Shown here: positions 1-43,060 of the stretch, in pieces
How positions within the stretch are numbered: position 1 is the first letter of the stretch
Layout: each line of letters opens with the position of its first letter
Virus record (IMG/VR): IMGVR_UViG_3300020365_000037
Coordinates: 1-43,060 of that record
DNA length: 43,060 bases
Source of the DNA: a virus
Taxonomy: Duplodnaviria; Caudoviricetes
Direction: 5' to 3' (one strand)
Translations under genes and position numbers: made by a program
Notes under the pieces: generated by a model
What the model was told of the DNA's origin: nothing
Database searches by the model: none
Seen by the model: the letters and a program-made list of their open reading frames with translations, nothing else

Positions 1-2975
1 CTGTTATAGAACTCAACCATCATATCTTTGCTGATGTTCTTTACTTTGACTGTGAAGTGTGTGAGTTCGTGAGCCAGCGCACGTACAGCATCAGGCGAAG
101 ACAAGCCTTGTGATATAGCAATGGCACCTTTCTGAATGCCGCCGCTCTGTTGCTTAACCCAGTTGTTTAGGTAAGCCGCCACAAACATGCCATCATCTGC
201 CACGACATCTTGGTTCTGTAGCCAAGTTGCCATGTCTACCACGTCTACGGTGTCTAGAGCTTTACCCAGAGCTTGCTGGAACATCATCAGCACTTTACGG
301 ACGTTAGAGCGGTCCTGTTCAGGCACAGCCTCAAGCATGGCTTCAACGCCTTCACCAAACGCAGTCGCACCGCCACGCTGTCCAGCATCACGGGAACGAG
401 TAAACTTAGGGTCCTCGTTTCTCTCGCGAAGCATATTTTTCATATATGCAATAGCTTCGTCTTTGGTGTAGCCGATGGGTAACTCAGGGATGCCGGGTGT
501 TTTGGCACTGCCACTTCTGGCTACTTCACCACCGTTTTCATCTACCAAGAACCATGCATAATTAGATGAGCCTACCATCTGCAAACGCATGGTATACATG
601 ATGTTGCCACCATCTGCGACTGAGGTAATAGGTGGCTGAACCTCATCAACCATACCCTCTGGGGTCCGCATACGCCGTGTCTTGATTGTGTATTCAATCT
701 CAGCTTCAGCTTCAGCTTCATCAATTACGCTATCTGGTGAAGCGGCAGTGACTTCATCATCTTTGATAACAGCCGGTGACAAACCTAAACGCTGGCGTAT
801 CAGTTCATTCATGTCTGTCTCAACAGGGTCTCTGCCGGTCTCTGCTTCAGTCTGTGTCTCATCTGGCAGAGGTATTACATCCGGTGGAGCATTCGGGTCA
901 GGACGTGATGTACCCGGTTGTTCAGCCCGTTCATTACCACGCTCTGTCACACCCGGCTGGTCTTCACCAAAACGCGGGTTGTATGGTAATGCCGCTGGTG
1001 TCTGTGTCTCATCAGTAATCTGTGCGGCTGGCTGACCTTCAATCTGCCCTTGCATCTGGCCGCGCATCTCAGCCAACATGGCGTTCCGAGCTTCCATCAA
1101 ACGCTTATAAACAGGAGCAGTCATCAGAAGGTTAGATGGGTTAGGTGAACTAACATCCATCAGAGTACCAGAAGATATGGCTACACTGCGGAAACCTGTC
1201 TTGCTTGAATTATCAAATATCAAAACATGGTTCATCTTTGGGTTGCCCTGCTTGTCTTTTGGACGCAGTGGCCTGTTGTTCTTGTCCATGACTACACGGA
1301 AAGGCTTACCGCCTTTGCTTTGGTAAATCATGTTAGGAAGTTTTGTAGTACGAACTGGGTTCATAATTATTTTAGTCAGTTCAATACGCTCTTGAATATC
1401 TGCTAACTGACGAATAGCTGAAGGTGTATTACGCTTCGCCGCTGTATTATAAGTCTGGTCCCATTGAGCTTTCATAACGTCCGCTTTACGTAACCACTCA
1501 AAGAAAGCAACGGTGTTTCTTATCCTAACGTCACCGGTATACTTCTCATTTGCTTGACGCTTGTTAGCATCGTACTGCTCCATCCTATCAATTTGTGACT
1601 TCAAGAAGGCATCACGGCTAGACACGCTGTCTGGATTGAAACCGGCTGGAATTTGATTGTTAATTATCTGGTCGTTGCGTGTGGTTGCCTCAAACTGTGC
1701 GTCTTCTTCACTGGCAAAGTTCTGGCGGAAGTCTGTGTTTGCATTATCAACAACAGACCAGCTACCATCTTCATTTTGTTCAATGACAAACTGCGGTGCG
1801 GGAAGGGCGGCTACTGGCTCTGGACCAGTCAGAGGTGTCATCACCTCACCATCTATTGGGTCAGGCCCAGTGAGAAGTTTGGTTGCTGGAACGAGTTGTG
1901 TGCCGGGTTCAAAAGCCGGGACATTCTTTCCGTTCATCTGGCTAATTAGAATACCACCAGCCGTAGTGGGTACATCAAAGAATATAGAACCAATGAATGC
2001 GTCTAGTGCGCCCTGTGAAAGAACACGGCTAGGGTCATAACTATTTTGAGCAATAGCGTTAGATGAGATAGTGTCTGCAACTTCTAGAGTAGGCTGAACA
2101 ATCAGGGACTGTTGTGCAAACTGACCGGCTATAGCTTTTGCACCTACGGCAGGGGCGGCGGTTACACCTACGCCTCTTGCAAAGCGCAGAGGTGCTATCA
2201 AAGTCGCAACAGATGCTAGTGCGCCAGACTTTGCGCTATCTACTTTGGCATCTGCGTAAGCTAAGTCGTAGGCTTCTTCAACAGACTTTCCTTGTTGTCT
2301 ATAAGCTATGTATGCGTCTTTAGTAGTGGAACCGAGCGTTTGTAAAGCTACGCCACCACCAGAACCTACTGTTGCACCACCAAGAATACCTAAAGGTGTA
2401 GCAACTACTGTAGGGGCTGTTATGGCACCACCAGCCGCACCGCCAGCAATCATTGTAGAAATAGAAGGTAATGTGCCACCAATCATGTTGGCATACCAGT
2501 CAGCATCTACAAAACGTGATAAGCTGTTTTGGTCAAAGCCCAGTTCTTCAGGGGGAGCAGTTATAGTTCTTTGAAAGTTTTGCTCCAGAGCCATCATGTT
2601 GGTCTCATTATCATTCAAGATAAGAGATGCTCCAAAGCCCATGTCACCATAGCCTTGGTCAGCCGCCGCCATAGTGTCACTTAAAAATTCACTAAACGCA
2701 CTTTGTGTGTCTGGACCAGACATGTCTGTGACTGGGATGTCTGTGTCTAAACCAAACTCTTGAGAAAGTTCAGACAGGTCAAAACCTCTAGCTCTTTGCT
2801 GTTGCTTTTGCTGGAAGCCACCGATGCCCTCTATCAAGCCAGAAATTCTTTCTCTGTCTATCTGAGGTGATTGGTAGTTAGCTAAGTCTTGTCTGGCCTG
2901 TTGTAGTTTGTCTGCACCAATACCACCAAAGCCGGTGGTTGGATTAGCAAAAAGACCCGGTACTTTTGGTGCCAT
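1..2975 (-). CDS. Very large internal virion/ejection (polyvalent-type) protein, 3' end truncated; contains an HExxH zincin-like motif
   Basis: Missing from the ORF track because it has no stop in the window. ATG at 2975 (MAPKVPGLFANPTTG...) follows the stop of the 2978..3706 gene and the frame reads open to base 1. It has a Gly/Ala hydrophobic segment and in-frame ALAHELTHF (HELTH at 57-71). Confidence 0.75.
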   Translation of the reverse strand, partial: MAPKVPGLFANPTTGFGGIGADKLQQARQDLANYQSPQIDRERISGLIEGIGGFQQKQQQRARGFDLSELSQEFGLDTDIPVTDMSGPDTQSAFSEFLSDTMAAADQGYGDMGFGASLILNDNETNMMALEQNFQRTITAPPEELGFDQNSLSRFVDADWYANMIGGTLPSISTMIAGGAAGGAITAPTVVATPLGILGGATVGSGGGVALQTLGSTTKDAYIAYRQQGKSVEEAYDLAYADAKVDSAKSGALASVATLIAPLRFARGVGVTAAPAVGAKAIAGQFAQQSLIVQPTLEVADTISSNAIAQNSYDPSRVLSQGALDAFIGSIFFDVPTTAGGILISQMNGKNVPAFEPGTQLVPATKLLTGPDPIDGEVMTPLTGPEPVAALPAPQFVIEQNEDGSWSVVDNANTDFRQNFASEEDAQFEATTRNDQIINNQIPAGFNPDSVSSRDAFLKSQIDRMEQYDANKRQANEKYTGDVRIRNTVAFFEWLRKADVMKAQWDQTYNTAAKRNTPSAIRQLADIQERIELTKIIMNPVRTTKLPNMIYQSKGGKPFRVVMDKNNRPLRPKDKQGNPKMNHVLIFDNSSKTGFRSVAISSGTLMDVSSPNPSNLLMTAPVYKRLMEARNAMLAEMRGQMQGQIEGQPAAQITDETQTPAALPYNPRFGEDQPGVTERGNERAEQPGTSRPDPNAPPDVIPLPDETQTEAETGRDPVETDMNELIRQRLGLSPAVIKDDEVTAASPDSVIDEAEAEAEIEYTIKTRRMRTPEGMVDEVQPPITSVADGGNIMYTMRLQMVGSSNYAWFLVDENGGEVARSGSAKTPGIPELPIGYTKDEAIAYMKNMLRERNEDPKFTRSRDAGQRGGATAFGEGVEAMLEAVPEQDRSNVRKVLMMFQQALGKALDTVDVVDMATWLQNQDVVADDGMFVAAYLNNWVKQQSGGIQKGAIAISQGLSSPDAVRALAHELTHFTVKVKNISKDMMVEFYN

Positions 2976-2977
2976 TT

Positions 2978-3706
2978 TTATAAGCCTTGTTGAATAAGCC
3001 TGATAATCTGATTAGCAACAGTCGATGAAAGACCGCGACCTGTAAGTGAATTTCTTAAATCATTGATGAGTTGACCTCTTTGACCGGCGGGTGTCTGCAT
3101 AACTTTCTGACGGAAAGAACTTACAAACTGTCCCAACTCCCCACCAAAACTTAAAGTAGCGGTTGGGTCACCATCAAAATAACCTGTTCCAGAAGTGGTT
3201 ATTTGAGGTGAAAGCAGACCCAGTGCATCGTTAATTGCTTTATTGATAGATGCGGGGTCATTGCCTATCTGACCGGACAACACTTGGTTCTTGACCATAT
3301 CTGTAATCTGTCCATAGACACCGCTATACAAAGGGTCTAAGTCATTGCCATCAAACGCATCGTCACCAAATAATGGTGTTCCGTCTGCTCCTGAGTAGTT
3401 CAGAACAGACGTATTAATCATGTCATTGAGTGCAGACATGTTACCCAAGTTCAAAGGGTTCGCCTGACCTTTTGCGTTAGCTCTAATCATGGCTCCGCCA
3501 AGTGTGCCTTCTAAGTTAAGTATGGCTCGGCGGTTTGCTTGGTCCTGATTGAACCTTGCAATGTCATATTTAGATGCAAGTCCAAGATTGAACTGACGTT
3601 GCTCTTCAGCCGCCGCTCTTTGCTTGGCTTCTTTCTGTTTACCAGCGGCATCCAACTGACCAGCTAACAGACCGAGGTTGCCAAGTGTTGTCATAAATCT
3701 AGACAT
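2978..3706 (-). CDS. Putative internal virion (ejection) protein
   Basis: 242 aa, Gln/Gly/Ala-rich helical composition; lies between tail genes and the giant virion protein. Confidence 0.55.
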   Translation of the reverse strand: MSRFMTTLGNLGLLAGQLDAAGKQKEAKQRAAAEEQRQFNLGLASKYDIARFNQDQANRRAILNLEGTLGGAMIRANAKGQANPLNLGNMSALNDMINTSVLNYSGADGTPLFGDDAFDGNDLDPLYSGVYGQITDMVKNQVLSGQIGNDPASINKAINDALGLLSPQITTSGTGYFDGDPTATLSFGGELGQFVSSFRQKVMQTPAGQRGQLINDLRNSLTGRGLSSTVANQIIRLIQQGL

Positions 3707-3707
3707 G

Positions 3708-5186
3708 TTAGGACCCTACGCTTGAGACTGCGCCTTTCGAGGCTAATGAGAATGGATTAGATTGACCCGCCATAAGTTTTGCCTGTGTTCCGGCTGGCCC
3801 CAGACCCAAGTTCATGTTCTTGAACTGGTTGTTCTGGTATTGCTGAAGAGCTTGCATCGCATCCATTGGTAGTTTGGATTGTATCTCAGCAAACTTTGCA
3901 TCTAGTGAGGCGATACCTTCGGTAGCAATTGTACTGTTGGTAAGACCCCTAGCGGCCATAGAACTGACCCAGTTAGCTTTCGCATCCGCGTATTGTTGGT
4001 TCAATTCATTCTGCCGCTGGGTGGTGTACTCAGACATAAAGTTTTGGCCGAAGTCAGAGTTCGGGTCAGTCTGCGCCCGAACACGGGCAACCTCTTCTGC
4101 ATAGAGACGTGCGGCTTGCTCTTGTGGGCTTTCAGCAAATGCCGTAATTAGAGCCGAGCCTACAGAAAGTGCTTGCATTGGGTCATCCATAGCTTTCTGT
4201 GCAATGTTATCCATCACGCCTTGGAAGCTAAAGCCACTGCCTTCAGTGTTTTGTTTTACCCAATCAGCGGCTGATTGCATCAAACCATTCTCACCAACCA
4301 CGACTTGCTGACCATTAACCATGAAGGATGGAACACTCTTACCGCCAGCGGTCACCATCATTTGATTACTATTTGCGGCCATTTGATTACCAGCACCGCT
4401 AAATACGGAGCCGCCCGGTGTAGACATATTCGCGCCACCGCCTGTGCCTACTGCCGATTGGTTTGCCGACAATATCTGAGCATTGCTCATGTTCGGAGTT
4501 GACTGGTTAGGTACAACATTAGGGGGATTGAATTGTCCAGAACCACTACTACCTGAAGGCACACTACCGCCGGTGTTTACTGCGCCGCTGACATTTGCAA
4601 ACTGCGTGGCGTTAGTATTTGTATTCTGCACACCAAAATCCGGCTGGAACCCACCACCAAACTTTCGTGGGCTTTCATCTAGATACTTCTGCAAATCCGC
4701 ATCACTCATACCGGCCTGACGCATTGCATCTAAATCACCAGCTATATTTAAGTTGTTTTGGCTTTCGTAAGCATAGTTTGGAATGCTTGAGCGGTTAGAA
4801 AAATTATATGCTTGTGCTTGGTCTGTGAAAGACTGAGGTCCACCACCAGTTATGGATGTGTCTGCAATACTAGGCCGTGGTGCGGGTCCGGTAATAGACG
4901 ATTGCTTACCACCCCCAAAAATACTTTTGTAGGTATCTTGGAAGGTGCCAACTTTACCCATACCTTGTGCTAGGCCATAACCACCAAGACCAGCTTGTAA
5001 TGCGCCCGAAACGCCACCGGCTGACAAGCCAGAAGCGACATTCAAACCGCCTAGACCTGTTGTCAGTGCGTTACCGTACTTCATGCCATCGAAAGCACCC
5101 ATACCAGCAAGACCGCTACCTATAGCTAGGCCAGCCCTTACTTCGTCCTTTCCAAGGAAGTTTCTAATTTTCTTAAAGATGCTCAT
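3708..5186 (-). CDS. Putative internal virion/DNA ejection protein
   Basis: 492 aa; N-terminal MSIFKKIRNFLGK plus Gly-rich amphipathic segment, Q-rich coiled C-terminus; synteny with podovirus ejection proteins. Confidence 0.6.
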   Translation of the reverse strand: MSIFKKIRNFLGKDEVRAGLAIGSGLAGMGAFDGMKYGNALTTGLGGLNVASGLSAGGVSGALQAGLGGYGLAQGMGKVGTFQDTYKSIFGGGKQSSITGPAPRPSIADTSITGGGPQSFTDQAQAYNFSNRSSIPNYAYESQNNLNIAGDLDAMRQAGMSDADLQKYLDESPRKFGGGFQPDFGVQNTNTNATQFANVSGAVNTGGSVPSGSSGSGQFNPPNVVPNQSTPNMSNAQILSANQSAVGTGGGANMSTPGGSVFSGAGNQMAANSNQMMVTAGGKSVPSFMVNGQQVVVGENGLMQSAADWVKQNTEGSGFSFQGVMDNIAQKAMDDPMQALSVGSALITAFAESPQEQAARLYAEEVARVRAQTDPNSDFGQNFMSEYTTQRQNELNQQYADAKANWVSSMAARGLTNSTIATEGIASLDAKFAEIQSKLPMDAMQALQQYQNNQFKNMNLGLGPAGTQAKLMAGQSNPFSLASKGAVSSVGS

Positions 5187-5188
5187 AG

Positions 5189-6913
5189 CTATCTACCTCT
5201 ATTCTGCTGAATTCTTCCAGACCTACCGCGACCTTTACCTCCACCTAAACCTGATACATTCAACTCATCAGACATAGCGAGAAACGGGAAATCATTTGTA
5301 GTTACGCCGTACACATCTGACCCCGGCAAACGCTTGCGGCGTAGCAAGCCTGTTGCGGCGGTGTCTGGTATCAAACGCCTATTATTAATTGGCTGAGATA
5401 TGTTTTGTGGTGCGGTCACGCCGCCTGTATTACCATCACCGCCTGTGTCTTCCGTAAACACTGAACGGTTCCGCGCTCTACTATCAGAAAGCTGTGGCAA
5501 GAACCGGTTTAAATCTACTCCAACATAATCTAGACCGCTAATACCAAGACCGATAGGCACACCCAACACTTCACCAACTGTGCCAAAGATACTCGCAGTG
5601 TCTTTGTCTAACTGGGCATTTCTTAAATTATTGGCTGTGCCACCAAAACCCAGTGCTGTGGAAAATGCGCCAGCCGGTGCAAAGAAACTAAACGCTTTAC
5701 CTAAATCACTTCCAAGGAAACCTTTACTACCGCCCTCTACCATAAAGGAACCGGTTTGTGGGTTGTAATCTACAATCTGTTGATTGCGAACTACGGCCTG
5801 ACCGCCTAATTTCTGGTCGGCTCTACCTATTTTAATATCAGGATTAGCAGAAAATATTTGAGACAGATTAACCATCTGCGCTCTAGGGTTCATGTTTTCT
5901 AGACCCGGTACGCCATATTGTTCGCCTAACTCTTTCATACCGGCTTTGTCTAGTAAACCAAACGCACCACTCTCGCTTGCCATCAAACCGCTATTGGTAG
6001 TGTCGAATGCTCTTTCCTTAGAAGGGTTTGATTCACCACTGCCCTGATAAAACTTTCCGGGTCTGTTACCAATGCTGGTGCCGGGTATCAAAGCCGGTTG
6101 AATACCGGTTACGTTGGTCGCATAATCACCGCGTCTGTCCAGACGTTCCTGAAGGTCTTGCTGACGCTGACTTCGCTCAAGGCTCTGTGAAGGTATCTCA
6201 CCAAACTCTACATCGCCGTTTACGCCGCTTTCAAACGCCTCGTTTGCAAAACCCTCGGCTTGTGCGCCAGCGGCACCGGACACGCCGCCTGTTAGAGTGC
6301 CTGATGTATTATCAAAAGACCGCTTGGCTATAGAAGGTGATGTGTACCCAGCCTGACCAATGACTTGTTGGGTCACGCCTTGAATAACAGAGCCAACACT
6401 ACTGCCTTGATTGGCGGTGCCGCCTTGTGCGGTAGCAAACGGGTCTGTGCCTGTGTTTAGGAATGTCGCAATCTGTCCTACAGATGCGCCTTGGTCAGCC
6501 ATACTCCGTGCATAATCTACTTCTGATGTTGTAGCGTTCTGTAATGCGTCATAGTTATTACCGGGTTGACCTGAACCAGAACCTGATGTCCAACCGATTG
6601 CCGCGTCTGCCGCTGTAGAACCTGTTTTGGAAACACCATCTACGCCAAAGGTAGTACCGCCAGACGAACCGCTATTGTCATCATTCCCGCTGTCACTAGA
6701 GCCGCCGGAACTAAAGTTATTGTTGCTACCGGTGCTAAACTCACCACTATCTCCAACACCATAGGGGTCATCAACACTAGAGCTACTACCACCACCGCCG
6801 CCGCCGTCACTACTAAAACAAAATATCTTGGATTGAATAGGGTCCAGCACATCAACACAGTCTGTCAATGTGATACCATCTCTATAAGGATTTATCTTTT
6901 GTAACATGCTCAA
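5189..6913 (-). CDS. Putative internal virion/ejection protein with leader and Gly/Ser-rich N-terminus
   Basis: 574 aa (start may be 6907); IFCFSSDGGGGGGSSSS motif after about 30 aa; overlaps the acyltransferase gene. Confidence 0.55.
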   Translation of the reverse strand: MSMLQKINPYRDGITLTDCVDVLDPIQSKIFCFSSDGGGGGGSSSSVDDPYGVGDSGEFSTGSNNNFSSGGSSDSGNDDNSGSSGGTTFGVDGVSKTGSTAADAAIGWTSGSGSGQPGNNYDALQNATTSEVDYARSMADQGASVGQIATFLNTGTDPFATAQGGTANQGSSVGSVIQGVTQQVIGQAGYTSPSIAKRSFDNTSGTLTGGVSGAAGAQAEGFANEAFESGVNGDVEFGEIPSQSLERSQRQQDLQERLDRRGDYATNVTGIQPALIPGTSIGNRPGKFYQGSGESNPSKERAFDTTNSGLMASESGAFGLLDKAGMKELGEQYGVPGLENMNPRAQMVNLSQIFSANPDIKIGRADQKLGGQAVVRNQQIVDYNPQTGSFMVEGGSKGFLGSDLGKAFSFFAPAGAFSTALGFGGTANNLRNAQLDKDTASIFGTVGEVLGVPIGLGISGLDYVGVDLNRFLPQLSDSRARNRSVFTEDTGGDGNTGGVTAPQNISQPINNRRLIPDTAATGLLRRKRLPGSDVYGVTTNDFPFLAMSDELNVSGLGGGKGRGRSGRIQQNRGR

Positions 6914-7352
6914 ACGCCATACCTAACTTACGTATAGAACCATCTGGATATCTTCGGACCCAGTAAGCCCTATCTGTATTGAAGCTGGGAGCAATCGGTG
7001 TAAGATACTCTCGTACCCATCTACCAAGTGTTCCAACATCTCCGTATGGCGCAATTAAATCCATTATGTATATCCGCTCTCCGCTCTTCCAGTCCGCTGG
7101 CTGTAGTTTGCGTGTACGGTTTAAAAATGAATTTTCAGCCTCGTAAGACAAAAAAGCCCAACTTATAAACCCAATGACCTTGCCGTCCCTGTAGAACAGT
7201 CGTGCTAGGTCCATCTCCATCGGCACAATAAACAGACGTTGTATGTCTTTTATGTACCAGTTTCTGTGCAATTCAGAGCGGAGACAAAGCTCTGTAATGT
7301 CACCTAATACTACATCATTTTTTATCTCTAGGCTAGACATAGACATAGACAT
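6882..7352 (-). CDS. hlyC: Toxin-activating lysine acyltransferase (HlyC/RtxC/CyaC family)
   Basis: Family motifs RSELHRNW (catalytic Ser/His), GFISWAFLS, LQPADWKSGERIYIMDLIAPYG (catalytic Asp). Confidence 0.88.
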   Translation of the reverse strand: MSMSMSSLEIKNDVVLGDITELCLRSELHRNWYIKDIQRLFIVPMEMDLARLFYRDGKVIGFISWAFLSYEAENSFLNRTRKLQPADWKSGERIYIMDLIAPYGDVGTLGRWVREYLTPIAPSFNTDRAYWVRRYPDGSIRKLGMAFEHVTKDKSL

Positions 7353-7354
7353 AA

Positions 7355-8929
7355 TTATTTAATGTCAACCACTAATGCAAAGTCTAGAATTCTTAAATCA
7401 CCAACCACACTGTAACCGCTTGAACTGGATGTTGTGCTAAACCTCAAGGAGATAGCTTTGGCTCTGTGTGGAATCGGAATATCAATTGGTCTGGTCTGGT
7501 CACCACTAATACCGGCGGTTGACGCGAAGCTATCTGCTTCAGGACGGACTGTTGTAGACTGTAAGTTATTATTGTCTTGGTCAAAGACTGTGACTGTAAA
7601 GTCGGCAGTGCCTACTGCTCTAATAATAAGACGCTTAAACATCTTGTACTGGTCTGGTGTATTCAAACTTAACAGCGGTGTACGGATACTCATATCAGAA
7701 CTGCTCGGCTTAGAAGCTCTGGTTAAATCTTGGCCATCACCTGTACCGTTGCCCCATGTGCCAACTTGTAGAGCAGAAATCTGTGCGCTTGTATCTGGCC
7801 TCGCAAAAAATGAAGCACATGAAATGTTTGTGCCGGGTGAGAAAGAGAAAGACCTAAAACCGCCGCGACCAACGCCGGGTTCATAAGTAAATGTCAAACG
7901 GTCAAATGTTTCAGATGGTGTGGGACCACCGATGTCACGCGGAAAGAAAACATGGTATTGCCCCAGTTCACCATCCCAAACAGCATGGGGTTCTTGTCTT
8001 TCACCTGTGGTTGGGCAAGCCTGTACGGCTTCCTGAAACTTATCCTGTATCTCTCTAGATAACATAATTGTTTCAAGTGTAAGTCCTGAAGCCGCACGTC
8101 TCAGACTGTGGACACCAAAACGACTACAAAAGAATACATCTGTGCCTACGTTTACTGCCGTGTTTCTGCCGAAGATACCGATTGGCACTCTGAAGTCTCT
8201 GGCGATTTGCCACTGGTTGATGTTGGTATCCGCAAGATAGACCAGAGTTTCGTTCTGACCGAAGACAACCAGTTTGTCTCCTTCAAGAACCGCCAAACCT
8301 TTAATGACATCATTACTGGAAAACTGGTTCTTAACGTCCAGTATGAGGCCGTCTGTGGCGGCAGGAGTTGTACCGCCCGATGTATTAGTACGCCAATCAT
8401 CAAAACTATCCTGTACACTAATGTGGATTTCCGTGGGTTTATTGGGTATCCCTGCGACAGCCAGTCTGTTTAATATGTTGACGGCATGACCCCCGTCTGG
8501 GTAACGACCAAGAGAACTTGCGTTGGTTGTGGTAGCACTTTGCCAAGCAGTCCCGTCCCAATACCTTGGAACGTGTCCTTCCATAAAAGAAAACTGTTTC
8601 TGGTCAAAGTTAACAATACTTATTGGAGTAATAGCCGCTGTAGTAGCGAGAAACATGTTGCTAAAAATAACATTGTTAGGGGCGCGGCCATCAATATTTG
8701 TGCCGTCATATTCATATTTAAGTACAACATCAGAGCCATAATGAGCGATATTGTATATCTCACCACTGCCCTGACCAGTATTATCAACGCCGGGTCCTCT
8801 TATAATCTGGCCACGAAAATCTACATATGCGCCATCCAGTTCAACAAAGAACCTCTCAGACATATTTGTAGGACTGGTTACTGTGTCCAGACCAATAAAA
8901 CGATTATAAGGAAATAAACGCCTAGCCAT
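7355..8929 (-). CDS. Tail tubular/nozzle protein (T7 gp12 / P22 gp10-like)
   Basis: 524 aa, beta-rich; begins like podovirus tube proteins (FIGLDTVTSPTNM); follows the adaptor gene. Confidence 0.65.
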   Translation of the reverse strand: MARRLFPYNRFIGLDTVTSPTNMSERFFVELDGAYVDFRGQIIRGPGVDNTGQGSGEIYNIAHYGSDVVLKYEYDGTNIDGRAPNNVIFSNMFLATTAAITPISIVNFDQKQFSFMEGHVPRYWDGTAWQSATTTNASSLGRYPDGGHAVNILNRLAVAGIPNKPTEIHISVQDSFDDWRTNTSGGTTPAATDGLILDVKNQFSSNDVIKGLAVLEGDKLVVFGQNETLVYLADTNINQWQIARDFRVPIGIFGRNTAVNVGTDVFFCSRFGVHSLRRAASGLTLETIMLSREIQDKFQEAVQACPTTGERQEPHAVWDGELGQYHVFFPRDIGGPTPSETFDRLTFTYEPGVGRGGFRSFSFSPGTNISCASFFARPDTSAQISALQVGTWGNGTGDGQDLTRASKPSSSDMSIRTPLLSLNTPDQYKMFKRLIIRAVGTADFTVTVFDQDNNNLQSTTVRPEADSFASTAGISGDQTRPIDIPIPHRAKAISLRFSTTSSSSGYSVVGDLRILDFALVVDIK

Positions 8930-9600
8930 TAGGTATACTCGTTAATCTCAACCTCTAGATTTCCTTGAATATTAATCACGGAACCTAACCAGTTGTTTAA
9001 TGTGTTCAGATAAATAGAGTTCTTTAACTGTATTAAACCGGTGTTATTAGTATCAATGTCATCTACGGCGTAATATGCTTTCAAACCCTCAATAAGAACT
9101 TCATCATCAATGGGTCTGGTGTTGGTAATTGCTTGATATCGTTTCAGCCTCACCTTGTATGGGTGTGATACAACCGCGTTTGAGACCGTTGTATCTGCTT
9201 CATCAGCCATCAGATAAGTCCCACTCACGGTGGAACCCCCTGAAGTTTTTGGTTTGACAACAAAAGAATACAAGTCTGAACCACTATGACCGGCACCCGC
9301 TACCTTAACCGGTGTGTATGTACCAAATGTAACGGTGCCAGAAGCTATAGTGAGTTCATTAGAACCGGCTGTCATAGAACCTGTTTGGTCATCATATGAA
9401 TTGTCTAGCAAGTCTAGAAAGGTTGGATGTCTATTGATGTCTGCAACAATACGATTTGCGTAGTTCAGAAACTTTTTTTCTTCCAATGCCCTCAAGACGG
9501 CGGGGCTGGCCTCACCATTTTCTTTGAGCATGTCATCAACTAACTCAGAGAGTGTTGAGAATTGACCTGTGCCGGAACCAGAGGGATTGAAACTTGACAT
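8929..9600 (-). CDS. Putative head-tail adaptor / tail tubular protein A
   Basis: 223 aa; helical N-terminus (TLSELVDDML...LNYANRIVADI); position downstream of capsid. Confidence 0.55.
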   Translation of the reverse strand: MSSFNPSGSGTGQFSTLSELVDDMLKENGEASPAVLRALEEKKFLNYANRIVADINRHPTFLDLLDNSYDDQTGSMTAGSNELTIASGTVTFGTYTPVKVAGAGHSGSDLYSFVVKPKTSGGSTVSGTYLMADEADTTVSNAVVSHPYKVRLKRYQAITNTRPIDDEVLIEGLKAYYAVDDIDTNNTGLIQLKNSIYLNTLNNWLGSVINIQGNLEVEINEYT

Positions 9601-9601
9601 G

Positions 9602-10027
9602 TTAACCTACCACTACTTCTTGGATGCGTCCCTGTCTGAAAAATACATGCTTGCGAAGATAGTCTGCGGCATCAGGTTCTACGGCGGCTTTGCCTTGCTC
9701 AAACCTAATCTTATGGGGACCGGCATCTACATCTATGCTGGAACGTCCGTTAAACTGAAAAAATATCAAATCTTTATTTGATTTCTTGGCTTCCTGAAGC
9801 TCAACCAGCTTTGGGTCATCTTTCATAGAAACCATTTTCCCATCAACTGTGACCGCATCCTTTTCCATGAAGATGTGGTTTTTGCGATATAAATGATGTC
9901 GCTCAACTTGTTCAGCCAGTTTTGGGTCCACTGCGAGTACGCCGCCTTCAAACTTATATACTTTGCCGTCTATACTTATCTCCATATTTGGACGCTTCGC
10001 ATAAAACTTTACTTTCTTCGCTGGCAT
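9602..10027 (-). CDS. Hypothetical virion-module protein with an internal duplication
   Basis: 141 aa; two similar halves (YKFEGGVLAVDPKLAEQVERH / IRFEQGKAAVEPDAADYLRKH); GGAG RBS. Confidence 0.6.
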   Translation of the reverse strand: MPAKKVKFYAKRPNMEISIDGKVYKFEGGVLAVDPKLAEQVERHHLYRKNHIFMEKDAVTVDGKMVSMKDDPKLVELQEAKKSNKDLIFFQFNGRSSIDVDAGPHKIRFEQGKAAVEPDAADYLRKHVFFRQGRIQEVVVG

Positions 10028-10046
10028 TACTGTCTCCTGTCTAAGT

Positions 10047-10085
10047 AAAAGAACCGCCTACAGAATAATCTCTATAGGCGGTTCT
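10047..10085 (-). terminator. Intrinsic terminator after major capsid gene
   Basis: Stem AGAACCGCCTA/TAGGCGGTTCT followed by TTTT on the minus strand. Confidence 0.65.
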
Positions 10086-10116
10086 GTCTAGATTTTACTG
10101 TTAATCCGTGTCTGGA

Positions 10117-11292
10117 TTAAGCGGTTGCATTCCAGCCAGTGATGACAGCGTGTGTCTTCTCTTGCAGAATTTCCAGACCGGATTCGGTCAGGTATTCATC
10201 AATCACGCCATCTACGCCGTTACCCTGACGGTCCTTCAAAAGCTGTGTATCATCTACATAGCGATAGCGAAGGTCCTTAGTGTCAAGGATGATTGCGTCT
10301 TTTTCAGCACCCGGAATTTGACGGAACATTGGGTGAGTTTTCACCTGAAGTGTTCCAGCAAAAGTATTATAGGTGGTGAACATCACACCGTAGGCATCGC
10401 CAGTACCAGTTGAATTAATCTGGTAGCGGTTCTTTGCCAGCTTCTGGAGATGGTCAGCTACCTTCCAACCACAGAGCATTAGCTTTTCGGAAGAACCGAA
10501 AGCAAAGGCTTTCTCTGCGAGGAACGCATCAAACTCAGCTTCAGTAAGCACACCAGCGTTTGCGTTTGCGGCGGCATCTTCTACGTTAGTAGTGATGGAG
10601 TTCATCAGGCCGTCTGTGTAACGCTCTGGGCGACCAGCAGAACCGGTGATGATGTCCTTCTTGCCAAACAGCATCGCACGTTCCATACCAACCATATGCT
10701 CCTTCAGAGCATCGCGAGACTTCTCAAGGTACTGGTCACCAGTACGGAAGTTCGTGTGCATCGCAGTACGTGTGATGCTGTATGGAGTACGGAAGATTTG
10801 GCAGAAGTTCTCAGTGCTTGCGGCATCGTATGAGATGCTGTCTGGAACGTCCGCGCCTTCAGCGTTGGCATTACCAATCATAAAGAAGATATCACTGGCA
10901 GTAATTGAAGCACCAGTACCACCATTACCCACACCGCGAGTTACGGTCAGAGTAGTGGTTGATGGCTTTGCAGTTACTTTGACAACCTCACCAGTTGTGA
11001 AGTTTCTCATCAGCATACCAATACGAATGAAAGTTAAATCAGCCGCAGAAGTTGCAGTCAGAGTAGTAGCAGAAGCAGAGCCTGTGCCAGAGTGAGTGAA
11101 ACGGAAATCCGGTAGGTCCTTACGGAAGTTGTGGAATTCCGGGTCATCAGTTGCTTCGGAAGGAAGCATCGAAAGAATTGCCGTCAGCGGGGCCGAACCA
11201 TTCGGCTCCAGCATCAGGTACTTCTCACGATAGTTTTCAGGGCGATGGTCAGCGGCGAAAGAGCCGGTGCCACGCATACCGAGAGTAGCCAT
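10117..11292 (-). CDS. Major capsid protein (SU10/DUF5309-like, HK97 fold)
   Basis: 391 aa with motifs NFCQIFRTPYSITRT, EHMVGMERAMLFG, EYLTESGLE; strong GAGG RBS; follows scaffold and precedes a terminator. Confidence 0.85.
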   Translation of the reverse strand: MATLGMRGTGSFAADHRPENYREKYLMLEPNGSAPLTAILSMLPSEATDDPEFHNFRKDLPDFRFTHSGTGSASATTLTATSAADLTFIRIGMLMRNFTTGEVVKVTAKPSTTTLTVTRGVGNGGTGASITASDIFFMIGNANAEGADVPDSISYDAASTENFCQIFRTPYSITRTAMHTNFRTGDQYLEKSRDALKEHMVGMERAMLFGKKDIITGSAGRPERYTDGLMNSITTNVEDAAANANAGVLTEAEFDAFLAEKAFAFGSSEKLMLCGWKVADHLQKLAKNRYQINSTGTGDAYGVMFTTYNTFAGTLQVKTHPMFRQIPGAEKDAIILDTKDLRYRYVDDTQLLKDRQGNGVDGVIDEYLTESGLEILQEKTHAVITGWNATA

Positions 11293-11427
11293 AATTATTA
11301 CCTCATATAGCCAGAGTTAAAAGGGGTTCGCCTCTCTGAAAGCTCCGTCTAGTCGTTGTTCAGCTAGTTTCCTTTTGGTCTTGGCCTACACAACGCCATT
11401 TGGTTGGCATTCATCAAAGTCAACTAC

Positions 11428-11456
11428 ATAATAATATAGACATAGACACAAATCAA
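11428..11456 (-). promoter_or_regulatory. Putative sigma70-type promoter for capsid gene
   Basis: TTGATT-17 nt-TATTAT on the minus strand; spacer contains TGTGTCTATGTCTA. Confidence 0.4.
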
Positions 11457-11472
11457 CTGTTTATGTCTATGT

Positions 11473-11562
11473 CTATGTCTGTTCTGTGATAGGTGATTTG
11501 TAAGGTACTCGTCTTCTTCTGTTTCTGAGACGCTTAAAATCAAACCACCTACGCTTTCGCAC
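11473..11562 (-). CDS. Possible Arg-rich microprotein (29 aa)
   Basis: GTG start 2 nt after scaffold stop; reads MRKRRWFDFKRLRNRRRRVPYKSPITEQT; no clear RBS. Confidence 0.3.
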   Translation of the reverse strand: MRKRRWFDFKRLRNRRRRVPYKSPITEQT

Positions 11563-11564
11563 TT

Positions 11565-12704
11565 CTAGAGAAGGTCAAGCATTTGGTCATTAAAGCTACG
11601 AGAAGGTGCGGCTTGACCCGGCTCGTCTGAACCACGACTTGCTACAGTCTCACCACCGGCTCTCGCAATATCTTTTTCAACCTGTTGCTTCATTTGAGCT
11701 TGTTCAGCCGCGTTACGACTACCGCTGGCTATAGCGTGATAGTCACGAATAGACTTATCAATAGCTGATGGATTAGTAGCAATCGCATCCTTATATCCGG
11801 GGAAAGTCTGCTCTTGCATCTCTACCCAAGAGATATAATCATTGAAAGTCTGTTCATCATCTATGCCAAGTTCCTGTGCGGTAGCAGATGCTTGAGCGTC
11901 AACAAGAGTTTGCTGTGATTGCATAGCCGCTTGCTGTTGTTGTTGCTTGAACATGCTGACATCTTCCATCAAGGTCGGCAGTACGGTAGCCGCTTGCTCA
12001 ATAGCAGAAGAATATTTGAAGATGTTTGCCATTGATTTGAAAGCCGCATCTGTTGGCTGTAGACCATTCTCTTCAAAAAATTCTTGGGCCGCTTGTGTAG
12101 CTTGCTCATCAGACTGCACATTTCTCTGCATTACGCGGGGGTCTGACTTGGCTTCAGCTACGGCGGGGCTTTCGGCTGGTGCCTCGGACTGGCCCTGCTG
12201 TGCTTGAAGCATCTGCAACATACCTTCACCCATAGCATTAGCTATTTGATTTGGGTCTGTAATACCGGTTTGCTCTTGCACACGTCTAGCAAGTTCCATG
12301 ATTGGGCCATACTTACTGTCCATGCTCTTGAACTGCTGAAGCATAGTGATAGCTTTTTCTTCAGGGATTTCTTCTTCCTGACCGCGATACTTAATCTTGA
12401 GCATTCTAGAAATAGTATCAGCTTCTACATCACCCATGTCTTGAGCGTTTGCATCACCGGCCTCTGCGCCAGCCCTTGGGTCTGGGTTATTTGTCACTTC
12501 AAAATCAAAATCTACAGGCATTCTCTCGTTGGCCTGTAGTCTTTCTGCCGCTGAAAAACCTGTCTTATCAGGGTTTGCCTCTGCGTCTGTCTGCGGAGTA
12601 GGGGCGTTTGCTGGGGGATTTGCCGCCTGTGCAGGGTCAGTGATTGCCCCAGAGCCGGGGTTCTTCTGTGCGGTTACTTCCGCTTCTGTCATATTCTCAG
12701 CCAT
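11565..12704 (-). CDS. Capsid scaffolding protein
   Basis: 379 aa, acidic, Ala/Gln-rich, with LKIKYRGQEEEIP motif; between portal and capsid. Confidence 0.7.
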   Translation of the reverse strand: MAENMTEAEVTAQKNPGSGAITDPAQAANPPANAPTPQTDAEANPDKTGFSAAERLQANERMPVDFDFEVTNNPDPRAGAEAGDANAQDMGDVEADTISRMLKIKYRGQEEEIPEEKAITMLQQFKSMDSKYGPIMELARRVQEQTGITDPNQIANAMGEGMLQMLQAQQGQSEAPAESPAVAEAKSDPRVMQRNVQSDEQATQAAQEFFEENGLQPTDAAFKSMANIFKYSSAIEQAATVLPTLMEDVSMFKQQQQQAAMQSQQTLVDAQASATAQELGIDDEQTFNDYISWVEMQEQTFPGYKDAIATNPSAIDKSIRDYHAIASGSRNAAEQAQMKQQVEKDIARAGGETVASRGSDEPGQAAPSRSFNDQMLDLL

Positions 12705-12966
12705 CTTTTTCTAACCTTTCGATTTCCTCTTGCGTTTGGGCTTCCTGTATCATTCGTTCTGGAAGTTCCAATGCAGTGCGGAATGCTGACATCAATGAAG
12801 CACATACCCGTAACTGGTCGGCTTCTGCCGATGCGTTACTGATAAGTGCCAACTCAACCCTTGTGTACTCGTCCTGTAAACGAGACCTGTAAGCCTCCCA
12901 AAAGAAATTGTCTTTTAACTTTTCAAAACCTTTGGAAAGTTCTTCACTCTTAACGTCCTTTGCCAA
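12697..12966 (-). CDS. Hypothetical protein (portal-scaffold linker gene)
   Basis: 89 aa helical; TTG start with GAGG RBS; overlaps scaffold start. Confidence 0.6.
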   Translation of the reverse strand: MAKDVKSEELSKGFEKLKDNFFWEAYRSRLQDEYTRVELALISNASAEADQLRVCASLMSAFRTALELPERMIQEAQTQEEIERLEKDG

Positions 12967-13108
12967 TTTTTATCCTCTGTCTTTTTCTGCGTCTGACTAC
13001 GGGTACTTCACAACAACAGGTGCGTGTCTTACGCACACGTCTGTAACTTTCTGGTCGGTTCTCAGAGTTGCCAGATATGCTTGAAGTCATGCCTGAATAT
13101 GCTCTCAT
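12950..13108 (-). CDS. Small basic protein (52 aa)
   Basis: ATGA overlap with portal stop; MRAYSGMTSS...RRVRKTRTCCCEVPVVRRRKRQRIKIGKGR fills the gap exactly. Confidence 0.5.
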   Translation of the reverse strand: MRAYSGMTSSISGNSENRPESYRRVRKTRTCCCEVPVVRRRKRQRIKIGKGR

Positions 13109-15264
13109 GATACTCTCGGCGTAATGGGTTGAGGCTGATTAGGAACCACACCCGGCTGACCCATCTCTTGAGCGGCTTGCCCCATTGGCACCAAGTTACC
13201 GGCCTGAAGCTGTTGCATAATCTGTTCATCTGGCATTACCTCACCGGGTTGCTTTTTCCAATTCTCTACATCAGTAAAGCCAAAGCTCTCAATCAGCCGC
13301 TCTACAAACATATCCATGTCATAGTTCTGAGCGGCTCCTGTCTCAGACAGCACACGTATAGAACGGATGAGGTTCTCTGAATTTTCTTCTGGAGACTGAG
13401 GAAGTGTGCCGTCCACGACTACATAATCAAAGTCACCCAGTATATCTCCACGGCTGTACTTAGTATCACCTGATGGATTATCTGCGGTACTTTCTTCTGG
13501 AATAGAGACCATGCCTCCATCAACCTCAAAGAACTGAAGGTTTGAAATCATTTGGCGCACCAAAGGTCTGATGGTAGTGCTAGACAGTAGACGTGCTTGC
13601 ATACCGAGCCTCTGTTGTCCGAGAGCAGTCAGACGTGCAATCTCTGTTGCTGTGCGCTGTGTTTCGGCCTGAATGCCTTGCGCTGTGTCAGAAGCGGCGG
13701 CAACTCGTTGCATCAGTTGTCCCGCAGTATCCAAATCTTGCCAGTAGTTCCGCGTTGCATCAGGAACCTGTAAGGGTAAGATAGCATCGCCGGGGTTAGC
13801 ACCGGGCAGTGTTCTAACTAATCTTGCGGCGTTGGGGTCTAGGATATCCTTAATATTTACACGGTTGGGGTCCACAACTAAGCGGTTTTGTACAATACTC
13901 TGAACATTCTCAACACGGGTACGAAGGAGCCAATCCTGATACCGTTGCAAAGGCATAAGTAAATCATATAGAGAAGACGCAAAGGTTTTGTGTGCATCAT
14001 ACTGACCTTCACCGTGAATAATAGGAATGCTATCGTGTGGGTAAGGTGAAGCGTCAAACTGAACCACCACGTTTTCATCCACCACAACAATGCGATACAG
14101 ACCAAACGGTGCTGGAATATCCAAACGGCGTGGGTCCATGTAAACATAAAGAGTGTTGAGAACGTGTGCGGTTCCAAGGCCAAAATAGTTCTTATAGTCT
14201 GTTCCGTAGTTACCGGGGAGAGTGGGGTCCACACTCTGGTCACGGATAGTGTCTTTCAAGAACTGATTAGCTGACCAAGCAAGTGAAGGTCTGGCATCCA
14301 CAATCCTATCCAGATTGTCATAATGCCCACGTCTATAAAGAGCCGTTAAGCTGGCCCAAGTTCTATATCCAATAAAGTCTGCCTCATGTCTGTTTTGTGC
14401 AGTGACACGGGGGTCAGGGAAATAAGACCAAGGGTCAATATTGACAGGTACATTACCGTCCTTGCCATAGAAGTTTGCGACAGGTGCCATACCATAACGG
14501 TTGTTGTCCAAGAAGATTTGGTACAACCGCTGTTCATACCCAACACGCCGCATGTTGTGGTGAAGCCGCTGTTCAAGAATCCTTGCGGATTTGCGGCTAG
14601 TGTCTCGGCTTGTTGGTTCAATTCGGAATGGGGGTGCGCCACCGAAAATGGCTAAGTTGTATGTACATATAGTATCACTTATTGACCTTGAGTATGGTGT
14701 TTTAATCTGGTCAATAATTCTGCCGCCAGAATAGCTTTGTCTGCTTTTCCGCTTGCTTTCATCAATAATACGTGAAGGTACATACATATCATGAGTAACT
14801 TCCGCGTCCTTCCAGTAATCATACCTCTTGGACATACGGTCATAACTCAAATCAAAATGAGCATGTACATAATCTATAATTTTCTTTTCTGTTTCTTTAT
14901 CCAGAAACTTAGCCGCATTTTCGCGTTCAACCAAAGCACTACCAACGAAATCCGCGCCAGTCGGTACTTCTGAAGATACCACCACAGCGGATTCCCTAAC
15001 ATCGGCCATGCTCTCCACCTTGTCAGGTTCTGGATTAGCCAGTCTATCATACTCGGCGGCAACAACTGCATCGTTCACCATGTCCCTACGAATATCGTTA
15101 CGTACATTTTGAATTGCCTCTACCGGGTCTACTTTTGGTCCTAAGTCATTTGGACCGGCTTCTTGCATACGTCTGGTGGCAACATTGTCCGAGATAGTGT
15201 CTGTGTTTTGTACAAGTGAATTGACCCCGGACTGGTCGCCCTTACCACTGTTATCGTGTGCCAT
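13105..15264 (-). CDS. Portal protein
   Basis: 719 aa downstream of terL; motifs such as LLMPLQRYQDWL and QGIQAETQRTATEI typical of podovirus portals. Confidence 0.85.
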   Translation of the reverse strand: MAHDNSGKGDQSGVNSLVQNTDTISDNVATRRMQEAGPNDLGPKVDPVEAIQNVRNDIRRDMVNDAVVAAEYDRLANPEPDKVESMADVRESAVVVSSEVPTGADFVGSALVERENAAKFLDKETEKKIIDYVHAHFDLSYDRMSKRYDYWKDAEVTHDMYVPSRIIDESKRKSRQSYSGGRIIDQIKTPYSRSISDTICTYNLAIFGGAPPFRIEPTSRDTSRKSARILEQRLHHNMRRVGYEQRLYQIFLDNNRYGMAPVANFYGKDGNVPVNIDPWSYFPDPRVTAQNRHEADFIGYRTWASLTALYRRGHYDNLDRIVDARPSLAWSANQFLKDTIRDQSVDPTLPGNYGTDYKNYFGLGTAHVLNTLYVYMDPRRLDIPAPFGLYRIVVVDENVVVQFDASPYPHDSIPIIHGEGQYDAHKTFASSLYDLLMPLQRYQDWLLRTRVENVQSIVQNRLVVDPNRVNIKDILDPNAARLVRTLPGANPGDAILPLQVPDATRNYWQDLDTAGQLMQRVAAASDTAQGIQAETQRTATEIARLTALGQQRLGMQARLLSSTTIRPLVRQMISNLQFFEVDGGMVSIPEESTADNPSGDTKYSRGDILGDFDYVVVDGTLPQSPEENSENLIRSIRVLSETGAAQNYDMDMFVERLIESFGFTDVENWKKQPGEVMPDEQIMQQLQAGNLVPMGQAAQEMGQPGVVPNQPQPITPRVS

Positions 15265-15266
15265 GT

Positions 15267-15395
15267 CTAAACCTTTAAATTTCTGCGAGGGGCAAAATGT
15301 GTCTGGTCACTCTTCGCCATGATAGCCAAGCCTTGCTTCACTTTACCTTTTGGTTTTACCTTTGGGCGCACAGGCTGTTTGATATTCTTCTTCAT
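15267..15395 (-). CDS. Small basic protein (42 aa)
   Basis: MKKNIKQPVRPKVKPKGKVKQGLAIMAKSDQTHFAPRRNLKV; ATGA overlap with upstream ORF; ends 2 nt before portal ATG. Confidence 0.55.
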   Translation of the reverse strand: MKKNIKQPVRPKVKPKGKVKQGLAIMAKSDQTHFAPRRNLKV

Positions 15396-15517
15396 GCGCT
15401 CTTCTTCTTTTTCTTTTTCTTTGGTTTCTTATTAAGAACATTAAAGTCCGCCCTAGTGATTTTATTGCGGGGCGGAGCTATCCGAGCGAGTTTCTTTTGT
15501 TTGGCAGTATATGGCAT
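15392..15517 (-). CDS. Small Lys-rich protein (41 aa)
   Basis: MPYTAKQKKLARIAPPRNKITRADFNVLNKKPKKKKKKKSA with GGAG RBS. Confidence 0.65.
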   Translation of the reverse strand: MPYTAKQKKLARIAPPRNKITRADFNVLNKKPKKKKKKKSA

Positions 15518-15581
15518 AATTATCTCCAGACACAGACATAGACACGATATTACAATAAAATAATGTGTCTGGCTAGTATTA

Positions 15582-16889
15582 TCAAAGCTCTCCAACACCT
15601 CGGACGTTATTCAAGTCCACATCTGCAAAGGCTTGTGCCGTCATCATTGGCATAGCGGAAGCGGCTAAGAATAAAGCCGTCACAGTATCATCATGAAAAC
15701 CACGGGGAGCTTCATATCTAATTCTGCCGGTGGGGGTTATATTATAGGTGTAGGCTTCTAACTCAGCCCACATTGTTGAGGTGTCGTGACTAGGGTCCAA
15801 ACTCTGACCGGGCAAAGGTATCTGTACACAACCTTCTTCTATAAGAAGCATAAGGTTCTGTACCATCTGGGTCTTCCTATCGTTAGTAAACTTGACCGGC
15901 TCAATCACCAGCCCCTTACTTACAAGGTTTTCATAGATAGGGTCACCTACTCCCGTGGCATCCATTACCACTTTGCCTCTGTATCTGGAGCAAAAATGTT
16001 CTATACGCTGACTGATAATAGACCAATCAAGCTGGTTAAACCTGTCATATCCAATAACATTGTTGGAATTGTCTAGGGCTACCAGACATGTAAAGTCTGT
16101 ATGCTTCGCCAAGTCTATGCCTACGCGGCAGTTGTCTGCCTGTGGGATAAGTTCAAGTCCATCACTTCTAGACCGCATCTGGTCTAAGCCCCGAAAGACA
16201 GCACCGCCTGTATCGAGAAACTCAGCCTCAAACTCTTGTTTGAACATGTCGGCTGGCAGTTCATCCTTCAACCGGTCCAGTTCTTCAGGCGGTATAAAAG
16301 GGTTAGTCTTCGTAGGAAACCTGTAACTCTTCCACGGATTAGGCTTACCGTCCGCTGTCTCAGGGTCCATGCCCCGTAGAAAGAACTTATGAAAGGCGTT
16401 TTTACCTTTAGGAGTTCCCATAATCCACGCCCAACCCGCCCGGTCAAGTAGCATCGCCGCAACAGGACCAGACCAAACTTCGTCTAGGTCGGATATAAAC
16501 CCAGCCTCATTAAGAATAACGCCGTCATACTGTCCACCACGTAGGTTATCTGGCTGGTCCGCAGAAAAGAATGTAACCTTATCGCCGTTTATCAGACGCA
16601 CTTCCATTGGTGGGGTCTCTACAACCTTCTTTATAAGTCCACCACTCTCGGCAAAGGAACGAAACACCCGGAAACTTTCTTTACCCTGCGGATTATAGAC
16701 AGGGTTCAACCACGCATACATCTTACCGCCCCGGTTACTTGCGTGTGTAAGGCTGTGTGAGAGTATCTTGATAGAAGCTAGGTGGTCTTTACCCCAACGT
16801 CTGCCGCATACCATAGTAATAAAGCGGTGAGGGTCCTCTAACACTAGCTGTTGAGTGTGATGTGCCTCAAAGGTTATTTCAGTTGTCAT
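15582..16889 (-). CDS. terL: Terminase large subunit
   Basis: Walker A region CGRRWGKD, NLRGGQYDGVILNEA, GTPKGKN, nuclease motifs GIDLAKHTDFT and HDDTVTAL. Confidence 0.95.
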   Translation of the reverse strand: MTTEITFEAHHTQQLVLEDPHRFITMVCGRRWGKDHLASIKILSHSLTHASNRGGKMYAWLNPVYNPQGKESFRVFRSFAESGGLIKKVVETPPMEVRLINGDKVTFFSADQPDNLRGGQYDGVILNEAGFISDLDEVWSGPVAAMLLDRAGWAWIMGTPKGKNAFHKFFLRGMDPETADGKPNPWKSYRFPTKTNPFIPPEELDRLKDELPADMFKQEFEAEFLDTGGAVFRGLDQMRSRSDGLELIPQADNCRVGIDLAKHTDFTCLVALDNSNNVIGYDRFNQLDWSIISQRIEHFCSRYRGKVVMDATGVGDPIYENLVSKGLVIEPVKFTNDRKTQMVQNLMLLIEEGCVQIPLPGQSLDPSHDTSTMWAELEAYTYNITPTGRIRYEAPRGFHDDTVTALFLAASAMPMMTAQAFADVDLNNVRGVGEL

Positions 16890-17394
16890 CGTGGTCCACT
16901 ATATCCGGGCGATTAAAGGAAATAGTATTTACTTTCTCTGCCTGACCACGGCGCACACCGTCTACGGATGACGTTATGTTCTCCAAATCCACGTTAGGTC
17001 CGGTTTGGTTAATAGTTATGGCCACTTTACCGGACCCAAACTGGTTCTGTTCTCCCGACATTGTGACCGGGGCCTGATTAGGTAAGCCCTTCTGTAGTAT
17101 TAGCTTGAATAATTGTAGCTGACCGTCCGTCATAGCGACTTCTTCGGGCAACATAAGCTGTACCGTGCCGTTAGAACCGTATACCCGCTCTGGATTCGCC
17201 GTCATAAACTTGACCAGCTTGTCGGCTACCTCTGGTAAATGCTGATATATGCGGTCTATGAACTGTCTTTGGTTGCCAAGAAAGGTTGGATGCTGGAGCA
17301 TCATGTCCTCTTTCTCAATCAAAGCTAGTTCTTGCTCCAACTCCACCGCGTTACGTAGGTGTTTAGGAACCGGTTTATCTATTCTTCGCGCCAT
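16879..17394 (-). CDS. Putative terminase small subunit
   Basis: 171 aa immediately upstream of and overlapping terL; first gene of the late operon. Confidence 0.5.
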   Translation of the reverse strand: MARRIDKPVPKHLRNAVELEQELALIEKEDMMLQHPTFLGNQRQFIDRIYQHLPEVADKLVKFMTANPERVYGSNGTVQLMLPEEVAMTDGQLQLFKLILQKGLPNQAPVTMSGEQNQFGSGKVAITINQTGPNVDLENITSSVDGVRRGQAEKVNTISFNRPDIVDHDDN

Positions 17395-17861
17395 ATATCT
17401 AGACCCCTGTCATCATTATAATAAAAATAAAAAAATAATCACTATTTTTCAAGTAATCTTTCCAAGCCCTCAAAAACTCATGCATGAGGTTCACACGCAC
17501 ACGCAGATTTTTTGGAACCGAATCCGGGGGTCCGACAGTGTCTTGGCACAGTGGGCCGTGGGCGGTCAAATTGACGGGGCAACGGTCTGGCAGACCGGTG
17601 GGTGACACGCAAAACATCAGGCGTTCAGCGGGTTACAGCCTGTCTGAATTCAGACTGTGTCCGCCATTGTGTCTGTCAGTCTGTCTGTCTGCGTGTCTGG
17701 GGCCTGTCAGGCTGTCTGGGGGCCGGACTGTGGCGGTTTACCGGTCCAGACGGTGGATTTTTGGCCACGCGGGTGGCACATCCAACATTCGCTGATGTAA
17801 TGGTGAAAGGTGCATGTTTTGGGCTAAATCATCTTTTTTTGCACTTTACGCCATTTAAATG

Positions 17862-17890
17862 TTGATAATGTCTATGTCTTGCCCCATATT
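17862..17890 (+). promoter_or_regulatory. Putative early promoter
   Basis: TTGATA-17 nt-CATATT after an AT-rich tract; spacer contains ATGTCTATGTCT. Confidence 0.45.
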
Positions 17891-18064
17891 AGGGGGGACA
17901 GGAATTTTTTGGAGATTTTCGGCTCACATGGCCTAGCCACCCAACCCGCTCAGACCCCAGCACCATTAGGACGAGCTTTGATAGCAACAAATAAAATGGC
18001 ACTAGACCATGCTTACGCTGACGGGGATTACTGAGACAACCAGACTGGGTTATGTCTGGCCAAA

Positions 18065-18117
18065 GCTGATAGTGGGATGTGTATCCCGCCTGATGATTGC
18101 GAAAGCATGAAATCAGC
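18065..18117 (+). ncRNA. Hammerhead ribozyme, type III (HHR1)
   Basis: Stem III GCUGAU/AUCAGC; cleavage triplet AUA (after 18071); stem I GUGGGAU/AUCCCGC; core CUGAUGA; stem II U-UGC-GAAA-GCA-U; core GAAA. Confidence 0.85.
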
Positions 18118-18152
18118 AACAGACACAGACAGCATGGAACGGGAGTTACAAC

Positions 18153-19643
18153 ATGCATAATTTCAAACTTACAGCGCAACAGCGCACTGCACTGCTCACA
18201 GATATGCGGGCAAAAATGAAACAACAGCCCCACATTCTGGGCGAGAGTTTCAAACTACACTTGGCCAGCAAGGCTGAGATTATTGAGGCGGCTCAAAAGC
18301 TGGGCTTAGATGCGGCCAGTTATGGTACGCCAGCGGGTGCGACTGCACCGGCTATGCCAAAACCTAAACCAGCTATTCAAGCCCAGCCAATCGCAAAGGC
18401 TGAAGCTGTTTCAGAAATGGGTGACTGGGCTAAGTCTTCTGGTCTGGAAGAACAGGCAGATGGTATTCTGCAACAGCCTTATGCTGACCTTCGGGGCAGT
18501 ATTATGGAGATGCTGTCAGAAAAGACAGACCTTCAAGCTAAACTGGCCAGCCGTCCAGCGGATAACGTGGTGGCCATGCCTGTTGCATCTGCGCCAGCTA
18601 TTGAAGTGCCGGACGTCAATGAACATGTCCAGCATGTTGAAGAGACCGGCACAGTGAAGGCTGGCAAAATCTTTCGCGGTCTGAATGTAGACTGGGATAT
18701 CCCTGTCTATAATGATACCCGCGCACCGGCTGTTGACCCAAATTATGTGCCGGACCCAAAACTGGCTCATGCTTTTCTTTCGGTTGCCAGACGTGCGGTA
18801 CCTTTGCCTATGCTGTTCTTTGGGCCAGCCGGTACTGGTAAATCCTCTCTGCCCCGTTACTTTGCTGGACAGACAGGGCGGTCATTCTGGAACATCACTG
18901 TGTCTGATGACACAACAGTTGATGATTTCTTTGGCGGGTTCCAAGTGAGGGGCGGCACCACATACTGGTCTGATGGCCTACTGCTTAAAGCAGTCAGACA
19001 GCCCCGCGCTGTTATCCTCATTGATGAGGTAAGCAGGGCGCGGCCTGATGTACTGGTGGCCCTCAATGGTATCCTACAGGACCGCGAATATATCGTACCT
19101 CAGACTGGTGAAAGTATCGCAGTTGCTGAAGGCGTCCAGATTATGCTGGCAGACAACACCAACGGGCGGGGTGATGCATCTGGCCTGTATGCCGGTGCAA
19201 AGCAGATGGATAGCAGTTTGCTGTCTCGCTGTGCAATCAAACTGCACTTTGGCTACCCTTCAAAATCTCAGGAAAGTCGGGTATTGCGTCAGCGGTCAAA
19301 TGCACCAAAGGCGTTCTGTGACAGTCTGGTAGACTTTATGTCTATCTGCCGTAAAGCGCATGACAGGGGTGAGGCCCCAACCCTGACAGTTTCACTGAGG
19401 GAAAGTACCAACATTGCCCTGATGGTAATGGATGGCATGGACCCATCAGAGGTTGTGCATTGGGTGATTGGTAATGCGCTGGAAGCGGTAGACCAAGAAA
19501 CACTGACCCAGTTGTTCAACACCAATGTCAATCCTGATGAATGGCTGGCCCTGTCTAAGGGCGAGACATGGACCCCACCGGCTGATGAGGGTGATGCTGA
19601 AAAGCAGACTGACGGTGATGAGGATGAAATGCCTTTCAACTAA
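18153..19643 (+). CDS. MoxR/CbbQ/CobS-like AAA+ ATPase
   Basis: Walker A GPAGTGKS, Walker B ILIDEVSR, sensor ADNTNGRGD, MDSSLLSR, VSLRE. Confidence 0.9.
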   Translation: MHNFKLTAQQRTALLTDMRAKMKQQPHILGESFKLHLASKAEIIEAAQKLGLDAASYGTPAGATAPAMPKPKPAIQAQPIAKAEAVSEMGDWAKSSGLEEQADGILQQPYADLRGSIMEMLSEKTDLQAKLASRPADNVVAMPVASAPAIEVPDVNEHVQHVEETGTVKAGKIFRGLNVDWDIPVYNDTRAPAVDPNYVPDPKLAHAFLSVARRAVPLPMLFFGPAGTGKSSLPRYFAGQTGRSFWNITVSDDTTVDDFFGGFQVRGGTTYWSDGLLLKAVRQPRAVILIDEVSRARPDVLVALNGILQDREYIVPQTGESIAVAEGVQIMLADNTNGRGDASGLYAGAKQMDSSLLSRCAIKLHFGYPSKSQESRVLRQRSNAPKAFCDSLVDFMSICRKAHDRGEAPTLTVSLRESTNIALMVMDGMDPSEVVHWVIGNALEAVDQETLTQLFNTNVNPDEWLALSKGETWTPPADEGDAEKQTDGDEDEMPFN

Positions 19644-19649
19644 AAATCT

Positions 19650-19677
19650 GGCGGGGGCGGTTTTTACTGCCCCTGCC
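19650..19677 (+). other. GC-rich hairpin between AAA+ stop and HHR2
   Basis: GGCGGGGGCGGT/ACTGCCCCTGCC stem with no downstream U tract. Confidence 0.6.
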
Positions 19678-19680
19678 CAA

Positions 19681-19735
19681 CTCTGATAGTCGGATGTGTA
19701 TCCGGCCTGATGATTGGGAGACCATGAAATCAGAG
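19681..19735 (+). ncRNA. Hammerhead ribozyme, type III (HHR2)
   Basis: Stem III CUCUGAU/AUCAGAG; cleavage after AUA (19688); stem I GUCGGAU/AUCCGGC; CUGAUGA; stem II U-UGG-GAGA-CCA-U; GAAA. Compensatory changes relative to HHR1. Confidence 0.87.
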
Positions 19736-19763
19736 ACACAGACACAGACAGGAGCAACTCGAT

Positions 19764-21755
19764 ATGTCTTATATCATTGCACAAGATTTAACCCACGCAG
19801 TAGACACTGCAATCCAGACAAGCCTGAGACACTTGCCCGACTTTGGTAAGGTTGAATGTCAGGTTACATGGCATGGTGGTGCAACGGCAGGGACCCACTG
19901 GTCTCTCAGTGATGAAGAGGGCGGCAAATACCTACGCAGTCGTATCAATATGCCTACTCTGCCAGCTACAGCATCTGTTACCAGATATGAGGCTGACACT
20001 ATGACAGGCTTCGCCATCCATGAGATGGGCCATAATATCTGCACAGATTTAAATGTCTGGAAACAGGCATGCCGTAAAGGCAAAGAATATGCCCAGATAC
20101 TAAATGCTTTTGAAGACCCGCGCATGGAACTGGACTTGGTGTCACGGGGCCGTTTCGCTGGTGCCAGAAAATATTTAGAATTACTGACAGAATACTGCGT
20201 GAGTTATTCTAAACAAAATGGCTGGCACCCTGCCAACCCACGGTCTTTGTCATTCAGCATCAACACACTGGCTTATGTAGAGATGTGCGGCTATGAAGTG
20301 CCATCTGCGGATGGCCTGTTGGATGAGGCTGGCCCATTGGCCCCTCACATTCGCATGTGGGCCGACAAGTTGAAGCTGTGCAAAACAACAGCGGATGCAT
20401 GGGCTTTGACACAAGAATTTGTGGACTACTACCCACAGCAACAGGAAGAGCCAGACGGTCAGCCAGATGTTGGTGAAGGTCAGGAAGGTGATCAGAATGA
20501 TGACCGGTCAGACACAGACAATCAGCCCATGTCTTCTGATGTTACTGAAACACCGGATGCTGACAGTGCAGAGGCTGATGCAGAGGCTGATGCAGATGCA
20601 GATGCTGATGCTGATGCAGAGGGTGATGCACAAGGTGCAACAGACACTGATGAGGCTGATGATGCTGAACAGCAGACGCCTGATGCCCAGTCACCTGTCA
20701 AAGGTTTCAGTCCTGATGCCGGTGATGGCAGTGTCATAGATGACATTAACCCTCTGGACCAGATGGATGCAGAACGTGATGTGCGGCCTATGGCTGACAA
20801 TATTACAGACCGCAATCCAGATGCCGCTGGTTTACAAGTGGTAGACACAGCGCGAAACTCTCAACTGTCTCTGGAAGGTGGTTCCATCAGGTCCGGTAAG
20901 ACACGGGCCAAGCAGATACGGGCAGACTTACCCCGCTCAGTAGGTGCGGCCAAGCAACGTATCACACGGCTGTTAACCAACCCAGACAGACGGGGCGAGT
21001 TGCGGAACCGTGACAAGGGACGTTTGGACAGGGGCCGTTTACACCGCCTGTCTAGCAATTCCAATAATGTCTTTAACAAGACATGGAAGCGGTCAGGTTA
21101 TCGGACAGCCGTTGGTATCATGGTGGACAATTCATCATCCATGCGCGGCTCAGACAACCATGATGCAGTCAAGCTGGCTTTTGTGTTGGGTGATGCTATG
21201 TCAGCGGCTAACATTAAGTTCTCTGTCTCATCATTCCCTATGGTTCAAGTTTCAGCCGCTCGTAACACTGACTTTAAAACTGAATATACACAAGGTCATG
21301 ATACGAATGGTATAGGCTGGAACCTAGCTGAAATGGGTATGGACCCCATATATCAGACTGGTTGCCGCATTAGACCGGACGCCAATGACAGCACAACACT
21401 CAAGCCGTTCAACGTGCCTTGGTCTAAGTCCGACTACAATGTGACTACCCTCTGGGGTAACACAGGTGGTGGTACACCTATGACTGAGGGTCTCATGACT
21501 ATGGCATCACAGATGCGCGACTTGGATGAAGATAAGAAAGTTATATTCATCCTGACAGACGGTGGTGCCGGTGGTCCAGACCTTGAGCAGATGGTCAAGC
21601 TGGCTAACCAGTGGGGCATCAAAGTTGTCGGACTTGAGGTGGCACATTACGGGTCACGTAAAGAGTTTGCCGACTGCTTGAACGCAAACATCTGGGGCCG
21701 CACTGTCCATGAAATTCTGATGGACTTGGACAAGCTGGCTGATGAACTTGCCTAA
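19764..21755 (+). CDS. CobT-like vWA-domain protein (N-terminal HExxH domain, acidic linker, C-terminal vWA)
   Basis: AIHEMGH and LNAFEDPRME; D/A/E-rich linker; MIDAS VDNSSSM, GGTP, ILTDG. Confidence 0.88.
   Translation: MSYIIAQDLTHAVDTAIQTSLRHLPDFGKVECQVTWHGGATAGTHWSLSDEEGGKYLRSRINMPTLPATASVTRYEADTMTGFAIHEMGHNICTDLNVWKQACRKGKEYAQILNAFEDPRMELDLVSRGRFAGARKYLELLTEYCVSYSKQNGWHPANPRSLSFSINTLAYVEMCGYEVPSADGLLDEAGPLAPHIRMWADKLKLCKTTADAWALTQEFVDYYPQQQEEPDGQPDVGEGQEGDQNDDRSDTDNQPMSSDVTETPDADSAEADAEADADADADADAEGDAQGATDTDEADDAEQQTPDAQSPVKGFSPDAGDGSVIDDINPLDQMDAERDVRPMADNITDRNPDAAGLQVVDTARNSQLSLEGGSIRSGKTRAKQIRADLPRSVGAAKQRITRLLTNPDRRGELRNRDKGRLDRGRLHRLSSNSNNVFNKTWKRSGYRTAVGIMVDNSSSMRGSDNHDAVKLAFVLGDAMSAANIKFSVSSFPMVQVSAARNTDFKTEYTQGHDTNGIGWNLAEMGMDPIYQTGCRIRPDANDSTTLKPFNVPWSKSDYNVTTLWGNTGGGTPMTEGLMTMASQMRDLDEDKKVIFILTDGGAGGPDLEQMVKLANQWGIKVVGLEVAHYGSRKEFADCLNANIWGRTVHEILMDLDKLADELA
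20573..20630 (+). repeat. Coding low-complexity repeat (GCTGAT/GCAGAT) encoding poly-AD/AE linker
   Basis: ADAEADADADADADAE tract within the vWA protein. Confidence 0.7.
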
Positions 21756-21764
21756 ACTTAACAC

Positions 21765-21790
21765 GGGGTCACCGCTTCGGTGGTGGCCCC
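21765..21790 (+). other. UUCG hairpin between vWA stop and HHR3
   Basis: GGGGTCACCGC-TTCG-GTGGTGGCCCC with no U tract. Confidence 0.7.
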
Positions 21791-21846
21791 TGCCACCTGA
21801 TGAGGCCCGATGGTCTGGGCCGAAACGCATAGCGTAGTGGTAGACC
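21791..21846 (+). ncRNA. Hammerhead ribozyme, type I with pseudoknot (HHR3)
   Basis: Stem I UGCCAC/GUGGUA; CUGAUGA; stem II GGCCC/GGGCC; GAAA; stem III CGC-AUA-GCG; cleavage after GUA (21836); loop II GGUC can pair with GACC at 21843-21846. Confidence 0.92.
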
Positions 21847-21878
21847 CACAGACACAGACACAGACGAGAGGTAATACA

Positions 21879-22073
21879 ATGTCTAAATTTACAGCAAAAG
21901 TAGAAGTTTATGGAACTGTTTGGAGGAGCGTCACTGTTTCTGGAAACAGTCAAGCCGAACTGGAAGCAAATGCCCAGAGTGAATGGGCGCGAGTAGTAGG
22001 GGGCCAAGTTGGCAACGCCCAAGCCACACACATGCAAATTCTGGAGAAGGAAAACTCAAATGCCAAAATTTAA
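21879..22073 (+). CDS. Small early protein
   Basis: GAGG RBS then MSKFTAKVEVYG...; this start is preferred over 21810, which lies inside the ribozyme. Confidence 0.7.
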   Translation: MSKFTAKVEVYGTVWRSVTVSGNSQAELEANAQSEWARVVGGQVGNAQATHMQILEKENSNAKI

Positions 22074-22248
22074 GGTAACCGCCACGATGGACGTGGGATA
22101 TGAACTAATCCTTGAAGCACCCAATGCGGATACAGCTTGGCAGATGGCAAAGCAAAATGACACTGATTGGGTCAAAGCAGATGATGGTCACGAATGGACT
22201 ATGGAAGATGTACATCCTGTCAATGAAGTGGAGATGACTAATGACTAA
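22060..22248 (+). CDS. Small early protein (possibly DpnD/PcfM-like)
   Basis: AAGGA RBS; MPKFKVTATMDVGYELILEAPNADTAWQMA. Confidence 0.65.
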   Translation: MPKFKVTATMDVGYELILEAPNADTAWQMAKQNDTDWVKADDGHEWTMEDVHPVNEVEMTND

Positions 22249-22462
22249 CGTAAATAAACCGGCTGAACTGTACACCGTATCAGGTGTCACACTTTATGAA
22301 CATCCGCTGTATGGCAGTGATGTTCCCGTACTGGTTAAGGTTGGCCTTAACTACTATGACACTTCGTTCTATGACCCGGACCAAGGTGATATGGAATATG
22401 TCATAGACATGATTAATGAAATCAAAATAGGAGCGGGGAGTCATGAGCCAGTCAAATTCTAA
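22241..22462 (+). CDS. Hypothetical protein
   Basis: 73 aa, GGAG RBS, overlaps neighbours. Confidence 0.6.
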   Translation: MTNVNKPAELYTVSGVTLYEHPLYGSDVPVLVKVGLNYYDTSFYDPDQGDMEYVIDMINEIKIGAGSHEPVKF

Positions 22463-23027
22463 TCCGGTTGTGGGATACAACTTTAAACTTCCCTATCGGG
22501 CTAAGACGGACGGGCGGTCACGTAAGTTTCCAAAAGGAACTAAGGTGGTTGTCCTCTGGAAAGGCACGACAGACTATGGTGACACTGTGCGTGTGGTTGA
22601 TGAAGCTGAATTCCTCAAGTGTATTGAGGACCAATACAGGCCCATACCGCGCTCTGTTTTTCTACACCCAGACAGAATAAAAGAGGTCTTGGGATGGGGA
22701 CAAAACACCTTACAAAACGCAGACTGGTATGAGGAAAATCTCATAAAGATGGGTCTGTTAAAGGATGGGACAGATAGTAACAATGCTGTTTTGTTTTATG
22801 GCAAAATCAAAAATGAAACAGACAAGGCACTACTCATCGACTTAGCAGACTTAATTGAACCTGAGTGGTTTGCTAAATCTACCATCGTTCAACGTGGTAA
22901 GCTGACAGACCGTGACCAGCATGGTTTTGAAGCCCCGCTCTGGCTTCTGAAAAAGAAGGTGGGCGAGGTCAAGGCCAAGATGTTTGAGGACTGTCGCAGT
23001 GCGATAGAGAGGAGGCTAGTCACATGA
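22443..23027 (+). CDS. Hypothetical protein
   Basis: 194 aa; contains ETDKALLI...EWFAKS, a motif common in small phage proteins. Confidence 0.65.
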   Translation: MSQSNSNPVVGYNFKLPYRAKTDGRSRKFPKGTKVVVLWKGTTDYGDTVRVVDEAEFLKCIEDQYRPIPRSVFLHPDRIKEVLGWGQNTLQNADWYEENLIKMGLLKDGTDSNNAVLFYGKIKNETDKALLIDLADLIEPEWFAKSTIVQRGKLTDRDQHGFEAPLWLLKKKVGEVKAKMFEDCRSAIERRLVT

Positions 23028-23446
23028 CAGTAGCCCCTTCAGTACCGGAAGCATTGCTTCGCAAAAGGTTTGCAAAGAAGCGCAAGCCGATGGGGTGGGT
23101 AGACCACTTCCCAATTGAAGACCCTAGACAGACACAGAACACTCTGTCACCGGCTCAGTTGCGGATAAGTCTACTTGCCCTAGACATGGAACCGGTGGAG
23201 TTACGTGCATTGTTTGGCGTAACCAATCAGACCATGAAGAACTGGTCTTCGGGCAGAACACCACTGCCCAAAGGCATCGCTGATTATCTCAGGCTCAAAG
23301 TTGCACAGCGTATCCGCGCCCTGTCTATCGGGACGGGTACGCCTGTGTCTCTGGAAGAAGATTTGCCAGACAAGGTTCCAAGTATGAAAGCCTTGGCGGC
23401 AATTGATGAGATATTAAAAACACTTCGTGCATATCTCAGTGCATAG
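23024..23446 (+). CDS. XRE-like helix-turn-helix protein
   Basis: LSPAQLR...ELRALFGVTNQTMKNWSSGRTPLP. Confidence 0.7.
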   Translation: MTVAPSVPEALLRKRFAKKRKPMGWVDHFPIEDPRQTQNTLSPAQLRISLLALDMEPVELRALFGVTNQTMKNWSSGRTPLPKGIADYLRLKVAQRIRALSIGTGTPVSLEEDLPDKVPSMKALAAIDEILKTLRAYLSA

Positions 23447-23450
23447 ACAT

Positions 23451-23484
23451 AGGGCGGTATCCTTCGGGGTGCCGCCCTTTTTTT
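23451..23484 (+). terminator. Intrinsic terminator ending the early operon
   Basis: AGGGCGGTATCC-TTCG-GGGTGCCGCCCT followed by a T run. Confidence 0.9.
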
Positions 23485-23488
23485 GTGC

Positions 23489-23713
23489 CTAGTTTACGGG
23501 TGTGCCTTGCATGTCTATATGAAACCCGCAGTCAGCGCATGTGATACCGGAACATTCCATGTCTACGTCTGCGTCTGGATTGGCAGACAGTGTCGAGCCT
23601 GTGTCTGGGTCCATCACCACATTCCAGTTGACACTCTCACATTCGGGACAGCCCATCAGGTAACGCCTTTTAGCAGAACCAAAATCTACTCTGACAATTT
23701 CACCGGACATCAA
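23489..23713 (-). CDS. Zn-ribbon protein
   Basis: CPEC...CADC. Confidence 0.6.
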   Translation of the reverse strand: MMSGEIVRVDFGSAKRRYLMGCPECESVNWNVVMDPDTGSTLSANPDADVDMECSGITCADCGFHIDMQGTPVN

Positions 23714-24168
23714 GATACCTCATCTATTACACACATAAGGACAGACAGCGCATCGCTTTCGTCATCATTCGCCACATGCACATCAGGAAACTGACTGGTG
23801 ACCACCAATCGGACTTTGTCTTTCTTCGCAATGCCGGAACCGGCAACATGCTTCTTGACTGTGGTCACGCCGATGCCTCGATATGGAATCGCCATCTCTT
23901 CACAGACAGACATCAAGACACCACGCAGTTCCCCATATATCTGAGCCGCGTATGTCGCGCTGTGTCTCTCAACATTCTCAAAGGCCAGTTCAGTCACCGG
24001 ACCTATTGCTTCAAAAAGTTTTTCGAGTTCGCGTCTGAGAGTTAATGCTCTCATACCACCGCCCATCATTCGGGCCTTACTCGTATCTATAGAAGTGACT
24101 GACACTTCATCACCGGACTTCCACGCAACACCACAGTGTGTCCCGATGTCCACGCCTACTATTGTCAT
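23710..24168 (-). CDS. ruvC: RuvC-like Holliday junction resolvase
   Basis: IVGVDIGTHCG, LAFE, VKKHVAGSGIAKK, DDESDAL. Confidence 0.88.
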   Translation of the reverse strand: MTIVGVDIGTHCGVAWKSGDEVSVTSIDTSKARMMGGGMRALTLRRELEKLFEAIGPVTELAFENVERHSATYAAQIYGELRGVLMSVCEEMAIPYRGIGVTTVKKHVAGSGIAKKDKVRLVVTSQFPDVHVANDDESDALSVLMCVIDEVS

Positions 24169-24199
24169 TATTATATTCCCCGACTGTGTCTATGTCTAA

Positions 24200-24228
24200 A
24201 CAGTAGACATGTCTAGTGTCTATGTCAA
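24200..24228 (-). promoter_or_regulatory. Putative promoter for ruvC
   Basis: TTGACA-17 nt-TACTGT on the minus strand, embedded in AGACA repeats. Confidence 0.5.
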
Positions 24229-24264
24229 ACTACACAGTCTGTCACTCTGTACTGCGGAATATAC

Positions 24265-24559
24265 ATGATGACGATGATGACAATAAAACCGCACAAAATT
24301 ACCTGTCATACTTTTTTCTCTTGTTTGTTCTGTATTTGTTCTTATAATAAGACACTAACGCATTAAATCATAAATATATCGTCATCATCGTCATCATCTA
24401 CCATTTCATCTGGTAAACACTAGACATTACAGGCGGTTATGTGATGACAATAGACACCGGCTTATTGTCATCTTATCGTCATCAACCGTCATCAAAACAG
24501 ACTGTGTACACCGGATATGATGACAAATGATGACGATGGATGACGGTTGATGACGATAA
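24265..24559. repeat. GATGAC iteron cluster with inverted repeats; putative replication origin
   Basis: Perfect 17-bp IR (24265-24281 / 24381-24397) around an AT-rich spacer; perfect 21-bp IR (24473-24493 / 24539-24559); many GATGAC/GTCATC copies; non-coding. Confidence 0.7.
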
Positions 24560-24651
24560 AAAACGGATTAATTTATTTCAAAGGGGTTGCGTTCTAGTAT
24601 AACACCATTAAAATGACGATAGAATAATAGTGACAGAAGGGACAAAGACAG

Positions 24652-25209
24652 ATGGACAATGTAGAAAAAGAATTACGCACACAGTATGGCATTGAACAGG
24701 CCAAGCATCAGATTGCAGTTTATAAGGGCCGTCAAACTCGCATGGCCACACCCCTTCAGAGATATTTTAATTCCTCTCCAGCCAGAAATACTTTTGCGAG
24801 GCAGATGTTTATAGCGGCACATGTAAAGTCACTTTACACCAAGAAAGCTATCGCAGAAGAGTTAGGCATAAGCTGGCAAGCCGCGCACACAATGGTCGAA
24901 GAGTGTAAGGCAAGCGGTTGGGTTGAAGTTGATGAGGCAAGAGAAACAGGTAAGGGTGCAACATTTAAAGCCAGCCCTACACTTGTTGAGGCTCACAACT
25001 GGTATATTGATTTTCATATTCAGACGGTTAACGAAACCGGCACACGCTACTACATCAATGCCCTTGACGAATACAGACGCGGCAAAAGACAAGCTGGTTT
25101 AGATTGTGAAAGCATCACACCATCCCTAGATTATTCACCAGACACAGATAAACAAAAAGGAAAGCACGTAAACACAAATGTCAGATTTTTACGAACAGCA
25201 GATAGATGA
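24652..25209 (+). CDS. Winged-helix (MarR-like) DNA-binding protein
   Basis: TKKAIAEELGISWQAAHTMVEECKASGWVEV. Confidence 0.65.
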   Translation: MDNVEKELRTQYGIEQAKHQIAVYKGRQTRMATPLQRYFNSSPARNTFARQMFIAAHVKSLYTKKAIAEELGISWQAAHTMVEECKASGWVEVDEARETGKGATFKASPTLVEAHNWYIDFHIQTVNETGTRYYINALDEYRRGKRQAGLDCESITPSLDYSPDTDKQKGKHVNTNVRFLRTADR

Positions 25210-25369
25210 AGTAACTAGCATTCAAGGTGACGCAGATTGGCCTATGGCACCGCCTATCACATTTGATTGTCCATCATGTGAGGGTACGGGTTTCCAGATG
25301 CGAGACCCACACACATGGTCACCGGAACCTTGTGAAACCTGTACCCCAGAAAATCAAAAGCCCCGTTGA
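25178..25369 (+). CDS. Small Zn-finger protein
   Basis: CPSCEGTG...PCETC. Confidence 0.6.
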   Translation: MSDFYEQQIDEVTSIQGDADWPMAPPITFDCPSCEGTGFQMRDPHTWSPEPCETCTPENQKPR

Positions 25370-25490
25370 GGGGCTTTAGTTTTTTCCGGTTATATATTTT
25401 CTTGCTTTTAACGACACGCTGACGCCACAGTCTGTCAGAAAGAACCCGCGCTACGGGTGAGCCTCTGCCATATTTTATCTTGTTCTTCAT
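25257..25490 (-). CDS. Basic protein resembling ArfA ribosome-rescue factor
   Basis: SPVARVLSDRLWRQRVVKSKKIYNRKK resembles the ArfA core ([24 protein letters not shown], from memory); GGAG RBS. Confidence 0.5.
   Translation of the reverse strand: MKNKIKYGRGSPVARVLSDRLWRQRVVKSKKIYNRKKLKPLNGAFDFLGYRFHKVPVTMCVGLASGNPYPHMMDNQM
25351..25386. terminator. Bidirectional intrinsic terminator
   Basis: AAAGCCCC-GTTGA-GGGGCTTT with T-rich tails on both strands, between convergent genes. Confidence 0.7.
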
Positions 25491-25635
25491 CGGACAATCT
25501 CCTTATGGGTCTGCGACACGCACCACATACAACCTCTTTGCTGTTATGATATACACGCCCTCTTGTTAGTGCGCCACAGAAATCACAGGCAACATGACCG
25601 CATGAATGTGTGTGAAAAGGTTTATACTTGGTCAT
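25435..25635 (-). CDS. Small Zn-finger protein
   Basis: MTKYKPF...CDFCG...CGAC. Confidence 0.55.
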   Translation of the reverse strand: MTKYKPFHTHSCGHVACDFCGALTRGRVYHNSKEVVCGACRRPIRRLSDEEQDKIWQRLTRSAGSF

Positions 25636-25810
25636 TCTTGGCAAGCCAATCATCGACTGCGTCCCTAATCAGACTGGCCGCGCTGATATGTTTGGCCCCG
25701 TCTTTACGTGCCTTGTGTGCAATCTTCTGTAACTTGTCTAGCTGGTCCACTTTCAGCAACGTACTCATCTGTATTGTTGGCGCACCTATTGTGTTTGGTC
25801 TTGGCATCAC
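25622..25810 (-). CDS. Ribbon-helix-helix DNA-binding protein
   Basis: QMSTLLKVDQLDKL...ISAASLIRDAVDDWL pattern. Confidence 0.65.
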   Translation of the reverse strand: MMPRPNTIGAPTIQMSTLLKVDQLDKLQKIAHKARKDGAKHISAASLIRDAVDDWLAKNDQV

Positions 25811-27333
25811 ACGCTCCCTAGCCCAGTGTTGATGTTAGCTTCTTTGAGTTTGGTCTGGTCTGTCTTGTGATACTGGTCATCCAGAGACCAGCCAGCATCC
25901 AGCCATGTCTTGCCCTTGTCCGTGAAGTGCAAGCTGAACCGCGCTCTGATTGTACCGCGTTGCACCCTGCCAGTTGTGCTGTTGGGCGCGAACTCAGACA
26001 GTCTGCGAGACAACCACTGCGGTGATGTCTTTGTCTGCAAGGCATGGTCTCTGCTGAATTGCGTAGACAGGAAGCCTCTGTATGCAGACACAACGTCTGT
26101 CATTTTGACAGCACAGTTGCTGTTTGCCCTGACCAGTGCTTCTTCTAGGAACACACGCAACGGGTCTTGCTCTGCCTTAATTTCATCTTGCTTGGCAATC
26201 AGGCTAGGCGGCACATCGAAGTGGCCCCGTGTCTTGAGTGCCTTGAGCCTAGACACTAGCCTCTGTAGAATGCCAGACAGTTCTGCATCCAGTCGGTCTT
26301 TCAGACTGTGGTCCTCTGCGTTGTAGTCAATCACAGTGTCCATCGGGACAAACAGTGTGCGGTCATAGACAGCATCAGACGTGTCATCAATCTTTGGCAA
26401 CGAATTACCGGCCAGTCCAACTGTCAGATTCAAACGGCCTTCAAACGGACGCTCAAACTTTACTTTGATAGACAGCGGCTCGTTTGTGATTATCCTCTTA
26501 ATGATGCTGTCATTCATGACAGTGCCGACTTTGATTTCATCAGACAGCCAGACAGCTTTGCCCATCAGTGCTTGTGCGCCAAAGCCGTTTAGTTCCTGAA
26601 GGTCGATGGCTGTTGCCAGCTTCTCACCAAATATCTGGCGCGGCACATCCAAGATGGTAGACTTTCCGGTTCTCCGCTCTCCATACAGAAACAAACATTT
26701 AGACATGGCACGGGGCCGTCTATGTCTGTATAGACATGAAGACATCCATTCTTCTAACAACACAATCACCCGGTCACGGTCCGCCGGGTCGATGTGCGCC
26801 ATGAGATTCTTGACGGTATTGTCCCAGACAGGGCAATCAGCTTGGTCATTCCACTCTGCCGCCAGCACGTTGTCTTCACGCAGATACCAATTCTTCTGGA
26901 CAGACACAGTCTGAAATGTCTCCAGACAGAAAGCGACATTGTTAGAGCAGATGATTACGTTGCCGTGTTGGCCCCAGTCCACATCATCTACATACACTCT
27001 GACCTTCACGCCAGACAGAACTTCAGTTCTCAGGTTTCGGTTCGGCACAATACCAATCAGATTACGGAACCACTGGTCAATCTCGCTCTCTACAAACAGC
27101 GCATCTTTCACACGCCAGATGCCAACGGCTGGGTCAAAGGTGTACCACTTGTCCTGAGTGTGTAGTATGTCTGCGCTGTTCTGCCTGAAGTGTAGGACCA
27201 TTGCATCAATAGCCGCACCCACGATGTCAGACATGCGCGGTTGACGGCCAGCCGCTTGCGCTGTCTGCACATGATTTATGATGCGCTGTGTTGGGTCTGC
27301 TGGGTTAGGCGCGAGACTAGATTGGTTCTGCAT
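25807..27333 (-). CDS. SF3 (D5/P4-type) replicative helicase
   Basis: LYGERRTGKST, WLSDE, AGNSLP, DAVYDRTLFVP; start MQNQ has a GGGAG RBS. Confidence 0.88.
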   Translation of the reverse strand: MQNQSSLAPNPADPTQRIINHVQTAQAAGRQPRMSDIVGAAIDAMVLHFRQNSADILHTQDKWYTFDPAVGIWRVKDALFVESEIDQWFRNLIGIVPNRNLRTEVLSGVKVRVYVDDVDWGQHGNVIICSNNVAFCLETFQTVSVQKNWYLREDNVLAAEWNDQADCPVWDNTVKNLMAHIDPADRDRVIVLLEEWMSSCLYRHRRPRAMSKCLFLYGERRTGKSTILDVPRQIFGEKLATAIDLQELNGFGAQALMGKAVWLSDEIKVGTVMNDSIIKRIITNEPLSIKVKFERPFEGRLNLTVGLAGNSLPKIDDTSDAVYDRTLFVPMDTVIDYNAEDHSLKDRLDAELSGILQRLVSRLKALKTRGHFDVPPSLIAKQDEIKAEQDPLRVFLEEALVRANSNCAVKMTDVVSAYRGFLSTQFSRDHALQTKTSPQWLSRRLSEFAPNSTTGRVQRGTIRARFSLHFTDKGKTWLDAGWSLDDQYHKTDQTKLKEANINTGLGSV

Positions 27334-28201
27334 GTTCGCGCTCCCAGATACGTGAGACAATACTTTGGACTTCTATGAGCGGCAGTGTGCAACCGTAGTC
27401 CATAAGTGTTCTGATTTGTGTCTTTGGATTAATGTCATTGCGTGACCAGTAACCAGCCAGCTTCACAACACAATTGTTTCTGCCGCCATACTCGTTTGCG
27501 GAACCAGACACAGATAGATTGTTGATGACACGTTCCCAGTCTTGGCTGGTCATACCCATGCGGACATTGCTGGTCAGAAAACCAACCACCTTTTCATAGG
27601 GGTCCTGATTTGCAAGGGCCATATCTTCTAATTCATACAGTGAATATTCTTGCCACGGTTCTACGTGTGCTACCCTTGACTGGACAGGCGGGTTATACTT
27701 CCAATTAATTGTGTAGGGTAGGCGAAGCAGACTGGCGATGTGGGTAGGCGCGGGGTCTCCAAGTAAGACTTGAGACAACTGCTTCATTACAATCTCAGCT
27801 TTCTGAAACTGTACAGCATCACGCACCGGCTCTTTCAAACGCCAGTAAACATGCAAGCCGCCACCAGAATGTACTATATATGTAGGCTTGTAATCGTTGA
27901 CTATATAATCCAACCGGTCCAAGTCCGCGCCATCAATGTCCACCCATATGTGTGTGAGTTCCACAACATCAGTCTTTCGACAGGTTGTACTCTCTGGGTC
28001 CAGCCGCGCTTGCCTCATATATATGCCGCGCTTTTCTTTAGTCTGTTCTTCTATCCATTCAAACAAGCTGTCTGCACTGCGGCCATTGGCGCGATACATA
28101 ACCCGCTTGTCTCCCAGTGCCTCAAAACTAAGAACACCACACGTTTTATTTTGGTGCAGTGTTTGTAAAAATTCGGCGATAGTGTGCGTGTCCTCTGTCA
28201 T
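27317..28201 (-). CDS. RepB-like archaeo-eukaryotic primase with PriCT-like C-terminus
   Basis: WVDID, SGGGLHVYW, LLRLPYTIN, GGRNN. Confidence 0.85.
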   Translation of the reverse strand: MTEDTHTIAEFLQTLHQNKTCGVLSFEALGDKRVMYRANGRSADSLFEWIEEQTKEKRGIYMRQARLDPESTTCRKTDVVELTHIWVDIDGADLDRLDYIVNDYKPTYIVHSGGGLHVYWRLKEPVRDAVQFQKAEIVMKQLSQVLLGDPAPTHIASLLRLPYTINWKYNPPVQSRVAHVEPWQEYSLYELEDMALANQDPYEKVVGFLTSNVRMGMTSQDWERVINNLSVSGSANEYGGRNNCVVKLAGYWSRNDINPKTQIRTLMDYGCTLPLIEVQSIVSRIWEREHAEPI

Positions 28202-28244
28202 CTTATTCCTATTATACTGTCAATATATGTCTGTGTCTGCACAT

Positions 28245-28273
28245 ACTATCTGGTATGCGGAATCGGATGTCAA
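28245..28273 (-). promoter_or_regulatory. Putative promoter for primase-helicase operon
   Basis: TTGACA-17 nt-GATAGT on the minus strand. Confidence 0.5.
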
Positions 28274-28338
28274 CATCATCATACTCAAAAACTATCCGGT
28301 GTGTTGAAATGTAGACAGAGCCACATGATATTGTGGTT

Positions 28339-28418
28339 TAGGGGGCTTCCTCCCTTACCCCCGTCCTGTCAGTCTGTCTAAGTGGGCAAGGTGTTTCGGC
28401 ATCTTGCCCATCTTTTTT
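28339..28418 (+). ncRNA. Candidate sRNA with anti-Shine-Dalgarno loop
   Basis: Upstream TTGAAA-17-GATATT; GGGGG-CUUCCUCCCUUA-CCCCC hairpin; own terminator; no ORF. Confidence 0.5.
28382..28418 (+). terminator. Intrinsic terminator
   Basis: GTGGGCAAGGTGT-TTCG-GCATCTTGCCCAT then CTTTTTT. Confidence 0.85.
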
Positions 28419-28441
28419 AGAAATTTATTTACATTAAAGTG

Positions 28442-28470
28442 TTGACACAACAGACACCAAGCCCCATTGT
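28442..28470 (+). promoter_or_regulatory. Putative promoter for the replication operon
   Basis: TTGACA-17 nt-CATTGT after an AT-rich tract; shares GCCCCAT with the 17862 promoter. Confidence 0.45.
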
Positions 28471-28510
28471 AATGTTACCAGACAAAACAGACAAATGAAC
28501 AGACGGACAA

Positions 28511-30196
28511 ATGACACAGACTTTACAGGTATCCTTGGAACCAAACCTCCAATTGGTTCTACGCCCCACCAATCCCATTCCAGCATTGGCCGATATACTT
28601 GGCCGCATTCCACAGTGTGCTTACAAGCCAGCCCAACGTAGCTGGGTTGTAAATATAGGACGGATGGAAGCTGAAGCTGGGATGAGCGTTTACGACATCA
28701 TTGCCAATGACGTAAAGCCCACGCTTGAAGGCCAAGGATATTCAGTAAAGTTTAACCAACAGGTTAGTCTACATGCCCGTTCTCTCGCTGATGTTTTAAA
28801 GACCCAGACAGATGATTTTTATTCTCGCATATGTGTTGGATGGGAAAACAGTCTGTCATCTCTGGGTGTAACTCCATATAAACATCAGCTTGACGCTGTC
28901 CATTTTTGGCTGGACAACCAAGGGCGCGGTATTTTTGGGCATGAGATGGGTACAGGCAAAACTATCTCTGCCATTCTTGCCAGCCGCGCCCTTGGACTTT
29001 CAAAGATACTTATATTTATTCCCGCTTCACTTAAGACACAGTGGAAGACAGAGTTAAATCGTTTATTGTCTTCACATGAGGTGATTGATTATGACGGAAA
29101 GAACTGGCCCCAAGAAGACAAACAGACCGTTGTGCTTGTATCGTATGCAATGGCCGCTAAAGTCTCCGCGCAGATTGACCGACATGGAATTCGACCAGAG
29201 GTTATCATTTGTGACGAATGCCATTACATCAAATCCCCGAAGGCACAGCGCACTAAAGCGGTTGTTAAACTGGCTAAGAAAGTCCCTTACTTTTTAGGTC
29301 TCAGTGGCACACCTATTATTAATCGTCCGGTAGATTTGTTTCCGGTCCTCAACCTGACCGCCCCAGATAAATTTTTTGATTGGTATAAGTTTACTCGCCG
29401 TTACTGCAATGGGCATGAGGGTAAGTTCGGTTATGTGTGTGATGGTCTTACCAACGCACCGGCACTACATGCTGAGTTGCAGAACGTCATGCATCGGGTA
29501 CGTAAAGACGAATGCTTGGACCTACCTAGCAAGACACGGTCTGTCATTCCGCTGGACTTCTTTCAGCACAAGGGATGGACACAGGACTACTACGACATCC
29601 GCGAAGCTATACAGATGGGTGAGGCACACTTCTCCCAGCTACGCCAGTTCATCGGCCAGTCTAAGCTGACACAGTCTGTCGATTGGATTGTAGACTTTTT
29701 GGATAGCACAGATGAAAAGCTGGTTGTCTTTTGTCACCACGTCCACCTTGCCAAGACTTTGATTGCTGAAGTGAACAGGCGTGGCAAAGCTAAATCAGAA
29801 CACAAACCCATAGCTGTCGGGTTCACTGGCGAGACATCCGCTGAAGAACGCAACAAAGCTATTAGCAAGTTCCAAGAGACAAAGGCAAAATATCCAGCCC
29901 GTGTCTTGGTCACCACGGTTGGGTCCGGTGGCACCGGCCTCAATCTACAAGTCGCAAACCAGATGCTGATTGTTGAAGCAACATTCAGTGTTGGTGAAAT
30001 GCTACAGGCCGAAGACCGCATACACAGGTCAGGCCAGAAGACACCTTGCACCATCCACTATGTCATAGCGTCAGGCACATATGACCGTGTCTTGTACCGT
30101 TTGCTGTCTAGCAAGATGGACATGATGAACAAGGTGGTAGATGGCGACTTCAGTAAAGACCTCAACGTCTTTGATGAAATGATGAAGGAAATATGA
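28511..30196 (+). CDS. SNF2-family (SF2) helicase
   Basis: EMGTGKT, ICDECH, LSGTP, GTGLNLQ, QAEDRIHRSGQ. Confidence 0.93.
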   Translation: MTQTLQVSLEPNLQLVLRPTNPIPALADILGRIPQCAYKPAQRSWVVNIGRMEAEAGMSVYDIIANDVKPTLEGQGYSVKFNQQVSLHARSLADVLKTQTDDFYSRICVGWENSLSSLGVTPYKHQLDAVHFWLDNQGRGIFGHEMGTGKTISAILASRALGLSKILIFIPASLKTQWKTELNRLLSSHEVIDYDGKNWPQEDKQTVVLVSYAMAAKVSAQIDRHGIRPEVIICDECHYIKSPKAQRTKAVVKLAKKVPYFLGLSGTPIINRPVDLFPVLNLTAPDKFFDWYKFTRRYCNGHEGKFGYVCDGLTNAPALHAELQNVMHRVRKDECLDLPSKTRSVIPLDFFQHKGWTQDYYDIREAIQMGEAHFSQLRQFIGQSKLTQSVDWIVDFLDSTDEKLVVFCHHVHLAKTLIAEVNRRGKAKSEHKPIAVGFTGETSAEERNKAISKFQETKAKYPARVLVTTVGSGGTGLNLQVANQMLIVEATFSVGEMLQAEDRIHRSGQKTPCTIHYVIASGTYDRVLYRLLSSKMDMMNKVVDGDFSKDLNVFDEMMKEI

Positions 30197-30197
30197 A

Positions 30198-30455
30198 ATG
30201 GAAAAAGTAGAAGTTGAACAAAGCTGTTCTGTCCACAAGATGGAGATTGATGAGATTGGTTTCATCTATCGTAACACGGAAATTAAACACGGACCTGACG
30301 GTGAAATGTTTGTCACTCTCAGTGGCGAGAGCATGGTCAGTGGTAAACCAATGTCGCTTTCTTTCGATGCGCGGACCGTACCAGCTAGTCGGTTTGAGAA
30401 ACTGCGCTCTGGCGATTTTATTGAATTCAATTGTTACACAGAAGGCAATGCCTAA
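30198..30455 (+). CDS. Hypothetical protein
   Basis: 85 aa with AAGGA RBS. Confidence 0.55.
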   Translation: MEKVEVEQSCSVHKMEIDEIGFIYRNTEIKHGPDGEMFVTLSGESMVSGKPMSLSFDARTVPASRFEKLRSGDFIEFNCYTEGNA

Positions 30456-30640
30456 TACAGGGGGGTACTCCGAAATAAGTGCCAGCAAAGGTCTTGGTCC
30501 AACTCAAATGCTTTGTCTGTGCGGCGGTGATTTTGATTTCGTTTTGCACCAGTACCCGCATCAGTAGCGTCCCCCCGCCAAGTGATTGGTTGAGTACGCT
30601 AAAGACAAGGAAAACCTTTTTTAAATAGGAGAATATATAC

Positions 30641-31714
30641 ATGTTTAAACTAGACACAAAGGCCATGCTGTTGGCCAACATGACCCGCAAATCAGAGAGC
30701 AAAACTTGGGGTGGCCACAACCGGTCCATGACAGTTGGTGCATCTGAGGTGGGCCAGTGTCAGCGTAAACTCGTTTATGACAAGCATAACATTCAGCCAG
30801 ACACCGGCTTTGTACAAGACTACGGAGCGGCAGAGCGGGGCAACGTACTTGAAGAGTGGGTTGTTGAAGGTCTGCAACACAGTCTGCCAGATGACATTGA
30901 GTTACTCTGGGCTACTGATGAAGGTCAGAAGACACTGGTAGACAAGACAGCTTATCAGTCTGCAACACCGGATGGATTGTTTGTATCTAAGGATTTGTTC
31001 CCGCTCAACGTAGATGGTACGGATGTACTGACCAACTGTGTTTACAATGAAATCAAATCTATTGACCCGCGCCCGTATGATTTCTTGAAAGAACCTAAAC
31101 ACGTACACGTACTGCAATGTCAGCAAGGCATGGATTTAGTTCGCCGTCTGACAGAGTACGAGCCGACACACGCTGTCATCACATATGTAAATGCCAGCTT
31201 CCTGTCGCAGATAAAGACCTTCATTATACCTTTTAATCAGAAGGTAGCGGACGGTCTACGGGCTAGAAGCCTTGAAGTATTCAACTGGTTTGAGCCAGCC
31301 AAACTACCTATGGCAGAGGGCAAGCTGATGGGCGGTGATGAATGTCAGTATTGCCCTTGGCGCAGACAATGTAACGGTGACCTTGTTGCCGCACTGCCCA
31401 CCGAAGAAAAATCAAATTATGAACAGGCTGTTGAACAACGCCTGTATGAACTGGCTACCAAACGTGCCGCGCTTGTGTCCGATAAGAAGAACAACGAGCA
31501 GAAGGTTCGTGATGTAGAACAGGAAATAAAAGAGGTTCTCTCAGAAGCAGACACCAAGAAGGTGAAAGCTGACTGGGGTTCGGTTTCTGTGTACGCACAG
31601 AAATCACCACCGCGTTACGACAAAGAGAAGTTTGAAAAAGCGGGGCTACAACCTAGCGACTTTCAAACGGATGGTGAGTATTCACCCCGGCTCTCTGTCA
31701 CTTTACGCACTTAA
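30641..31714 (+). CDS. PD-(D/E)XK exonuclease (Cas4/YqaJ-like)
   Basis: GASEVGQCQR, ATPDG, EIKS, QCQ, ECQYCPWRRQC. Confidence 0.85.
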   Translation: MFKLDTKAMLLANMTRKSESKTWGGHNRSMTVGASEVGQCQRKLVYDKHNIQPDTGFVQDYGAAERGNVLEEWVVEGLQHSLPDDIELLWATDEGQKTLVDKTAYQSATPDGLFVSKDLFPLNVDGTDVLTNCVYNEIKSIDPRPYDFLKEPKHVHVLQCQQGMDLVRRLTEYEPTHAVITYVNASFLSQIKTFIIPFNQKVADGLRARSLEVFNWFEPAKLPMAEGKLMGGDECQYCPWRRQCNGDLVAALPTEEKSNYEQAVEQRLYELATKRAALVSDKKNNEQKVRDVEQEIKEVLSEADTKKVKADWGSVSVYAQKSPPRYDKEKFEKAGLQPSDFQTDGEYSPRLSVTLRT

Positions 31715-31750
31715 TCCAGACACAGACATAGTAACAAAAGGAATAGAGAT

Positions 31751-32416
31751 ATGTCACAATTAGCCGTAACCCCTAAGTTCGATGTAGCAAACATTGACGC
31801 TCTTGCCAACTCTCTTGAGACTGCAACCGCTGATTTAACCAGCGGTGGTATGCAGTATATCAAGTTCAAGAAAGGCGAGTGGGTCATTGGGCGCGAAGAA
31901 GATACGTTTCCAGATAACAGCTTTGAGGCTGTGCCTGACCTACCAAATATCCAGTTCGGCTGGGTGTGCTGGAAGGACGGCCAACTCGTAGATGAAATCT
32001 GGTATGGCCTTGGTGAAGACATGGCATCACAGGATATGTTGCCAGACCACGGACCATTTACTCAGCAGAATGATGGCTGGTCCAAGAACGTCCGCTTTCA
32101 AATGAACATCCTTCCAAGCATGGGTGTGGAAGGAAACATCTATGCCCAGTTCACCGGCTCATCTAATGGAGCGCAACGTGCAACTGGTGAGATGATTAAG
32201 CAGTGGATTAAAGAGGTTCGCACTGGCGCACATCATAACGAAGTGCCGGTAGTGAAGTTCTTTGCTGACCATTACAAGCATCGTCAGTATGGCAAGGTTC
32301 AAATCCCTGCGATGGAAATTTCTAGATGGGTAACACCAGATGACCAGCCGCCTGTTCAGACAGAGACAGCGTCTACTGAAGGTTCATCTGCATCCAAAGA
32401 CATCCCTCTGGAATAG
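31751..32416 (+). CDS. Putative single-stranded DNA-binding protein
   Basis: YIKFKKGEW...GWVCWKDG...YKHRQYGKV; acidic tail ending DIPLE; between exonuclease and polymerase. Confidence 0.6.
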   Translation: MSQLAVTPKFDVANIDALANSLETATADLTSGGMQYIKFKKGEWVIGREEDTFPDNSFEAVPDLPNIQFGWVCWKDGQLVDEIWYGLGEDMASQDMLPDHGPFTQQNDGWSKNVRFQMNILPSMGVEGNIYAQFTGSSNGAQRATGEMIKQWIKEVRTGAHHNEVPVVKFFADHYKHRQYGKVQIPAMEISRWVTPDDQPPVQTETASTEGSSASKDIPLE

Positions 32417-32418
32417 AC

Positions 32419-34566
32419 ATGACAGACTTACAGGACGTGTTAGGGGGCGGTGAGACAGCCGCCACCCCAAAATATCATGACTTCATGCATGGTGTTGAAC
32501 TCAACTTCATCACTACTGATGCTGACGTAGACATCATGCTTGAAGAGTTTGACCAGAAGTTAAAGTTCCATACACATCTGGACCCGATACTTTTGTCTGT
32601 AGATGTTGAGACAGCGGCTGTCATGTCTTTGCTAGACAAGTACCGGTCTGAACAGGGAACCTACAACACAATCCGCGAGGAGTTTGAGAAGTTTCCTGTC
32701 ATTGCCAAGCTGACTGACCAGCAAAAGGCAGACCGACAGTCCGTCAAAGATAAGATGGACGATGCACGTAGCATACTGAATGACATAGCCAGACATGTGA
32801 AACGGGCAGGGCTGAATGTAGGTACAGGACAAGTCCGACTGCTCCAGATATATGATGGCATGGGTGCGGTGCATGTAATAGACCGCTGGGCTGTGTCGCT
32901 GGGTAAGTTTGATGAGATAGGTAAACGTCTCCTCAACTTGGACAAGGTTGTGTGGCTGGCCCACAACGCACAGTTTGATGTGAAGATGCTTTCCCAGCAT
33001 GGCATCCTACCATCCAGACATCCACATTGCACATTGCTACAGGCACAGGCTCTTGTGTCTTTGACAACAGAGCGGAAGACGCTGGCCGAAAGATGTCGCG
33101 TTGTGCTGGACAAAGAACCCAGCAAAGAACAACAGGCATCAGATTGGTCTAAGCCAGACTTAGACACAGAGCAAGTCCGGTATGCGGCGGGTGACGTGGT
33201 AGCCACTTGGCTGTTGCATGAGGCCCAGCTTGCTCTGGTCAAGGACAGCAAGCGCACTCCATATGAAGAATGTGAATGGGTCTATAATCTTATGCGCTCC
33301 AGTATCCGAGCGGTGAATGAGGTTATGACCAACGGCATCGGGTTCGACAGCACGGCTCATGACAAGCTGTGTATAGACATGGCAGACAGAGACACAGAAG
33401 GTAGACAGAAGTCTCTTGAGTTGTTCAGTTCCTGTGGCGCGGACGGCGCACCCATCGTTGAGAACCCAGCCAGCACAACACAAGTTGCGAATTGGTTGCG
33501 GTATCACCTGATGTTACGTGAGCCATATACTACAGACAACTGGCCTAAGACAGACACAGGCCAGTTAAAGGTTGGCAAGGTTGAGGTCCTAGAGAACATC
33601 ACTCAACTTGTTGAAGAGTTCAGACCACCGTTGATGGCACTCGCTGAATGGGCTGATGCAAAGAAAAACAACAGCACATTGGGTGAGAAGTTTACACGAT
33701 TCGTTAACCCTGTATCTCAGCGTATACACGCAAACTTCCGCATCGGTGGCACGGAAACAGGACGCTTCAGCGTAACCGAACCAGCGTTGCAGACAATCAA
33801 TGCAACACCGGAGTTCAGACATCTGTTCAAAGCCAAAGAACATCATAGTCTGGTGGTGTGTGACTATGGTCAAATCGAAGTTCGCGTCCCAGCGGCTCTG
33901 TCAAAAGACAAGGTTTTGCTGGAAGCGATAGAAGACGGTTTGGATATTCACACTCTAACTGCCCGTCACTGTTTTAAAGGTGACTATCCAAACGAGACCG
34001 GTGACGATTACTTCAAAGCTGGTGAGGGAAAGTGGATGCGTCAGGCCGCAAAGGCTTGCATCTTTGGTCTTCTATTTGGTCAGGGTCCACGGGGTCTAGC
34101 ACAAGTGCTAACCACCAACGGCCATCCGACTACGGTTCATGAGGCCGGTAGAATTCAGCACGAAGTGTTGGACCTCTATACAGGTCTTAGGGACTGGATA
34201 CGAAAGACACGGGAAAGGGCTGATAGGAGCGGGTTCTTATGGACACCGCAGGGACGGGTATACGCTCCGTTCAAATCTACTCAGCTTTTTACCAAGTCAA
34301 TCAACACGCCGTGCCAAGGCGGTGCGGCAGAGATAATGCTGTTGGTTCTTAGCAAGTTCCCCAAAATCTGGGGGGATATTCCAGCCTATCTGGTTCACGT
34401 TGTTCACGATGAACTGATTGCGGAAGTTCCTGATGAACACGCTGAAGAAACACTGGCACTGATGCTTGAGACAATGCGATGGGCCGCAACGTCTTTGTTT
34501 GAAAATATACCTCAACGCGGTCTTGTCGAAGGTGACATTGGCAAGACTTGGGGCGAGGCAAAGTAA
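32419..34566 (+). CDS. polA: DNA polymerase family A with 3'-5' exonuclease
   Basis: DVET, HNAQFD, YAAGD; TGRFS, DYGQIEVR, RQAAKACIFGLLFG, VHDE. Confidence 0.95.
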   Translation: MTDLQDVLGGGETAATPKYHDFMHGVELNFITTDADVDIMLEEFDQKLKFHTHLDPILLSVDVETAAVMSLLDKYRSEQGTYNTIREEFEKFPVIAKLTDQQKADRQSVKDKMDDARSILNDIARHVKRAGLNVGTGQVRLLQIYDGMGAVHVIDRWAVSLGKFDEIGKRLLNLDKVVWLAHNAQFDVKMLSQHGILPSRHPHCTLLQAQALVSLTTERKTLAERCRVVLDKEPSKEQQASDWSKPDLDTEQVRYAAGDVVATWLLHEAQLALVKDSKRTPYEECEWVYNLMRSSIRAVNEVMTNGIGFDSTAHDKLCIDMADRDTEGRQKSLELFSSCGADGAPIVENPASTTQVANWLRYHLMLREPYTTDNWPKTDTGQLKVGKVEVLENITQLVEEFRPPLMALAEWADAKKNNSTLGEKFTRFVNPVSQRIHANFRIGGTETGRFSVTEPALQTINATPEFRHLFKAKEHHSLVVCDYGQIEVRVPAALSKDKVLLEAIEDGLDIHTLTARHCFKGDYPNETGDDYFKAGEGKWMRQAAKACIFGLLFGQGPRGLAQVLTTNGHPTTVHEAGRIQHEVLDLYTGLRDWIRKTRERADRSGFLWTPQGRVYAPFKSTQLFTKSINTPCQGGAAEIMLLVLSKFPKIWGDIPAYLVHVVHDELIAEVPDEHAEETLALMLETMRWAATSLFENIPQRGLVEGDIGKTWGEAK

Positions 34567-34577
34567 GGTATTTATTT

Positions 34578-36269
34578 ATGTCCGCGATGTATAAACAAAA
34601 CACTTCCGTATTCCGCAACGAATTTGCAGAAAGTATTTTCCATCACAAGTACAGCCATGAGGGCGCAGAGACATGGGAAGAACTGGCGAACACGCTGGTC
34701 GATGATGTCTGCGGCAGTGTGCTACCACAGTCCGAAGTGGACCAATTGAAATGGATGATTTCTACTATGCGTTTCATCCCCGGTGGTCGCTATCTGTATT
34801 ATGCTGGCCGTCCCGCAAAGTTTTTTAACAACTGTTATTTGTTGTGTGCAGAAGAAGATACCCGCGAAGAGTGGGCCGCTCTGTCTCAGAGAGCCATGTC
34901 ATGTCTGATGTCTGGCGGTGGCATTGGTGTGGACTATTCTATACTGCGTGGCAAAGGCGCACCCCTCAAGCGCACCGGCGGTACAGCATCAGGCCCGATT
35001 GATTTGATGACAGCTATCAATGAGATTGGTCGGCGTGTCATGCAAGGCGGTAGCAGACGTTCAGCTATTTATGCATCTCTGAACTGGCAACACTCAGACA
35101 TTGAAGCGTTCTTACGTGCTAAAGATTGGAAGTCTATGCCGGTTGCTGGCACAGATAAGACCGTGGCTGATTTGAAAGAAGCTGACTTTAATTATGCGGC
35201 CCCATTAGACATGACCAATATCTCTGTCAACTGGGACACCAAGTTCTTAGAAGATTATTGGCGAACTGGGAAGTTACCTGAGTTGTTCTATGACAACACA
35301 CGTCAGGCTCTGTCATCAGCGGAGCCGGGGTTCAGCTTTAATTTCTTTGAAAACGAAAATGAGACACTGCGTAATGCATGTACTGAAGTTACTTCAGACA
35401 AAGACAGCGATAGTGATGTCTGTAATCTTGGCTCGTTGAACATGTCTAGAATAGAAGACATTGCTGAGTTCCGTCAGTGTGTAGAACTGGCTACCAAGTT
35501 CCTGATTTGTGGCACACTCAAAGCACAACTTCCATACGACAAAGTATATAAAATCCGTGAAAAGAACCGCCGTCTTGGTCTGGGTCTCATGGGTATGCAT
35601 GAGTGGTTGTTACAGCGCGGACAGCAGTATGAAGTCACAGAAGAGATGCACCGTTGGTTGCATGTCTACAAGTCTGTGTCTGACCATGTATCAAACAAGA
35701 CAGCAGATGCGTTGGGTATAAGCAGACCGGTCAAGGTTCGCGCTATCGCACCGACTGGTTCTATCGGAATCTTAGCCGCTACAACTACAGGCATCGAACC
35801 GCTGTTTGCTGTTGCATATAAGCGGCGGTATCTGAAGGGCGGTAGCAAGTGGCACTATCAGTATGTGGTAGATGCGGCGGCGCAAGCTGTGATTGACCGC
35901 TACGACATCAAGCCAGAGAAGATTGAGAGTGCCTTGGATTTGTCTGCGGACTATGAACGCCGCATGGCATTCCAAGCAGACGTGCAAGATTATGTAGACA
36001 TGTCTATCTCAAGCACAATCAATCTACCGTCATGGGGTTCCAAGCTGAACAACGAAGACACAGTCCGTCCGTTTGCAGAGACCCTTGCGAAATACATGCA
36101 CCGTCTACGTGGCTTCACTTGCTACCCAGATGGTTCGCGTGGTGGACAGCCTCTGGTCTCTGTCGATTACAAAGAGGCAAAGAGCAAACTGGGTGAAGAG
36201 TTTGAAGAAGCTGTCGAGACCCATGACATTTGCGACATAACCGGACATGGGGGAAGTTGCGGTGTCTGA
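34578..36269 (+). CDS. nrdJ: Class II (adenosylcobalamin-dependent) ribonucleotide reductase
   Basis: PGGRYL, NNCY, RNACTE, VCNLGS, IAPTGS, C-terminal Cys pair; no nrdB in the window. Confidence 0.85.
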   Translation: MSAMYKQNTSVFRNEFAESIFHHKYSHEGAETWEELANTLVDDVCGSVLPQSEVDQLKWMISTMRFIPGGRYLYYAGRPAKFFNNCYLLCAEEDTREEWAALSQRAMSCLMSGGGIGVDYSILRGKGAPLKRTGGTASGPIDLMTAINEIGRRVMQGGSRRSAIYASLNWQHSDIEAFLRAKDWKSMPVAGTDKTVADLKEADFNYAAPLDMTNISVNWDTKFLEDYWRTGKLPELFYDNTRQALSSAEPGFSFNFFENENETLRNACTEVTSDKDSDSDVCNLGSLNMSRIEDIAEFRQCVELATKFLICGTLKAQLPYDKVYKIREKNRRLGLGLMGMHEWLLQRGQQYEVTEEMHRWLHVYKSVSDHVSNKTADALGISRPVKVRAIAPTGSIGILAATTTGIEPLFAVAYKRRYLKGGSKWHYQYVVDAAAQAVIDRYDIKPEKIESALDLSADYERRMAFQADVQDYVDMSISSTINLPSWGSKLNNEDTVRPFAETLAKYMHRLRGFTCYPDGSRGGQPLVSVDYKEAKSKLGEEFEEAVETHDICDITGHGGSCGV

Positions 36270-36573
36270 TAAAGAACCTGAAAGATATTATGATTGGATG
36301 CTTTGGAAGATGAGACAAGAAGATAAAAAAGACATGGTCGATAATCCCCCGCACTACACGCGGGGGAACATCGAATGTATTGATTACATCAAAGATAGTA
36401 TGGGTCCGGTTGGTTTCTCATACTTCTGTGAGGGAAACGCAAAGAAGTACCTTCACCGGTTCCGCGATAAGAACCAGATTGAGGACTTACGCAAAGCGTC
36501 AGTGTATCTTCAATGGCTTATTGAAGCATTAGAAGAAGAGGGAACCCAAGAAACACAACTCAAGCTAATTTAA
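36262..36573 (+). CDS. DUF3310 / T7 gp1.7-like protein
   Basis: DMVDNPPHY...IECID...GNAKKYL.R...EDLRKA..YL. Confidence 0.85.
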   Translation: MSDKEPERYYDWMLWKMRQEDKKDMVDNPPHYTRGNIECIDYIKDSMGPVGFSYFCEGNAKKYLHRFRDKNQIEDLRKASVYLQWLIEALEEEGTQETQLKLI

Positions 36574-36830
36574 GCTGGCTTGTTTTTCTCTGCGTTTTTT
36601 CGTCTCTCGTCAAAATCTAACATATAGTCTTCAAGGATGCGTAACGTGTCGGCTCTAGGGTTCCAATCAGGTGTAAACATCTTGGCTAAAGTTCCGGGTC
36701 CAAGCCCACAATTTCGGGCTAGGCCGTGTGGTGAAAAGCCGTGTGCTGTAACCCAACCACGAACCTTCTGTAGATATATATCTATAGCGTATGTTCGCAT
36801 CTCAAGTTTCTTAAAGTCTTCGTCAGTCAT
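36570..36830 (-). CDS. HTH repressor-like protein
   Basis: LARNCGLGPGTLAKM...WNPRADTLRILE; divergent from xis/int. Confidence 0.65.
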   Translation of the reverse strand: MTDEDFKKLEMRTYAIDIYLQKVRGWVTAHGFSPHGLARNCGLGPGTLAKMFTPDWNPRADTLRILEDYMLDFDERRKNAEKNKPA

Positions 36831-36879
36831 CTTTCGTTACCAATCTATATTGACTTTATAATATAAGGACACCATTATA

Positions 36880-37194
36880 ATGTTGTCAACAGGTTTTGTT
36901 ACAACCAAACAAGCGGCTGAGTACTTAGGTATAAGTACATCCACGCTATATAGCTGGACAAAGTCTGGCCGTCTAGAGGGAGTTGCTTTTAGGTTTGATA
37001 AGGCTTGGAGATATAAACTAGACAAACTTACAGACTGGACAAATGAAGGAGAGTATAAATGCCAGCCTACCAACGTGGTAAAACTTGGTACGCTTCCTAC
37101 CAAATCAACGGAGTTAAGTACCGAAAAGCAACTGAAGCAACTTCTAAACGCGAAGCGGAGCGCATCGCGGAAGAGTTGCGACATGCTGAAATAG
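36880..37194 (+). CDS. xis: Excisionase-like HTH protein
   Basis: TTKQAAEYLGISTSTLYSWTKSG; upstream of and overlapping the integrase. Confidence 0.75.
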   Translation: MLSTGFVTTKQAAEYLGISTSTLYSWTKSGRLEGVAFRFDKAWRYKLDKLTDWTNEGEYKCQPTNVVKLGTLPTKSTELSTEKQLKQLLNAKRSASRKSCDMLK

Positions 37195-38159
37195 CGGGTC
37201 AAAAGAGAAGGGCCGCAGACGTTTCATTCTCTGAAGCCATGCTCACATTTTTGAGCGACTACTGTGGTGTGACCTTTATAAATAATGAAATAGACTTTCG
37301 CGAAAGACGTGTTCGCTGGGGTACGGCTGACCGGTATATTACTAGTAGCCGTATGCTTACACCGTTCTTTGGAGAGATGTATCTTTCAGACGTACAAACA
37401 ACGGATATCAAGGCTTACGCTATTGCTAGACGTGAAGCCGGTGTGACTGATGCAACTATTCTAAGGGACATACGTCTGCTCAGTAAAATGTACAACTACT
37501 GGGTCAGTGAAAGACCTGACAGGGTCAAGTATAATCCGGTGGCATCATTCGATAGCAAACAGCTAAAGGATAGTGAAACACGGATTAGATATCTGACCCA
37601 TAATGAAGTAGACCATCTGCTTAATGTAGCCAAGCAATCTTATAACAAAGACCTGTATCATCAGATTACATTTGCTTTGGCTACCGGACTTAGATGGAAC
37701 GAACAGTTTAGTTTGAAATGGGATATGGTACGTGACACAGCAAAAGGTAAAGAGTTGTTTCTGCCATCAGAACTAAACAAAAATAAAAAATACAGAAAGG
37801 TTCCTTTGACTTCTGAAGCAATAGAAGTTTTGGAATATTTACACAGTCAGCCACTCTGTATGCGTGGCTTTGTGTTCTATAATTCAGACACAAGTGACCG
37901 TGTATGTAGCAACCGTACCGCATGGGAGACGTGTCTAGACAACAGTAAAATAACGGACTTTGTCTGGCACGATTTGCGTCATACCTTTGCTACACATGCC
38001 CTTGCGAAGGGCTTGCGTATCGAATATGTATCAGAGATTTTAGGACATTCTGACATCTCTATTACACAGAAGTACGCACACATCTTGCCCTCTGAATTGC
38101 ACGATGCGGTCAGAGGACTGACACAAGGACTGACACACACGCCGGTCTTTGCAAGCTAA
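37059..38159 (+). CDS. int: Tyrosine integrase
   Basis: TGLRWNE, HDLRHTFA, LGH, TQKYAH. Confidence 0.95.
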   Translation: MPAYQRGKTWYASYQINGVKYRKATEATSKREAERIAEELRHAEIAGQKRRAADVSFSEAMLTFLSDYCGVTFINNEIDFRERRVRWGTADRYITSSRMLTPFFGEMYLSDVQTTDIKAYAIARREAGVTDATILRDIRLLSKMYNYWVSERPDRVKYNPVASFDSKQLKDSETRIRYLTHNEVDHLLNVAKQSYNKDLYHQITFALATGLRWNEQFSLKWDMVRDTAKGKELFLPSELNKNKKYRKVPLTSEAIEVLEYLHSQPLCMRGFVFYNSDTSDRVCSNRTAWETCLDNSKITDFVWHDLRHTFATHALAKGLRIEYVSEILGHSDISITQKYAHILPSELHDAVRGLTQGLTHTPVFAS

Positions 38160-38196
38160 GTTATTGAAATGATTTATTTGTCACTATACAAACATG

Positions 38197-38244
38197 GGTC
38201 TCCAAAACCGGGTGTTGCAGGTTCAAGTCCTGTCACTCCTGCCA
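38197..38244 (+). other. attP core = 3' half of tRNA-Trp(CCA)
   Basis: GGTCTCCAAAACCGGGTGTTGCAGGTTCAAGTCCTGTCACTCCTGCCA: anticodon loop, T arm and CCA end, but no 5' acceptor strand or D arm; directly after int. Confidence 0.85.
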
Positions 38245-38300
38245 AATTGTATAGTGAGTACAATAACTTAGCTGATTTACCCAATGTGGGTAAAATGTAC

Positions 38301-38344
38301 TGTGTCCGTCATATTTCGCATATTTCGCAGATATGACGGACACA
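38301..38344. repeat. Perfect 14-bp inverted repeat in the att arm
   Basis: TGTGTCCGTCATAT ... ATATGACGGACACA. Confidence 0.8.
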
Positions 38345-38372
38345 CAAACAGACACAGCTAAAAGAGGTAATA

Positions 38373-38648
38373 ATGAACTACTCACAGACTATGGATTGGT
38401 TATTTAATCACTGCGTTAATATCTTGAATGTAGTGGCACAGCACATCGGGATGACATACAATGAAATCAACATATGGATTTTTGTCATCATTGAACCGTT
38501 GGTGTTTGTCTGCATGTGCTATTATATTCTAAGGCTTAGACACAAGCTAAAACAGCATAAATCTAAAGAAGCGGCGATGCCATATTGGGTGCCGCACTTG
38601 CCACTTTCTTCCGTTGAAGCGACTGCTCGGCGGCTTCAGCAATCATAG
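38373..38648 (+). CDS. Small membrane protein
   Basis: GAGG RBS; GMTYNEINIWIFVIIEPLVFVCMCYYIL hydrophobic segment. Confidence 0.6.
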   Translation: MNYSQTMDWLFNHCVNILNVVAQHIGMTYNEINIWIFVIIEPLVFVCMCYYILRLRHKLKQHKSKEAAMPYWVPHLPLSSVEATARRLQQS

Positions 38649-39270
38649 CAGACAAGTCTGAGAAAGAAGGTTGAGATGGGCGAGAAAGAGGTCCTGTTAC
38701 TGATGCAGTTGTTGTCGGAGTGGATACCGGCATTGCTTGCGAAGGTATACTAATTTCAATTGGGATTGAATTAGAACCACCTTCAGGTAAAACAACGCCG
38801 CCAAGCATACGAGCGGCACCATAGAGGCGGTCAGTAAAGCCGCCTCTATAATCTTGCATAGGGTTCAACCGGCTAAACACATCACCCATAGTAGCTTGCC
38901 GCGCCATTGGATTACCAAACTCATCCTGTTGATTAAAGTTATAGTCATCTAAGATAGTGAACGAACCGTCTTCATTTACCCTCACATCAAACTGACCTAG
39001 CACTGTCTTCAACGCACCAACGTCTGAGAACTTACTGCCTTTGCCTGTGACTACGTTTCCTTCTTTGAAATATCTGTTAAGGGCAGGGTAGTCCACACCA
39101 TATGTGCCGGGTTTTTTTCCAGCGTAGTTTGCTTTGACAAAGTCTGTCAGCACACGCATCATACCTTCGTTAAAATCAGCTTCAGTATATTTTTCTGAGC
39201 GCATGGAATCTGGTAATGCGGCACGGCCTAATGAACGTAGGAATGTGGATGCTTGTTGAAAGTTTGCCAT
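38563..39270 (-). CDS. Hypothetical protein
   Basis: 235 aa; last gene of the minus-strand run. Confidence 0.6.
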   Translation of the reverse strand: MANFQQASTFLRSLGRAALPDSMRSEKYTEADFNEGMMRVLTDFVKANYAGKKPGTYGVDYPALNRYFKEGNVVTGKGSKFSDVGALKTVLGQFDVRVNEDGSFTILDDYNFNQQDEFGNPMARQATMGDVFSRLNPMQDYRGGFTDRLYGAARMLGGVVLPEGGSNSIPIEISIPSQAMPVSTPTTTASVTGPLSRPSQPSFSDLSAMIAEAAEQSLQRKKVASAAPNMASPLL

Positions 39271-39596
39271 TATCTATTATCCCCGGACCCGGTGAGTTGG
39301 TTGCGTTCTGCCCTTGATGCCAGCTTGTCTAGGTTCATGGTGGCAATCAGATTCATGTCCATGTCTATGTCTGATGCAATGTTTGCGATATACCACAGTA
39401 CGTCACCAAGCTCTTTTGCAAGCTCAACTTTCTTTTCTTCTGTAAATACACCGCCTTCATCGCGGATAACCTTCTTTACTTTTTCTGCTACTTCGCCAGC
39501 TTCGCCTACCAAACCCAGTGTTGGGTATAGTATCTTTGCGCTGTCTGGATATATAGCCGTCTCAATGGCGGACTGTTGATAGTCTTGCATGTCCAT
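39270..39596 (-). CDS. mazG: MazG-like nucleotide pyrophosphohydrolase
   Basis: LGLVGEAGEVAEKVKK...ELGDVLWY...NLDKLASR. Confidence 0.9.
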   Translation of the reverse strand: MDMQDYQQSAIETAIYPDSAKILYPTLGLVGEAGEVAEKVKKVIRDEGGVFTEEKKVELAKELGDVLWYIANIASDIDMDMNLIATMNLDKLASRAERNQLTGSGDNR

Positions 39597-40105
39597 TATT
39601 TTTTTCCCTTCTTAGGACTGTTGTCTGCACTTGAACCAAAGTAGTAGGCCACAACTGTTGACGCTGTCCCGCCAAGCCAGCCTACTGCAATGTTGATAAA
39701 CCCTATGTCTGCATCAATGCCACCGGGCCAGAACGTGACTGCACCGATGTAACCAAAGAAAGATATAAGGGTCATGATAGCCAGCACAGACGGGACGTGG
39801 TCATTCATTTCTGCTTGTCTGCGTCTAGCACTGTCTCTGTCTTGCATGTTTATTCTTGCTAGGTCTATGTCTAGCTTTTTCATTTCTGTCTGAAACTCAA
39901 GCTCTGCATTTTTCAACATGGCTAACTGTTCTGGGGATGCGCCAGTCACCGCAGAGATAATCTCTTGCTCAGTCGCATCAGACTTGCCCAACAATGACGT
40001 AGCCAAAGTCCGTGCGGCTACGCCACCCATCGGCCCACCCAAAGCGGTGCCAATAGTAGGTGCCACAACACCCAGAACTTCTTTAGCGGTTTTCCAAATA
40101 TCCAT
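39596..40105 (-). CDS. Holin-like membrane protein
   Basis: VAPTIGTALGGPMGG, DRDSAR, two C-terminal TM helices ending YYFGSS; near the endolysin. Confidence 0.65.
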   Translation of the reverse strand: MDIWKTAKEVLGVVAPTIGTALGGPMGGVAARTLATSLLGKSDATEQEIISAVTGASPEQLAMLKNAELEFQTEMKKLDIDLARINMQDRDSARRRQAEMNDHVPSVLAIMTLISFFGYIGAVTFWPGGIDADIGFINIAVGWLGGTASTVVAYYFGSSADNSPKKGKK

Positions 40106-40106
40106 G

Positions 40107-40559
40107 TTAACCTCTAGCTTTTTTTGCTTCCCAAACAAACCATGCAAAGAAACACAGGATGCTGGTAAAAACTGTGACCAGTACACCGGCCAAGATAATC
40201 TCTTTTATTTCTTCCGCTTTTTTTTGTTGGCGATGTTTTTCTTCTAATCTTTCTTTTCTTATCTGCGCTCTAAGCCTGACTAATTCATTCCATCCGTTGA
40301 TACCGCGTGTGGCATATACTATCTGCCGAAGGGCATCTTCCATGTCTTCAGCTTTTTTCTTAGCCATAAAAGTATGGAGAGCTTCTTCTTCAACAGAGCC
40401 ACGGCGTTTAGATTTTGCTGTATTATGTTCGTCCTTAATTTGGTCAATAGCTCCCCAGAGCTTACCGATATCTCCAGCAAGCGACTGCAAATCTTTTCCC
40501 ACACTGACACCAGTTTTAATCGCGGTGAATGCGGCAGTAGCGATTGTAATAGGGTCCAT
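40107..40559 (-). CDS. Hypothetical membrane-anchored protein
   Basis: MDPITIATAAF..., coiled coil, C-terminal TM helix. Confidence 0.65.
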   Translation of the reverse strand: MDPITIATAAFTAIKTGVSVGKDLQSLAGDIGKLWGAIDQIKDEHNTAKSKRRGSVEEEALHTFMAKKKAEDMEDALRQIVYATRGINGWNELVRLRAQIRKERLEEKHRQQKKAEEIKEIILAGVLVTVFTSILCFFAWFVWEAKKARG

Positions 40560-40581
40560 ATTTTATTCCCAAGGTTGAACA

Positions 40582-40845
40582 TTAGCCCTTTCTCTTCTTT
40601 CTTCCCTTCTTAGAAGAAACCTTCGCGGCAGGGGTGTTTCGCACAAACTGTTTTCTTTTGCCTGAAGCCTTCTTCTTTTTTGCTGTTGCCGCTCTCTGTG
40701 CCTTTGTAAGGCTCCTAGCTTTCGCGAGTGGTAGACAACGGTCTGGGTTCTTCTTGTTCTTTGATGTGCCACACGCACCCTTGATTGAGCCATCAGTTCC
40801 GATACGCACCCATTTCTGCTTCACCCATTTCTTTAATTCACCCAT
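40582..40845 (-). CDS. Small basic protein
   Basis: 87 aa K/R-rich (LKKWVKQKWV...RCLPLAKA). Confidence 0.7.
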   Translation of the reverse strand: MGELKKWVKQKWVRIGTDGSIKGACGTSKNKKNPDRCLPLAKARSLTKAQRAATAKKKKASGKRKQFVRNTPAAKVSSKKGRKKRKG

Positions 40846-41024
40846 TACTTTTTCCTCTTGCGCTTTTTGCCTTTCGCGCCTTTGGCATAGTTAGGGTCCT
40901 TACAATATTTAGAAGCGGCCATGTTTGCATACGCTGATGGATACCGGTCAAAGGTACGCTTTGCCCAAGCTATACCAGCCGCGCATATTTTATTTGGCCG
41001 CTTCATTTTCTTTTTACTTGCCAT
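40845..41024 (-). CDS. Small basic protein (59 aa)
   Basis: MASKKKMKRPNKICAAGIAWAKRTFDRYPSAYAN... Confidence 0.65.
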   Translation of the reverse strand: MASKKKMKRPNKICAAGIAWAKRTFDRYPSAYANMAASKYCKDPNYAKGAKGKKRKRKK

Positions 41025-41175
41025 TCTTGTGAACCTTCTGAATGGTAAATGACGCAGACAGAGAAGCCCCCGGATGTTTTTTAAAACCACCCGGCGGGTT
41101 CTTCATTAACTTGTAGGACTGGCCAGACTTCATCCAATGAAATCCAGCGGGTGCCTTGACATTCTTAGTAGCCAT
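41014..41175 (-). CDS. Small basic protein (53 aa), not in ORF track
   Basis: MATKNVKAPAGFHWMKSGQSYKLMKNPPGGFKKHPGASLSASFTIQKVHKNGK; overlaps both neighbours. Confidence 0.65.
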   Translation of the reverse strand: MATKNVKAPAGFHWMKSGQSYKLMKNPPGGFKKHPGASLSASFTIQKVHKNGK

Positions 41176-41215
41176 AACCGCCCTTTTTCTTCTTCTTTTT
41201 CTTTTTCATCATCAT
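41165..41215 (-). CDS. 16-aa poly-Lys micropeptide
   Basis: GAGGTG RBS then MMMKKKKKKKKGGYGY-stop. Confidence 0.5.
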   Translation of the reverse strand: MMMKKKKKKKKGGYGY

Positions 41216-41224
41216 AACTTCACC

Positions 41225-41656
41225 TCATTGTTTGGTTGTGAACAGCCAGCTACGCACATCAAATGCGGGGCATTGCTTCTGCACGTCCGGTAAATCCCTA
41301 TGCCCAAGGACCTCTGCATCTGGATAACTAGCCTGTAGTTGGTCCACCAACTCTTCCAGACTTTCCCATTGCTGTGGCGTGAAGTTATCTTCAGCCTCAT
41401 CATCTTGTCCTCTGCCGCCAACTAGACATATGCCTATAGACACAGAGTTATACCCAGCGGCATGTGCGCCAGACACGCCGATGTCTCGACCACTTTCGAC
41501 TGTGCCATCCCGGCGAATGACTTTGTGGTATCCAATGTCCGACCAGCCGCGCTCTTCGACATGCCATTTGCGTATGTCATCTGCGCCAATATCCATAGTC
41601 TCATATGTATCAGCGCAGTGGATGACTATGTATTCTGTCTTAGACCGTGGTTTCAT
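41225..41656 (-). CDS. Endolysin, N-acetylmuramoyl-L-alanine amidase (T7 lysozyme-like)
   Basis: IVIHCA, GWSDIGYH, GAHAAGYN, GHRD, KQCPAFDV. Confidence 0.95.
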   Translation of the reverse strand: MKPRSKTEYIVIHCADTYETMDIGADDIRKWHVEERGWSDIGYHKVIRRDGTVESGRDIGVSGAHAAGYNSVSIGICLVGGRGQDDEAEDNFTPQQWESLEELVDQLQASYPDAEVLGHRDLPDVQKQCPAFDVRSWLFTTKQ

Positions 41657-41659
41657 TTG

Positions 41660-41863
41660 TCAGATATTTCCTTCTTGTATCTGTTCACATAATTTTGCTT
41701 TGACGCGGGACATGGGTATGTTTTTGTGAATGATAAACTCCATTTCTTTTAACCTTGTCTTACATTCTGTTTCTTTCAGATACGGACCTTCTAAATCCTG
41801 TGCCACCAAACATTGATGTCCCCCAAAAGCTACCCAGCAAAAGAAAACAGAAGCAGTGAACAT
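41660..41863 (-). CDS. Hypothetical Cys-containing protein
   Basis: 67 aa, tightly packed in the operon. Confidence 0.55.
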   Translation of the reverse strand: MFTASVFFCWVAFGGHQCLVAQDLEGPYLKETECKTRLKEMEFIIHKNIPMSRVKAKLCEQIQEGNI

Positions 41864-42198
41864 TACTTTCTCCTTGAGCCTTTAGGCGGTGACTTCTTAC
41901 TGCCGCCCGGACCAGCCCACAATTTTTTACAGGACCAGTAACGAGCCGTTAATTTTGACGTTGCTGTTTTACAGTTATGTCTAGCTTTAAAGTTGGCTCT
42001 AGCACCGGCACTGTAGTTATGTCCGTACCCTTTTGCGCCGAACTCAATCACACGCATTTTGTCACCTTCTTTTGCGAGGACCCGCATCTTCTTCTTGCTT
42101 GATGCTGGCGCACGTTTAGGTTTGTTCACGCCGGGGAAGCGTTCACCCCTGTACACCACGCCGGACTTTGTTCTGGTAAGTTTAGGTTTCTTGGCCAT
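41863..42198 (-). CDS. Basic protein
   Basis: 111 aa K/R-rich; FKARHNC...ARYWSCKKLW. Confidence 0.7.
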   Translation of the reverse strand: MAKKPKLTRTKSGVVYRGERFPGVNKPKRAPASSKKKMRVLAKEGDKMRVIEFGAKGYGHNYSAGARANFKARHNCKTATSKLTARYWSCKKLWAGPGGSKKSPPKGSRRK

Positions 42199-42203
42199 AC
42201 TAC

Positions 42204-42545
42204 TTACCCCTCTACCCAGCTAGTTGTTTCTTCATCCCAACGATAAACGCCATCATCTGGATGTGGGGTAGGGGGTTCCCATAGACACGAAGTTTCATTA
42301 AGCACCCAAGAAGGAAAAGGCTGTGGCGCAATAAACGCATCTCTTGCCGCATCATAAGTGTATCCTACGCTGGCAAAGTTTTTTCTTAGCGCAGTACCAC
42401 CATTAAGATGTTCACCGCCATAAGTGTTGTAAGATGTCTGTATCCATTCACCGGGTTCTGTATCGACTAAGTTGTCTATAAAATCTTGGTCGGCTACAAG
42501 TACCCTAGTAACAACGCCATTTAATACTTTTGCATAATGTGCCAT
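42204..42545 (-). CDS. Tail-fibre-associated protein
   Basis: MAHYAKV...WIQTSYN...LRKNFA...PQPFPSW; follows a Gly-rich fibre gene. Confidence 0.65.
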   Translation of the reverse strand: MAHYAKVLNGVVTRVLVADQDFIDNLVDTEPGEWIQTSYNTYGGEHLNGGTALRKNFASVGYTYDAARDAFIAPQPFPSWVLNETSCLWEPPTPHPDDGVYRWDEETTSWVEG

Positions 42546-42554
42546 TACTTTCTC

Positions 42555-43060
42555 CTACGCAGTATATGAACCACTCGACAGAAAGGTAATGATGGTATTA
42601 CTTCCTGATGTTGTTACAGTTGGTGAACCCGTAGTTATGCCAGTGTAATCTGCGGTAGGCAGAATAAGTATACATCTACCAGAACCACCAGCCCTGCCAG
42701 ATGGCGTATTATTCCAGCAACCCGCACCGCCACCGCCACCAGTGTTTGCAGTTCCAGCAACAGCTTGTACCGCACCACCCAGATAGTCAGCCGCCCCATT
42801 GCCACCGCCACCTGTACCGCCTTGGCCTATGACGTAAGCTACGTTAGCGTCCATACCCCCAGCACCACCTCCAGCAAATGGACCTTCTGATGTAAGTCCA
42901 GTTACGGTTGGGTTAGCACCATCGCCACCTGCCATGTTGCCATCGGTGTTACCAGCTTCGCCTTTGCCGCCGCCACCGCCGCCACCGCCTGAATATGTGC
43001 CACCATTATTACCTTGTCCCGAAGTACCCGAACCTCCAGCTTGGTTGCCAGCACCAGAAC
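42555..43060 (-). CDS. Glycine-rich tail fibre protein, 5' end truncated
   Basis: Frame is open to the window end; GTANTGGGGGAG...GGSG...TFLSSGSYTA. Confidence 0.75.
   Translation of the reverse strand, partial: SGAGNQAGGSGTSGQGNNGGTYSGGGGGGGGKGEAGNTDGNMAGGDGANPTVTGLTSEGPFAGGGAGGMDANVAYVIGQGGTGGGGNGAADYLGGAVQAVAGTANTGGGGGAGCWNNTPSGRAGGSGRCILILPTADYTGITTGSPTVTTSGSNTIITFLSSGSYTA

Follow-up and report, generated by a model that had tools for sequence, protein, structure and literature searches.

Three hammerhead ribozyme motifs at the gene junctions of an AAA+/vWA operon in a marine phage and its relatives

INTRODUCTION

The early mRNA of phage T7 is processed by RNase III, which leaves 5'-phosphate and 3'-hydroxyl ends. 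For prophages, Perreault et al. proposed in 2011 that clustered hammerhead ribozymes cut long transcripts into operon-length or single-gene mRNAs (PMC3088659). The paper gives as examples the ardA triple array of A. tumefaciens, A. caulinodans and C. scindens, along with HHphage of the haloviruses HF1/HF2, and reports that three tandem arrangements cleave in vitro and that one does so in E. coli (PMC3088659). The role that self-cleaving ribozymes have in bacteria and phages is still described as open (PMC6765202, PMC6155905).

Here, we analyze a stretch of 43,060 nucleotides (the window) from a marine tailed phage (Caudoviricetes), comprising positions 1 to 43,060 of IMGVR_UViG_3300020365_000037. 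An earlier note on this DNA had described three hammerheads in an early operon and read them as the means by which a polycistronic mRNA processes itself.

RESULTS

A three-stem descriptor matched exactly three sites in the window, all on the plus strand; the minus strand of the window gave no match, and 200/200 dinucleotide shuffles of the window gave none either. These are the complete sense-strand hammerheads that the earlier note had placed at 18065..18117, 19681..19735 and 21791..21846 (here HH1, HH2 and HH3). At all three sites, the descriptor finds the core CUGANGA and GAAA, the A15.1-U16.1 pair and an NUH cleavage triplet, which is AUA at HH1 and HH2 (predicted cuts after 18071 and 19688) and GUA at HH3 (predicted cut after 21836). 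HH1 is a type III hammerhead with loops UGUGUA and GAAA, HH2 is a type III hammerhead of the same family, and HH3 is of type I, with a loop II GGUC that can pair with a 3' GACC as a pseudoknot. Position 10.1-11.1, which closes stem II and is usually R-Y, with G-C as the common pair, is U.U in HH1 and HH2, G-C in HH3 and G.U in two relatives (L003 and L005). The U10.1-U11.1 form is a natural variant, described in PMC3088659 as less active than the paired form yet as the best-tolerated mismatch.

Folded in isolation, all three ribozymes are predicted to form the three-way junction. With flanks included, ViennaRNA, a model in which tertiary contacts have no place, favors alternative inactive folds at all three sites, with the core CUGAU of both HH1 and HH2 paired to AUCAG. 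The Rfam search proposed in the earlier note came back empty at the gathering threshold: RF00008, RF00163 and RF02276 gave no match in the window, where the best score was a partial RF00008 match at HH3 (20.1 versus a threshold of 48.5 bits), and a gathering-level search of 16 related loci gave none. Because their scores lie below this threshold, we do not file the ribozymes under any Rfam family. A blastn search of cultured phages with HH1 returned chance partial matches only. Judged by sequence, all three motifs are hammerhead ribozymes with nothing essential missing, located at gene junctions of a single phage operon.

All features of this operon lie on the plus strand. A sigma-70-like promoter candidate, TTGATA-17-CATATT, is located at 17862..17890, divergent from the terS/terL/portal operon. 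It has 9/12 consensus matches, and since a consensus scan found 11 such sites versus 11.6 by chance, it is a chance-level match; both hexamers are invariant in 6/6 aligned sequences. The label "early" is presumptive, from the operon's position. A weak 6-bp hairpin without a U tract (18040..18059, by folding) precedes HH1, which is followed by ACAGAC repeats, a GGGAG ribosome-binding site (RBS) and the ATG (18118..18155). The predicted HH1 cut lies 81 nt from the AUG of a MoxR/CobS-like AAA+ ATPase of 496 aa (18153..19643; phrog_249; PF07728, E 2e-23). A 12-bp GC hairpin, G.U pairs included and again without a U tract (19650..19677), would end the AAA+ mRNA, and the predicted HH2 cut falls 75 nt before the AUG of a CobT-like protein of 663 aa (19764..21755; phrog_1576, 459 and 5298; weak VWA and CobT_C matches below cutoff). 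An 11-bp GC hairpin with a UUCG loop and no U tract (21765..21790) adjoins HH3, beyond which lies a third unit of five overlapping small genes (21879..23446; 64, 62, 73, 194 and 140 aa), mostly without assignment, the last weakly repressor-like. An intrinsic terminator with a U7 tract (23451..23486) closes the operon.

The 663-aa protein has, by motif positions, an N-terminal HExxH motif (residue 86), an acidic linker and a C-terminal vWA-like domain. Its whole-protein score of 18.3 bits is below the TIGR01651 cutoff of 759.05, and the AAA+ protein scores 38 bits versus a TIGR01650 cutoff of 558.55. We therefore name the two only CobS/CobT-like MoxR AAA+/vWA proteins.

The earlier note had described one order at every junction: hairpin without a U tract, ribozyme, AGACAC repeats, RBS and ATG. 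This order is present in the window sequence, but the HH1 hairpin is weak (z of -1.3 for the identical sequence in L001), and AGACA is genome-wide (319 observed versus 88 expected, sense-biased), not junction-specific. Because AGACA also occurs in the leaders of ribozyme-free genes and is unenriched in a second phage lineage, we rejected the AGACAC repeats as a part of the ribozyme cassette. Hairpins with z of -2 or lower lie upstream of 38/44 clade ribozymes, and an upstream hairpin accompanies 68/112 ribozymes outside the clade. A terminator scan of the window called none of the three hairpins upstream of the ribozymes; in some AT-rich relatives, U runs occur a few bases past the hairpin. 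Two further proposals were set aside. Computed RBS accessibility is unchanged by cleavage (0.57/0.58, 0.45/0.43 and 0.69/0.69), leaving translation activation by unmasking unsupported, and the released leader does not qualify as a structured RNA (folding z of -0.68).

Our clade set comprises 27 loci whose AAA+ proteins are 37 to 100% identical; several are near-duplicates, and three are nearly identical to the window. The earlier note had suggested looking for ribozymes at the equivalent junctions of relatives, and there they are: a hammerhead lies downstream of the AAA+ stop in 24/24 loci where the sequence leaves 100 nt or more for one, of type III in 12 and type I in 12. Upstream, within 700 nt of the AAA+ gene, hammerheads were found in 20/20 loci offering 150 nt or more; of these, 17 adjoin the gene and 3 lie one small ORF further up. 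After the vWA gene, a broad scan, which made no match in 2.06 Mb of shuffled sequence, detected a hammerhead in 14/15 loci, the fifteenth (L102) having been detected by the first scan. Four loci carry, at this third junction, the U3-A8 compensatory core UUGANAA, a natural active variant according to PMC3088659. Retention of a ribozyme at the AAA+/vWA junction in 24/24 loci despite the change of type points to selection at that site.

Distant AAA+ loci differ from the clade. The hammerhead is absent from 16/16 such outgroup loci, and in the 12 of them with a measurable AAA-vWA gap its length is -1 to 27 nt, versus 118 to 157 nt in the clade; relatives from the genome collection, all distant, gave no descriptor match. 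Inside the clade, ribozymes do not mark each and every gene: in L005, vWA is followed by a hairpin and a new ORF with no ribozyme there, and the AAA+ gene is not alone in its unit in L011, L093 and L105. Extra ribozyme copies precede small variable ORFs in L100, L103, L105, L107 and L011. Descriptor matches in L438 (11855, inside an ORF), L079, L213 (1049) and L253 (3297) were judged spurious and left out of the counts. One marine metatranscriptome holds half of the sequence words, as contigs only (depth of about 1 to 9), a format that cannot show ends, strand or circles. Its contigs cover the terminase region too and contain no joint.

Some 490 viral stretches match a loose type III pattern, and 80 distinct sequences fold correctly (133 loci sampled). 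When the pairing requirement was lifted, 59/61 type III pattern matches folded. Across an alignment of 66 distinct copies, 98.5% of cells are paired (0/500 shuffles as high), all nine stem I/II pairs are 100% paired with changes on both sides, and the loop I UG and two loop II adenines are invariant, consistent with a loop-loop contact. The core is invariant apart from N7 in alignments A2 and A3, the type III core being preset by the search pattern in most rows. Cut-to-start distance is 56 to 85 nt in 61 of the 66 measurable family members (80 in all). The type I pseudoknot covaries as well (GGUC/GACC, UCAGC/GCUGA and UUAGC/GCUAA), with at least 4 bp in 12, 3 bp in 4 and 2 bp in 2 of 18 copies. 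The type III family is also found, with up to six copies per operon, in phages without detectable protein similarity to the window, where it precedes many unrelated genes, and a second MoxR/DUF2201-vWA module, unrelated by BLAST, has it as well. This compact type III family, as defined here, escapes Rfam. The idea that stem III copies the core CUGAU to let the product refold and thereby block religation was rejected as a family trait: CUGAU/AUCAG occurs in only 15/80 sequences and, with stem III left free in the search, most of the 80 have CUGU/ACAG.

DISCUSSION

The comparative data strongly support self-processing of a polycistronic mRNA as the best reading of this operon. In detail, the proposal of the earlier note needs amending: HH1 precedes the first gene, so it would create a 5' end and separate no cistrons, and the third unit is five genes. 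Anatomy, conservation, covariation and type swapping are direct observations. We infer cleavage in this phage, the limits of its transcript, its early timing and a stabilizing or uncoupling purpose.

Judging by these comparisons, the hammerheads probably cleave the transcript during its synthesis, giving a short leader and three mRNAs, each with protection of its own. A transcript of about 5.6 kb would start at a host-type promoter near 17890, stop at the terminator (23451-23486) and yield about 175 nt of leader, a 1617-nt AAA+ mRNA, a 2148-nt vWA mRNA and a five-gene mRNA of about 1650 nt, with HH1 trimming the leader and making the 5' end of the first mRNA. All products would begin with a 5'-OH, which after the HH1 and HH2 cuts would lie right on the stem I hairpin, and the upstream products would carry a terminal cyclic phosphate just past the GC hairpin. 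The pieces are predicted to be protected against 5'-monophosphate-sensing RNase E and 3' exonucleases, and processing is predicted to fix the leader of every unit and to make translation of AAA+ independent of that of vWA. The RNase E of cyanobacteria is less effective on 5'-OH than on 5'-P RNA (PMC10939160), and cleavage of comparable triple arrays has been shown both in vitro and in E. coli (PMC3088659).

Cleavage might instead shorten the life of the message, with 5'-OH products entering RNase J-type decay and early expression becoming transient or graded. Alphaproteobacteria have RNase J, and folding gives the 3' product of HH3 only weak 5' structure. At glmS, cleavage lowers expression, and the 5'-OH product is degraded fast (PMC6765202). 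We consider this unlikely for the present operon, as two features look protective, namely the strong conserved hairpins at the new 3' ends (38/44) and the 5' end, which is completely paired once a type III site is cut, and a ligand-binding domain is not evident.

The hairpin-ribozyme-RBS cassette could also be a recombination-friendly leader module of small accessory genes, in which cleavage insulates newcomers and AAA+/vWA are linked to it just through their place in a variable early region. The extra copies before small variable ORFs and the many unrelated genes preceded by the family elsewhere speak for such mobility, but the AAA+/vWA junction keeps its ribozyme through the change of type (24/24). 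This account, quite improbable as the full explanation, overlaps with transcript processing instead of excluding it.

We find it very doubtful that the AAA+ piece circularizes, its ends re-forming a hammerhead and religating (or being joined by RtcB) into a translated, retrozyme-like circular mRNA. This piece is flanked by the same-family type III HH1 and HH2 in direct repeat, its joined ends pass the type III descriptor (7/3/5 bp), and ligation is much faster in full-length than in minimal hammerheads (PMC6155905). However, the joined ends of the vWA fragment fail the descriptor, and the second ribozyme is of type I in 12/24 relatives, whose fragment ends would be unable to rebuild a hammerhead of type III. 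The AAA+ piece is moreover coding and 1617 nt long, versus the noncoding 600- to 1000-nt circle of a retrozyme, which accumulates in vivo, and Perreault et al. looked for circles and spliced products and found none (PMC3088659).

Finally, that these sequences are dead remnants of ribozymes or resemble them by chance, with hairpins as terminators and a promoter for each gene, would fit the lack of an Rfam gathering match and the U runs in AT-rich relatives but is hardly credible given the invariant core, the U3-A8 and full stem covariation, the zero shuffle matches and window hairpins that lack U tracts and are not called as terminators.

For self-processing, the clade amounts to a natural experiment. 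In outgroups, a cultured phage among them, the AAA+/vWA junction is tight and has no ribozyme; in the clade it is occupied by a hairpin-hammerhead-RBS cassette of 118 to 157 nt, of type III or type I and in some cases with a compensatory core. With this contrast, the idea of processing lends itself to a direct reporter test.

Like the early mRNA of T7, the operon would give a polycistronic phage transcript cut near gene boundaries with structured 3' ends left. Unlike in T7, processing would be protein-free and leave 5'-OH and cyclic phosphate ends, and among the 50 ORFs scanned we found an integrase and no RNA polymerase, T7-type included, so the phage is not T7-like and the comparison with T7 in the earlier note is a loose analogy. 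HH1 and HH2 share with type III hammerheads (RF00008; the sTRSV-like loop-loop class, PMC6155905) an open stem III, hairpin stems I and II and conserved core and loop bases, but they differ in the U.U at 10.1-11.1, the 3-bp stem II and the score below threshold, and they are DNA-encoded in phage leaders rather than carried by circular RNA replicons.

Among cultured phages, the nearest relative judged on capsid (46%) and portal (36%) is Roseobacter phage CRP-810 (OR671924; PMC11288001), which likewise has a cobS/cobT-like pair divergent from the terminase and an integrase. Its AAA+ and vWA proteins are, however, just 23% identical, its cobS-cobT gap is 12 nt, and the window phage differs in having PolA, RNR and an SF2 helicase. 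Pattern and descriptor scans found no hammerhead in CRP-810, and an Rfam E-value search of its positions 1-10000 found no ribozyme. A literature search found no paper on a MoxR/vWA-ribozyme link; the gene lists of Weinberg 2015 and Roth 2014 may already name it, so we do not claim it as new.

The self-processing interpretation is likely right but not new, having been in print since 2011 (PMC3088659), and the operon is a well-supported new example of the hammerhead arrangement described for prophages in that year. As in those clusters, a phage operon has several sense-strand hammerheads on either side of individual genes or short gene blocks, with mixed types, a pseudoknotted type I, U10.1-U11.1 and U3-A8 variants and the same proposed role. 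Unlike those clusters, this one surrounds a MoxR-like AAA+ and its vWA partner in a marine phage clade and, set against outgroups in which the ribozymes are absent, offers a clade-wide series with a type swap at one junction.

Predicted hammerhead ribozymes in the operon

Our scan of the 43,060-base window used a descriptor that covers all three hammerhead permutations and requires the core, three stems, and an NUH triplet. This analysis identified three hammerheads on the plus strand: HH1 (18065-18117, type III) before the AAA+ gene, HH2 (19681-19735, type III) at the AAA+/vWA junction, and HH3 (21791-21846, type I) after the vWA gene. The same descriptor had no hits on the minus strand or in 200 dinucleotide shuffles of the window, and each motif forms a three-way junction when folded in isolation (3/3). 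The earlier note had described three complete sense-strand hammerheads within 18040-21881; the descriptor and isolated folds confirm them, and the descriptor gives the same predicted cuts, after 18071, 19688, and 21836. An Rfam search, which that note had proposed as a check, placed none of the three at gathering level in the window, the best signal being a weak partial match at HH3. Stem II is closed by U.U in HH1 and HH2, a natural variant described as the best-tolerated mismatch (PMC3088659). The three motifs are real and almost certainly functional ribozymes.

Operon and phage setting

The operon runs divergently from terS. Behind a weak sigma-70-like site (17862-17890, plus strand) lie a MoxR/CobS-like AAA+ gene (18153-19643), a CobT-like HExxH-vWA gene (19764-21755), and five overlapping small genes, all on the plus strand, with a strong terminator at 23451-23486 (plus strand) at the operon's end. 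Both the AAA+ and vWA proteins score far under the cut-offs for cobaltochelatase identity. The operon would be early, judging from its position. GATGAC-rich direct and inverted repeats between a resolvase and an HTH gene (24260-24560) may represent an origin of replication or an array of operators.

The window comes from one virus record, which lacks terminal repeats and is probably incomplete, since contigs of up to 57 kb carry the same AAA+ cluster. Terminase, portal, and capsid genes lie on the minus strand; PolA, ribonucleotide reductase, helicase, primase, and integrase are also encoded, and no RNA polymerase was found among 50 ORFs scanned. The nearest cultured phage by capsid (46%) is the Roseobacter phage CRP-810. 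Both GANTC and GATC are strongly depleted in the window, GATC almost to absence (2 observed versus 273 expected), and CRP-810 shares the GANTC depletion; the host is therefore likely an alphaproteobacterium. Unlike the window, the distant clade members L012, L096, and L011 retain GATC, which suggests differing host restriction or methylation pressure.

AGACAC repeats, which the earlier note had listed at each junction, are indeed present there but do not belong to the ribozyme. AGACA is in excess genome-wide (319 seen versus 88 expected; CAGACA, 128 versus 21). It also clusters between terS and AAA+, as well as in the leaders of the genes for primase, helicase, and nucleotidyltransferase. Its orientation, like that of CAGAC, follows transcription direction. 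The AGACA/CAGAC excess recurs in five related loci (L002, L012, L096, L011, and L109), and a CAGAC excess in CRP-810 (L303, L304); the motif may serve as a site for protein binding or for primase.

Conservation across related phages

Viral and metagenome contigs supplied 27 loci for comparison, with AAA+ or vWA relatives at 37-100% identity. These represent fewer than 27 independent lineages, because several duplicate one another closely and three are almost the same as the window. Relatives carry ribozymes at matching junctions, which the earlier note had suggested checking. The AAA+/vWA junction carries a hammerhead in 24/24 loci with room, split evenly between the window's type III family (12) and type I (12). 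Upstream of AAA+, one lies within 700 nt in 20/20 loci with room (immediately before the gene in 17, with one small ORF intervening in 3). Following vWA, a broad scan recovered 14 of 15, and the first scan had found the remaining one. The broad scan gave no matches in 2.06 Mb of shuffled sequence.

After vWA, type I hammerheads at approximately L012:11690, L097:9630, L098:9680, and L106:3020 have the core UUGANAA, in which U3-A8 compensates for the C3-G8 tertiary pair. This compensation points to selection acting on the catalytic core as well as the stems. Some relatives have extra copies: type III ahead of small ORFs, and one of type II further downstream.

Several loci show individual departures. 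Type I variants at L011:7648-7710 and L012:9509-9575 are marked by a C.A mismatch at 10.1-11.1 and by an additional U behind A9. In one relative a WYL_2-like small ORF (L207:2241-2474, minus strand; L105:5752-5985) separates hammerhead and AAA+ gene. In L003 and L006, 90 nt carrying two additional hairpins are inserted between leader and ribozyme, just upstream of HH1. A stop codon breaks the AAA+ gene of L103 (5575-7004) after 110 codons, which may be an assembly error.

No hammerhead was found in 16 outgroup loci, whose AAA+ reaches at most 35%; CRP-810 and Microcystis phage Mae-Yong1326-1 are among them. Their AAA+-vWA gap is -1 to 27 nt in the 12 measurable loci, versus 118-157 nt in the clade. 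In CRP-810 (L303:810-930 and 1740-1790), a CA-rich stretch that recurs, with a GUCCC-GAA-GGGAC hairpin behind it, sits before gp04 and cobS, where the clade has hammerheads; it has no Rfam match.

A wider type III family

By sequence, the type III family extends beyond the clade. Scanning with a pattern matched 113 viral loci; of 61 distinct matches, 59 can form stems I and II, whose pairing was not part of the pattern. Across 66 of 70 distinct copies (descriptor-preselected; 4 with a shorter stem III excluded), 98.5% of cells are paired and 9/9 pairs in stems I and II change on both sides. A looser pattern matched 133 loci in a quarter of the collection (~490 estimated overall), with 80 distinct sequences folding as type III. 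The ribozyme lies 56-85 nt before the RBS-start in 61 of 66 copies with a detectable RBS-start.

Many copies reside in 58-63 kb phages that gave no tblastn match to 20 window proteins. There, hammerheads punctuate a different module, MoxR-type ATPase/DUF3150/DUF2201-vWA, with six junction ribozymes in G001. Four such loci, L438 (G001:C1:33000-52000) and L439 to L441, have 3-6 hammerheads around this module and match the window's layout, the operon being divergent from large minus-strand genes.

Proposed transcript processing

Hammerhead cleavage leaves 5'-OH and cyclic-phosphate ends (PMC6765202), and cyanobacterial RNase E is described as favouring 5'-monophosphate over 5'-OH (PMC10939160). 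A GC hairpin with z <= -2 lies just before the predicted 3' end of the upstream product for 38 of 44 clade ribozymes, and such a hairpin lies upstream of 68 of 112 outside the clade. The predicted type III cut would leave a downstream RNA opening with a fully paired hairpin. We infer that the operon RNA would be cut into a ~175-nt leader and units of 1617, 2148, and ~1650 nt, all with protected ends, uncoupling translation of AAA+ from that of vWA. Against this processing, predicted long-context folds, flanks included, favor inactive alternatives over the hammerheads, and computed RBS accessibility is unchanged by cutting. A further counterpoint is glmS, where cleavage can destabilize the RNA (PMC6765202).

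Alternatively, the two ends of the 1617-nt AAA+ piece could come together as a hammerhead again; in half of the relatives, however, the second site holds a type I ribozyme, and Perreault et al. 2011 found no circles (PMC3088659).

Comparison with known hammerhead clusters

Perreault et al. 2011 described prophages in which clustered hammerheads flank single genes; they proposed processing into single-gene mRNAs and reported that three tandem arrangements are cleaved in vitro and that one is cleaved in E. coli (PMC3088659). A 2019 review restates the processing hypothesis as unproven (PMC6765202). Hammerheads flank single genes or short gene blocks in those clusters and in the window alike. What the window case adds is a type III family invisible to Rfam, together with a change of ribozyme type and a compensated core at junctions that stay fixed. 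The supplements of Roth 2014 and Weinberg 2015 may already name these gene classes. A further addition of the window case is the outgroup, which appears ribozyme-free.

What the first reader, a model, noticed from the sequence alone, without database searches (positions are those of the whole stretch)
18065..19735. HHR1 and HHR2 covary and share a non-canonical U-U at the base of stem II
Seen: the two type III copies differ by compensatory changes (stem I G-C to C-G; stem II C-G to G-C; stem III ends GC/GC versus CUC/GAG) and a GAAA/GAGA GNRA loop swap, while the cores and the GUGU loop are identical. Both have U10.1-U11.1 where the consensus has a purine-pyrimidine pair, usually G-C, leaving a 3-bp stem II. 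Inference: structure is under selection, and this may be a variant subclass that strict pattern searches miss, possibly with tuned cleavage rate.
Basis: partly seen in the sequence, partly recalled or inferred. Interest (0 to 1): 0.8.

Follow-up and report, generated by a model that had tools for sequence, protein, structure and literature searches.

The report
U-U hammerhead ribozymes punctuating phage operon
Two hammerhead RNA motifs flank one gene of an uncultured phage and likely cut its long transcript into single-gene messages; their odd U-U mismatch was already reported in another phage, but it is common among phage hammerheads and mostly comes with an A at the cut site, which would point to a compensating change in the active site.

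Summary
HHR1 (18065-18117) and HHR2 (19681-19735) are complete type III hammerhead motifs with U10.1/U11.1, a 3-bp stem II and AUA at the cut site. A third, canonical type I motif (21790-21843) was missed. The three bracket the cobS-like and cobT-like genes, each after a hairpin and before a ribosome-binding site.

The U-U variant is not new: Perreault 2011 (PMC3088659) reported it, lists phage PaP3 among active variants, and described such gene-flanking arrays. PaP3's motif fits my model at 71.8 bits.

Not found in print: U-U is common in phages (58 of 115 distinct motifs) and is tied to A17 (79 of 96, against 18 of 111 for G-C). Positions 17 and 11.1 both stack on the general base G12. A tree-based test pointed the same way but was not significant. 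Cleavage and rate tuning were not measured. The scan noted hammerhead arrays before on other DNA, but not this coupling.

The parts
17969..18022 (+). Conserved intergenic block, promoter-like (TTGATA at 17978-17983); promoter role inferred only
   Evidence: Nearly invariant in the window and 4 related loci; the sigma-70 scan did not flag it, and its hit count (11 vs 8.6 shuffled) is not above chance
18040..18059 (+). Small hairpin just upstream of HHR1
   Evidence: Predicted; conserved in relatives; the 60-nt window is not more stable than shuffles (z 0.19)
18065..18117 (+). HHR1: type III hammerhead motif, U10.1/U11.1, 3-bp stem II, AUA; predicted cut after 18071
   Evidence: model R1 73.9 bits (an identical copy was in the training set)
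18119..18152 (+). ACAGAC-repeat linker plus GGAG ribosome-binding site
   Evidence: The 12-mer repeat occurs 4 times in the window, all directly behind the three ribozymes; start context
18153..19643 (+). MoxR/CobS-like AAA+ ATPase gene (496 aa)
   Evidence: PF07728 E 2e-23; phrog_249 E 2e-45; far below the TIGR01650 CobS cut-off
19650..19677 (+). Strong GC-rich hairpin, no U-tract, ending 3 nt before HHR2
   Evidence: z -5.9 for the 60-nt window; fold
19681..19735 (+). HHR2: type III hammerhead motif, U10.1/U11.1, 3-bp stem II, AUA; predicted cut after 19688
   Evidence: the active fold is the MFE in context; 66.2 bits; identical copy in training set
19764..21755 (+). CobT-like gene (663 aa); vWA-type partner of the ATPase by recall
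   Evidence: phrog_1576, phrog_5298; weak TIGR01651 E 7e-4
21765..21790 (+). GC-rich UUCG hairpin directly before HHR3
   Evidence: (z -2.0)
21790..21846 (+). HHR3: type I hammerhead motif, canonical G10.1-C11.1, GUA; predicted cut after 21836; possible pseudoknot 21812-21816 with 21842-21846 (read by eye)
   Evidence: weak RF00008 match of 20.1 bits; present in L021, L022, L023, L025
21879..23446 (+). Run of small ORFs of unknown function after HHR3
23451..23488 (+). Intrinsic-terminator-like site that likely ends the transcription unit
   Evidence: 12-pair stem plus T-run

Best explanation
HHR1 and HHR2 are type III hammerhead motifs of a widespread phage subfamily that carries U10.1/U11.1 together with A17, and with HHR3 they likely self-cleave during transcription and cut one phage transcript into single-gene mRNAs. 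Inferred: each upstream product ends in a hairpin, and each downstream product starts at a 5'-OH on the stem I hairpin, 42-81 nt before its start codon, which would set the stability and translation of each message separately. Shown: the motifs, family-wide covariation, the hairpin-ribozyme-RBS layout, and the association of U-U with A17. Inferred: U-U removes the G10.1 N7 metal ligand and weakens the pair that caps the stack around the general base G12, and a purine at 17, on the other face of G12, most likely compensates. Activity rests on the tested PaP3 homolog, not on an assay of these RNAs.
For: Core and three stems are complete, with covariation in 12 of 15 pairs and 0 of 500 shuffles as high. 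Stem II and N17 were not in the pattern, yet 142 of 148 matches fold as type III. The PaP3 motif at the genome end has the same architecture and scores 71.8 bits with a model not trained on it; Fig. S6 of PMC3088659 lists PaP3 among active core variants. Tandem arrays there cleaved in vitro, and one in E. coli. Among 53 viral U-U motifs, 43 have an RBS plus start codon within 70 nt downstream (7.5 expected on shuffles) and 43 have an upstream hairpin at z<-2 (5 of 53 downstream); only 6 of 53 hairpins are followed by a U-tract. A17 counts, U-U versus G-C: 51 of 58 vs 7 of 25 in viral and 7 of 8 vs 11 of 100 in genome contigs; 79 of 96 vs 18 of 111 with loop I unconstrained, type I 4 of 5 vs 5 of 20. 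After the 13 helix pairs, 17-11.1 and 17-10.1 are the top MI-APC couplings. In 43 disjoint close cross-class pairs, 27 go the expected way and 1 the reverse. PMC6961537 places G12 between N17 and N11.1 and makes G10.1 N7 the metal pocket, with 7-deaza costing only about 30-fold; PMC11300833 shows N17 stacked on G12.
Against: No cleavage assay, and no RNA-end evidence for this phage. The strict tree test gave only 11 independent pairs (4.9 same way, 0.3 opposite, 5.8 no difference; median p 0.125), so shared descent is not excluded; one of nine clustering tests was also not significant (p 0.13). The coupling is not absolute: pooled, 17 of 130 U-U motifs lack A17 and 25 of 191 G-C motifs have it. 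A17 triplets are intrinsically slower than C17 in purified RNA (PMC1636495), so direct compensation is not obvious. Nearest-neighbour energies put a core-stem III mispairing about level with the active fold (HHR1 -17.8 vs -17.2, HHR2 -17.9 vs -17.6 kcal/mol), and it is the predicted minimum for HHR1 in context. Two of 5 related loci have G-U at HHR1.
Confidence: 0.72

Rival explanations
1. The ribozymes process the transcript as above, but U-U goes with A17 because of folding, not chemistry. C17 lets the NUH triplet pair with the CUGAU core during transcription, and a ribozyme with a weak 3-bp stem II escapes that trap poorly, so C17 is purged.
For: The trap model is in PMC1636495. In silico, trap pairing in partial transcripts is 0.63-0.71 with C17 versus 0.20-0.21 with A17 in viral motifs, and the A-over-C gain in stem III formation is larger in a U-U background (0.10-0.17 vs 0.035-0.10). 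C17 is the depleted letter (6 of 130).
Against: The interaction term is small, and in the 94 genome G-C motifs it nearly vanishes (0.053 vs 0.044). U17 folds best in silico yet is rare (11 of 130). The A/C-A mismatch class never has A17 (0 of 10) although its stem II is also short.
Confidence: 0.3
2. The coupling is historical: one U-U/A17 founder cassette spread among phages by copying and recombination, and the two letters travel together with no functional link.
For: U-U motifs are closer to each other (median 4 differences) than to G-C motifs (median 8), and the tree test is not significant. HHR1 and HHR2 themselves look like duplicates, sharing the linker repeat.
Against: The association holds in viral and bacterial-genome sets, in type I and type III, and after most clusterings. 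Neighbouring stem pairs have turned over freely while the link persists. Close cross-class pairs go 27 to 1.
Confidence: 0.2
3. U-U/A17 ribozymes are selected as slow or Mg2+-sensitive cutters that give partial or conditional processing.
For: Both changes individually lower activity in published work. A competing fold is near-isoenergetic. Single phages mix U-U, G-C and insertion classes.
Against: AUA and GUA cleave as well as or better than GUC during transcription. G-U replaces U-U at the same site in close relatives. No rate data were found.
Confidence: 0.25
4. The HHR1-HHR2 fragment re-forms a hammerhead across its own ends and ligates into a circular cobS-like mRNA.
For: The inner five pairs of stem III are identical in HHR1 and HHR2, so the ends are compatible.
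Against: Neighbouring ribozymes in L002-type phages have incompatible stems III, and HHR2-HHR3 are of different types. The 3' product is predicted to bury its stem III strand with its own core. Perreault 2011 looked for circles and saw none.
Confidence: 0.05
5. The motifs are inactive relics or chance look-alikes.
For: No Rfam hit and no assay.
Against: Chance expectation 0.06, strong covariation, fixed gene context, and an active homolog in PaP3.
Confidence: 0.03

Closest known systems
PaP3 phage type III hammerhead with U10.1-U11.1 (Perreault et al. 2011, PMC3088659, Figs 5 and S6; AY078382 minus strand 45418-45468)
   Same: Type III, 7-bp stem I with the GUGU-centred loop, CUGAUGA/GAAA core, U-U, 3-bp stem II, A17, directly ahead of an ATG; 71.8 bits with my model.
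   Different: GUA rather than AUA and different stems. The figure legend there calls such core variants rare; here U-U is about half of a phage sample, and I found no mention of the A17 link in the parts I could read.
Clustered hammerheads flanking single genes in prophages (PMC3088659 Fig. 3; reviewed in PMC6765202)
   Same: Several co-oriented ribozymes of mixed type between consecutive genes; the same proposed processing role.
   Different: Flanked genes here are a CobS-like/CobT-like pair. Each ribozyme has an upstream hairpin and an ACAGAC-repeat linker. Not tested in vitro or in vivo.
Hammerhead_3, Rfam RF00008 (clan CL00010)
   Same: Topology, core and loop-loop motif.
   Different: HHR1/2 give no hit at E<=5; U-U relatives score about 30-32 bits against a gathering score of 48.5.
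Viroid and satellite type III hammerheads with AUA/GUA triplets (ELVd+; PMC1636495, PMC2632901)
   Same: 7/4 stem I geometry, AUA triplet, UNmYN and RNnA loops.
   Different: They have a 4-bp helix II and sit in RNA replicons, not in a DNA phage operon.

Membership tests
Hammerhead ribozyme, type III | Core C3-U4-G5-A6-N7-G8-A9 and G12-A13-A14 with the A15.1-U16.1 pair | tested here: met
   Both copies
Hammerhead ribozyme, type III | Three-way junction; stems I and II closed, stem III open | tested here: met
   covariation
Hammerhead ribozyme, type III | NUH cleavage triplet | tested here: met
   AUA in both; AUA occurs in natural active hammerheads
Hammerhead ribozyme, type III | Loop 1 UNmYN / loop 2 RNnA tertiary motif | tested here: met
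   UGUGUA with GAAA or GAGA match the motif by sequence; the contact itself was not tested
Hammerhead ribozyme, type III | Quasi-conserved R10.1-Y11.1 (G-C) pair | tested here: not met
   U/U in both; a published, tolerated exception rather than a strict requirement
Hammerhead ribozyme, type III | Site-specific self-cleavage giving 2',3'-cyclic phosphate and 5'-OH | not testable with these tools
   Only contigs were available; homolog activity is from PMC3088659
Rfam RF00008 as curated | Score at or above 48.5 bits | tested here: not met
   9 of 10 canonical G-C family members also fall short
PaP3-type U10.1-U11.1 variant | U-U at the base of a 3-bp stem II in a type III frame | tested here: met
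Gene-flanking phage hammerhead arrays | Two or more co-oriented intergenic ribozymes around single genes in a phage | tested here: met
   Three motifs around two genes; capsid, portal, terminase and integrase genes in the window
Gene-flanking phage hammerhead arrays | Processing of the polycistronic RNA in vivo | tested here: inconclusive
   One RNA run holds part of the region, as contigs without ends

The most novel reading that the evidence does not exclude
U10.1-U11.1 plus A17 is a second, co-evolved active-site solution of the hammerhead ribozyme, used by about half of phage type III motifs of this geometry. It drops the G10.1 N7 metal ligand and rebuilds the stack around the general base G12 with a purine at the cleavage site. 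In the same family, stem III is built so that the freed 3' product refolds onto its own core, ejecting the upstream RNA and blocking re-ligation.
Probability: 0.45. Interest if true: 0.68.

Novelty: new member of a known kind. Interest (0 to 1): 0.45.

Why it matters
The finding as written repeats two results from 2011: the U-U variant and gene-flanking arrays. What is added is testable. The hammerhead is the best-studied small ribozyme, and G10.1 is the nucleobase ligand of its catalytic metal site. A large natural class without G10.1, statistically tied to the cleavage-site base across the G12 stack, gives a ready double-mutant cycle for asking how much that metal site matters and what can replace it. 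It also shows that Rfam-based counts miss much of the phage hammerhead population, and it supplies compact natural hairpin-ribozyme-RBS cassettes for the open question of what bacterial and phage ribozymes do.

Tried and rejected
Rfam found nothing at gathering level in the window and no ribozyme at E<=5 over HHR1/2. My first viral scan had one N too many and returned 0; it says nothing. blastn of HHR1 against phage records gave only 10 short chance-level matches. tblastn of the ATPase, polymerase and integrase gave no close cultured relative (best about 34%, 27%, 30%), so the host is unassigned. RNA evidence: 2 of 4 listed runs hold part of the stretch; both are contigs, no start or end pile-ups were listed, and 97 pieces were not shown, so no conclusion is drawn. 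Searching Dataset S1 of PMC3088659 for core strings gave 0, but only 300 of 1018 pages are readable and the type III alignment starts at page 1009, so the blank is uninformative. Upstream hairpins as terminators: rejected for most (U-tract in 6 of 53). Model R1 found no further copy in the window. The L002 ATPase is only remotely like the window's (E 0.004), so those operons are analogous, not close. Passages of PMC9901934, PMC13481778, PMC4209133, PMC10085705 and bioRxiv 10.1101/2024.05.16.594327 held nothing on U-U. Rows dropped before counts: 34 of 115, 6 of 148, 8 of 141, 16 of 132 and 5 of 134.

Full report
Observation. A loose core pattern matches only these 2 sites, against 0.06 expected. 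Both have AUA at the cut site. Loop I reads better as a UGUGUA hexaloop, the commonest loop 1 form in PMC2632901 (passages). A third hammerhead, type I with a normal G-C pair, lies at 21790-21843.

Context. The window is a phage record of 43 kb with capsid, portal, terminase, polymerase A, ribonucleotide reductase and integrase genes. The order on the + strand is: conserved promoter-like block, HHR1, CobS-like AAA+ gene, HHR2, CobT-like gene, HHR3, small ORFs, terminator-like site. Each ribozyme follows a hairpin and precedes an ACAGAC repeat, an RBS and a start codon 81, 75 and 42 nt after the predicted cut. In 5 related loci HHR2 keeps U-U in all 5; HHR1 has U-U in 3 and G-U in 2.

The family. 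A scan fixing loop I and the core but not stem II or N17 returned 147 loci from 22 of 64 parts of the viral collection. Of 148 matches, 142 fold as type III. Among 115 distinct motifs, U-U has 58, G-C 27, an insertion class with a longer stem II 20, A-A 8, C-A 1 and C-U 1. In bacterial genomes (14 of 64 parts), 133 of 141 matches pass; of 117 distinct motifs G-C has 100 and U-U 8. An alignment of 61 U-U motifs shows both-side changes in 12 of 15 pairs, with 0 of 500 shuffles as high and slid controls near zero. The filter required pairing, but it removed few rows. Of 53 viral U-U motifs, 43 have an RBS and start downstream (7.5 on shuffles) and 43 have a stable upstream hairpin; few of these hairpins look like terminators (6 of 53).

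Prior knowledge. PMC3088659 (sections 6, 8 and the first part of 11, passages, the text of Fig. [quoted passage not shown] 27, which I did not read), and that hammerheads often flank single prophage genes and cleave in vitro and in E. coli. PaP3 is listed among active variants. The PaP3 genome end holds a motif of exactly this subfamily, scoring 71.8 bits with my model. That this is the RNA they tested is inferred from the primer note and the figure text. PMC6765202 (passages) treats the processing role as suggested but unproven. The variant and the layout are therefore known.

What is added. U-U goes with A at position 17. Counts for U-U versus G-C: 51 of 58 vs 7 of 25 (p 1e-7) in viral and 7 of 8 vs 11 of 100 (p 8e-6) in genome contigs; 8 of 9 clustering variants stayed below p 0.01 and one gave p 0.13. 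Two further scans with loop I free but G16.2 fixed (partly overlapping contigs) gave 79 of 96 vs 18 of 111; for type III motifs outside the first pattern 48 of 57 vs 7 of 71; for type I 4 of 5 vs 5 of 20. In a weighted MI-APC scan of 193 motifs, 17-11.1 and 17-10.1 rank directly after the 13 helix pairs. Against this, a tree on 48 columns gave only 11 supported independent pairs and a median p of 0.125; disjoint close cross-class pairs went 27 to 1, with 15 ties of 43. Ten literature searches found no statement of this link, but the library lacks most subscription journals, and the type III alignment and one .doc supplement of PMC3088659 were unreadable.

Mechanism. PMC6961537 (abstract, sections 5 and 7, passages) puts the general base G12 between N17 and N11.1, capped by the 10.1-11.1 pair, with G10.1 N7 as a metal ligand whose loss costs about 30-fold. 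PMC11300833 (passages) shows N17 stacked on G12. The coupled positions are therefore the two faces of one stack, which suggests compensation (inference). The main rival is folding: PMC1636495 (passages and Discussion) describes a C17-dependent trap with the CUGAU core. My in-silico grid reproduces that trap (0.63-0.71 vs 0.20-0.21) with a modest extra cost in U-U backgrounds. Shared descent remains possible. Rate tuning is untested.

A second feature. The 3' strand of stem III carries CAG in either of two registers in 71 of 87 viral motifs (40 of 117 in genomes). After cleavage, the core is predicted to pair with it in 49 of 53 viral U-U motifs, against 6 of 53 when the strand is complemented. 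For HHR1 and HHR2 the cleaved product folds this way. This would speed product release and oppose re-ligation or circles, but it also competes with the active fold before cleavage. It is a prediction only, and common ancestry of stem III could explain it.

Detection. Rfam gives no hit for HHR1/2. In a hand-picked test, 4 of 10 U-U and 8 of 10 G-C motifs hit RF00008, with 0 and 1 at the gathering score.

Earlier scan notes describe similar arrays with upstream hairpins, and type III motifs in small-genome bacteria, on other DNA; none mentions U-U or A17, and none covers this genome.

Verdict. These are real, very likely active ribozymes of a known variant in a known layout: a new member of a known kind. 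Interest is 0.45, carried by the prevalence and the testable U-U/A17 coupling rather than by the original claim. Hammerhead numbering, the protective role of 5'-OH hairpin ends, the vWA label and the grouping of phyla under Patescibacteria are recalled, not from a call.

Noticed in passing
window 21790-21846: Third hammerhead (type I, canonical G-C, GUA) with a possible 5-bp pseudoknot between loop II and the 3' tail; conserved in 4 related loci that reach it.
   Followed up: partly
L288-L418 (genome scan): This type III geometry in bacterial genomes is dominated by Patescibacteria-lineage records: 86 of 131 loci by NCBI phylum, 103 of 131 by my count of titles, mostly canonical G-C. A search for hammerhead plus Patescibacteria found no relevant paper. 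Gene context not examined.
   Followed up: partly
L151, L164, L165, L177, L187, L193, L295, L297, L313 and others: Further core classes in the same family: A/C10.1 facing A11.1 over a G-C pair with a 2-3 bp stem II (0 of 10 with A17), and a one-base insertion after A9 with a longer stem II (20 distinct, 19 with C17).
   Followed up: partly
window 18090-18094 with 18112-18116; 19707-19711 with 19729-19733: The core CUGAU is complementary to the 3' strand of stem III, so the cleaved product is predicted to refold into one long hairpin; family-wide enrichment of CAG in that strand.
   Followed up: partly
window 18119, 19738, 21848, 21854; also 28229 (minus) and 31717: ACAGAC repeats sit between each ribozyme and its RBS; a shorter form also precedes two other genes, and AGACA/TGTCT is the commonest 5-mer of the whole window (319). 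Function unexplained.
   Followed up: no
L002:1369-4982, L006:1643-5012: Unrelated AT-rich phages carry up to four such ribozymes between an AAA ATPase gene, an unknown gene and a gene with a HEXXH and DTSGS motif, so ribozyme-punctuated ATPase modules recur.
   Followed up: partly
L023:4800-4915: One relative has a ~90-nt insertion with its own hairpin between the small upstream hairpin and HHR1, keeping a hairpin next to the ribozyme.
   Followed up: no
L140 (PaP3) minus strand near 44106: A second hammerhead-like core with canonical stem II in the PaP3 early region.
   Followed up: no
window 6882-7352 (minus): HlyC-family acyltransferase match (PF02794, E 1e-23) among the virion genes.
   Followed up: no
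window 24260-24560: Intergenic AT-rich stretch with repeated GATGAC/GTCATC units in both orientations, next to the primase region; origin-like by appearance only.
   Followed up: no
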